Assembly: GCA_032718475.1 (NCBI GenBank)
Contig: JAUCBJ010007034.1
Coordinates: 1-50,830, forward strand
Source of the DNA: Nemertoderma westbladi
Taxonomy: Eukaryota > Animalia > Xenacoelomorpha
Direction: 5' to 3'
Length of the DNA stretch: 50,830 nt
This document shows, piece after piece, positions 1 through 50,830 of the stretch; positions within the stretch are counted from its first letter, which is position 1; the number at the start of each line of letters is the position of its first letter. The notes below the pieces were generated by a model. That model worked only from the letters and a program-made list of their open reading frames with translations, was not told where the DNA came from and ran no database searches. The translations under genes and the position numbers were made by a program.

Positions 1-1374
1 AGCAACTACTCTCAAGCTTCCTAGATTCTAGAACCCAATTTGTTTCTATCGGTAACCACCATTCTTCTAGTTTACCTATTACATGTGGTGTCCCACAAGG
101 CGCCACTATCTCGCCAATCCTATTCCTATTGTATATCAACGACCTTCCCAATGCTACCTCACTAATCTCAACATTATTTGCTGACGACACAACTCTTCAT
201 ATAGCTAAACCTAATCTGGACTCTTTAATCTCCATAACTAACTCTGAATTATCTAAGATTGCGGACTGGCTATCAGACAACCGTCTATCTCTCAATCTAT
301 CTAAGACTGAATATGCTATATACTCTAATTACCCTAATACTCACTCCGACCCAATACTAATTAACCATTCCCCCATTACTCGGAAACCACATTCTAAATT
401 TCTAGGGGTTCTAGTAGATGACAACTTAAACTGGAAATCTCACATTAAACATATTACGTCTAAAATCTCTAGAACCTCCGGAATATTCTACAAACTGCGT
501 CACATATTTCCCCTTCGTATACTTCGCCAACTATATTTTTCACTTGTACACCCCTATTTATTGTATGGCATTCTACTCTGGGGCAAAACCCATTCTTATA
601 CCCTACAACCCCTACGTATAAAAATAAACAAACTCCTCCGCTGTATTACTTTCTCGCACTACCGAGCTTCTTCTAAACCTATCTATAAGTCTCTCGGCAT
701 CCTACCTATTGACCTCCTCTATAAGCACCAAGTAGGATCCCTCATGTACGATGTAAACGCTAACTTATTTAAACCTGATTCTACTCTAGGCTCATTATTC
801 ACCAAAATTTCCTCTGTACACAGATATCCAACTCGCCTTGCTACTACGGATGGTTTCTCTATTCCGAAGGTCCGCCTATCTTCCTCCAAAGCTTCCATGA
901 ATTATCAAGGCCCTTCAATTTGGAACGCACTACCATCTCAATTAAAACACTCAAAATCAAAAAAAGCATTTTCGTCAGCGTATAAATACCACCTGTTAAT
1001 GTCCCTGTAGTTAGGCCCATGCCCACTTTTTATATCTCACCACGTATCTTTTATTATAGTCGCTGCCATTTATTGCCTCTCAAAGTCTTCTATCCCAGAA
1101 TGCTACTGCTACACTATTCGGCTGACCATCAATTATATCTTATACAATAAAGCTCAAAAACCAGACAAATTCTAGAGGAGCAGACACGCCCACCCACCCC
1201 CCCCCCCCCACCCCACCTCCAACCCATCAATTTCCAGTCGGAGTAGCAGGCTATACTAGCTTCGCTATTGTCTGCTACTTCGTCATCACCATCACCTTCA
1301 TCCAATGTTTGTATTGATTGTACTGAAATAGGAAATTGTTGAAAGGAAAAATAAATTGAATTGAATTGAATTGA
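1..1374 (+). mobile_element. 3' part of a non-LTR retrotransposon (L2/Crack/Daphne/CR1 group), cut by the window edge
   Basis: RT C-terminal ORF, then a 3' UTR with a stem-loop (TAGCAGGC..TAGCTTCGCTA..GTCTGCTA, ~1244-1278), AATAAA at 1350-1355 and a (TTGAA)n tail at 1356-1374. Confidence 0.9.
3..1010 (+). CDS. LINE ORF2 reverse transcriptase, C-terminal part (5' incomplete)
   Basis: Frame is open from nt 3: GVPQGATISPILFLLYINDL, LFADD, KFLGVLVDDNLNW, YGILLWG, GPSIWNALP. Confidence 0.92.
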   Translation, partial: QLLSSFLDSRTQFVSIGNHHSSSLPITCGVPQGATISPILFLLYINDLPNATSLISTLFADDTTLHIAKPNLDSLISITNSELSKIADWLSDNRLSLNLSKTEYAIYSNYPNTHSDPILINHSPITRKPHSKFLGVLVDDNLNWKSHIKHITSKISRTSGIFYKLRHIFPLRILRQLYFSLVHPYLLYGILLWGKTHSYTLQPLRIKINKLLRCITFSHYRASSKPIYKSLGILPIDLLYKHQVGSLMYDVNANLFKPDSTLGSLFTKISSVHRYPTRLATTDGFSIPKVRLSSSKASMNYQGPSIWNALPSQLKHSKSKKAFSSAYKYHLLMSL

Positions 1375-1610
1375 CGGCATTAGATTAGATTACAATATAT
1401 TTACGGGGAGGTGATCCGAAGTTGACTTCGATAGTTGCTACCTGAATGTCGGGGTGGGGCTACTGAAATGCAGCAAACTTCGCTCGCGTCCAATCTTCGC
1501 CTCCAAATGCATGTTTAACAACATAGTTTGATAAAAACAGTATTTGTAACCTACCGTCGCTGTAGCGCTACTCCTATATCAAGTTTTGTTTCCAGTAATT
1601 CAACTTGTAA

Positions 1611-1674
1611 CTTTGGCGGGGCTCGAACCTACAACCATTAGATTGCAGGCCCGCCGATCTACTAACTGAGCTAC
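1611..1674 (-). other. tRNA-derived (SINE head-like) Pol III promoter; not an intact tRNA
   Basis: Minus strand GTAGCTCAGTTAGTAGA (A box) ... GGTTCGAGCCC (B box) at tRNA spacing; stems imperfect. Confidence 0.6.
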
Positions 1675-3680
1675 AATTAAACTGATTTACTTACTTAAAG
1701 CCCGGCAGTTCCATTGTGTGGTTAACGGTAACTCTATCTCCGTCAGCATTATCATCACCTTCAGGTCCACTATTGCCCGTTTCGCATCTGTCAGACTCCG
1801 GTACATAAGCTGTGTTATCCACCATATTTCGTTTGAGTTAATATAATACTAATAAAGTTATAATATTTGGCTCATAAATGTTTCATAAATTTTTAATAAT
1901 TATACAGCCAATGTTATAAATTATACTAAAATAAAATACCTTCAAAGTTATTACAGTATACTATTTATGATTAATTAAGTTTTTAGGAAGCATTAAAGTT
2001 ATTCATAAAAATTGTAATTGGTACATTCGAAGTATAGTAATAATGTAGTCTTACCCACACACAAATTGTATGCTAAAATATAAGTTTGTTACACTAGTGG
2101 TGCTAGTCCGTTATATTTAGTATTAGGATATTATTCATATGTATGATGTACTGTACTTAGCGATAAATAAGGAATGAGTTGTACGAATAAAACTAATAAT
2201 GTAATATTATTAATAAAAGTTAGATTGTTGCTCATTAACGAATCTATTAAACATTCACACTTCACTGGTTGAGACCGCTATGTGTAACTGAAAGAAACGT
2301 GAACGCCATTATAAACTAAACTGCCAATCATTTGTATTTTAGGTTACAAACATATTTGTAAAATTATATACTGTACTGTATATTAGTTAAGTTTAGTTAA
2401 TTTTATTAATATTATTATTATTATTACTATTTTATTAATTATTTTAGTTAATTTTAAAATTAATTTAACTGTACAAAACTTCACGATATAGCGCACTCTC
2501 TAACTTGAAAAAGTCAAGCAAGGTGTAGAATTTGGTAACTTTTAGGAAAATTCTCAATGATGCCAGTTGGGCATCAATACTACGGCTACAATGGCTACAA
2601 TACCATGTCTGCAATATGGTTGGTGCGCGAAAACATTGTTGGTCTATAAACAATAATAGAGAAAGAAAGTGGTACAAGGTGCCCGGACCGAGTAACGGTG
2701 TGTGATATTTTTTGTTAAACTTTTTGGTTTATTTAATGCGGTAATGACAAACTACAGTAAGATCTAATTTATTTACAGTAGTTATAAAAGTTGAAATTTT
2801 ATAATAATATATTATAGATTTTATTTAGTTTTATGATTTATTATATTATTTATTTTATTTTATTCATAGAGTTTTTATTCATTAAAAAATTTTCATTAAA
2901 AAATTTTTTTTTATTATATTACTAAATGAAATTTGAGAACAAAAGCAATTCACATTAAGACTAAATAAACAAAATTTTGCGCAAATCTACAATATGATGT
3001 ATGAATGTACTGTACAAGTAAGTGATTTATGTAAATTAATAAAAGGGCGTGGATTTACGATGAATCATAACCGAACCCCTCCCAAATCTAACAAAAGTAT
3101 CAATTCATGTTGTTAAGGTTGTTATCTAATAACTGCAACTGCCTATGCCTGAATGATCCAGTTATTAAACCAACTACAGTATCAATGAACAATGACAGTT
3201 GGTTGTTGGTTGGAGTTTAGTAAATTATGCACCTTCTTTCCGAGAAATACCAAGGATGAGTTACGTACCAAACCAAATGAATGACAAATAACTCCCCCCA
3301 CCTAACCCAAGTGTATCATGACACTCCAATGACATGCCATTTGCGTAACCATAGCAACACCAGTAATGCGCTTCCCACTTATGATACAATTTGAAGGGCC
3401 TCTCTCTATAATGACAGGCCTTTGTGTAAATAAATGGTAAATTAATTAAGTAACGTCATAAATGCCACTCAACCATTGGCTTAGTTTGAGGCTTCGAAAT
3501 TATGCGTACCGGCAGTTGCGGGGGGCCAGTGTGCCTCATATGAACCAGCAACATTCACCTTTCAGTTATACTGTATAAAAGACAGAACACTTTCGTGGGC
3601 CTTCGCGAAGCACGATACTCAGTTAACCTGAGAAGCTGTGATCCGAGTACTTGGAGGTATTACAATACGCCCTGTACCCG

Positions 3681-4020
3681 TACCAAGTTTGGTTTAAATC
3701 ATCAATGATTGACCGACGTATTTCGGTTTCAAAAAGTCTGAAACTACCGTTATCGACTGACAGACTGTCTCATTTTTTTTTTTACCAAAATTTAGATTCC
3801 TTCTAAAATTTTCACGGACTGCATAAGTACCAAGTTTGGTTAATTTCAGGAATGATTGGCTGACTTATTTCGATTTTTATCAAAAGTCTGAAACTAACGG
3901 TACAGACAGACAGACTGTCTGATTAACAAAACTTCAGAATCTTTCTAAACCTTTGACAGACCACATGTTTACCAAGTTTGATTTAATTTTATTAATGATT
4001 GACATAATATATTTTGGTTT
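3681..4020. repeat. About 2.5 tandem copies of a ~145-bp unit with GACA microsatellite (Helentron/HINE- or pearl-like non-autonomous element)
   Basis: TACCAAGTTTG at 3681, 3828 and 3970; AAAAGTCTGAAACTA and GACAGACTGTCT recur. Confidence 0.6.
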
Positions 4021-5110
4021 TTATTTTACTCGCTTATGTAATCACTAACTTAGTAACAATAAACATCTAGAGCCCGTATTCAGTATTATTCATTGATGAA
4101 AGGAAGTATATTTATTTATTTGTATGGAATTAATTTCGCACTATCAAATCGCCAGGGTGACATATTTTCTAACTTTATATCGCAGTGCGACATTATTTCT
4201 CAGTATGTCCCTACGCCATGCATTTACTATAATTTATTATTGGTGTTATAAAAAAAAAGTTATAATACATTTACAATGTGTTTCCAGTATATCCAGTATG
4301 TCACCGCGTCATTATTATGTTGTTCTAGAAAGTTTAATTGCATAACTTAACTACAACATGATTCCACACAAATAAATAAAATTAGATTCGCCATTGTTCA
4401 TAATTAGCACATTAAAGCTTTTACCGCCCTTGTTCTATTATCCCATGCCCTAACGCTATAAAGTGTTATTTTATGAACAATGACGTTTTATAGTTAGTAT
4501 GCTAAGTGGAGGTATTTTTTACTGCACAGTTGTCATAGCAACTGCAATTAATTACACAAAATAAATTATGAAATACATCATTCTTATTAAACAAGGCAAT
4601 TTTAAAGTGAATATTTAATCATATTAATATTAATAATTAAAATAATGTACATCAGTATTGAAACAATTTAGTGTTTTAGACAGACCCATGTTTTTTTAAT
4701 GTAAACCCCCCTCGCTGCGCTCGTTCGGTATATAAATACATTCGCGTCATATCGTTGAAAAGTGCCTCTTTCAGACAATGAGGTAAATAGTTATTGGATT
4801 TCTCACTATTAACAATAATATGCGGAAGTAAATAAAGGAATAACAAGGTGTGGGGCGAGCCACGAAGTGAATGAGCCTTAGCGTAGGGGTACCATTAATC
4901 AACCTGTCGTTCTGTCCTGTCGTTCCGTTCTGTTTTTGCAGTGTTCAATTTTGAACGTTAATAACTCGATCAATCCTCGATGAAATGTAACCAAACTTTG
5001 TAGACAAATTGTCTGTCAAAAGTTTAGAGTAAAGTTTAAATAAGTAAAGCAAAAGTCAAGTTTATAAATATTACGCGTACTGTAGGCCTAATCGAGGGTA
5101 AATTTGTATA

Positions 5111-5172
5111 AGACTTATACTTATTCTTATACTTATTCTTATACTTATACTTATAATTGTACAAGACTTATA
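5111..5172. repeat. (CTTATA/CTTATT)n microsatellite
   Basis: Visible hexamer iterations. Confidence 0.8.
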
Positions 5173-5325
5173 CTGTAGGGTAATTTATTCGATTTAAGGT
5201 CTAAAGAATACTACGCGTAATCGAGGGTAGTGTCACAGTGTTTGTAACAAGATTTCAATATTGCACTTTCTAATATCGTTGTACCTAAAAATAATATTAG
5301 TAAAAAAACATTCAATAATATCATC

Positions 5326-5461
5326 TGGGGCGAATGCACTTGGAAGTTGGGGCGAATCAGTCAACTGTCCAAGTCGATTCGCCCCAAGTCCATATGCCCC
5401 TAAAATGTGGGGCGAATCGACTTGGGGCGAAAAGATCGAGTGGCGAATCGACCCGCACCCG
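5326..5461. repeat. Cluster of TGGGGCGAAT(CGAC) motifs in both orientations, likely the subterminal region of a MITE
   Basis: About 6 copies of GGGGCGAAW, one inverted (GATTCGCCCCA); matching other end not found in the window. Confidence 0.45.
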
Positions 5462-5868
5462 GTAGGACAAGTAATGGATTTTATATTCCTAGCTAGCCAG
5501 TGGCATCGCTCTTTGCTTGCCTACCTGACTACTCCCTGACTACCTACCGAGCTATTCATTTATTCTCAACCTGTTTAACTGATATTCCTACAGAGTCTGT
5601 TAATATATTTATTGCTTTAGCTAAACGACATATTTAATAATGATTGTCAATAATAAGGCTTATATCCAAAAGTGTTTATTTCTCAAAATCATTATTTTAT
5701 TAATTATGATTATTTAATTAATTATACTTATTATTTTTTGATAGGATTTAGGTGTAGGCCTATTTGAATTGTCTAAGTTTTTACAGTGAGGCATTAACAA
5801 AGGGTACAGGTAAATTAAATTAATTATTTGAATATCTTTCCTACATCGACTGCATTTAGCTGTTTAGG

Positions 5869-6170
5869 CTGCGTTGATTATATTCCTATAAAATACCTGG
5901 CTTCGCATATTGATTGCATCGATAGTTATAAAGATCGCCAGTCTGCGTTTAGGAAATATATTTAAATACAAATCAGGACGAGCGCAACCAGGATTATAAT
6001 GAAGACAAGTACTGCGTTGACTATACTCCTATAAAACACCTGGCTTCGCATATTGAACGCATCGATAGTTATAAAGTGCAAGTCTGCGTTTATGGAATAT
6101 ATTTAAATACAAAACAGGACGAGCGCAACAAGGCATATAATGAAGACGAGCACTGCTTTTATTATATTCT
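5869..6170. repeat. Tandem duplication, ~143-bp unit x2 plus a partial third
   Basis: CTGCGTTGA.TATA.TCCTATAAAA.ACCTGGCTTCGCATATTGA at 5869 and 6012. Confidence 0.85.
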
Positions 6171-6540
6171 AAATTTTAATTTGTGTCTCATAAATGAGCC
6201 TAGTGCTGCGCGAAGTCCCCACGAACGTGTTCCAACGTATAACACCTGCTGCCGGAATATACTCTGTAACTTTATCTTCTAAATTACAATAGTAACCAAT
6301 TTCACAAAATTTACACGAAATAGGTGTCGAAATAATGTCGTAATTTTAGGAATGGTATACGAACCCCAATGGTCGTCCTAAAATATAATAGTTTAGGACG
6401 CCTTGACTTAACCCTGCGTTACCTGGAAACAATAATTCTTAATTTACGAATATATTATAGTTGTTGTATATTTTTATAGTATTGAAACCAACTTCTAGCT
6501 AAATGGAGCCAGGGTGGATTAAATATTAAATTATTTGGAG

Positions 6541-7077
6541 ATGGCCAGCATATATAATAATGCTGACAATGTAGACCTAATTAATATAAAAGAAACTGAT
6601 AAGGAGATAATATTTACAAAGTCTAAACATTCTAAAAAACTAGAAACATATAAAGATGAAAATAGTACCGAAAAAGAACCAGTTAAGGAAACACGGGATG
6701 ACGTAGTGGAGGAATCCAAAGAAGCACAAAACTATATATCTATCGAACGTGAAGACAGTGAATTAATGTTCACGAAAAGAAACGAAATTAAACATCAGAA
6801 TAATTATAATAATGCAAAAAATAGTGGTGATGATCCAACAGATAATTCAAATTTTCATGAAACAGCCAAACTATGCGAGGAATGCAATGCTTCCATAGCT
6901 AAATCTAGCAGGACAATGTTAGAAAATAGTGAAGGAATTGAGAGAAAAGAAGATCAATTGGTTGAAGAAAATAATGACATATTTTTAGAATCACCTATGT
7001 TTTCTCTGACGTCCACGTCACAGTTAGAAGTAGAAGGTTTCGGGGAAAGATTCAGTGATTGTTTGGAACAATGGTTG
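6541..7077 (+). CDS. Candidate coding exon of an unknown host gene (acidic, E/N/K-rich, probably disordered)
   Basis: Purine-rich open frame of ~180 codons in AT-rich DNA; acceptor TTTTTATAG at ~6479; possible donors at 7074 and 7078; a frame-compatible short last exon may lie at ~10909-10975; no recognisable domain. Confidence 0.4.
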
Positions 7078-8628
7078 GTATGGTTTGTATTACTTCAATT
7101 ATTATATAATAGGTACTGCTTCAGTATGCGTACACCGTACACACCCCACCAAATTTATTATACTAATTAGTTTTTGATAATTTCTTTTTTTGAAATGTTC
7201 TAGAACATGTTAGCTAGTTGTTTACAAAAATTAAGGCTTGGGGCTGAAAGGCCGAAGGTTGATAATATAATAAACTGAGTTCTGGTTATCGTTGTTAATT
7301 GTCTCAGATATATAAGTACTGGTAATACAGCACAATCAGTATAGCACAATAGTAACAGTAACGTCGGTGACGACGGTTAAAACCGTTTGACTTCTACACT
7401 GAATAATTGCCAACTAACGCAACCAATAATATTGGGCAACGGATATATACAGAATATGGATAATTTATTACACACGGTTCTACCTAGAAGTCCTTGGTTC
7501 TACCTCCATGTTGACCTGCTAACAGATAACACGTTTACTGGCCAAGTGCTAGCCGCCCCCCATTGGCTGGTTTTCCCCTGCTGTCACTCCCTACCTACCT
7601 TCTTTGGCCCTATGCTAGCTTCCCTCTTGAGATGTGTTAATATCTCTCCAAGCTGACATTATTGCCCTGTTTCCTTGTCCCCTTCTGGTATGCAATATCA
7701 TATTGGATCTGATATTGCCTACTCAATTGTGATTCGTAAATCACAATTCCCCATTCTCTCACTGGGTGGTGTGCAGCGAATGTATACGGTAACACTCCCC
7801 CCATGCTATCTTCCCGGTGAGAAGATAGCATCATCCAATAAGTGCGCTCCATTCCGCTGGAATCCAATCTAATATTGGATGTGGGGGGAAAATATCTATG
7901 TATCGTGGCGTCTCTATTTAGACGATCGCCCCCCCTCCTAACTCGATTTTGAATTTGATACTGCTGTCCAATCTCAAATCCCCCCACTTCTGACTCACTC
8001 CACTGGTCCCATGGGACTCATCCTCCACCCGGCTCGCTCCCCACATTCCCGAATTTCTTAGATATATTTGCTTAAAACATTTATGAGCTTCCACAAATTG
8101 TACTAGCTAATATCATAATTTAATTGAAAAATTTAAAAATAATAAAAAAAATGATTTTATTTATTTTATACATGTTTTGTAATCATCCTATGCTTTTTAA
8201 AAACAAGCCAGGCTTTTATCAAAAATCTAAAAAATGTTCTAAACATAAAATATTTGTTCTAGAACATTAATTTTTTCAAAATAAAATTGCTAGGGCATGT
8301 TCTGGTACATTTCATAATAAGAAGTCATCAAAAACTATTTTTAAATTTCTTAGCTATTTTGATACAACAAGCCGTTAAAAAAAATGCCTTTTTGAAATAT
8401 TTAGCCACCCACGTCGGCTTTATTTTTTATCTTTGGAATGTAATCAGGATATTGTTAGAACCGGCTTCATCTGCAGATTCCCAATCTGAAAAAGTTTTTA
8501 AATTTCATTAAAAATTGCCAAACATATTATGTGTAAATTTGTATTAATGTGATATTAATTGCAAATTTAGAGACGTAATACGCTATAATTCTAATATTGT
8601 TTTTTGTTTTTATTCTAGAACATTAGTA

Positions 8629-10558
8629 CCCAAGCAACATTTCGATAGACAAACAATATTAAAATGATGTTATATCAGAAAGTCCTCACGATATTGACTT
8701 TTCCATCCGGTCAACATACATACAATATTAGTTACTAATATTGGGTTACGGTGGGGTCATGATGTCTTCCGATTAGAAATCAGATGCTCATCTCAAACTA
8801 ATATTGGTATAATATACTAGTACGATATTCTCAGAATGTTCATTGATATATTTGATTATATCCTATGGATATCATGTACAGTATATGATTTGATATCGTA
8901 ATATATATCCTCCCGATATTGACTTTTCCATCCTCTCCTTATAAATATTATATCAGTAACTGCTATTGTTATAATATATCCTTGCTACATACACCGTGGA
9001 TATCAGTGTACATAGATATTCTCTTTAGCCCCCAGATCCCATTGATATCAGACTTCTATGCAATTTACACATTATTGGTTCCCCAGTAGGGAGGGGGCTT
9101 AATTATCCCATACGTTCAGTTCGCGAGAACCCACATATTATTGCAAGCCGATAGATTAAAATGAAATACTAAATAACACTTAAATTGCACTATATTTATT
9201 ATTCATATTCATATTAACCTTTATTATTATTAATATTAACACAATTATTAGCCCAACACAAAATTAACAATAATCCGCTATGGGGGTGGGGATTATTAGT
9301 GTGATAGTTTGTGTGATACTACAAATAACCGCTGCACAGCTCACTACTATAACCCACTCGTTTTTTGTAATGTACGGTGCCACCCTCCATAGAAGATTTA
9401 TTACTTATATTACTAAAGGTTTATAGGAGATCTTTTGAGACAGTTTTTATTTTTCTGTTAGAAAGATGAGGGGAAAAGCCGTAAATTAGAAAACCAAAAA
9501 CCCGGATAAAATTGTAAAAAAAACACGAAAATCTCTGCATCTTGCAAATAACGAAAATCTACAGTAGCTAATAGAAAGCGGCGCGAATCAATCAATGAAA
9601 AATGTACTACGACAATAACTAACTATTATTATTTTACTACTATTTACATGGATTAAAAATCAGATTCAAAGCCATTTTCTTCCTCCACTACCCAAATCAT
9701 TTCTGCTAGAAGTAAATTTTTCACACAAATTAACATATAGGCCTACATTTGGGTCGAATCGGATACCAATATACTGTATTGCCGATTTCTGTTTCCCACA
9801 CATTATTGCACAAGATGGCAATTGACAGTGATATATAGGCTAGTCTAATTGTCTCTATGCAATAACAACATGTACTCCTAATGTGTAGTTGCTAGCGTGG
9901 GAAAGAAAACTGTTATGTTTCGTATATTGTGAATAGGCCAGCGGATATTTTTCGTATATTCCACGTTTGTTAACAAATTGTTCCCACGTCCACGTGCAAC
10001 ATACGCAAAATATACGCACGCCTTCTCAAAACGATATACGAACAATAACCGTAATAAATCCCACCACTTTGCGTACATTGTCTGTATATTATTCTCAGTA
10101 TATTTAATATTCTTGCTCATCGTATAATATGCTGAGATAATATACAAAAAATATCAGATAAACATCGTATTTGCACTCTTTACTTCCAGAAAACTATAAA
10201 TATGGATTACGATATCAGCATTACATCGTCAACATGTATGGAAATCAGGAGTTATTTTAGTCAAAAATTTATTCCCATGAATAAATTCCTTTGTCGTTTA
10301 CTGATATAACTGGAATAACATATACATGCACAGAATATCGCTAAAAATAAATCTGATATTGCGTTTATCGGAGGTATATCCTTCAGTCACCTGATATGTT
10401 GGAAAAGTTAGTTACATGCAAATGTTACAAGAGGGCTACAACAATGTTGTATATTAAAATAAATGTCACAAGAGGGCCACCAAAATATTAAAAACATATC
10501 TACAAATTTGGGAAAACGGATATCCGACAGATACGACGGATATCGCATGCTGCTTGGG
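8629..10558. mobile_element. Non-autonomous TIR DNA transposon (EnSpm/CACTA-like, CCC termini)
   Basis: TIR CCCAAGCAACAT / ATGCTGCTTGGG flanked by TA on both sides; GATAT(C)-rich subterminal regions at both ends; no transposase. Confidence 0.65.
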
Positions 10559-11812
10559 TAATTATTTAGTTGAGCTTTTAAAACTCTCAATTTTTCAAAA
10601 AATTGCAAAAATCTATCTTTTAAAAAAATTTAAAGTGGGTGCAAGCATACTTCACAATTACCAATGATTTTAAAATTTAGTATTATCCGAGCCAGTGGTA
10701 TATATAACATCTGCTCCACAAGTGAATCTTTAGGTTTTGTTTAGTTGTTAAGGATACAATAAATACTTTTAGGTCTACAACAGCAATCTATAAGGAATTA
10801 ATAATAATGATATATATAAATTCAATGTGTATATAATGAATTATTATATGTTTAGAGATCTACTTTAATATATTACGTCTTGGTAATACAGCTGTAATTG
10901 CATTTTAGTTTGCAGACTAATTCAAACACCAACCGAAGAAAATTGGATGATTGTTTTCGAATTCAAATGTTTTGAATTGTATTTCTTGTAAATTACAATA
11001 TTGGTAAATGGATGTCTAGAGGCTGGGATACGAAAAGAAATAATGTGCATATTGTATTATCTTAGGAACTACTTATTAATAATATTACAGATAGATACAT
11101 ATAATATAATATAATATACAGTATAACAAAGTAATAAGAATAATAATATAAAATAAGTGTAATATTTTATTGTTGGCTAAATTTTTTTTCAATTTAATTT
11201 ATGGATCTAAAATTCGTAGATCGTAGATGGTGCGGGTAGTATAGTGGGGAGAAACAGTATCGGGTACAGAAATGAACGAAGCGCGGGCACGAGGGAGCAC
11301 AGTGAGTACAGGTATAACATAGATGGAGTCGAGGAAGATGCGGCTAGCGATATGAACCAATATTACTAGGATGTTGGTATGGATTATAGCTATCGCTTTA
11401 CAGAAGAAGAAGAAAGGCCGGATTATTATATACAAGATAGATACTATACGCCACGAACTATTAAATTCAGCATTACCTTTAACTATATAGGTTTGTGTTA
11501 TGTTATTAAACATTTGCTTAAACTCAACTCACTATCAATTGCGTCAATTTGGAAAAACTAGTCTTTACAACTACTACATATACTACTACAGTGTAATCGG
11601 CCTGAAAATTTTGGTCTTCTTGGAGTTAAAAAAAAGATCAAAGGCTGAGGAGCTGTTGAGCTCCCTCTAGTTTCACACTCCCTCACATTTCATAAAAACC
11701 GCCGGTTTGAAAACTGTATGTTTTCACAGTCTGCTAGTATACTCGCTAGTATAGTGGTAGTATACTCTGCTTGGCATAGCTGTACCGTACATTTTGGACT
11801 AATTTTAATTGC

Positions 11813-13800
11813 TTGACTAATTTAATTTATAAGCAGAATAGCCAGCCATTTATCATACGACCACACGCTACCAGGCACCAGGAGGATGCCCGTACAACAT
11901 TCCCCAAGGAAAGAGCAGGGAGCGCCGCACACATGCAGCAGGGGTCCGGCGCGGCACCCCCGCCCCCGCTAGATGAACTGACTGCGCCGAGCCGTCGACT
12001 GACGTCAACAAAGGAACCCAAAACAGCGGCGGATAAACCAGATAAACCCTAGTTTAACCAAGGTACACCCAAGTCGGGTAGATCCGGTCTTCCATACAGC
12101 CAATGACCCGGCTTGGGTGGGCTCATCTACCACATCCATGGACCCAAGACCTATAAGGTGGGAACTTAATAGTTTAAGTACATTCAACCCTGGGAGCGAT
12201 GACATACACGCTGTGCTAGACAGCTCTCTGTACAATAAGGTCAATCAAAACTCTAGTTCTCCTCCTGAGAATTATTTTTGGGGAAACCAATTTGTTGATC
12301 CTTCCTTTGTTAATGTACATGAATCTATTGACTTTCTTCAACGGCAACGAAGTAGTATATTTAGGTGGTATTAATAAAGGTAACCCCGCAATAGGGACAC
12401 CAATCCACAATACACAAACACTTGGCCCTATTCCCCCACAAGCAGTCATTACTATAGGGACCCCCATTACACCAACTGAGGACTCCTATACGGGTACCGC
12501 TTGGCCCACCCCCACAGTAGAATCCACGGCTAGCCCCTGTGTCCCACATAGACAGATCACAGTCGCCAGTGCACCACCATCCCACATGTCTCCCTGTGTA
12601 AATGAACTGAAAAGGAACAACCCCGGGGGCTGCCGAAGGAAACACCAAGAGGTAGCGGGTTCTGGTTCCACAGATTATTCTATTCCCCATCCCCAGAAGA
12701 GCATCAAACCCACAAGCCGTATACGAGAAGTAAGGCCAATTTTTTTAAGGTTAAAACACTGCAACCGAAAAGGAACGCAAACCCACCTAAACGCTACATG
12801 AAAAATCAGAACCCCATACCACCGACTCCTTCAATTATTTCTTCAGTAGGAATGGGTAGGGGCATGGAATACTAAATATACACCTATATATCTATATTTA
12901 GTATTCCATGGTAGGGGTCCATTCTCCAAAATTCCAACGACCATCACAGAAGGAGTCAAAATCAATGCTTCAGTGGACTTTGGTTCTGTGCATACTGCTC
13001 CGACAACCTCCAACAATGGTCGTGGCTCGGTTTCGAATGCTCTGATGACCTCAAAGGTCTCTCCTGGTCCAGTCTTTGCTGCTCCATTGGCATCAACGGT
13101 TGGTGGTGGTTCGGTTTTGAATGCTCCGACGACCTCAAAAGTTCGTTTCGGTTCGGTTTTCATTGCTCCAACGACCACCCGAGGTGGGTTTGGTCCAGTT
13201 TTGAAAGCTCCAATGACCTCAAAAGTTTGTTTCGGTTCAATCCTTACTAATATCCAAACTCACCAAAAGACTGTCACAGTACCTTATTGTATACAGGTTG
13301 ATACTACCGTCGGCAACAGTGCCCAGCAAGCTTCACGCGGCATCTCTGCAGGGTGATGCTGGCTTAGCAGTGAGATGTTGCCATAGTTGTATAATTACAT
13401 CCCATTGCTTATTATTATTGTTATAGACAATGTTGTGCACTCCGCGCAGCTATCCAGGTACCTGGTGTCTTCAGCAGTTACAGCCCAGCATGGGCTACCA
13501 TAGAGCAGCACAGAAAATGCGTAACTTTAAAGAGCATGATACTGTATATCATATATATATATTGTATATTATATTATATATATATATTGCATATATATTG
13601 TATATCATAGTTTGTATATGGCATACAAGGGTTTACTTTTGCGAATTCGTATATCTTCACGAGACTGATCTCACATGATCCAAGGTAGCAGAAATCATTT
13701 GCTTGACTTACCTGTCCTGTCTTACGTTATCATGATAAATAAATCTGCTGACCTGAGTCCATTTTTACTCTGAGAATAATCCAATGAAGACAAAGGGGGA
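11813..13800 (+). mobile_element. Possible degenerate LTR-retroelement remnant
   Basis: GC-richer island with broken frames; Gag-like LSTFNPGSDDIHA (~12170); integrase-tail-like PKRNANPPKRY (~12765-12798); purine tract AAAGGGGGA at ~13792; no LTR pair found. Confidence 0.25.
12960..13250. repeat. Degenerate 45-bp (15-codon) tandem repeat, ~6 units
   Basis: Minus-strand translation repeats FEVVGAFKTEP-like units; the plus strand is also open. Confidence 0.7.
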
Positions 13801-14982
13801 TAATGTGTCTCCTTGAATTAGATCTTGAGTAGCTCTGCTTATGACCTGACATGATTTTTGATTACCCCAGTATTATTTCCTGTTTAGAGATTTCAATCGA
13901 GTTTTTTTCGAGTTTCGAGTTTTTTCGATTTCTGAATTTTTTGCAGATTTTGTCATTGTGCATCGCCTATACTCGCATTGGCATTTGTTCAAAGGTGTAG
14001 ATATAACAATTCGGTTGATGTGTTATGGATACCCAACCAACATGCTACGCCCTTACCAACTAGTGAAATAACTAATTAAAGAGTTCTTGATGAGAATGAC
14101 ATTGTGTGATGAAATAAGTGAGAATATTATGGAGATCATTTTTATTTCTAGATGGCCCATTCTTTTTCCAGGCTAAAGTAATTACAGAATTAGAAGTTAA
14201 CTAACAGCCAGACACACAACTGGTCTAAATACTACAAATTTACCTATGAATTCTTCCACTTTAAATATCGTGCTTCGTAAAATTCGTTTTTTTTAAACCT
14301 TCTCTCATACATAAGGCAACATTTCACACATAATGGTCAACCTCTAACACACCTCGACAAATTCTCACAAATAAAGACTACCTCTCACACATAGTGACAC
14401 CAGATCTTATAACATAAGATGTTGTCATAACTTCACATATTATATGAAGTTTAGTTGCCACATTAGGTTTCCATATCAAGGTTATCCGATTGTAATATAT
14501 TGTCTTAATGTTATTGAATGTCTTACTTACAAACTCTCAAACTTTCAATAACTATTCCCACAACTATTTATTAAAGTAAAAGCAATTCTTAACACCAACC
14601 ATACCCACCCCCACCCCACCGCCCTGCCCACCCCCCCCCCCCCCCCACCCCAAAAATGCTAATAAGGTTAGAGTCGTGGTGTTTCAAATATATATATTTA
14701 ATTTAAATTAAAAGGAAGGTATATATATGCCCTACCTACACACTTTATAATATTCTTCGGAATATTATATATTCTAAGTTACATACTTTATACTATACAA
14801 TACCGTTATGCCCCATTATTTACTATATTAGTATAATTCAATGCAACCAGTTTGTTAATTAAAGATTTACATTCATTTTCCAGTTTGTTTTGATCGTTTC
14901 AAATCCGCTATTTGATATGTTTGTACAATGGATGACCATGATAAACGACGTGACCATCGTGACAAAATCGTGACGAGATGGT

Positions 14983-15997
14983 TTATGAATTTCTTAGTGC
15001 TACAACTGCTACAACAATCGCCATATCGAACCATTTGTATAAAGAAGATACACATTCAGAACCGCTGTGAATTTGAGTGACGAAAACTCTTTCTTCTTCA
15101 AGTGGTTTGGCAGTGGTTGTAGTTGTAAGTAAACTTTCCTCCCATTTAATAGAGGGGCATGTTCCATTGCAACATTGTGTTTGGCACGATTCATATGTCA
15201 CTGTTAAACCAAAAAAGAAGTGGTTTCGTAGCTTGAACATTATGTTGTCATTCGTATTGGGCTCATCCAAAGTCAGTTGGAGAAATGTTTGACATTGTTT
15301 CTCGTTCATAAGAAAACAATTGGTATCATAACCTATGTAAAAACCTATGGGGTTGTTATCTGCATTGTTCTCTGGATGGATGCATCTTACAAATCAAAAA
15401 AATCAAAATCGTCTTACAAAATCGCCTCCGCTTTGCAGGACATTGCTTTCGCCGTGAGGACCAGCCAGTGCATAATCTTGTACTTTAGCAGCCTCATGGA
15501 GTGAATAAGCATGGTGGACAGCCCATGACTTTCTTGAGACGCATCTTAAAGGACACTGGCCTTAAAGATGCGGATGATCTAGCAAATGTCATGGGTGATA
15601 GGGAGTTGTGGCGGCGCAATTTTGTTGACAAGCCGGCACAGCATTCTTAAAAATGCAGCTGCAATGCAGCATGCCGATCCTAGTAGTAGTAGTAGTAGTA
15701 TCTTACAAATAACCATTCAAACATGGCTTCATCGCCATTTTTGTTTTTCCAGATAAATCGATAGTGGATTTGGCCGCAGACAGAGCAATCCTCAACAGGA
15801 AATGGTCCATAATCGAATGTAACTTTATTACTTTCTTCCAACTTTGCAACTTTGGCTCTTAATTCAATCAAAAATGCATTGTTAAAGGAACTGATATTAT
15901 ACCAGTTCTCATGATAGCATGTGAGGCAATAACACAAGTTCATCATGTGAACTGAAATGTTTACAAGATAGAGAAATATGCCTTTGAAGTTGTCCAT
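14983..15997 (-). pseudogene. Intronless Ly6/uPAR (three-finger, quiver-like) putative GPI-anchored protein gene disrupted by a LINE insertion
   Basis: Removing 15395-15699 plus one TSD fuses ORFs 15680-15997 and 14983-15309 in frame into 232 aa: hydrophobic N-terminus, LTCY, several Cys, CQTQCCNGTC, poly-Thr stalk, SGS and a hydrophobic C-tail. The family call is motif-based only. Confidence 0.6.
15395..15699 (+). mobile_element. 5'-truncated RTE/RTEX-type LINE 3' end with (TAG)n tail
   Basis: Encodes NRLRFAGHCFRREDQPVHNLVL..DTGL..MGDRELWR; 11-bp TSD ATCTTACAAAT at 15384-15394 and 15700-15710. Confidence 0.85.
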
Positions 15998-16283
15998 CGT
16001 GTATTATGGCAAGACCGTTGGTTGTTAATTAAATTCAATAGAACAAATATAATCCTATACAAATACGTGAATTTTACTACCTAAGTTAAATACAATACAA
16101 AGTGTTATAAATTTGAATAGTTAATGGAATTGTTGGGACCTATTTTGTTGAGGTGATAAATAAGTCTTCTCCAAAGTGATACAATAATAGTTATTTTGTT
16201 TCAATGCCTAATATTGAGATTGTACAATACCTTATTGTGGTTCAGTAAGCATTGTATTTTATGGTCCTGAGCAACATGCTGAT

Positions 16284-17520
16284 TGTAAAAGCTTCTGTGG
16301 GATATAACTGGCCCTTTTGCTTCGCAATCCAGTTTCCCCCCAGGCGCTGGAATACTCTAAAAGGCTCTCTAACTATATATATATTCCCCTCGCCCGCAAG
16401 GTACCGTTATAGGTGTTTTAACGGACATAAAAGTCATTCTTCTATATACGTGTTTTGGCGGACATGGTAAGGCAAAAAACCCTCAATGCACCAAATACCT
16501 TTACACAGCTTAGCCTTGATGATTCAGATTACGACATCTAACAGCTGGTTGCTGACATGGGAACAGCCATTGGACACATGGTTCTTTGTTTAGCTTAAGC
16601 CAATCAGAGCGATTTTTTCTGTCGATGTGGAGATATTCGGCCGATCATACTAGGAGTGTTCAGTCTTACTGTTTTTCTTGATACTGTTGTGTTGTTGCTA
16701 TCTAGGCCAGGAACACCGGCTCTAGAGTCAATTCGTTTCAGACTTTAGAAGAAACATTAGTAGGCTTAAGATTATAGAGCGTATAACTGTTATCGGTCCA
16801 TATCAGTACATTGTCATATCATATCTTAACCTACCGTCTTAATGGTTTGCTGTTGTTTGGTTGAATATTATTTGGAGAACATTTATAAAGAACCCAAATT
16901 TCCCAATTTTCTTGATACACTACAGGTTAGAGAGACGGGTTATATATAGCGATTGCGACTTATATTATTGTGGTTTGTAGTGAATTTAATGCTATTTGAT
17001 AAGCACTACATGAATCCGTTGCTGTTCTCTTTATATATGATAAAATTCATTGACGGTCGGCAAATTAGTGAGCAGTATTGTGTGTTACCGGTAGTGTGCA
17101 TGATTGTGACTGATAACTAAGCATTTCCTAAAGAATGCGCCTCATACGTGAATCATAAGCCTTACCGACTTACCGTTGTGATTAGTATAAGTCATATCTC
17201 TGTTTACCTAGATAGAGCGCCACGTCCAAAAGGAACTGTTAATATTTCCCGAAAGTGAATAATATTAGTCAGAAATTATTTATTAACGTTCAATCGAATA
17301 ATACAATACAGTAAGCTTACACTGCAATAATAATCTAAGCCCTCAGAATCCAGTCTCCCGGGTATATCCAGCGGGTGAATGGACGCGCACCAGGCTGGCT
17401 TCTGCTAATGTTGTGTTTATTGGTATTAAATATTTGTCAACTTCTAAAGTATATTTATAAACCAAAAGACATATAAATTTTGGCAGGTTAAACTGCTAAA
17501 GGTCTTCAAAAGCGCGTACA
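16284..17520 (+). repeat. 5' LTR of outer element
   Basis: TGTAAAA...GCGTACA; about 3 substitutions seen versus 43209-44445. Confidence 0.96.
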
Positions 17521-17531
17521 ATAACAGTTAT
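17521..17531 (+). promoter_or_regulatory. Non-tRNA primer-binding position of outer element (ATAACAGTTAT)
   Basis: Abuts the 5' LTR, lacks TGG, and is the exact reverse complement of LTR 16783-16793. Confidence 0.6.
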
Positions 17532-17566
17532 TGTCTTTATTTGCAGTAAGCAATAAAGTTGAAAGT

Positions 17567-17712
17567 ACCGGTCGACCAGTAAACCTGAACCGGTACTTCT
17601 GTAGGTCAGTAGGCCCAACTGCCAGAACCGGTACTGCTGTAGGTCCGTAGGTCCAACTGCCAGAACCGGTACTTCTGTAGGTCCGTAGGCCCAACTGTCC
17701 TAACCGGTACTT
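17567..17712. repeat. 38-bp tandem repeat in outer leader
   Basis: ACCGGTAC at 17589, 17627, 17665 and 17703, plus ACCGGT at 17567. Confidence 0.9.
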
Positions 17713-17875
17713 CCAGTATAAGTACATTAGTATTATTCGATTTTGATTATTGTATACTGGTAGGTCTTAGTATTTAATCAGGGACGGCCGCCCTGGTTTT
17801 TTATTGAGATTCTACTTATTTCTGTCGGTTTTATTTACATGTAAGTTAATATTGAGCTGAAGACGTGTAAGTCTG

Positions 17876-18462
17876 CTCAGATTGTTCAGATAATTGTAGG
17901 CCGGACTGTTGTCGGATTGTTGTTGGGTTTGGAGAGATTACTGCGTGTGTAGAGTTTGTCCGATAGAGTGCCAGTTAGTAAGTTGGGGCAGCCATAGCTG
18001 TAAGGTCAATCCCCTCTTAAAGAATAAGTCGTACTACCGTGTTAGAACGCATACTAACTAACCATTTTGGAATCTGCACATACTGTAGTTTATTTAGGCT
18101 TGACAGTATTCTGCCAACGTTTTGGCCTGTGTTTGTTTGTGTGGTCTGTTCAGGTACCGTAATAGTTATTACTCAGATATTTTGTAGGCTGGATTGTTGT
18201 CTAGCTATTATTAGGTCTGAAGAGATTGCTGCGTGTGTAGAGTTTGTCTGATAAAGTGCCAGTTAGTAAGTTGGGGCAGCCATAGCTGTAAGGTCAATCC
18301 CCTCTTAAAGAATAAGTCGTACTACCGTGTTAGAACGCATACTAACTAACCATTTTGGAATCTGCACATACTGTAGTTTATTTAGGCTTGGTGGTAGTCT
18401 GCCAGCATTTGGTTTGTATTTGTTTGAGTATTCTGTACGGGTAGCGTAATATTTATTATTCA
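17876..18462. repeat. ~288-bp tandem duplication in outer leader
   Basis: GAGATT.CTGCGTGTGTAGAGTTTGTC...TTTAGGCTTG blocks at ~17934 and ~18222. Confidence 0.9.
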
Positions 18463-18855
18463 GAGTTTATGCGATTATTCGCAACATTCATGTCCCCAAG
18501 TTTATTCCTACAGTAATTGTGTTTGTTACACATACCGTTATAGTTAAATTAACCCCGGTACTACACGGGCTGCTTGGCGTAGGAAAAGACTGGTGACTTT
18601 GTGCTCCGGTCACTCCAGCAGATGCCGCGGTTCTTTTAACTGTTCAAGTATATTTAACTACTGATTATTTGTTGTACCAGTACTTGTACCTAATTTAGGG
18701 TTTAGTGTACAGTGCTTTCCGAAGGTAATTAGTGTGTAGGCAGTATATTTGTGTTGTAAAGTGGTTAATAGGCACGTTGGATCTGGTAGTCCGCGGTAAT
18801 TAACTTCCAGGTAGGAACACTCCGTGATACATAACGTAGTACCTATAGCGATACG

Positions 18856-21122
18856 TGTAAGGGTCCAGTAGTATACCGCTTACCAGATCCTAGTAACGAT
18901 GTATCTTACTATGAGACTCTAGTAATGTATACGGGCTTGTACAGTATCTGACAACAAATCCCAGTCCAGGATATCTAAACAAACAGATACAATACACAAA
19001 CGACTACTGGCGAGGAACAGAGCCTTGTATCTATTCTATGTACGTGAGCGGGTCTAATGCCTACGTACTAGACAGAAGGATACCTGTCCTCTAACCGGTG
19101 AGGCAGATGTACAGTTACAGTAACAGACCAAACTCACGGGAAAACAATCCCCGCGCAGCGAATCCTAACTATCACTGACACTCCTAAATACAGTAACTTG
19201 CCGCGGTGTGATTTATATGGTTTATATACGAGCTAGGTGGTTAACAGACCTAGTGTAACAACACTGACAGTCCTAAATCAGTCGAAAAGGGGTCGTGCCT
19301 AAATGTAACAATAACTGATCCCCCTGTACGAAATCAGTCTAAAGGGTCAGGCCTAAATGTAACAATAACTGCTGGATAGAAATCAACAGTTTAATAACGA
19401 AAGTGAAATACTCCTTATCGCCACAACTAAATCAGATCCTAATTTTACAAATACAGATAATTTCCACCTAAAGTAATGTATAGTGCGCTATAGCTAGTAG
19501 AACTTTAAGGGCAATATGTTTTAGGGCGTGTGTGTGTGGGTGTGTTACAAATAAAACAATTTCGTGTAATTCCTTTTACTAGGTTTTAGTGATTTTCTGA
19601 CTAAATGATACCGTGCGCTAGCTACTAAAATAAACTAGTCGCGTTTGTAGAACTTTATACTCACGAATGATGTCAAAGCTCTCTCCTTCCTATCCACAAC
19701 CCAATGGGCAACCACAGTGTTAGTAACTACACCCGTGATCGGCACTAATACCAGATTCTGGTTGTAAGATAAGAATAGGGGTTAATCGCTACCGTACGTT
19801 AGCTGATCTGGTATACTAATTTAATTCTAGAACTTTGTTGCTGCGGTAGTTAGCAGCAATACCTATCAGTACGTGGCAAGGCGCGGTAGGATATTAATAA
19901 AACCTCCCTAGGCCAAGCAGTGTGCCGGTAGCAGAAATGCTCCTTGCCTGATCAAATAGCTAACTCCAGACAGGGGGGGGGGGGGGGGGTACTAATGTAC
20001 GTTCTACAAAGCGAACCGGTACCAAACAGTCAGTGCTATGAATCACTAAATTATGGAACATATGATGTCCGTACCTAATATGTACTCGCGTACTGACGAA
20101 TGGCAATAGTTCGCACCTGTAGGAAGTACAGGTTAACCCAGGGATTCGTAGGACTTGACAAGGGGGGGTGTCTGGATATAATTATTTGATCCTAAATTTG
20201 CGGCGTCCAGTACGGTGTCACGCTTACCCTGATCTATAGGTCTTACGGCGGGCAAGGGCGTCGAACAAAGTCTTACCTTCTCACAAAGCGGGCGCTGCAT
20301 AGCAAGTGGAGTATTTCGAAGGGCAAAGGGGGTGCGCGGTCAATCCAATGTGGGCGCTAGCGTGTTGTGGACATCCCTTCCCTGCGTTGCTTACGGCCTA
20401 ACGGTCTAGGCTGCCATCTCCCTGATGTTCGGCTGTCCCGAAGTTGGACCAAAAGAAAACATGTCAGGAATTTGCAGTATATTTACAGTTTTACAAAAGG
20501 ATTTATCAAATAAAGTTTCAACAAGAAACCGAAATAAACTAATAACAATTTAGGAATTTGCAAGAGTAAGTGATAACGTAACGTGATATTAGGTGATAAC
20601 CGAAGGCAAACCGGCCTTTTTATACTAGAAATTGCACATGGAAACTAAACAGAATTTTCCACAGCTTCACAATTGAGCAATGAAGTGCTTCGTGCCCTAT
20701 GATTGGCCCAGCTCATCGTTCAACGCAGTCCGGCCCTTACACTAATCTGGGACATGGAATCCTAACAGAATTTTCCACTGCCTCACATTTGAGCAATAAG
20801 ATAATTTATGCCCTATGATTGGCCTGGCTCATCATTCGCTACGCTGTACGCTTCTCATTGGCCTACCAATTAGCACCACACGAAAATAAATGGCCCCAAA
20901 ATACAAATTTCCCGACTGGGATTCGAACTCGTAACCTATGTAATGTAACCAACGCCTTAACCATCTGACCACTACGCCACGAGAGTACCTAAGGGTTTTA
21001 TGTGTACAAATATGAATAGGCATATTACATTACTGTAACTCAATCAAAATACGTCGGATTTTCGAAAGTTTTTACGTTAAAGTTAAACTACAAATGCTAT
21101 CTTATAGTGAAATAATTCATCA
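18856..21122 (-). repeat. 3' LTR of inner element (2267 bp)
   Basis: Near-identical to 32697-34959: about 4 substitutions, a 1-nt indel and G17 versus G14. Confidence 0.97.
20911..20978 (-). other. tRNA-like A/B-box cassette in inner 3' LTR
   Basis: GTGGTCAGATGGTTAAGGC ... GAGTTCGAATCCC followed by TTTT; acceptor and T stems do not pair. Confidence 0.6.
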
Positions 21123-21137
21123 CCGCTCCATGAAAAC
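21123..21137 (-). promoter_or_regulatory. PPT-position sequence of inner element (GTTTTCATGGAGCGG)
   Basis: Directly precedes the TG of the 3' LTR; same GGAGCGG end as the outer element. Confidence 0.8.
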
Positions 21138-21587
21138 AGTAAGTAAGGCTGTTTTCACCAATCGAAATATAAAATATTTACAAACTATTTCTAAATTTAC
21201 TGGTAGGGCCTAAAATATAAAATATAATCACTATCTAATTATTGCATACTTAATATTGCAGATACGGCGTAAATACAATCGATCGTACATACAAATACAA
21301 ATTTACTAATTAACTTTAGTGCCTAAAATACAAAAAAGGCTTTCGGTTATCAAGATAAACAAATTAAACAAATCAGAACAAATAAATCAAACAAATCAAA
21401 CAAATAAATCAAACTCTTTCGATAAATCTTTATATATTGTAAATATACATAATAAACCTTCACCAAATTAAATCAGTCCAAATATAATATAAACATAATG
21501 CGCTAATAACTTTCAAATAAGTCTTAAAGAGTCCTCCTGACGATCTTAAAAGTTCGTCCTGCTGGTCTGGATATCTTCTCCTGAGCA

Positions 21588-22231
21588 CTAATTGCTAACG
21601 GTAGGCTCGCAAGCCTTCCTTTCCATATCTCGCCCTTCCAAACCCAACGTCCGATATAAATACCCAAATATAATATCCAAATATAAAATATCCAATATAA
21701 CATCCAAATATAATATCTGAATATAATATCTGAATATAATATCCTTTCTTCTCGCTTTCCTATTCCTTGGCCGACCGGGCTCGTCCACGTCCTCTATTGC
21801 GATTGGGTGGTGGTCGAGGTCGAACTGGGCTCGGACTTCGGCGTCGAGTTGTCGGTGGTTCCAAAACGCTAGGAAAGGGGACGACGGGAGATGAAACGAC
21901 CGCCTTCTTGGTAACGCAGACTTTGGTGGTTTGGGCAACGCGCTAATATCGGTTCGGGGTTCTCGCAAACGTCGCTGGCGTCGCATAACGCATCGTAGGG
22001 GTACAACGCTTTGAACTCCGCGCGTAACTCCTCCGCTGTTTTGTTATAAGCGTCCAATCGCTGTCGCGTGACGTTTGGATCCGCCTTGGATTTAGCAAGC
22101 TTGGCTGTACTCCTAGCCATACTCTCCACTCCAAACGGGTTAAAGTTTTGGTCCCATATCGGTTGAACGGCGCCTGGTGCTCCTATTCCTGCGTGGATCT
22201 TTGATAATAGTGTTTCTACTAGAGGAAGCAC
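21588..22231 (-). CDS. Candidate accessory coding region downstream of pol (overlapping ORFs 21869-22231 and 21588-21986), unknown function
   Basis: GC-rich open frames in an AT-rich 3' region, preceded by CTAAC, a pyrimidine tract and AG (exon start 22218); basic motif RPRNRKARRK. Confidence 0.4.
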
Positions 22232-22910
22232 AAACAGAGGTTAGATGTGAGGTGACTTAGAGTTTGTCGGCTTTTGGCTCAACTCTGCTCTAAACCCCAA
22301 CCCATTTGCCTAATGACTTCGGGTTCGCGTGATTTCGCACTGGCCCCTAATCCAAAAAATTGTGCCGATAAAAAACGAATTCCGGGTAAACTAGCCGTGA
22401 GTCTAAAATACTCACCTTTTAATTTCCCCGCTACTTCCCAAAGAAAATAATGCAGTCGAGAATTAATTCGGTCTAAATAATAGTAGACACGACTACGTAG
22501 AACAAGGCCGATTTTCTTTTCCAAAAAAAAAATTTATCGGTAGGCTCGCAAGCCTTCCATCCGCTCTTGTCCTCCCCAATTTCAATTTTATCTAGCTGTA
22601 TTCTAGAATTTGCTTTCACTGGAGAATCGTTTTTCTTAAATTTAAATCCAAACAAATGGATTTGTCTAATAATTTTTGAAAAATTGTCTCACTTGTGGGT
22701 TCCAAGTGGAATTCCATTCCTACTGTACACACAATCCCGCTCCTATGTGATACATAAGGGTACTACCCTCCATGTTCACGTATAAAGACAATGGAATTCC
22801 ACCGCTGTCTCTATCTACAGTGAAGAGGATTACAAATGCACGTACAGTAATACAAATACAAATAACTAAAATACAGTAGGTCTATGTGGCGGCCAACAAA
22901 GGTCCCACAT

Positions 22911-24926
22911 CTATTTACTAATATTGGGTGGAGATTTGTAGTCTCCCGTCTCGTTTCTAGTCTCTTCAAGGAGTACGAGACGTTGTACAGGCCTGTCTAC
23001 GGTACGTCCGTCGATAGTCCTTACAGTAACTGTCCTCACTACACCAGATGTAGGGTGCGTGGTCAAAATGACTCCAGTCAACCAAAACCGTCTTTTCAGA
23101 TTAGCTTCAGCCAATAAAACATGGTCACCACGTCTTAAACATCGGGTATTTAGATACCAAGAGGTTCTGGTCGAAATAGAGGGCAAATAATATTTCTGCC
23201 ATATTTCCCAGAATTTATTTGCAAGCAATTGAGTGATTTTCCAAGCCTTGTTGCCGTATCCGTCACTATCAACGGGTACCGAAATGGGCAACAATGTCGT
23301 CGGCGCCTGCATAAGCAGGTGCGCTGGTGTCAAGGCAAACTGTACGTCGTTATTGTCTGGGATCAAAGCGATCGGTCTGGTATTTAAGATTGCTTCGATT
23401 TCTATTAGTAACGTCGTTAGTTGGTCGTCTGTCAAGATGTGTTGCGTCGGTACGACTTTAGCCATAGCTGTCTTTATTGAGCCAATCAGCCTTTCCCAAA
23501 CGCCGTCTCTCCACGGACTGTCTGGAGTATTGAAAACCCAAACAATACGGTGAGGACGTAGTTCCTCGGAAATCTGGTTTTGGTCCAATTTTCTCAAAGC
23601 TCTGGTTATCTCGTTCCGTGCACCCACAAAGTTTGTCCCTTGGTCGCAGTATATGGATTTGACCAATCCACGTCTAGCGATAAATCGCCGTAAGGCTAGG
23701 ATAAAGGCATTGGTGGTCAAGTCTGTCACTCGCTCTATATGGACAGCTCTGCTGGCCATGCAAGTGAAGATCAATCCCCAACGTTTTACCTGTACCCTTC
23801 CGCGTTTCGCGATTATGGGTCCAAAACAGTCTATTCCTGTCTCAGTGAAAGGGGGTCTAAACGCCTGTAATCTCGCTAATGGTAGTTCACTCATTTCTTG
23901 GTGTCCTATCCTCGCGTGCACCTTCTTACAAATAATACAGTTCCGTGTTACTGAACTCAGTGCCTTACTAGGTCTAATCAGTACAAACCTCGAACGTAAG
24001 TATGATAGACAGTGGTGTCTACCTACGTGTTTGAGTTGTACATGTGCGTCCAGTATCATAGCGCGCTGTAACTCATGGTGTTGCGGTATGATGATAGGAT
24101 ACCTAAAGTCAAGTGCAAAGTCGATGTTTTGGAGTCTGGACTTGTGACAAAGTAAGCCCCGGTAAATAATCGGACTCCAACTCAAAATCGGTGAAGACTT
24201 AATCTGTTTACCTTGTTTGATCGCTGTGAACTCTCGTGCGAAATATCGCAATTGATAATGTCTAATGATACCAACTTCACAGTGGTCAATTTCCTTTAAG
24301 GTAAGTCTTCTAGGAAAGTCGCGTTTGCCTCTGGCATATTGTCTCAATCGTTTGAGCCATGCTAACTTGCGGCACGCGTCAGTCCATGATCTAGTTAGGT
24401 TCACTATCCTGTCAACGTAAGTGTTAGTGACGTCATCGGGTAAGGTGTAGTCGTAGTGTGGATACTTGTCTGGACTTGGTAGGCCCACGGGCCTTCCGGT
24501 AGGTTTGTCTGAGTCCCCAAGTACGTCAATCTCTACGGTCTTACCTTTGCCGTCCGCACCTAATATGTTGACTGGCAGTAATGGTTTCAACTCTACAGTG
24601 TCAGTGTGTTCCTGTGAGCTTGTAAGCTTCCTAACCTTAGTCACCACTTTACCTGTAGGTAAGTCAAGTACCTTCTTCGAGCGGAGTGTAATCCCTGTGG
24701 CCACACCTTTGTCGTCCAAAGAAGTCAAATTTGGTAAGTCTCTAAAAGTCCGCTCCAATGGGTCTTCTAATGGAGTGTCTAGTAGACAGTCTGGTGAAGC
24801 GTCTGGTGAACAGTCTGGTGAGACGTCTGGTGAGACATAGCGCGGAACATCCGGCGAAATGTCCTGTCGTCGGTCCCAAAGTCTGTCTAGTGTATCTTCC
24901 GTCAGAAAGTCTGGTTCAAAGTCTGG
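22911..24926 (-). CDS. Inner pol segment: linker and integrase
   Basis: HVQLKH..CIIC zinc finger, GIDCFGP, CDQGTNFVG, GVWERLIG, RPVQRL; the frame extends upstream of 24758 to a +1 frameshift near 24927. Confidence 0.93.
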   Translation of the reverse strand, partial: PDFEPDFLTEDTLDRLWDRRQDISPDVPRYVSPDVSPDCSPDASPDCLLDTPLEDPLERTFRDLPNLTSLDDKGVATGITLRSKKVLDLPTGKVVTKVRKLTSSQEHTDTVELKPLLPVNILGADGKGKTVEIDVLGDSDKPTGRPVGLPSPDKYPHYDYTLPDDVTNTYVDRIVNLTRSWTDACRKLAWLKRLRQYARGKRDFPRRLTLKEIDHCEVGIIRHYQLRYFAREFTAIKQGKQIKSSPILSWSPIIYRGLLCHKSRLQNIDFALDFRYPIIIPQHHELQRAMILDAHVQLKHVGRHHCLSYLRSRFVLIRPSKALSSVTRNCIICKKVHARIGHQEMSELPLARLQAFRPPFTETGIDCFGPIIAKRGRVQVKRWGLIFTCMASRAVHIERVTDLTTNAFILALRRFIARRGLVKSIYCDQGTNFVGARNEITRALRKLDQNQISEELRPHRIVWVFNTPDSPWRDGVWERLIGSIKTAMAKVVPTQHILTDDQLTTLLIEIEAILNTRPIALIPDNNDVQFALTPAHLLMQAPTTLLPISVPVDSDGYGNKAWKITQLLANKFWEIWQKYYLPSISTRTSWYLNTRCLRRGDHVLLAEANLKRRFWLTGVILTTHPTSGVVRTVTVRTIDGRTVDRPVQRLVLLEETRNETGDYKSPPNISK

Positions 24927-25150
24927 TAGAGACGTCCGGTAGACATTCTGTCGAGAGTTCCATCAAACAATCTGGCGAACAATCCGGAGAACAATCTGGT
25001 GTCTCTTCTGGTGAATAGTCTGGCGAGTAATCTGGTGAACAATCCGGCGAAACGTCTGGTGAAATCTTCTGCGGAACATCCGGCGAAGGATTCGTACAAG
25101 CGTCTGGTCGAGTGTCTGGCGAGACGTCTGGCGTAATGTCAGGTCTGGCG
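24760..25150. repeat. Degenerate 12-bp coding minisatellite (SPDx repeats) between RNase H and integrase
   Basis: TCTGGTGAA/TCCGGCGAA iterations translating as SPDV/SPDC/SPDY. Confidence 0.85.
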
Positions 25151-26735
25151 TCCAGGTCATCAGATTTCGTCCGTCCTTTTTTCCTTTTGACCTTGGCGTT
25201 GGCTTTCGCTTTAGACTTGACAACCTTGTCGAGTTTTATCTCGGCACCCTCTGGTATGGTGTTGGTTGTCGCGTCGAATAACGGTGGCCATTCGTCTGAT
25301 GGTCGCTGTAGGAAATCGGGTCCTCTAAACCAAAAGGATTTATTGTCCGGTTTACAAAAGTCAAGTGGTTGCATCCCCCGTGACGCGATGTCAGCTGGGT
25401 TCAGCTTCCCTGGACAGTGACGCCAATCTTGTTTGAGCGACCGGTCTAATATTTCAGCCCGTCTGTTGGCTACGAAAGTCTTGAACTCGAATGTTTCGTT
25501 GTTTATGTACCAAAGTACCAACGTCGCATCCGTCCAATATGTGACCTTCAAGTTAGCCTCCAGCTCGCGTTGAACTAGACTGACAATATCGGTGGATATC
25601 GTCCCGGCTTGCAGCTCCCCACGAGGTACAGTCATATACTTCAATGGCATTGTTCTAGCCCTTGAAGTAACGAGAGACACATCGTAGCTGTCCGATGTCA
25701 CTTGTCGTCTAAGGTATAAGGTAACCCCCAATCCATCCTTGCTAGCGTCACTAAAGCTGTGAAGCTCTAAATCGGCAGGAAAGGTGGTTTGCAAAGGAAA
25801 GTATACCCTCGGTATGGTATAGTCTTGTAGGAACGTCAGTTGGGCTTCCCAGTCCCTCCATCGCTCAGCTAACTTTTCTGGGATGGGATCGTCCCATTCC
25901 AGTCCGGCTTGCCAAATGCTGCGGAGTATGATCCTGGCATGTAGGATCACTGGACTAATGAAACACAATGGGTCATACAATCGACTCATGGTCGATAAGC
26001 AAGTCCTCTTAGTGAGAGGTCTAGTCTGGTCGTTGGACCTTACACGTACCCTAAAATTGTCGGTGTTAGGGTCCCAACTAAGTCCTAATACTTTGGTCGT
26101 CGGCAGAGGTTCTAAGTCTAAGTCCAAGTCACCTCCGCTACGATCCATCGGGTCAAATGAGTTCACCAGTTCGGGTTCGTTGGAAGCGAACTTCGTCAGG
26201 TGAAATCCGCCCTCAGCGAGACAATCCTGGAGTTGGTGTGCTACGGTTGTAGCGCGCTCCAAGGTGTCACAACTCTTGAGGCCGTCATCCACGTAGAAAT
26301 CTCGTTCCACGGTCCGAACTACTTCTGGGTCAAATTGGTCTCGTCTGTCCAATGCTGTCTGCTTCAATGCGTACATGGTGCAGTTGGGGCTGTCCCTGGC
26401 TCCAAATACTCTTACCTGCATTTGGTAAGTTTCTGGCAGAAGTTGTAAGTTTCCGTCCGGATACCAAAGAAACCTCAAACTGTCCCTGTCCCGCTCCAAA
26501 GCCTTAACCTGGTGAAACATGGCCTCTACGTCACAGGTGAAAGCCACTTTGCGTTGTCTAAAACGCATTAGGACTCCCATGAGGTAATTATTCATATTCG
26601 GCCCGTCCATCAGTTCGCTGTTCATAGACATCCCTTGGTAAAGCGCAGCGCAGTCATTGACTACACGCACCTTGCCAGGTTTGTCCGGGTGTCGAACAAA
26701 ATGATGTGGCAGGTAATATGTCTGGTCTGTGGTTA
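24916..26735 (-). CDS. Inner pol segment: reverse transcriptase and BEL-type RNase H
   Basis: YYLPHH and PGKVRVVNDC upstream of the listed start, DVEAMFHQV, FYVDD, HSFSDAS, YWTDAT, WRHCPGKLNPADIASRG. Confidence 0.95.
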
Positions 26736-27752
26736 CCTGGCGTATCCCTTTTGGAGATACGTCTGAAGTTGTGCATTGTATTGCATATGGGCCGTCTCGT
26801 CTCGCAACAATCGCTGCCTTATTGATTTGAGTCGCCTCAAAGCAAGCGGGTAATTGTTAACGAGCTTAGGTTGTCCATTGCGCCACAACATACCAACCTC
26901 ATAGTGGCCATTCGCGGTCTGGCGAATGGTATCTCTCATAATATTTAATGACCGTTTTTCCTGTTCTGACATAGCGGTTTCGTAACTACCGGGTTCTGCT
27001 GAGTCCTGTTCCAACCATTGTATGGTCCGTTCAGTCAGCAGTCGGTCAAGCGCTGCTTGCACTGCTCCATGGTCCTCGTCCACGTCTTCGTCCGCTGCGG
27101 TGGCTAGTGTCAATGTGTCTGGTAGGCTCGCAAGCCTTCCGGTGTCACTAGTCGGCGTCGAATTGTCGTGCGGCGGTTTGACAACCTCTTGATCTATCGG
27201 TAGGCTCGCAAGCCTTCCAAGATCAACGACCGGTGTCGAAGCCTGGTGGGTGGGGTCAATGACCTTCGGATTTTTCGGTAGGCTCGCAAGCCTTCCAAAA
27301 TCCTCGTTCATCGAGTCATCCATGGCAACAACCCTTTGGCCTTCAGTAGTCAATACAACCTGGTCTACTGCAAGTAGTTGTAAGTCAGAGGTCCGTATGG
27401 TCGTGTCCAGATCGGTTGCGTCAGTATCGGTGGCGTCTGCATTAGTGACGCAAGTCTGTCGTAGTGCCGTCCGTACAATTGGACCACGAGAGTGTGAAGG
27501 AGAATTATCTATCGTGTTAGTCAATAAACTACACGTACTCAAAACGTCGTCCTCCTGGTCACTTACCTCTAGTGAACGTATTGGTGCTCTAGTATACCAA
27601 CCTATGGGAGTTCTACATGCGTAGGGGTTGCCCGCTGTAATAACAGATGGGCGTGTCTCCCATACCTGATGTAAGTTAAACTGGTCTGTCCCAATTAACA
27701 TCGCAATGGAACGATAATTAACAGGACATTCCGGTATTCCAAGGTGTCGGAA
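26733..27752 (-). CDS. Inner pol segment: protease C-terminus and PR-RT linker
   Basis: In frame with gag after the TAA at 27753-27755 (FRHLGIP..MLIGTD, TPIGW, GHYEVGMLW); ends in a frameshift at GYAR; contains three 78-bp repeats. Confidence 0.88.
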   Translation of the reverse strand, partial: FRHLGIPECPVNYRSIAMLIGTDQFNLHQVWETRPSVITAGNPYACRTPIGWYTRAPIRSLEVSDQEDDVLSTCSLLTNTIDNSPSHSRGPIVRTALRQTCVTNADATDTDATDLDTTIRTSDLQLLAVDQVVLTTEGQRVVAMDDSMNEDFGRLASLPKNPKVIDPTHQASTPVVDLGRLASLPIDQEVVKPPHDNSTPTSDTGRLASLPDTLTLATAADEDVDEDHGAVQAALDRLLTERTIQWLEQDSAEPGSYETAMSEQEKRSLNIMRDTIRQTANGHYEVGMLWRNGQPKLVNNYPLALRRLKSIRQRLLRDETAHMQYNAQLQTYLQKGYAR

Positions 27753-30700
27753 TTACTTACGATCTTCCGGTGATTGCTCTGGCACAGGGCCGAGCAAGTT
27801 ACTAAAGTCCTTCGTAGCTGCAAAGGTCAAATTTCTTACCGGAAGTAATGAGCGCTCCTCCTTGCTGTGTTCCGCTTTGGAAAGAAGAGTGTCTAAGGTT
27901 AGTTTTACTCTTGTCACGGGGATCGCTCTCTTACCATGCATGCTGCTTACAGTATACTGAGCAGTCTTACCTTGACTCATGTCCGTAACTACGTCGGCTA
28001 CTTGTTCGTCGACATAACTATGCGATGACGCAGAGTCTAAGATGGCGTATATACGCTTGCTCCCTCGGGTTCCGGTAATCTTTATAGGAATCACGCTAAA
28101 CCCTTTCAATTGGTTCTGTGTGAGGAGCGTTATCGATGGCTGTTCCTCACCTGCATGCACGTAGAAAGTGTCGTCTTCCTCCTCGTCCTCGTCCGATGAT
28201 CCTGACTGATCCATACAGTCGGTATAAAAGGTACGGATCTCGCGCGGCGCACGCTCCTTATAAAGCGCGTCGCATCTAGCCGCTTTATCTGGATGCTCTC
28301 GTCGAAATTGTCTGGTCGGAGTATGACTGGTTGTGTGAAGCAACGCGTCATGGTTACGTCCACACAGAGAACATGTATCGTCGCTCGGGCAATCCTTCCG
28401 GACGTGTCCTGGCTTCATACATCTCCAACAGGAATCTAGAGATCGGATTTGGAGTCTCCTCTCCTCGATCCCTAACTCTTTAAAAGCGCGACATCCACGT
28501 AGTTTATGTCCGCTTTGGTTTCTGCCGTTCCGCTCGCAGTATGAGCATCCCACAAAGTCCGCCGGCAACTGTTGTCGTGGCTGCGTGGTGCCGATAGGCG
28601 TCAGAACTTTAGAAGTCTCAGTAGGGGTGGCGTAAGTAACGGCTTTCGCGTTCGTCGGAAATGGTTTAGTCCGATTCGGCGCAGAAACAGCTATCCCTTC
28701 CGCCGCGATATGGTGATCGGTATAGTTCGATCTAGTCTCGATCATGGCCTCCCGTGAAATAAGTTGATAGACATCGGTGAGTTTTAATAACCCTCCGGCC
28801 TCTTCGCGCTGGTACTCGATGCGTCGCCATTCTCTTCGTAGTCGATGGTGAAGTCGACCGATTATTCGAATGAGAACCGTCGGTGCGTTAGCGTACTCGA
28901 GTTGTCCAATGGACCGTAAAGTCCCTATAGCGTTCTTTATTTCGTCCGCGAGTCGTAAAAGGTCGATCGGTCTCGAAATGTTGCCTCCTCTGCAGAGGTC
29001 TTCAATAATGGATTTAGCCATGGCGACATTACCGCCGTAAATCGAATACAAACGCTCGTACGCCAACTCAAAGGCATCGGGAACACCAATAAAGGTTTCC
29101 GCTAATCGTTTCGGCTCACCAGACAGAACTTGGAGCAAGTAATTAAACTTCTCCGTCGAGGTGAAAGCACACTTAGCGATCTGGGACTCTACGTAGTCTA
29201 CCAGTGTGCGCCAATGTTTCGCGTTGCCAGAGAACTTCGGCGGTTGCTGTGCCGGTAATCCGTGTCTAGCCGCGAATTTCGCAATCTCGCTAACTAAGTC
29301 CAACTGTCCGCGTCCCTGTTCGGCGGCGTCGTCCAGTCGCTCCCTTCCGCGCGTTGTTCGTTGGTAGGAATTATTAACGGGATCTTCATCTCGATGTGTC
29401 GGAGTCCGTCTAGTCTCCTGTTCTCTCCTCGGTGGTCGATGTTGTCTAGGTTGTTCCAACTCCACGCTGGTTCGTGATCGATCCGACGGTTGCGCTTCGA
29501 GTCGCTCTTCGAGTTGAGCTAGTCGGTCCGTTACAGGTCGCATTATTTCGGCGAGTCTGTTGGTGCTGATCGCTTCCGCTGGTTGCAACGTGGGTTTCTG
29601 TTGGGGTGTTTCTCGTGGAGGATTATCGATATAGGGGTTCGTCGATCGTTCCTCCCGTTTGTAATCCGCTGCCGCTGCCGCTCCAGTACGGAATATTTCC
29701 CGTTCCGTCGACTCCGGGTCACTGGATGAATCGCTGTCGTCCGGATAAGGTGGTTGGCGGGTTCGCGTCCGGCGTATTATTCTTGGTCGAGTTCGTCGTG
29801 GTCTGGGATCTACGGCTCCTCGTTGTTCGGTAGGCTCGCAAGCCTTCCACGAAGTCGTAGGTCTCGTTAAACATTGGGTGAGAGGTCTAGTAAAAACATC
29901 TGAGTTAAGTTCTACTGTAGGTTTATAAATGACTGGGTTCGCGCAGCACGTCACAGGTTTAACTTGCAATGGTTTACTCACCTGTTTTACTGTCATAAAC
30001 GCAGGTTCGTCTCTCTCCACAAGTAAACTACGACTTACTGTAGGTGGACTAGTTATGTTACCTGCTAAAATTGGCGATGAAGTCGCCCTAGGTTGCGGTA
30101 TTTCCATCACAACAAACCTGCTACCTTGCGTCTGGCGCACAGGCGTTATTTCCTTAGGTTTCGTAACAAAGACCGGTTTTATCGGAGTCGTGGGTTTGAG
30201 CATTGGAATAACTTGGGGAAAACGTTTACAGTAATCCTCGACGAACTCCTCTCCTCGATCTATCGCTCCCACACTTCCTTCCTCGATTCGCTTCTGGATT
30301 CCGCGATATCGAGTCTCCATGCGATCCAGGGCAGACAAGTCGTGTCCAGTTCGAGACCTTATAGATCTATCTCTCGCGTCGAGTTCGAGGTCCGCTTGCG
30401 CGTTCGCTGCCTCGCGCGATCTACGATTCAGTTCGAACTGGAGCTGCATCTCTCTTTCGCGTCGATCTGCTTCCTGTTGTTGTGCCGCTAACTCCGCTTC
30501 CTGTATCGCTAAACGAGCGTTTATTTGTCGCGCCTCCAACTTGGCACGAGCGTCGGATGCTGCTTTCTTCCGTGCTAACTCAGCTGCGTTTACCGCCGCA
30601 ACTCGTGCTAACTCGTCGGCTGCCGCCGCTGCCTGTCGTGCTAGCTCGTCAGCTGCTGCCGCCGCGGCCGCTTCTCGCGCTAAGTCCTCCTCCAGTCTCC

Positions 30701-31694
30701 GCATCTCTGATGCTTCGAACTCAGCCTGTGCTTGAAGTTTCGCAAGTTTCGCTACATCCTCTCTGCGCTGTTTTTCTCCTTCGATGGCGATCTGTGCCAT
30801 CTGTAGTTGCGCTTCTTCCTCGGCGACTTGTTGTCGGCGTGCGACCTCCTGTTGTTGTCGAATAATTACAGATGCTGTTCTACTAACGTTGCCAACGTCG
30901 CCAACGTCGCTCCGTACGCTCACGAACGATCTATCCAGTGGTGGATGTTGGTAGGCTCGCGAGCCTTCCGTAGTGAGAACTTCCGTCGTCCCTCGCGGTT
31001 CGACTTCCGGTTCGTCGATCGGTACGCCGCATCTACGAAGAAAATTGGTCAGCGTTTCCAACCTTCCGTCCAGGCAGTAGAGTTCTTCTTCCTCTTCGGG
31101 TTGTAACAACGCGTCCGAAACTGACTCACCTAGCAGTTGGTCGAACTGCTCCTGTTGAGCCAATCTTATTACCGACTTAAACTGGATAAGGCTTTCTCTC
31201 GCACTTACCAATTTATCTACTATCTTTACCTGAGTAAAGTTGTCGCCACGCAACTCTGCAAGTTCGTGCAAACCTTTAAGTTTATCTACGGAGGCATGTA
31301 CCCTACTTTCTATCCTTACCTTTAAGGTGTAGAACTCGTATCTCGACATCGGGGCGGTTAACTCGCGTAAAACGCGAAAACCTTCTCCGAGGTTCCGAGT
31401 AATCTGGGCCATGTGTCCTCCTATACTTCTAATAACGTTCTCCTGGCTTCCAGTCGAACTTACCATGTCCGGTTCCCGTGATCTAGTCTGCGGGACGGTA
31501 AGGAAATCTTCAATTCTGCCGTCGCCACGCGTTGCGGCTTCCGGTATTTCCGTTCGGGGTACCGGCGACGCAAGCGGTGTGACATCGGTGGAATCTCGGG
31601 TTCTCCTTCTCGGTTCGTCTACTGTCGATCTGTCCGGGTCGCACGAGTCATAGTCGGTAGGTGGGTATCTCGTCGAATGGGGTGTGTCACTCAT
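27753..31694 (-). CDS. Inner Gag and aspartic protease N-terminus
   Basis: Ala/Glu coiled coil, PPKFSGNAKHW (DUF1759-like), BEL triple zinc motif (CSYC..H..C, CWRCMKPGHVRKDC, CSLCGRNHDALLH), ILDSASSHSY. Confidence 0.94.
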   Translation of the reverse strand: MSDTPHSTRYPPTDYDSCDPDRSTVDEPRRRTRDSTDVTPLASPVPRTEIPEAATRGDGRIEDFLTVPQTRSREPDMVSSTGSQENVIRSIGGHMAQITRNLGEGFRVLRELTAPMSRYEFYTLKVRIESRVHASVDKLKGLHELAELRGDNFTQVKIVDKLVSARESLIQFKSVIRLAQQEQFDQLLGESVSDALLQPEEEEELYCLDGRLETLTNFLRRCGVPIDEPEVEPRGTTEVLTTEGSRAYQHPPLDRSFVSVRSDVGDVGNVSRTASVIIRQQQEVARRQQVAEEEAQLQMAQIAIEGEKQRREDVAKLAKLQAQAEFEASEMRRLEEDLAREAAAAAAADELARQAAAAADELARVAAVNAAELARKKAASDARAKLEARQINARLAIQEAELAAQQQEADRREREMQLQFELNRRSREAANAQADLELDARDRSIRSRTGHDLSALDRMETRYRGIQKRIEEGSVGAIDRGEEFVEDYCKRFPQVIPMLKPTTPIKPVFVTKPKEITPVRQTQGSRFVVMEIPQPRATSSPILAGNITSPPTVSRSLLVERDEPAFMTVKQVSKPLQVKPVTCCANPVIYKPTVELNSDVFTRPLTQCLTRPTTSWKACEPTEQRGAVDPRPRRTRPRIIRRTRTRQPPYPDDSDSSSDPESTEREIFRTGAAAAADYKREERSTNPYIDNPPRETPQQKPTLQPAEAISTNRLAEIMRPVTDRLAQLEERLEAQPSDRSRTSVELEQPRQHRPPRREQETRRTPTHRDEDPVNNSYQRTTRGRERLDDAAEQGRGQLDLVSEIAKFAARHGLPAQQPPKFSGNAKHWRTLVDYVESQIAKCAFTSTEKFNYLLQVLSGEPKRLAETFIGVPDAFELAYERLYSIYGGNVAMAKSIIEDLCRGGNISRPIDLLRLADEIKNAIGTLRSIGQLEYANAPTVLIRIIGRLHHRLRREWRRIEYQREEAGGLLKLTDVYQLISREAMIETRSNYTDHHIAAEGIAVSAPNRTKPFPTNAKAVTYATPTETSKVLTPIGTTQPRQQLPADFVGCSYCERNGRNQSGHKLRGCRAFKELGIEERRLQIRSLDSCWRCMKPGHVRKDCPSDDTCSLCGRNHDALLHTTSHTPTRQFRREHPDKAARCDALYKERAPREIRTFYTDCMDQSGSSDEDEEEDDTFYVHAGEEQPSITLLTQNQLKGFSVIPIKITGTRGSKRIYAILDSASSHSYVDEQVADVVTDMSQGKTAQYTVSSMHGKRAIPVTRVKLTLDTLLSKAEHSKEERSLLPVRNLTFAATKDFSNLLGPVPEQSPEDRK

Positions 31695-32685
31695 GTCTTA
31701 TTATATACGTCAAGTACGGATAATAAAATGTCAAAGTGTCTGAATGTTGAAGTGTCAAACTTACCTAACCGGTACAAATAAATCAACAAGTCAGAATGTC
31801 GAAATGTCAAAATGTCGAAATGTACAAATGTCAAACTTACCTTGATATATATATATATCATATATATACCCTAACCGGTACAAATAAACTAACAAGGTAT
31901 ATAATAAAATAAGTAGTAATCTAGCCTACCGGCTAAATTTGTACGAATAAGTGAGATAACGGTATACGTTAACAAAATGTAGATCAACAAGTATAAACAA
32001 TAGGCCTAACAGCAACGTCTAACGGGAAAATAAGTACCAACAACACTACTAATAGACAGTGAAACCCACAAATTTTGAGTACTACTGTGCTTTCTTAAGT
32101 TTGAACGACGCGAGTCGTAAAACTTACGTTCCTTTGATCTTCCAGTCGTACAAATTCCCAAATACAAACCGGACGTGGGTCTTTCCGTTTTTCGGCGGCG
32201 CGGACGAATTTATTGTCTCCCAAACTTTGCGAAAAGCGGTCTAATCCTCGAAGCGGTCCAGAAATGAGTCCTTGAGTCCTGAAAAGGTCGAAGGTGAGAG
32301 TTTTACTTCTACGCTTACGAAAATCTTCCTAGGTACCGATACAAATTGGTCTTTAAACCCTATGTACCTTTTCAAGTACCGAAAAGTAACACCGCACACA
32401 CACGGCGTAAAACAAAGTGCTACAAACTAACTGTTAGCTAGTCAAAGATTAAATACGAAAGTACTAGCTACCCTAAAAGCCTACTGAAGCAGGGGACGTT
32501 CTAAATTACTAAATTTACTAACCTTAGTTTTTAAATATCTCCTACTTACAATAGCTAACAAATATTTATCTATATCTCACTTTAAATGCGCACGCACTTT
32601 CGGTCGAGATATTTAATAAATACTTCCTACTTCCAATAGCTAGCAGATCTAAACTATACTACAGTACTATACACTAATTTATATA

Positions 32686-32696
32686 GTACTTCCTAC
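32686..32696 (-). promoter_or_regulatory. Non-tRNA primer-binding position of inner element (GTAGGAAGTAC)
   Basis: Abuts the 5' LTR, lacks TGG, and is the exact complement of transcript-strand GTACTTCCTAC at 33956-33966. Confidence 0.62.
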
Positions 32697-34453
32697 TGTA
32701 AGGGTCCAGTAGTATACCGCTTACCAGATCCTAGTAACGATGTATCTTACTATGAGACTCTAGTAATGTATACGGGCTTGTACAGTATCTGACAACAAAT
32801 CCCAGTCCAGGATATCTAAACAAACAGATACAATACACAAACGACTACTGGCGAGGAACAGAGCCTTGTATCTATTCTATGTACGTGAGCGGGTCTAATG
32901 CCTACGTACTAGACAGAAGGATACCTGTCCTCTAACCGGTGAGGCAGATGTACAGTTACAGTAACAGACCAAACTCACGGGAAAACAATCCCCGCGCAGC
33001 GAATCCTAACTATCACTGACAGTCCTAAATACAGTAACTTGCCGCGGTGTGATTTATATGGTTTATATACGAGCTAGGTGGTTAACAGACCTAGTGTAAC
33101 AACACTGACAGTCCTAAATCAGTCGAAAAGGGGTCGTGCCTAAATGTAACAATAACTGATCCCCCTGTACGAAATCAGTCTAAAGGGTCAGGCCTAAATG
33201 TAACAATAACTGCTGGATAGAAATCAACAGTTTAATAACGAAAGTGAAATACTCCTTTCGCCACAACTAAATCAGATCCTAATTTTACAAATACAGATAA
33301 TTTCCACCTAAAGTAATGTATAGTGCGCTATAGCTAGTAGAACTTTAAGGGCAATATGTTTTAGGGCGTGTGTGTGTGGGTGTGTTACAAATAAAACAAT
33401 TTCGTGTAATTCCTTTTACTAGGTTTTAGTGATTTTCTGACTAAATGATACCGTGCGCTAGCTACTAAAATAAACTAGTCGCGTTTGTAGAACTTTATAC
33501 TCACGAATGATGTCAAAGCTCTCTCCTTCCTATCCACAACCCAATGGGCAACCACAGTGTTAGTAACTACACCCGTGATCGGCACTAATACCAGATTCTG
33601 GTTGTAAGATAAGAATAGGGGTTAATCGCTACCGTACGTTAGCTGATCTGGTATACTAATTTAATTCTAGAACTTTGTTGCTGCGGTAGTTAGCAGCAAT
33701 ACCTATCAGTACGTGGCAAGGTGCGGTAGGATATTAATAAAACCTCCCTAGGCCAAGCAGTGTGCCGGTAGCAGAAATGCTCCTTGCCTGATCAAATAGC
33801 TAACTCCAGACAGGGGGGGGGGGGGGTACTAATGTACGTTCTACAAAGCGAACCGGTACCAAACAGTCAGTGCTATGAATCACTAAATTATGGAACATAT
33901 GCTGTCCGTACCTAATATGTACTCGCGTACTGACGAATGGCAATAGTTCGCACCTGTAGGAAGTACAGGTTAACCCAGGGATTCGTAGGACTTGACAAGG
34001 GGGGGTGTCTGGATATAATTATTTGATCCTAAATTTGCGGCGTCCAGTACGGTGTCACGCTTACCCTGATCTATAGGTCTTACGGCGGGCAAGGGCGTCG
34101 AACAAAGTCTTACCTTCTCACAAAGCGGGCGCTGCATAGCAAGTGGAGTATTTCGAAGGGCAAAGGGGGTGCGCGGTCAATCCAATGTGGGCGCTAGCGT
34201 GTTGTGGACATCCCTTCCCTGCGTTGCTTACGGCCTAACGGTCTAGGCTGCCATCTCCCTGATGTTTGGCTGTCCCGAAGTTGGACCAAAAGAAAACATG
34301 TCAGGAATTTGCAGTATATTTACAGTTTTACAAAAGGATTTATCAAATAAAGTTTCAACAAGAAACCGAAATAAACTAATAACAATTTAGGAATTTGCAA
34401 GAGTAAGTGATAACGTAACGTGATATTAGGTGATAACCGAAGGCAAACCGGCC

Positions 34454-34705
34454 TTTTTATACTAGAAATTGCACATGGAAACTAAACAGAATTTTCCACA
34501 GCTTCACAATTGAGCAATGAAGTGCTTCGTGCCCTATGATTGGCCCAGCTCATCGTTCAACGCAGTCCGGCCCTTACACTAATCTGGGACATGGAATCCT
34601 AACAGAATTTTCCACTGCCTCACATTTGAGCAATAAGATAATTTATGCCCTATGATTGGCCTGGCTCATCATTCGCTACGCTGTACGCTTCTCATTGGCC
34701 TACCA
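34454..34705 (-). promoter_or_regulatory. Putative Pol II promoter in inner U3
   Basis: TATAAAAA at 34461-34454; three GGCCAAT boxes upstream; two ~116-bp direct repeats containing TTGAGCAAT and TTTTCCA. Confidence 0.6.
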
Positions 34706-34747
34706 ATTAGCACCACACGAAAATAAATGGCCCCAAAATACAAATTT

Positions 34748-34815
34748 CCCGACTGGGATTCGAACTCGTAACCTATGTAATGTAACCAACGCCTTAACCA
34801 TCTGACCACTACGCC
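34748..34815 (-). other. tRNA-like A/B-box cassette in inner 5' LTR
   Basis: Copy of 20911-20978. Confidence 0.6.
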
Positions 34816-35514
34816 ACGAGAGTACCTAAGGGTTTTATGTGTACAAATATGAATAGGCATATTACATTACTGTAACTCAATCAAAATACGTCGGATTTTC
34901 GAAAGTTTTTACGTTAAAGTTAAACTACAAATGCTATCTTATAGTGAAATAATTCATCAATACGGCTATAGGTCGTCAGGCGGTGGTATTTTCCTATCTG
35001 GACAGTGCAATATATTTACTACTACTTATTATTTTCAAATACCGTAGTACCCTGTCCGTTGTAATAACCAGAATTCTAACCCTTTGTTAGGCTGGTTTGT
35101 AGACTTCCTGTAAAATTACCCTAAAAATTCGTACGTAATATTTTGTTGTGTTTAATTAGAGATTTAATCTCACCCATATCGTAAGTAATTTGTAGTATTA
35201 AGTAACTTAGGTAAATTAGAATTATCTGTTTTAGTGTCCAATAAATAGCACTTCACTGAGAGCGCCCAGCTTCTGTGTAGTGACCCCCCAGAAATAATAA
35301 CATTTTATTTCGAATATTGACAAAACCCATTTTAAACGAGTATATAAATATTATAAATCAACTCAACCGATTTATAAATAGTAGGCCTGCCATACAACAA
35401 CTAGGTCTCAATATCAGTTGGACTACTGCTTAAATAACGGTAATAAAGTAAGTTAAAGTACGGTAACCAAGTAACCCTAAAATATTCAGAAATTCAATTA
35501 TTCTAAAATAATTG

Positions 35515-35765
35515 ACATACCGGTATTTACCATAGGCTTATTATATTTATTTCTATAAATTTGAGCTGAAATCATACCGGTATTCTGTAATTAATTCTAG
35601 TTCATAATTATACTTATATATACTATAAGTGTAAGCTGTATACCGGTATTCACGATAGGCCTATTATATATTTATATATATTTGTGCTAAAATTATATAC
35701 CGGTACTCTGTGACAAATCTAGTCTGAAATAATACTTAAATATACTATAAGCATACCGGTATTCT
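35515..35765. repeat. Array of ATACCGGTA motifs at 56-66 bp spacing upstream of outer gag
   Basis: ACCGGT at 35519, 35576, 35642, 35699 and 35755 within degenerate tandem units. Confidence 0.8.
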
Positions 35766-35897
35766 AATATATTATATATATCACGCTACACTGAGTAGCA
35801 GTATCGGTAATTAATTGTTAGGCTAACAGTGATACTGAATTACTAGACTTACTTTAACTGTATTTATAGCCGTAGGCATTCAACTGTGTAAACAAAC

Positions 35898-37040
35898 ATG
35901 TCAGACGCAACCCAATCACTGTCAGATAGTCTCTTAGAAAGTGTTAGAATGAGTATTAGACTTAGACAGCGTATTAAAAGGATCTGTGACCAAGATCAAA
36001 GTATAGAACATCCCAGATCCAAGTCTAAGTCACCTACTATTGTAAAAAAGGCCATACCTACAGTAGTAGTGTCAGACCCTAGGCTAGTAGAACAACGTAG
36101 GTCTATCATCGGCACTCGGGCCCAAGTCAAGCGGGATCAAGAAGCAGCTGTCAAACCGCAGCAACATCCTAGCCAAGAACCTAGTTCTCAGCGGCCCGAT
36201 AGCTCCAGTAGTTCGGATACTGCTGAGCGGACACCCGAAAGCGGAGCGAAGATGGCGGATACGGTTTATGATGAGCGGCCAACCTATGAAGAATCAGTCG
36301 ACGCCACTTCTTCTCAAGTGGAAAGCGAAGTGGAAAGCGAATTAACAGCAGCAGAGAAGCCGCGAACTAGAGACGCCATTGACATCTATCTGTCAGACTA
36401 TCAGCGATTCATAGGAGACGAAGAGTTGAGGAGACGACTGTCTGGACTTCGCCCTAATAGTGAAGGAACCAAGCTTGTGTTGGACGCAATCGATGCGGAA
36501 ATGTTAGCTGCGAACCAAGCTAAATTTGATGAACGACTCCGCCTCGTTAGAGTCCAAGAAGAACAAATAAAGAAAAAACAGATAGAGGACCGAAAGGCAG
36601 CAGCAGTAGCAGCGGCAATGGCAGAAGTAGAAGCAGAAAGAAAGGCAGCGGCGGCAGAAGTAGAAGCAGAAAGAAAGGCAGCGGAAGTAGAAGCAAAAAG
36701 AAAGGCAGCGGTAGCAGAAGCAGAAAGAAAGGCGGCAGCGGCAATGGCAAAGGCAGTGGCAGAAGCAGAACGGAGAGCGTCTGAGGAGACTACCCAACTG
36801 GAGTTGGAAAATCTGCAAGAGACGCAAGACTACATAAATAAACAGCTAACTGCTAGTCGAATGCAGATGATGAGACGATCTACTCCAAAACGCCAGGGAT
36901 ACACATCATCGGAGGAAAGCAAAACCACCGATCCTGAAGGCGGAGGAAATAGATCTCGTCTAAGCAGGCGTAGAAAAACATCTCACCGTCATAAACTGCC
37001 TGATTTGCCCCCAGCTGTCAGCAGACTAGCACAGACTTAG
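35898..37040 (+). CDS. Outer Gag N-terminal part (coiled coil), frameshifted relative to the rest
   Basis: 380-aa ORF with AEVEAERKAA repeats; the -1 frame is open from ~37004 into ORF 37142. Confidence 0.8.
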   Translation: MSDATQSLSDSLLESVRMSIRLRQRIKRICDQDQSIEHPRSKSKSPTIVKKAIPTVVVSDPRLVEQRRSIIGTRAQVKRDQEAAVKPQQHPSQEPSSQRPDSSSSSDTAERTPESGAKMADTVYDERPTYEESVDATSSQVESEVESELTAAEKPRTRDAIDIYLSDYQRFIGDEELRRRLSGLRPNSEGTKLVLDAIDAEMLAANQAKFDERLRLVRVQEEQIKKKQIEDRKAAAVAAAMAEVEAERKAAAAEVEAERKAAEVEAKRKAAVAEAERKAAAAMAKAVAEAERRASEETTQLELENLQETQDYINKQLTASRMQMMRRSTPKRQGYTSSEESKTTDPEGGGNRSRLSRRRKTSHRHKLPDLPPAVSRLAQT

Positions 37041-37141
37041 GTAGTACAGAACCCACAGACCAAATTATTAAGGTCAAAAGACTCCCTACCATAGTTGATG
37101 AGCCTGAAATAATTAGGCCTGTCGTTCCCAAAGTCACTCCT

Positions 37142-39169
37142 GTGCTAGAGACCCCTGTACTTCCAGAGCTTAACTCTAAGTTCCCTTTACACAGTACTAC
37201 ACTGCCTGTACCCGGTAGAACAGTCCATGAGAATATCCCTGTCCTGGAAGCTGAGAGAGAAATCAAAGATTTGTCTCCCGTCGTCCCGCGTCAGCCCGCT
37301 ACAATGTTGGCGACTCCCGCTTCGGCGGTTGAGTGGGTAGAGGAGGGACGGCGGGGGATGAATCTCCTGCTCGGACAGATGCAGGAGACTGTCCACCAGC
37401 TTAAGGGAACAGTAAGGGAAGGTAGGGCAGAATTGCAAGAAGTGCAGCAAAGTATCGCACTGGAAGGCGACAAATTAGTCAATATACAAAAGGGCATACC
37501 AATACCCCCTGTAACATTGTGTCAACCTGTTAGGTCTGAAGTATTACATGCGCAAGGTGTGGAGCCTACACGCATCTATACTGCTAGTGAAGTAGAAACT
37601 CCTATAGCAAACCCTATTAAGGGTGATTATAGACCTGTTGTTAATGATGTTCCCTATAGACCTGATAATGATCCGAGAAATTTATATACCGATAATTCGA
37701 TATTAAATAACACGATGGCCCAAGAAAGCTTTACGCGTCAGATGGCTAGAACAGAAGCCCGCCAAGCGGTCAAAGTGGGAGAGATCGTTAAATTCAATGG
37801 AGATGAGATGAAATGGCTACATTTCAATGAATATTACAAAGATAGCATACAAAACTCTGTACTATCTAACGGAGAGAAACTTAGGTTCCTCATCAAGTGC
37901 TTGGAAGGACCTCCCAGGTTAATGGCGTTAAAGTTTATTGGACATCCAGAAGGATTAAGACAAGTATGGGATACATTAAACATCAGGTATGGTAACAAGG
38001 ATAACATAGCTAAGTATTTGTATGCAAAATTAGTAGCCCCCCGACACTTCCTTAGTAGCGGGATTATAGAGTTTTCCGATGAGATTCAAGAGATCTGTAG
38101 ACAATTGGACTGGTTAGGTAAGTCTCATGAATATCAGAGTTCCATGGTTATTGGAGCCGTAGTCTCTACTTTACCAAAGGGTGGAGTATGTACACGCTGG
38201 GACAAGAAAGTGTTATATATGAATGAGCAGCAACGACGAAGCCCTACCATGGCTGATCTCATGTCCTTCTTAGATAGTGAAGTAAAATTACAACTCATAA
38301 AGCAGTCCAGAGAGAAAACATCGGAAAATAAGGTAAGTGAGAAACCCGTTTCTAGGAGAAGGATAATACCAGTGTGTTATACTGATGACGGCGAAAGCCA
38401 AGCTTCTCAAGAAGAGGACAGCGGGAAAGACACAGCAAAATTTTACTATGACAACAAGACCTATAAAGACGTAAGTAAATATAAGTCTCGAACCAACGAT
38501 AGGAGAGAACAGGTAACAACAACTCCTCCCACGTCTCCTAAGAGAATTCACGGAAGAAAGCCCGAAGAAAGAACGAGAGTGCATAACGTTACCCAAGGTA
38601 AAGTGAGTAACATCAAACCAAAATGTGCGCTGTGCGACGGGCCCCACCGTTTGAGTGCGTGTGCTGAATTTCTAAAGAAATCCCTTGTAGACAGACGTAC
38701 AGTCCTGTGGAATAAGCGGTTATGCTATAATTGCCTCAGATCAGGACACCAACGGCGAACCTGTTACTCCGACGTAAAGTGTGCAAAGTGTGGCGCGAAA
38801 CATCACATCTTGTTACACAGTGAGTTCGAACGAGACAACCCGAGTCAGGTAAGTGAGCCCGAACTACATGTCCAATTCAGTGATGTAAATGACACTGATC
38901 AAGAATCTGAGATGGAAGGATTCTATACGGACGAATTCTCCGACGCCAACGAATCCTGTTACCTAATAAATACCGCAGTGTATCGAGCACTTACGCATAA
39001 AAAGGACACCGACAATGAGTTCCCCCCAACTACCTTTGACAGACAACCATCTTGGAAAGCTCCAACTTCCAACTTAGGAATCAGAGAATTTCCTGTAGTG
39101 CAGGTAAGAGTTCATGGTCCTAACAAAAGTTACATAGTGAACGCCCTCCTTGACTCCGGCAGCACATGA
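37142..39169 (+). CDS. Outer Gag core, zinc knuckles and protease start
   Basis: IVKFNGDEMKW, CALCDGPHRLSAC, CYNCLRSGHQRRTC, CAKCGAKHHILLH, ALLDSGST then an in-frame TGA. Confidence 0.92.
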   Translation: MLETPVLPELNSKFPLHSTTLPVPGRTVHENIPVLEAEREIKDLSPVVPRQPATMLATPASAVEWVEEGRRGMNLLLGQMQETVHQLKGTVREGRAELQEVQQSIALEGDKLVNIQKGIPIPPVTLCQPVRSEVLHAQGVEPTRIYTASEVETPIANPIKGDYRPVVNDVPYRPDNDPRNLYTDNSILNNTMAQESFTRQMARTEARQAVKVGEIVKFNGDEMKWLHFNEYYKDSIQNSVLSNGEKLRFLIKCLEGPPRLMALKFIGHPEGLRQVWDTLNIRYGNKDNIAKYLYAKLVAPRHFLSSGIIEFSDEIQEICRQLDWLGKSHEYQSSMVIGAVVSTLPKGGVCTRWDKKVLYMNEQQRRSPTMADLMSFLDSEVKLQLIKQSREKTSENKVSEKPVSRRRIIPVCYTDDGESQASQEEDSGKDTAKFYYDNKTYKDVSKYKSRTNDRREQVTTTPPTSPKRIHGRKPEERTRVHNVTQGKVSNIKPKCALCDGPHRLSACAEFLKKSLVDRRTVLWNKRLCYNCLRSGHQRRTCYSDVKCAKCGAKHHILLHSEFERDNPSQVSEPELHVQFSDVNDTDQESEMEGFYTDEFSDANESCYLINTAVYRALTHKKDTDNEFPPTTFDRQPSWKAPTSNLGIREFPVVQVRVHGPNKSYIVNALLDSGST

Positions 39170-40057
39170 ACATTCATCGATCAAGAACTAGCCGAAGATA
39201 TATTTGCTGGACAACCCAAATTCCGGACTAAATTGAATATGTCAGGAATTATGCAGGTTTGGAAATCTACCCTAACGGCAGATTACTATGTAGGTGTGTT
39301 GTCCACCCCCCAGGATAAATTAGGAGCACAAGGTGTAAGGTCGGTAAAAATGGTGGCTATAAAGAACTTTGCTACTACTCAGGCAGACCTTTATAATTGG
39401 GACGAGGATGAGAGCATCCAACATCTTAAGATACCTCGATTCCAGACAGATTATCCTGGAGTGCAAATACTCATCGGCCAAAACGCGCATGAGGCACTCG
39501 AGACATTGGAGAAACGGCCTGCTCAACCGCAGCCACTACAAACCTATGCGGTAAGAACTAGAGTAGGTTGGTACTTCACTGACCCTTCCCGTAGAACTCT
39601 CAAAGAGAGATTACCTCAACAACAGGTATACCAAGTAAAGGAATGGGAAGTGGAGAGCAGTGATGTGGACGATCCAACTGAGGGAACACCATACTCCTCA
39701 GATAATGACGATATTAACTCCAATGTAGATCAATGGAGACATTGCCTTGGGACGATTAATCCATCCGACATCGCTTCCAGAGGAGCAACTCCTCAAGAAC
39801 TGATAGATACTCCAGGCTGGTTAGGTGGATCCGACTTCTTAAGTAAAGAAGAAGAAGAATGGCCTCCTCATCTTACCACAGCGAAGATTAGACAGGCCAA
39901 GGGAGCGGAGAAAGTAACACAACAACTCAATCGCCCAGCTGTTCGTTTATGTTTACTGGAAAGAGACCGAAAACTGTCCGGAAACTATGGAAGGCAAGAT
40001 ACTCTTCCTACGACCACTTCCCTAATCCGACAAATATCTAGGGACTCCATAACGTAA
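39170..40057 (+). pseudogene. Outer pol remnant: protease C-half fused in frame to the RNase H C-terminal motif; RT and integrase absent
   Basis: TFID..QILIG..TRVGW followed directly by QWRHCLGTINPSDIASRG..WLGGSDFL..EEEWP, then a stop. Confidence 0.88.
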
Positions 40058-40599
40058 TAACATATGGAGTGGGCGTGTGACTATATCATTTTATATTTGT
40101 TTTTATTTTATATTTATGTATGTATTATTATGTAATTTTATTATAATCGTTTTCTTTAATTTTATTTAGTAGAATGTTATTTTGGTGATTATTTAGTAGA
40201 TTAGTGCAATATATTAGTGTTTATTACGTACGTAATTACTTATAATATATACTTAGTGCGACGGCGAGAAATAATTTTTCTCTTTCCTTACTGTCCGTAT
40301 CATATTATAAATACGTGACTACAGTAAGATGAAATGTCTGTACTTATTAAAGTACAATAAAGCCACTACTATATTCAGGTATTATTGGTAGGCAGAGTAT
40401 TAGGAATGCAAAGTTCAGATCCTCGTGTCTCGGCTAAACCAAGCTCTGGGTAGACCTTGGAAACGACTTGCCTCTTCACACTGACATTGCTTCGTGCGAT
40501 ATTGCTCTTCTACCTTATATTAAATAATACATATAGTAGCGTGATGTCCATATAACAGTAGCGTAAAACGCAAATAAATCTGTTAAACCTTTTGACCAT

Positions 40600-40870
40600 C
40601 TGTAATTCTAGTCGATTAAGATATCGCGGCACCCACCGATATACTTGAAAGACAAATTCTAGAATCAGTGGTTAACGTCCCCAGACAAGCTCTGGAATAA
40701 ATCAGTGCCCATCTTAAATATTAATTTAATATTTAGTAAACTCTGTAAAATTCAGATCCTTTAAATTTCTAGTCAATTAAGATATCGCAGCACTTACCGA
40801 TACTCTTAAAGGACAATTGTCATAGAATTAAGGATCCTATGCCCCCAGACCTGCTCTGGAATCAAATTGT
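40600..40870. repeat. Degenerate ~163-bp duplication in outer 3' non-coding region
   Basis: TTCTAGTC.ATTAAGATATCGC.GCAC...CCCCAGAC..GCTCTGGAAT occurs twice. Confidence 0.7.
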
Positions 40871-41683
40871 GTCAATTTTAACATCAAATAATAAAATTCA
40901 CGGGAATAAATTTAAATTCATATTTTAAATGAATTTCATAAATTGTCATTTTGTACAATTTATAACATTCCCAAAATTCCATTAATTAATAGATCATGGG
41001 AGCGGAGATTCATCCTATTGAGTGTATTAGAGTGCGAGAATCCCCAACATATAGTCAATAGCCTATAAAATTAATAAAATCATGCATAAAGAGGATATTG
41101 ACAATTAAAGAATTATTATTAAATAGCATTCCAGATCTGTATGCATGAGAATTACCCTAATTCTACCGCTAGCATTCCATAATGTCACCATAGCAACACC
41201 CACGTTAGAATTAGAAGCAAGTTAAGGGAACAATAGAAAGCTTGTCCCATTGCATAGCATAGAGAATACATAACACACTGTTAGTATCCAAGGATACACA
41301 GTAATAACGTGACATTCTGGAATGCACTGACTAACGGACAAATGGCCTGTATGTGTACAATTGGTGACAGTTGTGTGGAATTTGTGCGTTTGTAGGTGAA
41401 TGTTACTGCTAAGGTGTGTTTACAGTAGCTAGTCGCAATTGTGAAAGTAGCCCAACTCTCCTATAGAAAGAACCTAAAGTGGATTCAAGCCTTTGGGACG
41501 GACAGTGGAGTGACTTGTGCCGGTTATCGTTGTCGTGCTGTTGCTACATGTTGGCGTAAACACCGCGACGACGGTACATCGGCGCTGAGAATCCCACTGT
41601 CCGGGGGCAAAGAGAGGTAGGCAGCGACGTCCGCTCGCCTAAACATAAACTCATTTCGATATTAACAAACTCAGATAGCAGAT

Positions 41684-42082
41684 ATGACGGAGTTGATAGA
41701 AGATGATCTTGGTATCAGGGAGCGATATACTCTACCTTTACAAGCATTTGTGGATAGCTTGATACGCGGTGAAACCGATCCAACCATTACGGAGGACGAT
41801 GGTCGTTATATCGAACCGCCGATGTCCCAAGAGCAACTTACGCGTGAATTGGACTATCGAAAATTCACCGCTCGCTATACGCATCGTAATAGTACGTATA
41901 TGGACTTCCTAACTACCGGCCATCCTATCGATTTACATGATACGGACAATGTAGACACCGAAAGGGAAATGGTTCTATTTAAATATCATACCCAGCGGAG
42001 TCGTAACGGTAAACCGAGAATAGATCATGAAAATTCTATTCGTAACAGACTGGGAAGACGAACCAATATGCCTAGAATCTGA
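41684..42082 (+). CDS. N-terminal part of outer accessory ORF (unknown function)
   Basis: 132-aa ORF; the frame stays open for ~77 codons after the TGA and contains CRLCASRDH. Confidence 0.6.
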   Translation: MTELIEDDLGIRERYTLPLQAFVDSLIRGETDPTITEDDGRYIEPPMSQEQLTRELDYRKFTARYTHRNSTYMDFLTTGHPIDLHDTDNVDTEREMVLFKYHTQRSRNGKPRIDHENSIRNRLGRRTNMPRI

Positions 42083-42176
42083 GGAGATTCAGCCTATCGC
42101 GCCCGGAACAGCGACAACGATTATATCCTAGAATGGTATCAAGGTCCACAGTGTCTCACTGCGTACAATTATCGCC

Positions 42177-43130
42177 ATGCCAACTATGTTTCTCGGCAAC
42201 GTTGTCGGTTATGCGCATCGAGAGACCATGTTACGCCCATGGACAAACGTCCGCTGTTCCTATTTCCACGAACAACCGGTGATGGAAATTTATTGTGCGT
42301 ATTGCAGACTCAATAACTTGCACATTTTTGCGGTTTGCCCTCAATTTATGACTCAATGTCACCATTGTCAACTAAAGGGACACGCCAGTTTCGATTGCCC
42401 TTTTAATCACGATTTGGAAAGCGTAGATGAAATGATCACACTACGTTACATCAGAGCTTGGGAAGCGAACGCTGATTTACATTGTGATTCGCGCCATCGC
42501 TATTATCCTGGACGCGCTTACGAAGGAGTTTATGCGTTCCATCCTTATCTATTCGCTTCTGTCGAACAGAAATCACGCATATCGAGTTACGAACTACTGA
42601 AGCGCGTCGGAGAATGTATTTCAACCAAATTCGTACGCAAATTTCTCAGGAGTGTTAATCCTAGCGACCTTCATTCCTATGACTTAATCAATTATATCCG
42701 TCAGGATCCGGACTATGGAGACTTGTTTGTTAACTCACACCCCGAGTTACAGGAAGTATATCGACGGCCTTACGAATACCGAGCCCGCGAACGCGAGTTG
42801 GAAAGAACCATTAAACCCCGGAGGTTTCTAACTGCCTATGGTCCACCCACGGCCCTCGTTCAGACCACTCGTAAAGGACCCGTAAGAGCGGCTGTCTTGA
42901 AACGAGCTCTCAAAGCCGTTAGACCCCTCTCCCCTGACGTTGATGTCAATCAACCCGGTACTTCGACTGGCGGATACACCGACCATAATCCTACACCCTC
43001 TGATGCAATCATATTGCACCCTTCACCCAGGAGTTATAGCCCTCCTTGTAAAGTGGCTCGCCCCAAAGAGAAAAGGACTCTGGCTAGCTTTAAAAAACTG
43101 CGTAAACGCCGTCCGCGCAAGAAAGACTAA
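42177..43130 (+). CDS. C-terminal part of outer accessory ORF: CCHC zinc-knuckle protein with basic NLS-like tail
   Basis: CAYCRLNNLHIFAVC, CHHCQLKGHASFDC, C-terminal KKLRKRRPRKKD; ends 78 bp before the 3' LTR. Confidence 0.72.
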   Translation: MPTMFLGNVVGYAHRETMLRPWTNVRCSYFHEQPVMEIYCAYCRLNNLHIFAVCPQFMTQCHHCQLKGHASFDCPFNHDLESVDEMITLRYIRAWEANADLHCDSRHRYYPGRAYEGVYAFHPYLFASVEQKSRISSYELLKRVGECISTKFVRKFLRSVNPSDLHSYDLINYIRQDPDYGDLFVNSHPELQEVYRRPYEYRARERELERTIKPRRFLTAYGPPTALVQTTRKGPVRAAVLKRALKAVRPLSPDVDVNQPGTSTGGYTDHNPTPSDAIILHPSPRSYSPPCKVARPKEKRTLASFKKLRKRRPRKKD

Positions 43131-43194
43131 CTGTTTAGAGTATTTACGTATATTAGAAACTGTGATTTTGTATATTTTATAGACTCAAATCCCA

Positions 43195-43208
43195 TTTTCT
43201 GGGAGCGG
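43195..43208 (+). promoter_or_regulatory. PPT-position sequence of outer element (TTTTCTGGGAGCGG)
   Basis: Directly precedes the TG of the 3' LTR. Confidence 0.8.
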
Positions 43209-44445
43209 TGTAAAATCTTCTGTGGGATATAACTGGCCCTTTTGCTTCGCAATCCAGTTTCCCCCCAGGCGCTGGAATACTCTAAAAGGCTCTCTAACTA
43301 TATATATATTCCCCTCGCCCGCAAGGTACCGTTATAGGTGTTTTAACGGACATAAAAGTCATTCTTCTATATACGTGTTTTGGCGGACATGGTAAGGCAA
43401 AAAACCCTCAATGCACCAAATACCTTTACACAGCTTAGCCTTGATGATTCAGATTACGACATCTAACAGCTGGTTGCTGACATGGGAACAGCCATTGGAC
43501 ACATGGTTCTTTGTTTAGCTTAAGCCAATCAGAGCGATTTTTTCTGTCGATGTGGAGATATTCGGCCGATCATACTAGGAGTGTTCAGTCTTACTGTTTT
43601 TCTTGATAATGTTGTGTTGTTGCTATCTAGGCCAGGAACACCGGCTCTAGAGTCAATTCGTTTCAGACTTTAGAAGAAACATTAGTAGGCTTAAGATTAT
43701 AGAGCGTATAACTGTTATCGGTCCATATCAGTACATTGTCATATCATATCTTAACCTACCGTCTTAATGGTTTGCTGTTGTTTGGTTGAATATTATTTGG
43801 AGAACATTTATAAAGAACCCAAATTTCCCAATTTTCTTGATACACTACAGGTTAGAGAGACGGGTTATATATAGCGATTGCGACTTATATTATTGTGGTT
43901 TGTAGTGAATTTAATGCTATTTGATAAGCACTACATGAATCCGTTGCTGTTCTCTTTATATATGATAAAATTCATTGACGGTCGGCAAATTAGTGAGCAG
44001 TATTGTGTGTTACCGGTAGTGTGCATGATTGTGACTGATAACTAAGCATTTCCTAAAGAATGCGCCTCATACGTGAATCATAAGCCTTACCGACTTACCG
44101 TTGTGATTAGTATAAGTCATATCTCTGTTTACCTAGATAGAGCGCCACGTCCAAAAGGAACTGTTAATATTTCCCGAAAGTGAATAATATTAGTCAGAAA
44201 TTATTTATTAACGATCAATCGAATAATACAATACAGTAAGCTTACACTGCAATAATAATCTAAGCCCTCAGAATCCAGTCTCCCGGGTATATCCAGCGGG
44301 TGAATGGACGCGCACCAGGCTGGCTTCTGCTAATGTTGTGTTTATTGGTATTAAATATTTGTCAACTTCTAAAGTATATTTATAAACCAAAAGACATATA
44401 AATTTTGGCAGGTTAAACTGCTAAAGGTCTTCAAAAGCGCGTACA
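43209..44445 (+). repeat. 3' LTR of outer element
   Basis: Matches 16284-17520; followed by TSD CTGAT. Confidence 0.96.
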
Positions 44446-45510
44446 CTGATGTATATCTCATCAAGTATTGTTATGATCATTTTGGCATAATGTATAAATA
44501 AATGTATCTATCTATATCTAAGTGATTTGCTATCGTTTGAGGTAAGAGCTGTCATTTTTCCACTGGAAATATTAATTTCTTGCCATGCCATAGCAGAATT
44601 ACCAATTTTGTCAACGGCATTATTGATGGTGTTACAGTGCTTTTTTGTTTGATTGATGTCCATTTAGCAACGAGGATGCTGCATTGGCTACCTAACACTT
44701 TATTTCGAATTGGTACATGCGTGGTAGAAAAAACTACAATAAAAGACAGAAAGCAACAAAACACAATGTTGCATTGTTGGGACTACTTGAGGGCGGATGT
44801 CAACCAATGTTTAGCAGATTTTACCTTCATAAAGTTTAGCATATTGGATAGCACATGTTTTAGTGCCATGTGCCCATAGCGTTCATATCATGTAGCGCAG
44901 CTTTGAGTAGCGGAGTTCTGCTATCCAAATCTATACGTACACTGTGCTCACACTAATATTACTACTCCCCCGAGAACCTCATCAGCTTGCTTCCCCAGAT
45001 CCAAGGTATCGAATCTCTCTGTGGGTATATTTTAGCAATATGACTGCCAATATTGGCTGCTACCTGTTCTAGATAGCTGTAAATAGTTAGAATTTGAACA
45101 CAATCCAAGTGATCAACTGGAATTTGGTGACCTTCAAGAATATTGGTGGATTTCCTAACACTGGCTAATTGTATCCCCCACCCCCATATTATGTTGATCA
45201 TGAGACATTTGATGCACATCCACAATATTAAAAGGGACGATCAATTACACCTCACAAACCTCAAATGGTTGTTCGTTGTAAACAAGGTTTGGATAAATTA
45301 CAAAGTGATTTTATTGCAGCAGTAATTCCATATCTCATAGGTTCATATTTTGCTATCCAATAGGCCTCAAGGATCTTAAACATGTATGCCCGAGAAACAA
45401 TGCTGCAGAATGCCTCAATACTCCTCAATTATGATGGCTAGATCTAGACATGATGGCTAAAATGCAGATAATTTTCATTTCTCCTCCGAAGTAACAGAAT
45501 GGGCACCAAT

Positions 45511-45771
45511 GTAGTAGTAGTAGTATCGGCATGCTGCATTGCAGCTGCATTTTTAAGAATGCTGTGCCGGCTTGTCGACAAAATTGCGCCGCCACAACTC
45601 CCTATCACCCATGACATTTGCTAGATCATCCGCATCTTCAAGGCCAGTGTCCTTTAAGATGCGTCTCAAGAAAGTTATGGGCTGTCCACCATGCTTATTC
45701 ACTCCATGAGGCTGCCAAAGTACAAGATTATGCACTGGCTGGTCCTCACGGCGAAAGCAATGTCCTGCAAA
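45511..45771 (-). mobile_element. Second 5'-truncated RTE/RTEX-type LINE 3' end
   Basis: Near-identical inverted copy of 15432-15678 (FAGHC..HNLVLWQPHG..DRELWRR). Confidence 0.85.
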
Positions 45772-45911
45772 ATTAAGAAGGCACTAAGGCACCTTCTCCA
45801 TTACACATACATTTCGGATCCTGGCTTGGTTTCAACGAAAAAGCCTTTCCTCAAAATTTTGACAAAAAATTGATTCTTGCACAAAATTTTGCACCTAAAA
45901 ATCGCACTTAC

Positions 45912-46197
45912 TGTTATATCCCAATGTCATAATCCTAAAAACACTAGAGCTATAACATGGCTCGCCCCATATATATATATATATATAGGCCTATGCCTGG
46001 TGATGGAGTACGGTATTAATTAGGCCTATTAGCGCTATAGACAGCGCGGTGTCTGACATCATGATACTGTGATATACTGGTATATTATTACGATACTAAT
46101 AATACGGACATATTACATATTATTATGAATATATGATATTATGTTTTATATTATATCTGACCGCCTAGTTCATCTACCCGCGGTCCAAGACATAACA
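45912..46197 (+). repeat. Putative 5' LTR of Gypsy element
   Basis: 6-bp terminal inverted repeat and TATA-rich centre, followed directly by a TGG PBS; left boundary unconfirmed without the 3' LTR. Confidence 0.55.
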
Positions 46198-46207
46198 TGG
46201 CGCAGTG
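46198..46207 (+). promoter_or_regulatory. Canonical tRNA primer-binding site (TGGCGCAGTG, probably tRNA-Ser type)
   Basis: Starts with TGG immediately after the LTR-terminal CA. Confidence 0.65.
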
Positions 46208-46238
46208 ATTGATTGAACCTCGATAAACAGATAAAACC

Positions 46239-49200
46239 ATGGCCGCCATTGAACAAACTTCTTGGTTGGAGCTAACACCAGAGGATATCGATAAACTGGA
46301 CAGGAGTAGCCTTATTACACACTGCAAATATGCAGAGATCCAGTTCGACACCAGGACGGCGACAGTAACGCTGCGTCGTCGACTGCTCAAACTCATAACG
46401 GGGGAAGGTACCGGTACTACTACGCCGCACCCGGAACCTCCCGCCCAATTCGATATCGCTCAACTCATCGCTCAGCTCCGTTATACCGATGAACAACGGG
46501 ACGCACAACGCGAACAACGAGAAGCCCAACGAGAAGTTCAGCGCGAACAAAGAGAGGAGGAACGGGAATTACGTTTATTACAACTCCTACAACCACGGGG
46601 TGCTGATACGACGACGGAACAGCATCCTGGACGCCATAACCACGGACATAACGTTAGTTCCAGTGCTAAACTGATTGTCCAATCACCCCCAAACCTAGAT
46701 ATAGACTTTAATTATCAGCGTTTTAAACGCTGGGAAGTACAGTGGCGTAACTACGTTCGTGCCGTTAGACTCGACGAAAAACCACGAGAAGAACAGATAT
46801 CTGTGTTTTTCTCTTACTGTTCCCCAGAATTCCTCAACCATATCCGTTATAGACTCGGAATATCCACCAAAACGGAAAAATCGGCGTCAGAAGTCCTGGA
46901 AGATATACGGGTTTATCTTCGCGCCGAGCAGAATGTAGTTGTGGATCGCCATAAACTGGTTCAACTACAGCAAGAACAGGGTCAGAATTTCGACGATTAT
47001 TATGTTCGCCTCTGCGAGATGGCCGAGGACGCCGAGCTTGAATCAATGACCAGGGACGACTGGTTAAACACCCTTCTGATCCGAGGAATTCGGGACGATG
47101 AAACCCGGGAAGAATTATTCTCTAAACGTCCGCCAATGAATCGCCAAGAAACTGTCGACTTTTGTCGATCCCGCGAGATTGCAATTCGTGACACTCAACT
47201 CCTTAAACAGCGCCGTATTAGCGGAATACAGCAACCTACCGGTACCACAGACAACCGACAAGGAAGGAGTAAGTCGAAGTCGCGATATAAGAGCGGTTAT
47301 AAACGTTCTAAGGAAGAAATCCAAACCCGATCTCCTTCAGCCGCTCGAATTCGGGATGCAATGGCTAAAGCCAAAGCAAAGGGTGAATGTATATACTGTG
47401 GTGGGAATTTTCCACATAGAGGCGGTGATTATTGCAAAGCGGCTGATAAAACTTGCCGTAATTGTAATATAAAAGGGCATTACGCATCACAATGCGTCGC
47501 GGCAAAATACAAAAAACGTCCGCAAAACACTAGTGTAATCCGCATAGCGGATATCCATGGGTACACAGCCGCACACCGGAAACCGCTGGTTCCCATTGAT
47601 TTTTATTTGGGGGGGGAATACGTTGGAAACACTACGTGTATTGCTGACACGGGGGCTCAAGTTATTGCTGCGGGCTCAGACATTCTATACGAATGGGCCC
47701 TGCCTGAGGGCGAAGGGGGTAAAATTGTGCCCCCAGACTGCCCATTGTTAAATGCCAATGGCGGAACTATATCTTGTGAAGGGATGATTTATATGGAATT
47801 ATCGGTTGGGAATGAAACCCATGGGGATTGGATTTATCTTTGTCCAGACCTTTTCAAAGATATATACTTATCTCTCCCTGCCTGTAAGGGGCTTGGGATT
47901 GTTCACCCAGAATTTCCCACCCCTCTTCATCTGGTAAGTGGGTGGAGAGAAACTTCTATAAATGTAATCCCTTGTAATCCCTCAAAATCCCCAAATAAAA
48001 TCCCGAACATAATATCAGCTGTACCTATAGAATATACTGTTATTCCAAAACCAATAAATAATATCCCAAATTTAATCTCAGCTGTACCTGTAGATCATAA
48101 TGATACCAATGTAAAAAATATTAAACAAGAACTTCTGGTGGAATTCCAGGATGTTTTTGCTAGTGGTGGTCCATTACGGACAATGACCGGGCCTCCCATG
48201 GAGATTGAGTTAAGGGACAATGCCCAACCATTTTGTATCCATGCAGCGCGGTCTATACCTTTCCCCTACAGGGAGAAAGCCCGATTGGAACTCATCGCCA
48301 TGGAGACGCAGGGAATTATAGAACGGGTAGGGGATCGCCCTACTTTATGGTGCCACCCGATTGTGGTTTGCCCAAAGCCGAATTCCCCAGGAGAAATTCG
48401 CATGACTGTGGACCTCACTAAATTGAATTCCCAGGTCCACCGAACTACTCACAATTCCCGCACTCCATATGACGTAGTATCTGATCGAACACCGGGGGCG
48501 CAAATATTTACAGTTCTAGACGCCAGGAAGGGGTACTGGCAGGTGGAACTTGCGGAATCCTCTCGGGATTATACGACTTTCATCACTCCATGGGGACGTT
48601 TTAGATATCGACGGGCTCCAATGGGGTTCATATCTACAGGCGATAGCTATAACTACCGTGGAGACATGGCACTCCAAGGGGTGCCACAGGTACATAAAGT
48701 GGTGGATGATATACTCATCCAGGACACTAACCTCACAGACCACATCCAGCGGGTCCGGACCATCCTTCAGAAATGCCGCGAGGCAGGGATTACATTACAT
48801 CCCTCAAAATGGCAATTCGCCCAACCCTGTGTAAAATTCGCCGGGTTTATTGTGTCTGGTGCAGGAACCGAAGCAGACCCTAATAAACTCAAAGCAATAG
48901 CTGGCTATCCAACCCCTCTCAATATTCCGGATCTTCGCAGCTTTATGGGCCTTGTGAACCAGTTAGGCCATTTTTCCAGCGAAATAAGCACATATGCAGC
49001 ACCTCTCCGGGACTTATTGCGCACCCGTAATACTTTCATGTGGACCCCCAACCACCAAGATGCATTCCTGAAGGTGAAAAATGCATTGGTGCAACCGCCA
49101 ATCCTTGCACCATTTAATCTACAGGCAGAGACCAAGCTGGAAACAGACGCTAGCCGTCTGCATGGTTTCGGTTTCGATCTTCTACAGCGGCATGGAGATC

Positions 49201-50830
49201 ATTGGAATTTAATATGTTGCGGTAGCCGTTTCCTGTCAGATGCAGAAACGCGCTATGCCACAATAGAACTGGAGTGCTGCGCGATCCGATATGCAATCCA
49301 GAAATGCCGCATATACTTATTGGGCCTTCCTTTATTCACAGTTGTGACAGATCACAGGCCTTTAGTCACACTATTTAATAACTACTCAGTTGATCAGGTC
49401 GAAAACACAAAAATTCAGCGGATCAAAAGTGATCTGCAATCCTGTTACCAATTCAAAGTCGAATGGCAAAAAGGAAAATCCCATAGAATAGCCGACTGCC
49501 TTAGCCGTTCACCAGTTGACGACCCTTCCCCAGAGGAGGACGATTTCGATGGCTGTAACTTTAATATCGCTGCTGCGTGTGCTAAAATCGAGGAAACAAC
49601 ACCCCGAATCAATGATCCCATCCTCGAGGAACTGCGTGTAGCAGCACAGGATGATTCGAACTACAAGAAACTCATCGAATTAATCCAAAATGATTTTAAG
49701 GATATCCGAGAGCTACCTCCATTTTTAAAAAAGTTCACATCGATTCGCGGTGAACTTTCATTAGCCGATGGACTAATCCTTTACCGGGATAGGATTATTA
49801 TCCCACAATCCCAACAGCCCGAAATATTACGTCGACTGCATACATCCCATCAGGGTATCACCCGTACCAAGCAGCGCGCCCGCCAGACTGTATACTGGCC
49901 TGGAATATCACGTGATATTGAACTTATGATTAATAAATGCCTTGCTTGCCAGGAATTGCGACCCAGTCTCGCGAAAGAGACACTACAATCTGATGAAATT
50001 CCAAACCATCCATTCCAATCTGTATCTACAGACCTTTTTGCAATTGGTAGTAAACACTACCTTGTTTACGTCGACCGACTTTCTGGCTACCCAGATATTC
50101 ATGAGTGGCGGTATGACCCAACTTCAAAGGAAGTTGCATATATTTTAAGACAGTGGTTTGTAGACCTAGGAGTCCCTGTTCTCTTGAGGTCAGATGGTGG
50201 ACCTCAATTCAATGCAGCCTCATTCCGTGCATTCCTGAAGCGATGGGGAGTTGAATGGAGACCCAGCACCCCATACTTCCCGTCCAGTAATGGACATGCA
50301 GAAGCTGCAGTTAAATCCCTTAAACACCTCGCATCAAAGGTTCCCCGCCACGATACCAATTCTGAAGAGTTCCAGGATGGACTGCTGGAACTCCGCAATA
50401 CCCCGAAAGCTGATGGACGATCACCTAACGAGATCGTTTTCGGTCGCCTATTACGATCTCGCATCCCGGCACACCACAACCGATACAATCAATGTTGGCT
50501 GGATCAAGCTGATATTGCTGATAAACGTGCCGCCGATCTTCGTGACTACAATAAGGATATCTACAACCATTCTGCTCGCGATCTCCGACCAATTAAAGTT
50601 GGTACTCGTGTATGGATTCAGGATCCACGGACCAGGCGCTGGTCCAATGTTGGAATAATTGTGGGCGTTGGTACTCGACGAGATTACCGGGTTAAACTGG
50701 CATCAGGTCGTGTATGGTGGCGCAACCGCCGTTTTCTCCGTCCTTACGTATCACCGGATGACACTGAAACTTCCAACCTTTCAAACGATATCCCCAAACA
50801 TTCACAAACTGAAACTATTTCTCCCGCAGC
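46239..50830 (+). CDS. Gypsy Gag-Pol polyprotein, single ORF >1530 aa, 3' incomplete
   Basis: ATG at 46239; same frame holds CRNCNIKGHYASQC, IADTGAQ (47646), LDARKGYWQV (48516), KVVDD (48699), ETDAS, HTSHQG..CLAC, SDGGPQF (50190) and SNGHAE; absent from the ORF track, consistent with no stop inside the window. Confidence 0.92.
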   Translation, partial: MAAIEQTSWLELTPEDIDKLDRSSLITHCKYAEIQFDTRTATVTLRRRLLKLITGEGTGTTTPHPEPPAQFDIAQLIAQLRYTDEQRDAQREQREAQREVQREQREEERELRLLQLLQPRGADTTTEQHPGRHNHGHNVSSSAKLIVQSPPNLDIDFNYQRFKRWEVQWRNYVRAVRLDEKPREEQISVFFSYCSPEFLNHIRYRLGISTKTEKSASEVLEDIRVYLRAEQNVVVDRHKLVQLQQEQGQNFDDYYVRLCEMAEDAELESMTRDDWLNTLLIRGIRDDETREELFSKRPPMNRQETVDFCRSREIAIRDTQLLKQRRISGIQQPTGTTDNRQGRSKSKSRYKSGYKRSKEEIQTRSPSAARIRDAMAKAKAKGECIYCGGNFPHRGGDYCKAADKTCRNCNIKGHYASQCVAAKYKKRPQNTSVIRIADIHGYTAAHRKPLVPIDFYLGGEYVGNTTCIADTGAQVIAAGSDILYEWALPEGEGGKIVPPDCPLLNANGGTISCEGMIYMELSVGNETHGDWIYLCPDLFKDIYLSLPACKGLGIVHPEFPTPLHLVSGWRETSINVIPCNPSKSPNKIPNIISAVPIEYTVIPKPINNIPNLISAVPVDHNDTNVKNIKQELLVEFQDVFASGGPLRTMTGPPMEIELRDNAQPFCIHAARSIPFPYREKARLELIAMETQGIIERVGDRPTLWCHPIVVCPKPNSPGEIRMTVDLTKLNSQVHRTTHNSRTPYDVVSDRTPGAQIFTVLDARKGYWQVELAESSRDYTTFITPWGRFRYRRAPMGFISTGDSYNYRGDMALQGVPQVHKVVDDILIQDTNLTDHIQRVRTILQKCREAGITLHPSKWQFAQPCVKFAGFIVSGAGTEADPNKLKAIAGYPTPLNIPDLRSFMGLVNQLGHFSSEISTYAAPLRDLLRTRNTFMWTPNHQDAFLKVKNALVQPPILAPFNLQAETKLETDASRLHGFGFDLLQRHGDHWNLICCGSRFLSDAETRYATIELECCAIRYAIQKCRIYLLGLPLFTVVTDHRPLVTLFNNYSVDQVENTKIQRIKSDLQSCYQFKVEWQKGKSHRIADCLSRSPVDDPSPEEDDFDGCNFNIAAACAKIEETTPRINDPILEELRVAAQDDSNYKKLIELIQNDFKDIRELPPFLKKFTSIRGELSLADGLILYRDRIIIPQSQQPEILRRLHTSHQGITRTKQRARQTVYWPGISRDIELMINKCLACQELRPSLAKETLQSDEIPNHPFQSVSTDLFAIGSKHYLVYVDRLSGYPDIHEWRYDPTSKEVAYILRQWFVDLGVPVLLRSDGGPQFNAASFRAFLKRWGVEWRPSTPYFPSSNGHAEAAVKSLKHLASKVPRHDTNSEEFQDGLLELRNTPKADGRSPNEIVFGRLLRSRIPAHHNRYNQCWLDQADIADKRAADLRDYNKDIYNHSARDLRPIKVGTRVWIQDPRTRRWSNVGIIVGVGTRRDYRVKLASGRVWWRNRRFLRPYVSPDDTETSNLSNDIPKHSQTETISPA

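Follow-up and report, generated by a model that had tools for sequence, protein, structure and literature searches.

The locus described here raises the question of how reverse transcription is primed in a retrotransposon whose 5' LTR is followed directly by a stretch that has no TGG and is complementary to the LTR itself. The window, i.e. the whole 50,830-nucleotide stretch of Nemertoderma westbladi DNA that was analysed, holds an outer BEL/Pao element (16284-44445, plus strand; about 12 kb without its nested insert), which is bounded by two TG..CA LTRs of 1237 bp each (16284..17520 and 43209..44445; 99.76% identity) and flanked on both sides by the target duplication CTGAT (16279-16283 and 44446-44450). 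The end of the LTR is fixed because it is the point where the two copies cease matching. The primer-binding site (PBS) position abutting the CA of this LTR without a spacer, ATAACAGTTAT (17521..17531, plus strand), is of non-tRNA type and is the exact reverse complement of ATAACTGTTAT at 16783..16793 (plus strand) in the same LTR; the match stops at 11 nt, and a second copy of the LTR 11-mer lies in the 3' LTR at 43708-43718. The preliminary description had reported this pairing and the missing TGG, and both were confirmed; TGG is absent from the first 40 nt following the LTR of either BEL/Pao element in the window. We consider it probable that the 11 nt at 17521-17531 are the site for an RNA from the element's own LTR, which would replace a host tRNA and have the LTR 11-mer as its predicted 3' end.

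The second BEL/Pao element, of 16 kb, is nested in the first (18856-34959, minus strand), and its PBS position (32686..32696, minus strand), likewise of non-tRNA type, is complementary over exactly 11 nt to 33956..33966 (minus strand) in its LTR. This is a different 11-mer from that of the outer element and it is non-palindromic. Blastn similarity between the outer and inner LTRs is limited to one 11-nt match (E 0.97), and the internal DNA of the two shows no meaningful blastn similarity, which bears out the earlier statement that two families with unrelated LTRs share the pairing and not its letters. A match of this kind arose for the outer element at a rate of 2.9e-3 among Markov LTRs (58 of 20000) and of 0.9e-3 among the 11-mers of the window (72 of 84044), and for the inner one in 16 of 20000 and 84 of 84044, respectively. 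The chance per element is thus 0.8e-3 to 2.9e-3 under the Markov and empirical nulls; a figure of about 1e-3 had been proposed before, and our recomputation places it at 1e-3 to 3e-3. Among the 1325 post-LTR 11-mers of the outer element an exact LTR complement is found only at offsets 0 and 209-211, and among the 987 of the inner element at offset 0 alone. The neighbouring Gypsy element, proposed as an internal control, behaves as such: it carries RT/RH/IN domains, and its LTR-like piece (46068..46215, plus strand) has a 130-bp TG..CA part whose CA is followed by the TGG-type PBS TGGCGCAG at 46198, with a longest self-complement of 4 nt. The pairing is a real feature and, at the level of sequence, strongly bears the signature of priming that does not depend on tRNA.

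The assignment of both elements to BEL/Pao rests on structure and domains. Both have TG..CA LTRs, 5-bp target duplications and a polypurine tract, which in the outer element is TGGGAGCGG (43200..43208, plus strand), preceding the 3' LTR. The inner element has LTRs of about 2263 bp that are 99.6% identical (5' LTR of 2263 bp, 32697..34959; 3' LTR, 18856..21122, preceded by ATGGAGCGG; both minus strand) and the target duplication ATACG. Its gag-pol (22911..31697, minus strand) runs through four frames with DUF1759, RT, Peptidase_A17 (Pao RNase H), H2C2 integrase and DUF5641, in the order PR-RT-RH-IN. Its RT has named relatives (42-45%) in sea anemone, bivalves, echinoderms, a hemichordate, amphioxus and a fish, and its top RT matches all carry PF05380. 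Between its RNase H and integrase, 12-nt repeats (24754-25087, minus strand) encode Ser/Pro/Asp-rich stretches. Words resembling tRNA A and B boxes were seen by eye in both inner LTRs (about 20905-20985 and 34738-34818, minus strand); ARAGORN returned no tRNA gene in the whole window and Rfam no match in 16200-21200.

In the outer element a gag (DUF1759), a protease-like part and a short remnant of the RNase H end occupy three frames (35892..40057, plus strand), and its membership of BEL/Pao follows from this gag and from short pol remnants that in most pieces are 26-39% identical to the inner element. RT core and integrase are absent, and the outer element is therefore non-autonomous. It has an extra 3' open reading frame of 332 aa (42132-43130, plus strand) with two Cys/His knuckle-like motifs, accompanied by a 138-aa frame at 41666-42082; the 332-aa product gave no Pfam match and no homologue among 1087 candidates. 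A second GGGAGCGG word at 40997-41005 resembles the purine tract of the element and could be a central polypurine tract, and an AT-rich TG..CA piece with AATAAA at 40076-40377, having a purine-rich word before it and a TGG word 8 nt after it, may be what is left of a further LTR element. Just past the PBS lie three 38-nt tandem repeats (17584-17711), the leader contains a 288-nt duplication (17894-18410), and a 260-bp inverted repeat, 96.9% identical, flanks the whole element (15432-15691 and 45512-45771).

Other copies of the outer family indicate which part of the LTR is kept. Six sequencing runs, none of them recorded as RNA, contain the outer stretch or part of it, and the contigs aligned to 16690-16890 numbered 653 in run X1, 228 in X3, 13 in X5 and 0 in X4, the last of which gave 154 contigs in another alignment. 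Among the rows listed for X1, X3 and X5 (653, 228 and 13 contigs) there is no substitution or indel at 16771-16794, and substitutions and indels cluster among the outer-family contigs at 16795-16812. One 305-nt contig of run X5 matches 16735-16794 only; judged by this contig and the variant pattern, the 60-nt block 16735..16794 (plus strand), which ends one base past the 11-mer, is what divergent copies retain. The block likely represents the 5' part of a primer RNA, or its core promoter. In each of the two otherwise unrelated LTRs a YYCAGAC word, spotted post hoc, precedes the 11-mer by 44-45 nt (16738-16743 and 34006-34012) and may be described as initiator-like; its use as a splice acceptor is doubtful, as a common G>T variant at 16741 destroys the AG.

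Relatives were collected with an alignment of the inner RT-RNase H and 40 of 120 listed homologues, which yielded 22 loci from genome contigs and 78 from metagenome contigs (from the best 80 of at least 533 confirmed); no relatives were found in viral contigs. The contigs that carry the 22 loci L001-L022 are all assigned to MAGs of bacteria or archaea and most likely represent animal host DNA that was binned with these. In the window pair the complement is an intact 11-mer in the LTR, as had been described; that form does not extend to most relatives, where a predicted intron in the LTR interrupts the complement. Partial complements are found there directly 3' of a pyrimidine tract and AG, and the missing bases directly 5' of an upstream GT donor, so that, once the GT-AG intron is taken out in silico, the LTR is exactly complementary over 11-15 nt to the sequence that lies 0-4 nt past its end. 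Splicing of these LTR introns is predicted from the GT-AG motifs. In the sister loci L004 and L005, three base changes at the homologous exon end are matched by changes in the PBS. The contiguous form of the window pair also occurs in L026, L042 and L050: L042 has a split-type sister clade, L065, and in L050 one LTR carries an acceptor whereas its partner contains the 11-mer already joined, a difference that may reflect loss of the intron or a chimeric assembly. Inspection by eye added split 11-mers in L048 and L065, the contiguous one in L042 and a 10/11 match in L036, and gave no complement in L030 and L092. None of the 16 loci from the LTR-pair search starts with TGG past the shared LTR end; apparent TGG sites in L042, L064 and L027 were set aside, as each of these three has a self-complement elsewhere, L066 also shows an apparent TGG site, and a match of L062 in an earlier scan was lost in the junction scan described below.

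The pairing was compared with controls in several ways. When all good splice sites were allowed, with thresholds set after the pattern had been seen, a self match of at least 11 nt was present in 12 of 15 elements (13 loci and the two window elements), against 0 of 210 cross pairs; 8 of the 12 are split by a GT-AG LTR intron and 4 are contiguous. L009, L073 and L092 were left out owing to unsure LTR boundaries, and the three misses are L008 (11 nt, acceptor below threshold), L010 (10/11 by eye) and L017 (12 nt further on). A blind test restricted to the top-scoring donor and acceptor gave 12-15 nt in 4 of 14 loci, and at least 10 nt in 0 of 182 cross pairs. A junction scan that needs no LTR pairs, also with thresholds set after the fact, was positive in 18 of 81 loci, and eight controls that used the wrong orientation or displaced junctions each gave 0-2 of 81. 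Among the 63 misses there are many contigs that break off within the LTR, and a further 19 loci with too little upstream DNA fell outside the scan. A table of 28 elements was picked by hand, with the window pair and 26 of the loci, the duplicates L041 and L091 and the 10/11 cases being excluded. It contains 26 distinct PBS 11-mers, the match is exactly 11 nt in 18, and the introns measure 75-697 nt. The PBS begins with GT or AT in 25 of the 28, both window elements included, and one base later in the other 3; in this adjusted register the predicted primer ends in AC or AT in all 28, with C as the next base in 17, a pattern that is suggestive of an RNase H cut. The expectation of the preliminary description that BEL/Pao elements keep the pairing and change its letters was thus borne out, but the trait is not confined to elements with a GGAGCGG tract, for which the check had been proposed, and spans a wide BEL/Pao radiation. 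As judged from these comparisons, self-complementarity is a trait of the clade of related BEL/Pao elements.

A FastTree phylogeny built from the RT-RNase H of 119 sequences, with short unknown rows removed and the root set at the midpoint, places split-type loci on both sides of the root and the inner window element on a long branch nested among split-type loci, and the contiguous L026, L042 and L050 are scattered across it; support along the backbone is often low. Both window LTRs lack AATAAA, and both lack a splice junction at the 11-mer, so that it is the tree and the AC/AT end that tie the window pair to the spliced relatives. A splice-made complement was sought in both window LTRs and none longer than 10 nt was found, the candidates rejected being a 10-nt one with a poor donor in the outer and a 9-nt one in the inner LTR. 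As the contiguous loci are scattered and L050 is possibly chimeric, loss of the intron in the two window families is something that we infer. On balance we somewhat favour the view that a large animal BEL/Pao radiation dropped tRNA priming, that in it the host spliceosome builds the primer from an LTR exon junction, and that the window families, with their giant LTRs, are derived and lost the intron.

The mechanism that we propose would begin with an LTR transcript carrying the 11-mer, which would anneal to the PBS. A cut just 3' of the 11-mer, which would follow AC or AT and mostly precede a C and would probably be made by the element's own RNase H by analogy with Tf1, would then provide the 3'-OH for minus-strand DNA. 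In the general LTR cycle the primer is copied during plus-strand synthesis, and such copying would rewrite the PBS in each cycle and thereby hold the pair matched as its letters change. Where relatives carry the intron, the primer would be assembled by splicing, and in the window families, where the intron was likely lost, no splicing would be needed. An inherited LTR intron requires an intron-retaining template RNA, and a separate spliced LTR RNA would therefore be the simplest primer. The primer would probably have a 5' extension and may be a short LTR RNA that works in trans. For RT and integrase the outer copy would depend on an autonomous relative. Folding of LTR plus leader, which the preliminary description had proposed, does not favour the cis helix: its probability over the whole leader is at most 0.03 in both elements, and local hairpins are predicted to cover both sites in part. 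The predicted duplex energies are -10.1 kcal/mol (weak) for the outer and -15.9 kcal/mol for the inner pairing. Given the poor cis folding, chaperoning by Gag or action in trans would be needed.

The closest parallel is with the Tf1/sushi group, which is self-priming and has no tRNA site (in the available parts of PMC7175516 and PMC4600332). In Tf1 the RNA's initial 11 bases pair with the PBS and are removed by an RNase H cut (PMC7175516), and this primer, the 5' end of the RNA, is held by a required 'pretzel' of three duplexes, as described in the available part of bioRxiv 10.1101/2022.12.06.519325. Tf1 and Tf2 of Schizosaccharomyces pombe, Tj1 and Tf1/sushi thus resemble the window pair in their 11-nt LTR/PBS self-complement and the lack of a tRNA site. 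They are, however, Ty3/gypsy chromoviruses, whereas the window elements have BEL/Pao Pfam domains, and removal of an intron is needed in the BEL/Pao relatives, whereas the available parts of the Tf1 accounts contain no such step.

A strict Tf1 mode, in which transcription would start at 16783 and the 11-mer would be the 5' end of the genomic RNA looping back in cis, is a less likely possibility. The 11-nt length and the absence of a spacer are as in Tf1, the kept block, made up of the 11-mer and 48 nt upstream of it, matches a core promoter in size, and both 11-mers begin at a pyrimidine|purine step. However, the flanking duplexes described for the Tf1 pretzel were not found (the flanking 20-mers rank 24 and 34 in the outer and 21 and 20 in the inner element among 42 controls, close to the control median or below it), the improbable cis helix would have to close a loop of 740-1270 nt, and a TATA box about 30 nt upstream is absent. 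In the relatives the complement straddles the exon junction, and TATA-like boxes seen by eye in L050, L054 and L098 stand about 120-140 nt before it; the initiator-like word lying upstream in both window LTRs, although noted post hoc, also speaks against a start at 16783.

It is less likely still that the pairing forms a structure in the RNA that serves packaging, dimerisation or translation, with priming by a tRNA fragment, a hairpin at the LTR end or the like. The palindromic character of the outer site had been raised as a caveat, and it is real and more extensive than claimed: the last ACA of the LTR, the PBS and a following TGT together make an inverted repeat of 17 nt with a single base at its centre (17518-17534), which resembles the palindromic site of GalEa elements (PMC5445492, in its available part), and priming by a half-tRNA, which needs no TGG, is known in Copia elements (PMC6317226, likewise). 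But the inner PBS is non-palindromic, the pairing begins 0-4 nt from the LTR end in the scored elements, where the 3' end of a primer must sit, and 26 different sequences in 28 elements fit poorly with a tRNA fragment. A chance match or a degenerate direct repeat is largely refuted and appears very improbable. It could draw on the AT-rich, near-palindromic nature of the outer 11-mer, which in direct orientation differs from the PBS at one central base, and on the second exact complement, of 13 nt, at offsets 209-211, but it is contradicted by the non-palindromic inner case, by conservation of the 11-mer among copies and by the clade statistics. Priming by an RNA from the element's own LTR accordingly remains our preferred reading.

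In a nematode BEL element, Cer7, a self-encoded tRNA-like primer has reportedly been described. The ICTV describes Belpaoviridae as primed by tRNA, through a PBS of 18 nt that fits tRNA-Arg or tRNA-Gly; it puts their LTRs at 0.2-1.2 kb and their genomes at 4.2-10 kb and regards replication in the family as poorly understood (PMC8742986). The window elements agree with this family in being metazoan LTR elements with Gag (DUF1759), PR, RT, Pao RNase H, integrase and a short polypurine tract, but differ in their LTRs of 1.24 and 2.26 kb, their sizes of 12 and 16 kb and the lack of a tRNA site; the 18-nt complement of a host tRNA 3' end is missing, and their place in BEL/Pao stands by RT and domains. 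Self-priming has been predicted from LTR/PBS complementarity for Tcn1 (Gypsy) and TAR/Houba/Osr-1 (Copia) in the available part of PMC6317226, and repeated origin of self-priming is therefore known from other superfamilies; these elements belong to plant lineages, not BEL/Pao, and the parts of their accounts that were available contain no splice-built primer. The Conserved Hairpin Site of the fungal GalEa Copia elements is similar to the outer element in having no tRNA PBS and a palindrome that includes the last base of the LTR, but its partner lies downstream, and the authors of PMC5445492 detected no LTR complement, whereas in the outer element the partner is in the LTR. In the main text of the BEL/Pao surveys PMC3118150 and PMC6238403, as far as available, the words primer, PBS, tRNA and intron are absent; in the corresponding portions of the Sinbad paper (PMC554778) primer refers to PCR primers, and those of PMC8220671, PMC3601003 and PMC13524379 hold nothing bearing on BEL/Pao priming. 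Our search, which covered literature outside subscription papers, Repbase reports and supplements, gave no report of self-priming or of a splice-built primer in BEL/Pao.

If a wide clade of BEL/Pao elements primes with its own RNA, self-priming reaches a third LTR superfamily, and if the primer is indeed made by splicing, the first step of reverse transcription would be tied to host RNA processing. The junction rule offers a call of LTR ends and primer sites from sequence alone where annotation tools report no PBS. The occurrence of contiguous and split forms side by side makes the order of events testable.

Follow-up and report, generated by a model that had tools for sequence, protein, structure and literature searches.

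A dispersed, self-complementary 20-nt motif in a BEL/Pao retrotransposon of Nemertoderma westbladi as a putative Gag-binding and dimer-linkage RNA hairpin

Why does a single retrotransposon hold eight copies of one 20-nt self-complementary motif, six of them in coding sequence, and is this motif read as RNA or as DNA? The question arises in a contig of Nemertoderma westbladi, of which the whole stretch of 50,830 nt was analysed and is called the window here. The host of the motif is a young, many-copy animal BEL/Pao LTR retrotransposon, the inner of two nested elements, and its main parts are as follows.

32697–34959, minus strand: 5′ LTR, TG...CA, with three CCAAT and a TATA at 34461
27753–31697, minus strand: gag–protease frame (DUF1759), closing at an in-frame stop
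28335–28547, minus strand: three Gag zinc-knuckle patterns (residues 1051–1121), the proposed binding partner
22911–27752, minus strand: pol in three pieces, with frame changes near 26733–26856 and 24916–24962
18856–21122, minus strand: 3′ LTR, differing from the 5′ LTR by 4 mismatches and 4 gap columns in 2267; 5-bp target duplication

Membership in BEL/Pao is indicated by the TG...CA LTR ends with the target-site duplication, and by a gag followed by protease, RT, RNase H and integrase with DUF1759, Peptidase_A17, DUF5641 and a weak Integrase_H2C2 match. The three pol pieces comprise the linker and RT start, RT–RNase H with Peptidase_A17, and integrase with DUF5641. Identity to Peptidase_A17 proteins is 38–47% among the 120 matches listed in the RT search, and two protein searches returned no gag relatives at E ≤ 0.001. 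None of three small 3′ frames belongs to a Pfam family, and the longest one with a Met (123 aa) has no Atlas look-alike. Neither the element nor its flanks show CpG depletion (observed/expected 0.85–1.19). The outer BEL/Pao element, from which pol is largely missing, contains no comparable dispersed repeat.

For BEL/Pao elements, LTRs of 0.2–1.2 kb and a PBS of 18 nt that pairs with host tRNA-Arg or tRNA-Gly are described (PMC8742986). By comparison, the inner element has a 2.27-kb LTR, adjoined by an 11-nt self-complement instead of a TGG-type PBS.

32686–32696, minus strand: 11 nt at the primer-binding position, not TGG-type, with an exact complement at 33956–33966 in the element's own LTR

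Both nested elements carry a signature of self-priming as in Tf1. PMC3118150 makes no mention of primer, PBS, palindromes, motif or zinc.

An earlier note on this DNA had listed six exact copies of the 20-mer and two variants, all in one orientation, read in three frames and with two copies downstream of pol, and our analysis bears out each of these points. The exact 20-mer starts at 21600, 22539, 27121, 27199, 27277 and 29829, a copy with one mismatch at 30950, and the eighth copy, with four central bases changed, at 24478; the 14-nt cores that had been quoted for the two variants begin 3 bases further on (30953 and 24481). The count of exact and one-mismatch copies was reached in 0 of 100 shuffles (mean 0.00). 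All eight lie on the minus strand, which is the element strand.

30950–30969, minus strand: copy 1, loop CGCG; N-terminal part of gag, phase 2; covered by 0/49 homologues
29829–29848, minus strand: copy 2, loop UGCG; gag upstream of DUF1759, phase 1; covered by 0/49 homologues
27277–27296, minus strand: copy 3; protease–RT linker, tandem unit 1 of 3 (78 nt each); 6-bp lower stem
27199–27218, minus strand: copy 4, second tandem unit; lower stem in register with copy 3, with two double changes
27121–27140, minus strand: copy 5, third tandem unit
24478–24497, minus strand: copy 6, loop CGUG with a C-G closing pair; RNase H–integrase linker; covered by about 10/80 homologues
22539–22558, minus strand: copy 7, beyond the pol stop
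21600–21619, minus strand: copy 8, about 480 nt ahead of the 3′ LTR, adjoining an AT-rich 13-nt tandem array

The six coding copies occupy phases 2, 1, 0, 0, 0 and 0, and the last two lie downstream of the pol stop at 22911. Within the 11.6-kb internal region the copies are 0.9–2.6 kb apart, except for the three at 78 nt; the first is inside gag, 1728 nt beyond the 5′ LTR, and there is none in the 5′ leader. Coding copies fall in linkers that are mostly absent from homologues. The best stretches in the linker search lie almost all at residues 230–339, beyond the motif triple, and peptide footprints of the motif were found in 0 of the 120 RT matches listed. No ninth copy occurs in the window, whether scanned to 6 mismatches or with a covariance model, which scores the eight copies at 36–42 bits and the next-best site at 13.6 bits. 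By the same model, the remaining 39 kb of the window, including the second BEL/Pao element, hold no copy. The half-site GCCTACC appears outside the motif in five independent places, about the number estimated by chance.

The 20-mer is under constraint at the nucleic-acid level. Among family contigs, variation at ≥2% affects 1 of 60 positions in the motif and 26 of 139 in the spacers (Fisher p = 4e-4), read depth piling up over the motifs such that the 2% threshold is harder to reach there. The spacers freely accept amino-acid changes (19 non-synonymous and 8 synonymous), which agrees with the proposal that selection acts on nucleic acid rather than protein. Variation is absent from the central 6 nt (0/18 positions, P = 0.024) and nearly so from the arms (1/42), and no indel reaches 2% in the motif triple. 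Furthermore, the flanks of the 78-nt tandem units share only 29, 22 and 17 of 58 bases, thus differing at 50–70% of positions, while the motif is intact at 20/20.

Each copy is predicted to fold into 2 bp, an A.A mismatch, 5 bp and a Y-G-Y-G tetraloop, in some cases with a longer lower stem. The predicted loops UGCG, CGCG and CGUG place G at positions 2 and 4 in all three variants and thus atop the stem in all eight copies, as in psi-type hairpins; the A/A asymmetry is likewise retained in 8/8. The element strand is self-complementary, so that hairpin and duplex are both possible in prediction, as for a dimer linkage. Predicted energies are –30.7 kcal/mol for the self-duplex of the element strand, –22.9 for that of the other strand and –7.6 for the hairpin. 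Across the three variants, self-duplexes range from –30.7 to –34.9 kcal/mol and cross-duplexes from –24.6 to –32.8; any pair of copies could form an 18-of-20-bp duplex, and pairing between copies within the triple has a predicted probability of 0.95. By comparison, the hairpin probability is 0.0–0.23 for three of eight copies in a 200-nt context.

Beyond the core, a 6-bp lower stem is common to copies 27277 and 27199, and the four differences between them in this stem all fall into two compensating pairs. These double changes give better support for the hairpin than the compensation previously proposed for the core, where one pair in one copy did change from U-A to C-G, but without significance (339 of 500 shuffles equal it). 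The pair directly outside the motif is U.G in four copies and C.A in three, never Watson-Crick; such pairs are isosteric in RNA. The sole motif variant in family contigs replaces a G-C pair by G.U when the element strand is considered. Stem extension is not a general property of the copies: swapping flanks among the eight copies gave p values of 0.05–0.90, three of eight copies beat their own shuffles at about 0.05 or less, the stem predicted for copy 2 (29829) has a shuffle fraction of 0.054, and variation is about equally frequent at lower-stem and unpaired positions (12/70 and 14/69). Four compensated pairs among family variants yielded permutation p values of 1e-4 to 1e-3, or 0.13 when flanks of 29 nt were used for the element strand; they are not independent evidence since they are unphased and all eight alleles equal a neighbouring unit's letter. 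Nor do family variants fix the strand, because 7 transitions are wobble-safe for the element strand and 4 for the opposite one, with the commonest favouring the latter.

A core match beside the LTR promoter had also been connected with the motif.

34441–34454, no strand assigned: AGGC-N6-GCCT adjoining the TATA box, also at 20604–20617

The sequence is present at both places as described, which represent a single site duplicated with the LTR. The relation to the motif is doubtful: neither the outer GG/CC pairs nor the loop pattern is present in the match, and the covariance model does not score it at E ≤ 10. It falls between the TATA and the likely start, with a chance expectation of about 0.36 per window, and is probably unrelated to the motif family.

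Retroviruses concentrate genome pairing and packaging in one short leader. For the present element, we tentatively propose that the 20-mer is a dispersed Gag-binding and dimer-linkage RNA hairpin, with a probability of roughly 0.45. In this putative mechanism, the 20-mer would fold into a small hairpin in the genomic RNA, with copies sitting where the protein tolerates them and being kept while their neighbours drift. Gag zinc knuckles may bind the two loop guanines and, as chaperones, could remodel hairpins into duplexes that lie in one RNA or join two RNAs. The long RNA would thereby become more compact, the dimer would be held together at several points, and RNA of the family would be chosen for particles. 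Local duplication or template switching by RT would supply additional copies, of which only those in linkers and non-coding parts would survive. A bolder version, which we consider doubtful, sees the 20-mer as a movable, frame-neutral RNA zipper that replaced the single 5′ packaging and dimer signal in an element that primes itself without tRNA; the unit would have spread to every tolerant linker, binding Gag knuckles as a hairpin and locking two genomes, or distant parts of one, at eight points.

Comparison with known RNA signals reveals both precedents and objections. A short stem with an N-G-N-G tetraloop is shared with the retroviral psi stem-loops RSV SL-C, HIV-1 SL3 (GGAG) and HIV-1 SL2 (GGUG), which are bound by NC zinc knuckles (PMC7599994, PMC5035970). 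The commonest motif loop, UGCG, is identical to that of RSV SL-C, which is bound by the N-terminal knuckle (PMC5035970), and our element encodes a zinc-knuckle Gag. This is distinct from retroviral psi in that eight near-identical copies extend over 9.4 kb, six in coding linkers and none in the 5′ leader, with binding being predicted. Counting against the proposal, changing UGCG to GAGA in RSV did not reduce the selectivity of full Gag (PMC5035970). Ty1 offers a precedent, as PAL1/PAL2 of this LTR retrotransposon are self-complementary arms able to form a hairpin or an intermolecular duplex that links the dimer; unlike the 20-nt unit repeated throughout our element, they are 6–7-nt palindromes in one hairpin of the 5′ UTR (PMC6844567). 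The multiple dispersed packaging signals in ssRNA viruses such as MS2 and HBV are also stem-loops sharing a loop motif across a coding genome; according to PMC6281560, however, they are degenerate rather than near-identical and bind coat protein, Gag-like proteins being merely speculated on, which argues against our reading. The same holds for compensatory changes, which template switching can produce without selection (PMC8794818).

A different reading, which we regard as rather unlikely, places the motif in double-stranded DNA as the site, repeated along the element body, of a dimeric host or element protein that would contact two YGGWAGGC-type half-sites for anti-silencing or transcription control. 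The fixed spacing of the half-sites, the near-invariant arms, the partial match between TATA and likely start, and the failure of family variants to clearly favour the RNA strand all suit this idea, as do two plant systems. Sirevirus RM boxes are family-specific palindromes of 11–20 nt in LTR retrotransposons, with at least 8 copies (8–32 per element) and near the TATA; VANC targets of VANDAL transposons are family-specific, one-orientation motifs spread via tandem duplication, so that shared orientation cannot separate RNA from DNA (PMC2829016 and PMC5735166, respectively). By comparison, RM boxes belong to plant Ty1/copia elements, have a CGG-CCG core and cluster in the LTR and before env (PMC2829016), whereas our element has no such core, no LTR cluster upstream of the TATA and no full copy in the LTR by the covariance model, most copies being in gag-pol. 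VANC targets are 8–9 bp, non-palindromic and non-coding, and the DNA transposon that carries them has a known VANC protein (PMC5735166). Both kinds of site are mainly non-coding, unlike 6/8 copies here, and our three small 3′ frames match no Pfam family. Furthermore, a DNA site would not predict an equally invariant centre with A/A asymmetry in all eight copies, gives no reason for the lower-stem double changes or the U.G/C.A flank pair, and finds no echo in CpG content. The VANC-like or autoregulatory option of the earlier note depends on the core next to the TATA, to which the model gives no score, and on an accessory protein for which neither a family nor a look-alike was found.

All structural evidence would equally suit recognition of the RNA hairpin by a host RNA-binding protein rather than Gag, which would export the unspliced RNA, localise it in the germline or shield it from decay, and even spacing on an intron-less 11.6-kb RNA suits multivalent loading. 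We nevertheless consider this unlikely, as it leaves the self-complementary centre of all three variants unexplained, no host factor can be named, and no Rfam family, the histone stem-loop that the motif resembles included, gave a match at E ≤ 1 over 18000–36000 apart from one weak, unrelated hit. It is very unlikely that the motif is a functionless by-product, namely a stop-free 20–21-nt palindrome copied by template switching and homogenised by conversion. All sense frames of the 21-nt unit are open, with a single stop in an antisense frame; three family-contig joints lie ≤3 bases from a motif edge, consistent with further copies in other family members; 11 of 27 variant places carry a neighbouring unit's letter, as expected of conversion; and template switching can create and repair stems (PMC8794818). 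However, conservation ends sharply at the 20-mer while the flanks of tandem units have diverged by half or more, correction of the palindrome should erase the A/A mismatch that all eight retain, and indels at ≥2% in the triple as well as copies elsewhere in the window, second element included, are lacking. Separately, a small-RNA target site was rejected, as targeting needs no palindrome and copy 24478 changes the centre.

Returning to the Gag-binding hairpin, a multivalent site for an element-encoded factor is plausible. Among the options raised earlier, a packaging-type RNA signal fits best in our model, given the N-G-N-G loops, the three Gag zinc knuckles, the stem-preserving changes and the self-complementarity.

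Searches beyond the window returned neither the motif nor a related locus in viral contigs. A metagenome scan with a free 6-nt centre gave at least 120 loci from 1/64 of the parts, of which the best 80 of 120 are all single hits and 0/120 have a Y-Y-G-Y-G-R centre. In 596 Gb of prokaryote genomes, two single exact hits compare with about one expected by chance. No published description of such a motif in BEL/Pao elements was found in the literature covered, which excludes most subscription papers and supplements.

RNA selection and pairing by LTR retrotransposons are, to our knowledge, known in detail for little beyond Ty1, and the ICTV profile describes BEL/Pao replication as poorly understood (PMC8742986). 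A near-identical 20-nt signal in three frames is a sharply defined target for distinguishing RNA from DNA recognition. If the DNA-binding reading is true, the motif would be an animal counterpart of plant anti-silencing arrays; if the Gag reading is true, a Gag protein would be seen to operate by the model of dispersed packaging signals.

The 20-nt palindromic motif occurs in the inner of two BEL/Pao elements as six exact copies (21600, 22539, 27121, 27199, 27277 and 29829) and one copy with a single mismatch (30950), none of which is given by any of 100 shuffles, and as an eighth copy at 24478 that differs in four central bases. Run on the window, a covariance model of the eight copies scores them at 36–42 bits and every other window site at 13.6 bits or less. 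All eight lie on the element (minus) strand between the LTRs, spanning 1728 to 11078 nt beyond the 5' LTR with successive gaps of 1121, 2552, 78, 78, 2643, 1939 and 939 nt. All three phases are represented among the six coding copies, as the earlier note had read them, and a 21-nt unit contains no stop in any sense frame, so it can sit in any phase. At these copies the homologue alignment is sparse (gag copies, both 0/49; the three copies 27277, 27199 and 27121, hereafter the triple, 1, 2 and 5 of 215; 24478, about 10/80), compared with up to 46 (of 49), 213 (of 215) and 73 (of 80) homologues over conserved domains. The AGGC-N6-GCCT core noticed beside the LTR TATA box is present, but it is a single LTR-duplicated site that lacks the outer pairs and loop pattern and is unscored by the covariance model. 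In a search of 18000–36000 at E ≤ 1, the motif matched no Rfam family.

Three elements are nested one within another: the inner BEL/Pao element lies inside an outer one, itself between 260-nt inverted repeats (15432–45771; 97% complementary). The LTRs are as follows.

32697–34959, minus strand, 5' LTR of the inner element, by LTR comparison
18856–21122, minus strand, 3' LTR of the inner element, by LTR comparison
16284–17520 and 43209–44445, LTRs of the outer element, 99.8% identical, with a 5-bp duplication

The inner LTRs, with a 5-bp target duplication, are near-identical (4 mismatches and 4 gap columns in 2267), so the insertion is recent. DUF1759, Peptidase_A17 and DUF5641 are found in the inner frames, Gag contains three zinc-knuckle patterns, and the RT region shares 38–47% identity with the 120 BEL/Pao proteins listed, of which the named ones are animal. 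As assembled, this copy is interrupted in frame by a stop at 27753 and changes frame twice within pol. Thousands of variant contig pieces from four runs of four studies cover the internal region (16,308 from run X1 and 7,436 from run X2), which indicates a family of many copies, contig depth not being copy number. Small frames separating pol from the 3' LTR (21588–22240, minus strand), one of 123 aa and one of 151 aa, matched no known family; summed contig depth there is about a third of pol's, so this region varies among copies. The RNase H–integrase linker (24754–25087) holds 12-nt tandem arrays encoding SPD-type repeats, at a frame change. The inner LTR has, close to its start (34756–34808, also about 20920–20970) and upstream of three CCAAT boxes, a tRNA-like pair that we take to be an A-box and a B-box; ARAGORN and Rfam gave no call for it. 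An extra 332-aa frame ahead of the outer 3' LTR (42132–43130, plus strand), which has a basic C-terminus and a Cys/His pattern resembling a knuckle, matched no Pfam family.

The motif is under constraint by two tests, comparison of tandem units and variation among family contigs. The triple, in the protease–RT linker, is derived from one 78-nt unit. The first two units have 29/58 flank bases in common (background 0.26, p = 7e-5) and the other pairings 22 and 17; all three units agree at 20/20 motif bases. In contigs of four runs (three samples), 27 places in 27070–27350 are variable at 2% or more. Within 27118–27316, 1/60 motif positions vary versus 26/139 spacer positions (Fisher p = 4e-4), a test that covers three of the eight copies with contigs that lose rare variants and whose depth over motifs is up to about twofold higher from pile-up of contigs of other copies; over the whole of 27070–27350, whose ends are poorly read, p is 0.01. 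Third positions alone (0/18 versus 8/48, p = 0.07) and CpG bases alone (1/9 versus 10/27, p = 0.15) point in the same direction without significance. The protein is loose in the spacers, since their changes comprise 19 non-synonymous and 8 synonymous. The proposal that selection acts on nucleic acid rather than protein is supported in the triple, where the motif is near-invariant while the spacers take non-synonymous changes freely. We conclude that the motif is a real, constrained, family-internal signal. Among the listed joints (15 of 185) and between-letter rows (12 of 88), three family-contig joints, from 21686, 21908 and 21717, stop no more than 3 bases from a motif edge; one of them has a depth of 5036 and a short side of 21 letters. 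These joints suggest that other family members have the motif elsewhere, with copies gained or lost.

A role as a single-stranded hairpin is probable, being favoured rather than demonstrated. The compensatory change claimed for the motif exists as one pair in one copy but is not significant, being equalled by 339/500 shuffles. Lower-stem differences outside the core are better hints for RNA structure: copies 27277 and 27199 have a common 6-bp lower stem in one register, in which 4/12 positions differ, making two compensating pairs, U-A/C-G and G-C/U-A. Four copies have U.G as the motif-flanking pair, three have C.A (isosteric with U.G in RNA) and one has A.G. The sole motif variant in the triple contigs remains paired on the element strand, as G.U, and all three centre variants are self-complementary on that strand if G.U is allowed; the predicted self-pairing of the common one is –30.7 kcal/mol, versus –22.9 on the other strand. 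Flank swaps among the eight copies (p = 0.05–0.90) count against a general extended structure, and only 27199 (0.016), 27277 (0.022) and 29829 (0.054) come out ahead of their own shuffles in predicted structure. Variation is as frequent at lower-stem positions as at unpaired ones (12/70 versus 14/69), and wobble-safe transitions number 7 versus 4 between the strands. In four lower-stem pairs both sides vary, and pairing is restored in 4/4 (permutation p = 1e-4 to 1e-3 with 15–25-nt flanks, 0.13 with 29-nt flanks on the element strand; slid registers, at most 1); their alleles are unphased and every one equals the letter of a neighbouring unit, so they add nothing beyond the unit comparison. 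Template switching alone can generate compensatory changes (PMC8794818, excerpt).

By analogy and predicted folding, we put at roughly 45% the reading that the copies may be dispersed Gag-binding and dimer-linkage hairpins. Gag would bind them in genomic RNA, and the copies would pair with each other, from hairpin to duplex, linking an RNA dimer for putative packaging. This reading draws on the N-G-N-G loops, the weak hairpin, the favoured pairing of copies and the Ty1 precedent. Every loop (UGCG, CGCG or CGUG) has G at positions 2 and 4, and the eight copies alone among 27 5-bp-stem hairpins of the internal region (sense strand) have an N-G-N-G tetraloop. In the available text of PMC7599994, HIV-1 NC binds GGAG and GGUG loops at the G in their second and fourth positions, and an RSV knuckle binds G218 in the SL-C loop. 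The SL-C loop has the sequence UGCG; when it was replaced, NC binding was lost, whereas full Gag kept its selectivity in one assay (PMC5035970, excerpt). The predicted hairpin is weak (–7.6 kcal/mol; probability 0.50–0.96 in 65-nt windows and 0.0–0.96 in 200-nt windows), and copy-to-copy pairing is predicted to gain far more (0.95 for two triple copies). Ty1 dimerisation likewise proceeds through conversion of the PAL1/PAL2 hairpin into a duplex (PMC6844567, in part).

A double-stranded DNA protein site has precedents in Sirevirus RMs (PMC2829016) and VANC targets (PMC5735166), and is doubtful here; judged by the RM and VANC features in the available parts of these sources, the motif belongs neither with Sirevirus RMs nor with VANC arrays. 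The same hairpin might be read by a host RNA-binding protein, which we consider unlikely, and a neutral by-product of copying is very improbable for a motif near-invariant amid freely changing spacers.

A TGG-type primer site adjoining the 5' LTR was found in neither BEL/Pao element. In both, the first 11 nt past the LTR are exactly complementary to 11 nt in their own LTR.

32686–32696 with 33956–33966, inner element
17521–17531 with 16783–16793, outer element

Such complements arise in 4/4000 and 8/4000 shuffles, and only 7/11564 and 6/9569 internal 11-mers have such an LTR match. The pair is a possible self-priming signature at the sequence level, resembling Tf1/Tj1 self-priming (PMC4600332, PMC6317226, excerpts) and at odds with the tRNA priming that the ICTV profile gives for the BEL/Pao family (PMC8742986); our literature search found nothing specific on BEL/Pao self-priming. 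Because the inner LTR site lies about 490 nt beyond TATA, it does not obviously coincide with the 5' end of the RNA. Within 32686–32696 there are also motif bases 1–5 together with the complement of bases 15–19, possibly by chance.

If the copies are dispersed Gag-binding and dimer-linkage hairpins, they would work similarly to retroviral psi loops and Ty1 PAL, but they lie outside the 5'-leader position that defines those signals. Dispersed packaging signals of RNA viruses are alike in dispersal; in the available text the viral ones are degenerate, whereas the motif is near-identical (PMC6281560). Main texts within our coverage, which excludes most subscription papers, contained no description of such a motif in BEL/Pao elements. 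A dispersed near-identical motif thus appears to be undescribed in this family and, on the best reading, may be kin to known packaging and dimer signals.

Follow-up and report, generated by a model that had tools for sequence, protein, structure and literature searches.

A lineage of BEL/Pao retrotransposons probably primes minus-strand DNA with a segment of its own LTR RNA, cut internally, in place of a tRNA, judging from the sequences of two nested elements and their relatives. The site at the primer-binding site (PBS) position, next to the 5′ LTR, lacks TGG, is complementary to a segment within the element's own LTR and covaries with it, and in most relatives this segment is split by a GT–AG interval. 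We regard this signature as real, on strong comparative evidence, and infer the priming mechanism from it.

The window, that is, the whole stretch of 50,830 nt of Nemertoderma westbladi DNA that was analysed, contains two nested BEL/Pao elements, the inner on the minus strand and the outer on the plus strand. Their main parts are:

34959-32697, minus strand: inner 5′ LTR, 2263 nt, with TG...ACA ends
21122-18856, minus strand: inner 3′ LTR, which holds a second primer copy at 20129-20119
21123-21129, minus strand: inner polypurine tract GGAGCGG
27753-31697, minus strand: inner gag (DUF1759, three zinc knuckles) and protease frame, with an in-frame stop at its end
22911-27752, minus strand: inner pol, three frames with two frameshifts, encoding RT-RNase H (Pao Peptidase_A17 family) and integrase (H2C2, DUF5641)
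16284-17520, plus strand: outer 5′ LTR, 1237 nt, target-site duplication CTGAT
43209-44445, plus strand: outer 3′ LTR, with GGGAGCGG just before it and a primer copy at 43708-43718

Both are BEL/Pao elements, with TG...CA LTRs and target-site duplications (the 5-bp CGTAT for the inner, CTGAT for the outer) and, in the inner one, the tract GGAGCGG. The inner element spans 16.1 kb, with LTRs of 2.26 kb that are 99.65% identical, and its open reading frames are interrupted by one in-frame stop and two frameshifts. Its predicted proteins place it in BEL/Pao despite the lack of a tRNA PBS, with a DUF1759 Gag, a Pao-type RT-RNase H and the order PR-RT-RH-IN. Pfam matches are PF03564, PF05380 (E 2.6e-40), PF17921 (under its curated cut-off) and PF18701, and PF05380 is present in 120 of the 120 homologues listed. 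The inner RT-RNase H shares 38–47% identity with these 120 best-listed homologues, among which the named hosts are marine invertebrates and fish. Two arrays of a 12-nt repeat with SPDV/SPDC-like units lie between the inner RNase H and integrase (24754-25087), and 1.8 kb separate the integrase from the 3′ LTR (21123-22910, minus strand), including a 151-codon frame (22043-21588) with no Pfam match.

Over 35892-43130 (plus strand), the outer element keeps gag and protease, and its RT and integrase are almost entirely gone. Since its LTRs nevertheless differ at merely 3 of 1237 sites, it was likely mobilised with help in trans. It contains an extra frame of 332 codons (42132-43130, plus strand) with a CCHC-like motif and no Pfam match, and its leader carries tandem repeats at 17584-17713 and 17886-18464 (38-nt units; 288-nt duplication), upstream of the inner insertion site. 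A 260-nt inverted pair (15432-15691 and 45512-45771), 97% complementary and with (TAG)n-run ends, flanks the nest and likely represents two copies of a short dispersed repeat.

The sites relevant to priming of the inner element are:

32686-32696, minus strand: inner PBS position GTAGGAAGTAC, without TGG and without spacer
33966-33956, minus strand: inner candidate self-primer GTACTTCCTAC, exact complement of the inner PBS, at LTR position 994
32630-32621, minus strand: 10-nt echo of the inner PBS, 66 nt downstream of it
34456-34461, minus strand: TATAAA, candidate LTR promoter, 495 nt upstream of the inner primer
34113 and 34064, minus strand: two candidate 5′ splice donors, AAG/GTAAGA and AGG/GTAAGC respectively, upstream of the primer, by consensus match only

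The inner 5′ LTR terminates in ...CCCTTACA at 32697 and is followed at once by GTAGGAAGTAC. The first-pass annotation had claimed this junction, with no TGG, and the claim is borne out with the LTR end defined independently, by the divergence point of the two LTR copies and the 5-bp target-site duplication. The exact complement that it had placed inside the LTR is equally real: the match is exactly 11 nt long, no longer, and recurred in only 21 of 20000 dinucleotide LTR shuffles at offset 0 and in 84 of 20000 at offsets 0–3. Just 7 of 11564 internal 11-mers, the PBS included, have a complement in the LTR. The echo noted downstream of the PBS was found as well. Loss of TGG by deletion in this single copy was rejected, the outer element and most relatives also being without TGG.

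No tRNA gene was found in the window by ARAGORN at default settings, and an Rfam search over 31500-35200 gave merely two matches, both sub-threshold. The U3 of both inner LTRs contains a tRNA-like segment (34822-34745 and 20985-20908, minus strand), called by ARAGORN at lowered threshold only, with motifs that we take to be an A-box and a B-box; it is possibly a captured SINE head or Pol III unit. It was rejected as a self-encoded primer, the longest PBS complement in the LTR being the 11-mer elsewhere.

The outer element has the same arrangement:

17521-17531, plus strand: outer PBS position ATAACAGTTAT, without TGG and without spacer
16783-16793, plus strand: outer candidate self-primer ATAACTGTTAT, exact 11-nt complement of ATAACAGTTAT

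Here, 26 of 20000 shuffles gave the match by chance, and 6 of 9569 internal 11-mers have an LTR complement. The inner and outer PBS share no sequence, yet both pair with their own LTR, which amounts to covariation. As the outer 11-mer is nearly palindromic, its two sites also agree at 10 of 11 positions as a direct repeat.

Relatives were collected with an alignment of the window RT-RNase H and 40 of the 120 homologues listed as query, and the best 80 of 559 confirmed loci, all on metagenome contigs, were retained; two scans of viral_contigs found no relative. Both LTR ends were visible in 14 loci, of which L043 (a sibling of L025) and L022 (whose repeat falls short of the LTR end) were dropped, and the LTR ends of L066 and L072 were placed by hand at the nearest ACA. 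The test set of 14 elements comprised the remaining 12 loci and the two window elements, with LTR ends taken from both copies and PBS offsets of 0–9. This analysis revealed an LTR complement of at least 10 nt, contiguous or across any GT..AG, in 13 of the 14 elements, compared with 11 of 182 controls in which the LTR of another family was swapped in and 29 of 308 at other positions. With strict splice sites, 11 of 14 elements match, against 5/182 and 7/308 in the swap and position controls; under these settings, L025 fails the acceptor filter and L072 requires one G:U pair. A contiguous-only search missed most relatives, and allowing split matches recovered them. The sole matchless element, L036, carries TGGTCCAATCGAGCCGG, a TGG site, behind a 5-nt spacer, and L062 and L079 are alike; we take all three to be tRNA-type, on the basis of typical tRNA 3′ ends rather than of host tRNA matches. 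When 58 other loci, many of them truncated and each with many sites, were scanned blind, 13 split and 3 credible contiguous matches emerged, besides contiguous ones at 9 loci that were judged chance; this result serves as a lead and not as a test.

Covariation between the post-LTR site and its LTR complement, which the first-pass annotation had proposed as a check, is present: the pairing is retained in the outer element and in the 24 relatives of a table whose 26 rows (the two window elements included) hold 21 different PBS 10-mers, although this table was selected for having a match and is not a test. The duplicates L017, L024 and L043 and the weaker L028 and L055 were left out of it, and in two rows the LTR set against the PBS comes from an almost identical sibling locus. 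All 26 PBS begin with G or A followed by T (L038 shifted by one base), and the spacers of 0–9 nt bracket the 5–6 nt of the TGG-type elements. In L021 (77-95), the post-LTR sequence starts with TGG, yet over 14 nt from its third base it is complementary to the splice junction predicted for the LTR of its sibling L029; a TGG start by itself therefore does not show tRNA priming. Of 25 elements, 7 carry a second copy of the first 8–10 nt of the PBS no more than 130 nt away, compared with 15 of 500 control windows. The carriers are the inner element, L008, L009, L014, L019, L025 and L072 (L014, L019 and L072 being related), and six of these echoes lie in U5, that of the inner element downstream.

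Of the 24 tabulated relatives, 17 yield the complement only when a predicted GT–AG intron in the LTR is taken out, while in 7 it is contiguous. The split primers combine 4–9 nt of exon 1 with 3–8 nt of exon 2, and the predicted introns span 71–612 nt, with donors that read GT[AG] and acceptors that read YAG and are rich in pyrimidines. In L041, the 5′ LTR copy shows an acceptor-like end, with the donor beyond the contig, and the 3′ copy shows the joined form; this contig may be a merger of two copies. Unrooted RT trees were built from 34 rows and, with FastTree, from 96 rows, with no reference elements of the named BEL/Pao clades Sinbad, Sparrow, Surcouf, Suzu, Dan, Flow and Tas among the sequences. 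On the 34-row tree, the distinction between TGG-type and self-complementary elements takes 1 change and that between split and contiguous primers 6. The inner RT forms a long branch with at most 48% identity, which makes its relatives distant ones, and it appears to lie close to L021 (split) as well as to the TGG group.

The caveat of the first-pass annotation that the primer would be internal to the transcript gains support, as no TATA-like motif lies 25–35 nt upstream of any tabulated primer. Such motifs occur in 12 of the 24 relatives, at least 68 nt upstream of the primer, and 340–495 nt upstream in the window elements; these predicted promoter positions argue against the primer being the first nucleotides of the transcript. 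Further motifs, TATATAAA and TATAAA, lie downstream of the primer in the inner LTR (33069-33053, minus strand) and could drive a primer-less mRNA, by analogy with the downstream start described for Tf2 in the available part of PMC5341516. A search of sequencing runs listed no RNA data set carrying the element. Contigs from one sequencing run of guessed type (share 0.32) cover 25 of 30 bins without joints and enter both the PPT side and a flank, and are thus uninformative on inner splicing or the start site.

Distances and predicted folds differ between the window elements and their relatives. The primer lies 1259 nt from the LTR end in the inner element and 727 nt in the outer, and 60–245 nt in the 21 relatives measured. 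A primer/PBS helix was predicted with a probability of at least 0.5 in 14 of the 21 relatives folded and of less than 0.5 in 7, and with a probability of about zero in both window elements (0.04 or less), where the sites fall in predicted local hairpins; the inner primer GTACTTCCTAC is within one of 7 bp. The inner helix stays at 0.00 in 8 of 8 modelled shortened leaders (downstream intron, 8 acceptors), and no convincing acceptor for a loop-shortening intron was found in the outer LTR. A U5–leader stem is predicted for the inner element, and the central helix of the three-duplex "pretzel" that surrounds the PBS in the Tf1/sushi group is not predicted in the window elements. Folding predictions over 1–1.5 kb are unreliable, and as modelled, folding of the window elements gives no support to the pairing.

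In the mechanism that we propose, the site of 10–15 nt after the 5′ LTR would pair with the segment inside the element's own LTR RNA, and this segment, well inside the transcript, would fold onto the PBS with nucleocapsid help. The element's RNase H would then cut the 3′ end of the segment, as in Tf1, so that the primer would terminate in AC or AU; the expected 3′ ends are ...CUUCCUAC (inner) and ...CUGUUAU (outer). RT would copy U5 and the remaining R up to the cut and jump to the 3′ R, and the primer segment would be regained from the 3′ LTR copy. Relatives with an intron would depend on the host's splicing for their primer to be assembled, and the window elements would carry the contiguous, ready-made form that one related family (L041) appears to show beside the intron form. 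The persistence of introns in progeny LTRs weighs against this reading, as the cis model accounts for it only if the 3′ LTR copy stays unspliced; contiguous families may be cases in which the 3′ LTR copy did get spliced. On balance, we lean slightly towards a wider interpretation, in which a widespread marine BEL/Pao lineage would use, in place of tRNA priming, an internal self-primer joined by the host spliceosome out of two LTR exons, with splicing licensing reverse transcription; the window elements would be intron-less or rewired members, and the inner CAG/GT may act as a switch between primer-less mRNA and primer-bearing genome.

Four other explanations were considered. Introns persisting in both LTRs, as in the 17 of 24 relatives, would be accounted for if a short spliced LTR-only transcript (or a second packaged RNA), trimmed or cut to the duplex, primed the unspliced genomic RNA in trans. 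The long loops of the window elements would then be irrelevant, and short LTR transcripts are plausible because 22 of the 24 relatives have A[AT]TAAA at a distance of 5–135 nt past the primer. However, the loops of 60–245 nt and the in-cis helices predicted in 14 of the 21 relatives suit a cis fold, and we consider priming in trans unlikely. It is a little less probable still that the pairing acts in something other than priming (in RNA dimerisation, in packaging or as a switch for translation or splicing) and that the primer is something else. In the window, each 11-mer is nearly palindromic and falls in a predicted hairpin, the hairpins of the inner pair having complementary loops (CTTCC and GGAAG), PBS echoes of at least 8 nt are found in 7/25 elements versus 15/500 control windows, and fungal GalEa is described as having a palindromic hairpin where the PBS would be (PMC5445492, available part). 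On the other hand, the site always adjoins the LTR end, which is the required primer position, with no other PBS there, most relatives' sites are not palindromic, and the duplex end is kept as a purine followed by T in 26 of 26 rows.

Half-tRNA priming is known from Ty1/copia lineages, according to the available part of PMC6317226, and a tRNA half or some other small RNA of the host might likewise serve as primer here, with the LTR match secondary. This is very improbable given 21 different PBS 10-mers, each fitting its own LTR and rarely another's (11/182 swaps), none of which has TGG at the duplex start. Finally, the inner primer is followed by CTACAG/GTGCGA. The 3′-splice-site context that the first-pass annotation had seen at the 11-mer is there, though this junction scores as a 5′ donor too. 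Donor-like 34113 or 34064 and the acceptor-like CTACAG, 2 nt behind the primer, would delimit introns of 160 or 111 nt, inside the relatives' range. That the primer is the 3′ end of such an excised LTR intron, or that splicing there removes the primer to leave a translation-only mRNA, is the least probable of the four, since the terminal AG of the intron would not pair with the LTR end and the primer spans the exon–exon junction in relatives; nor is the intron-derived primer suggested in the first-pass annotation general, because behind the outer site stands CG rather than AG. Splicing at the inner site could regulate the primer without producing it.

If self-priming of these BEL/Pao elements is true, it would extend the phenomenon to a third LTR superfamily and in a new form, that of an internal primer often built by splicing. 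Retrotransposition would be tied to host splicing, and the elements, as we infer, would be freed from tRNA supply and tRNA-fragment silencing. It would explain why tRNA-based PBS finders would miss such elements, and it predicts an RNase H activity unlike that of Tf1, cutting within a long RNA. BEL/Pao replication has been called poorly understood and tRNA-primed (PMC8742986). No PBS, tRNA or priming is mentioned in the available parts of the main texts of three BEL/Pao papers (PMC554778, PMC3118150, PMC6238403), and a literature search whose coverage excluded subscription papers and repeat-database notes returned no report of BEL/Pao self-priming or of a splice-built primer.

In the ICTV description, Belpaoviridae have an 18-nt PBS for tRNA-Arg or tRNA-Gly, LTRs of 0.2–1.2 kb and genomes of 4.2–10 kb (PMC8742986). 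The inner element resembles them in its LTRs, polypurine tract, DUF1759 gag, Pao-type RT-RNase H and integrase after RNase H, but differs from that description in its lack of a tRNA PBS, its LTRs of 2.26 kb and its span of 16.1 kb (PMC8742986). Self-priming has been described for Tf1/sushi, Tcn1 and plant TAR in the accessible parts of four sources (PMC6317226, PMC4600332, PMC5341516, bioRxiv 10.1101/2022.12.06.519325). Tf1 RNA pairs through its first 11 bases with the PBS, and RNase H cleaves it directly after base 11, before base 12 (PMC7175516, available part). As far as the available texts go, the window elements share with Tf1/Tf2/Tj1 and Tf1/sushi the absence of a tRNA site and a PBS of about 11 nt, adjoining the 5′ LTR, to which a stretch of the same element's LTR transcript is complementary (PMC7175516, PMC4600332, bioRxiv 10.1101/2022.12.06.519325). 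RNase H cleavage is the expected release of the 3′ end in Tf1/sushi, according to the same sources, and by analogy would serve BEL/Pao elements. In contrast, Tf1/sushi elements are Ty3/gypsy chromoviruses and thus of a different superfamily, whereas the inner element has Pao-type domains and no chromodomain match. Moreover, Tf1 primes with the initial 11 nt of its RNA, while the BEL/Pao primer is predicted to be internal and, in most relatives, split by an intron. What Tf1 offers as a precedent is the cutting of an 11-nt primer at the very start of the RNA; cleavage downstream of a long 5′ tail has no known precedent and counts against our reading, so that "like Tf1" is valid for the principle only.

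As for plant TAR (Ty1/copia) and Tcn1, self-priming is predicted from sequence alone, and these predictions imply that it arose in more than one superfamily (PMC6317226, available sections). TAR differs in being a group of plant elements, for which the available sections of the same source mention no intron-split primer (PMC6317226). Fungal GalEa, in what is available of its description, likewise has a short palindromic sequence in place of the PBS (PMC5445492). Its authors, in that part of the text, saw no LTR complement, whereas every testable non-TGG BEL/Pao element has one, with a family-specific sequence (PMC5445492).
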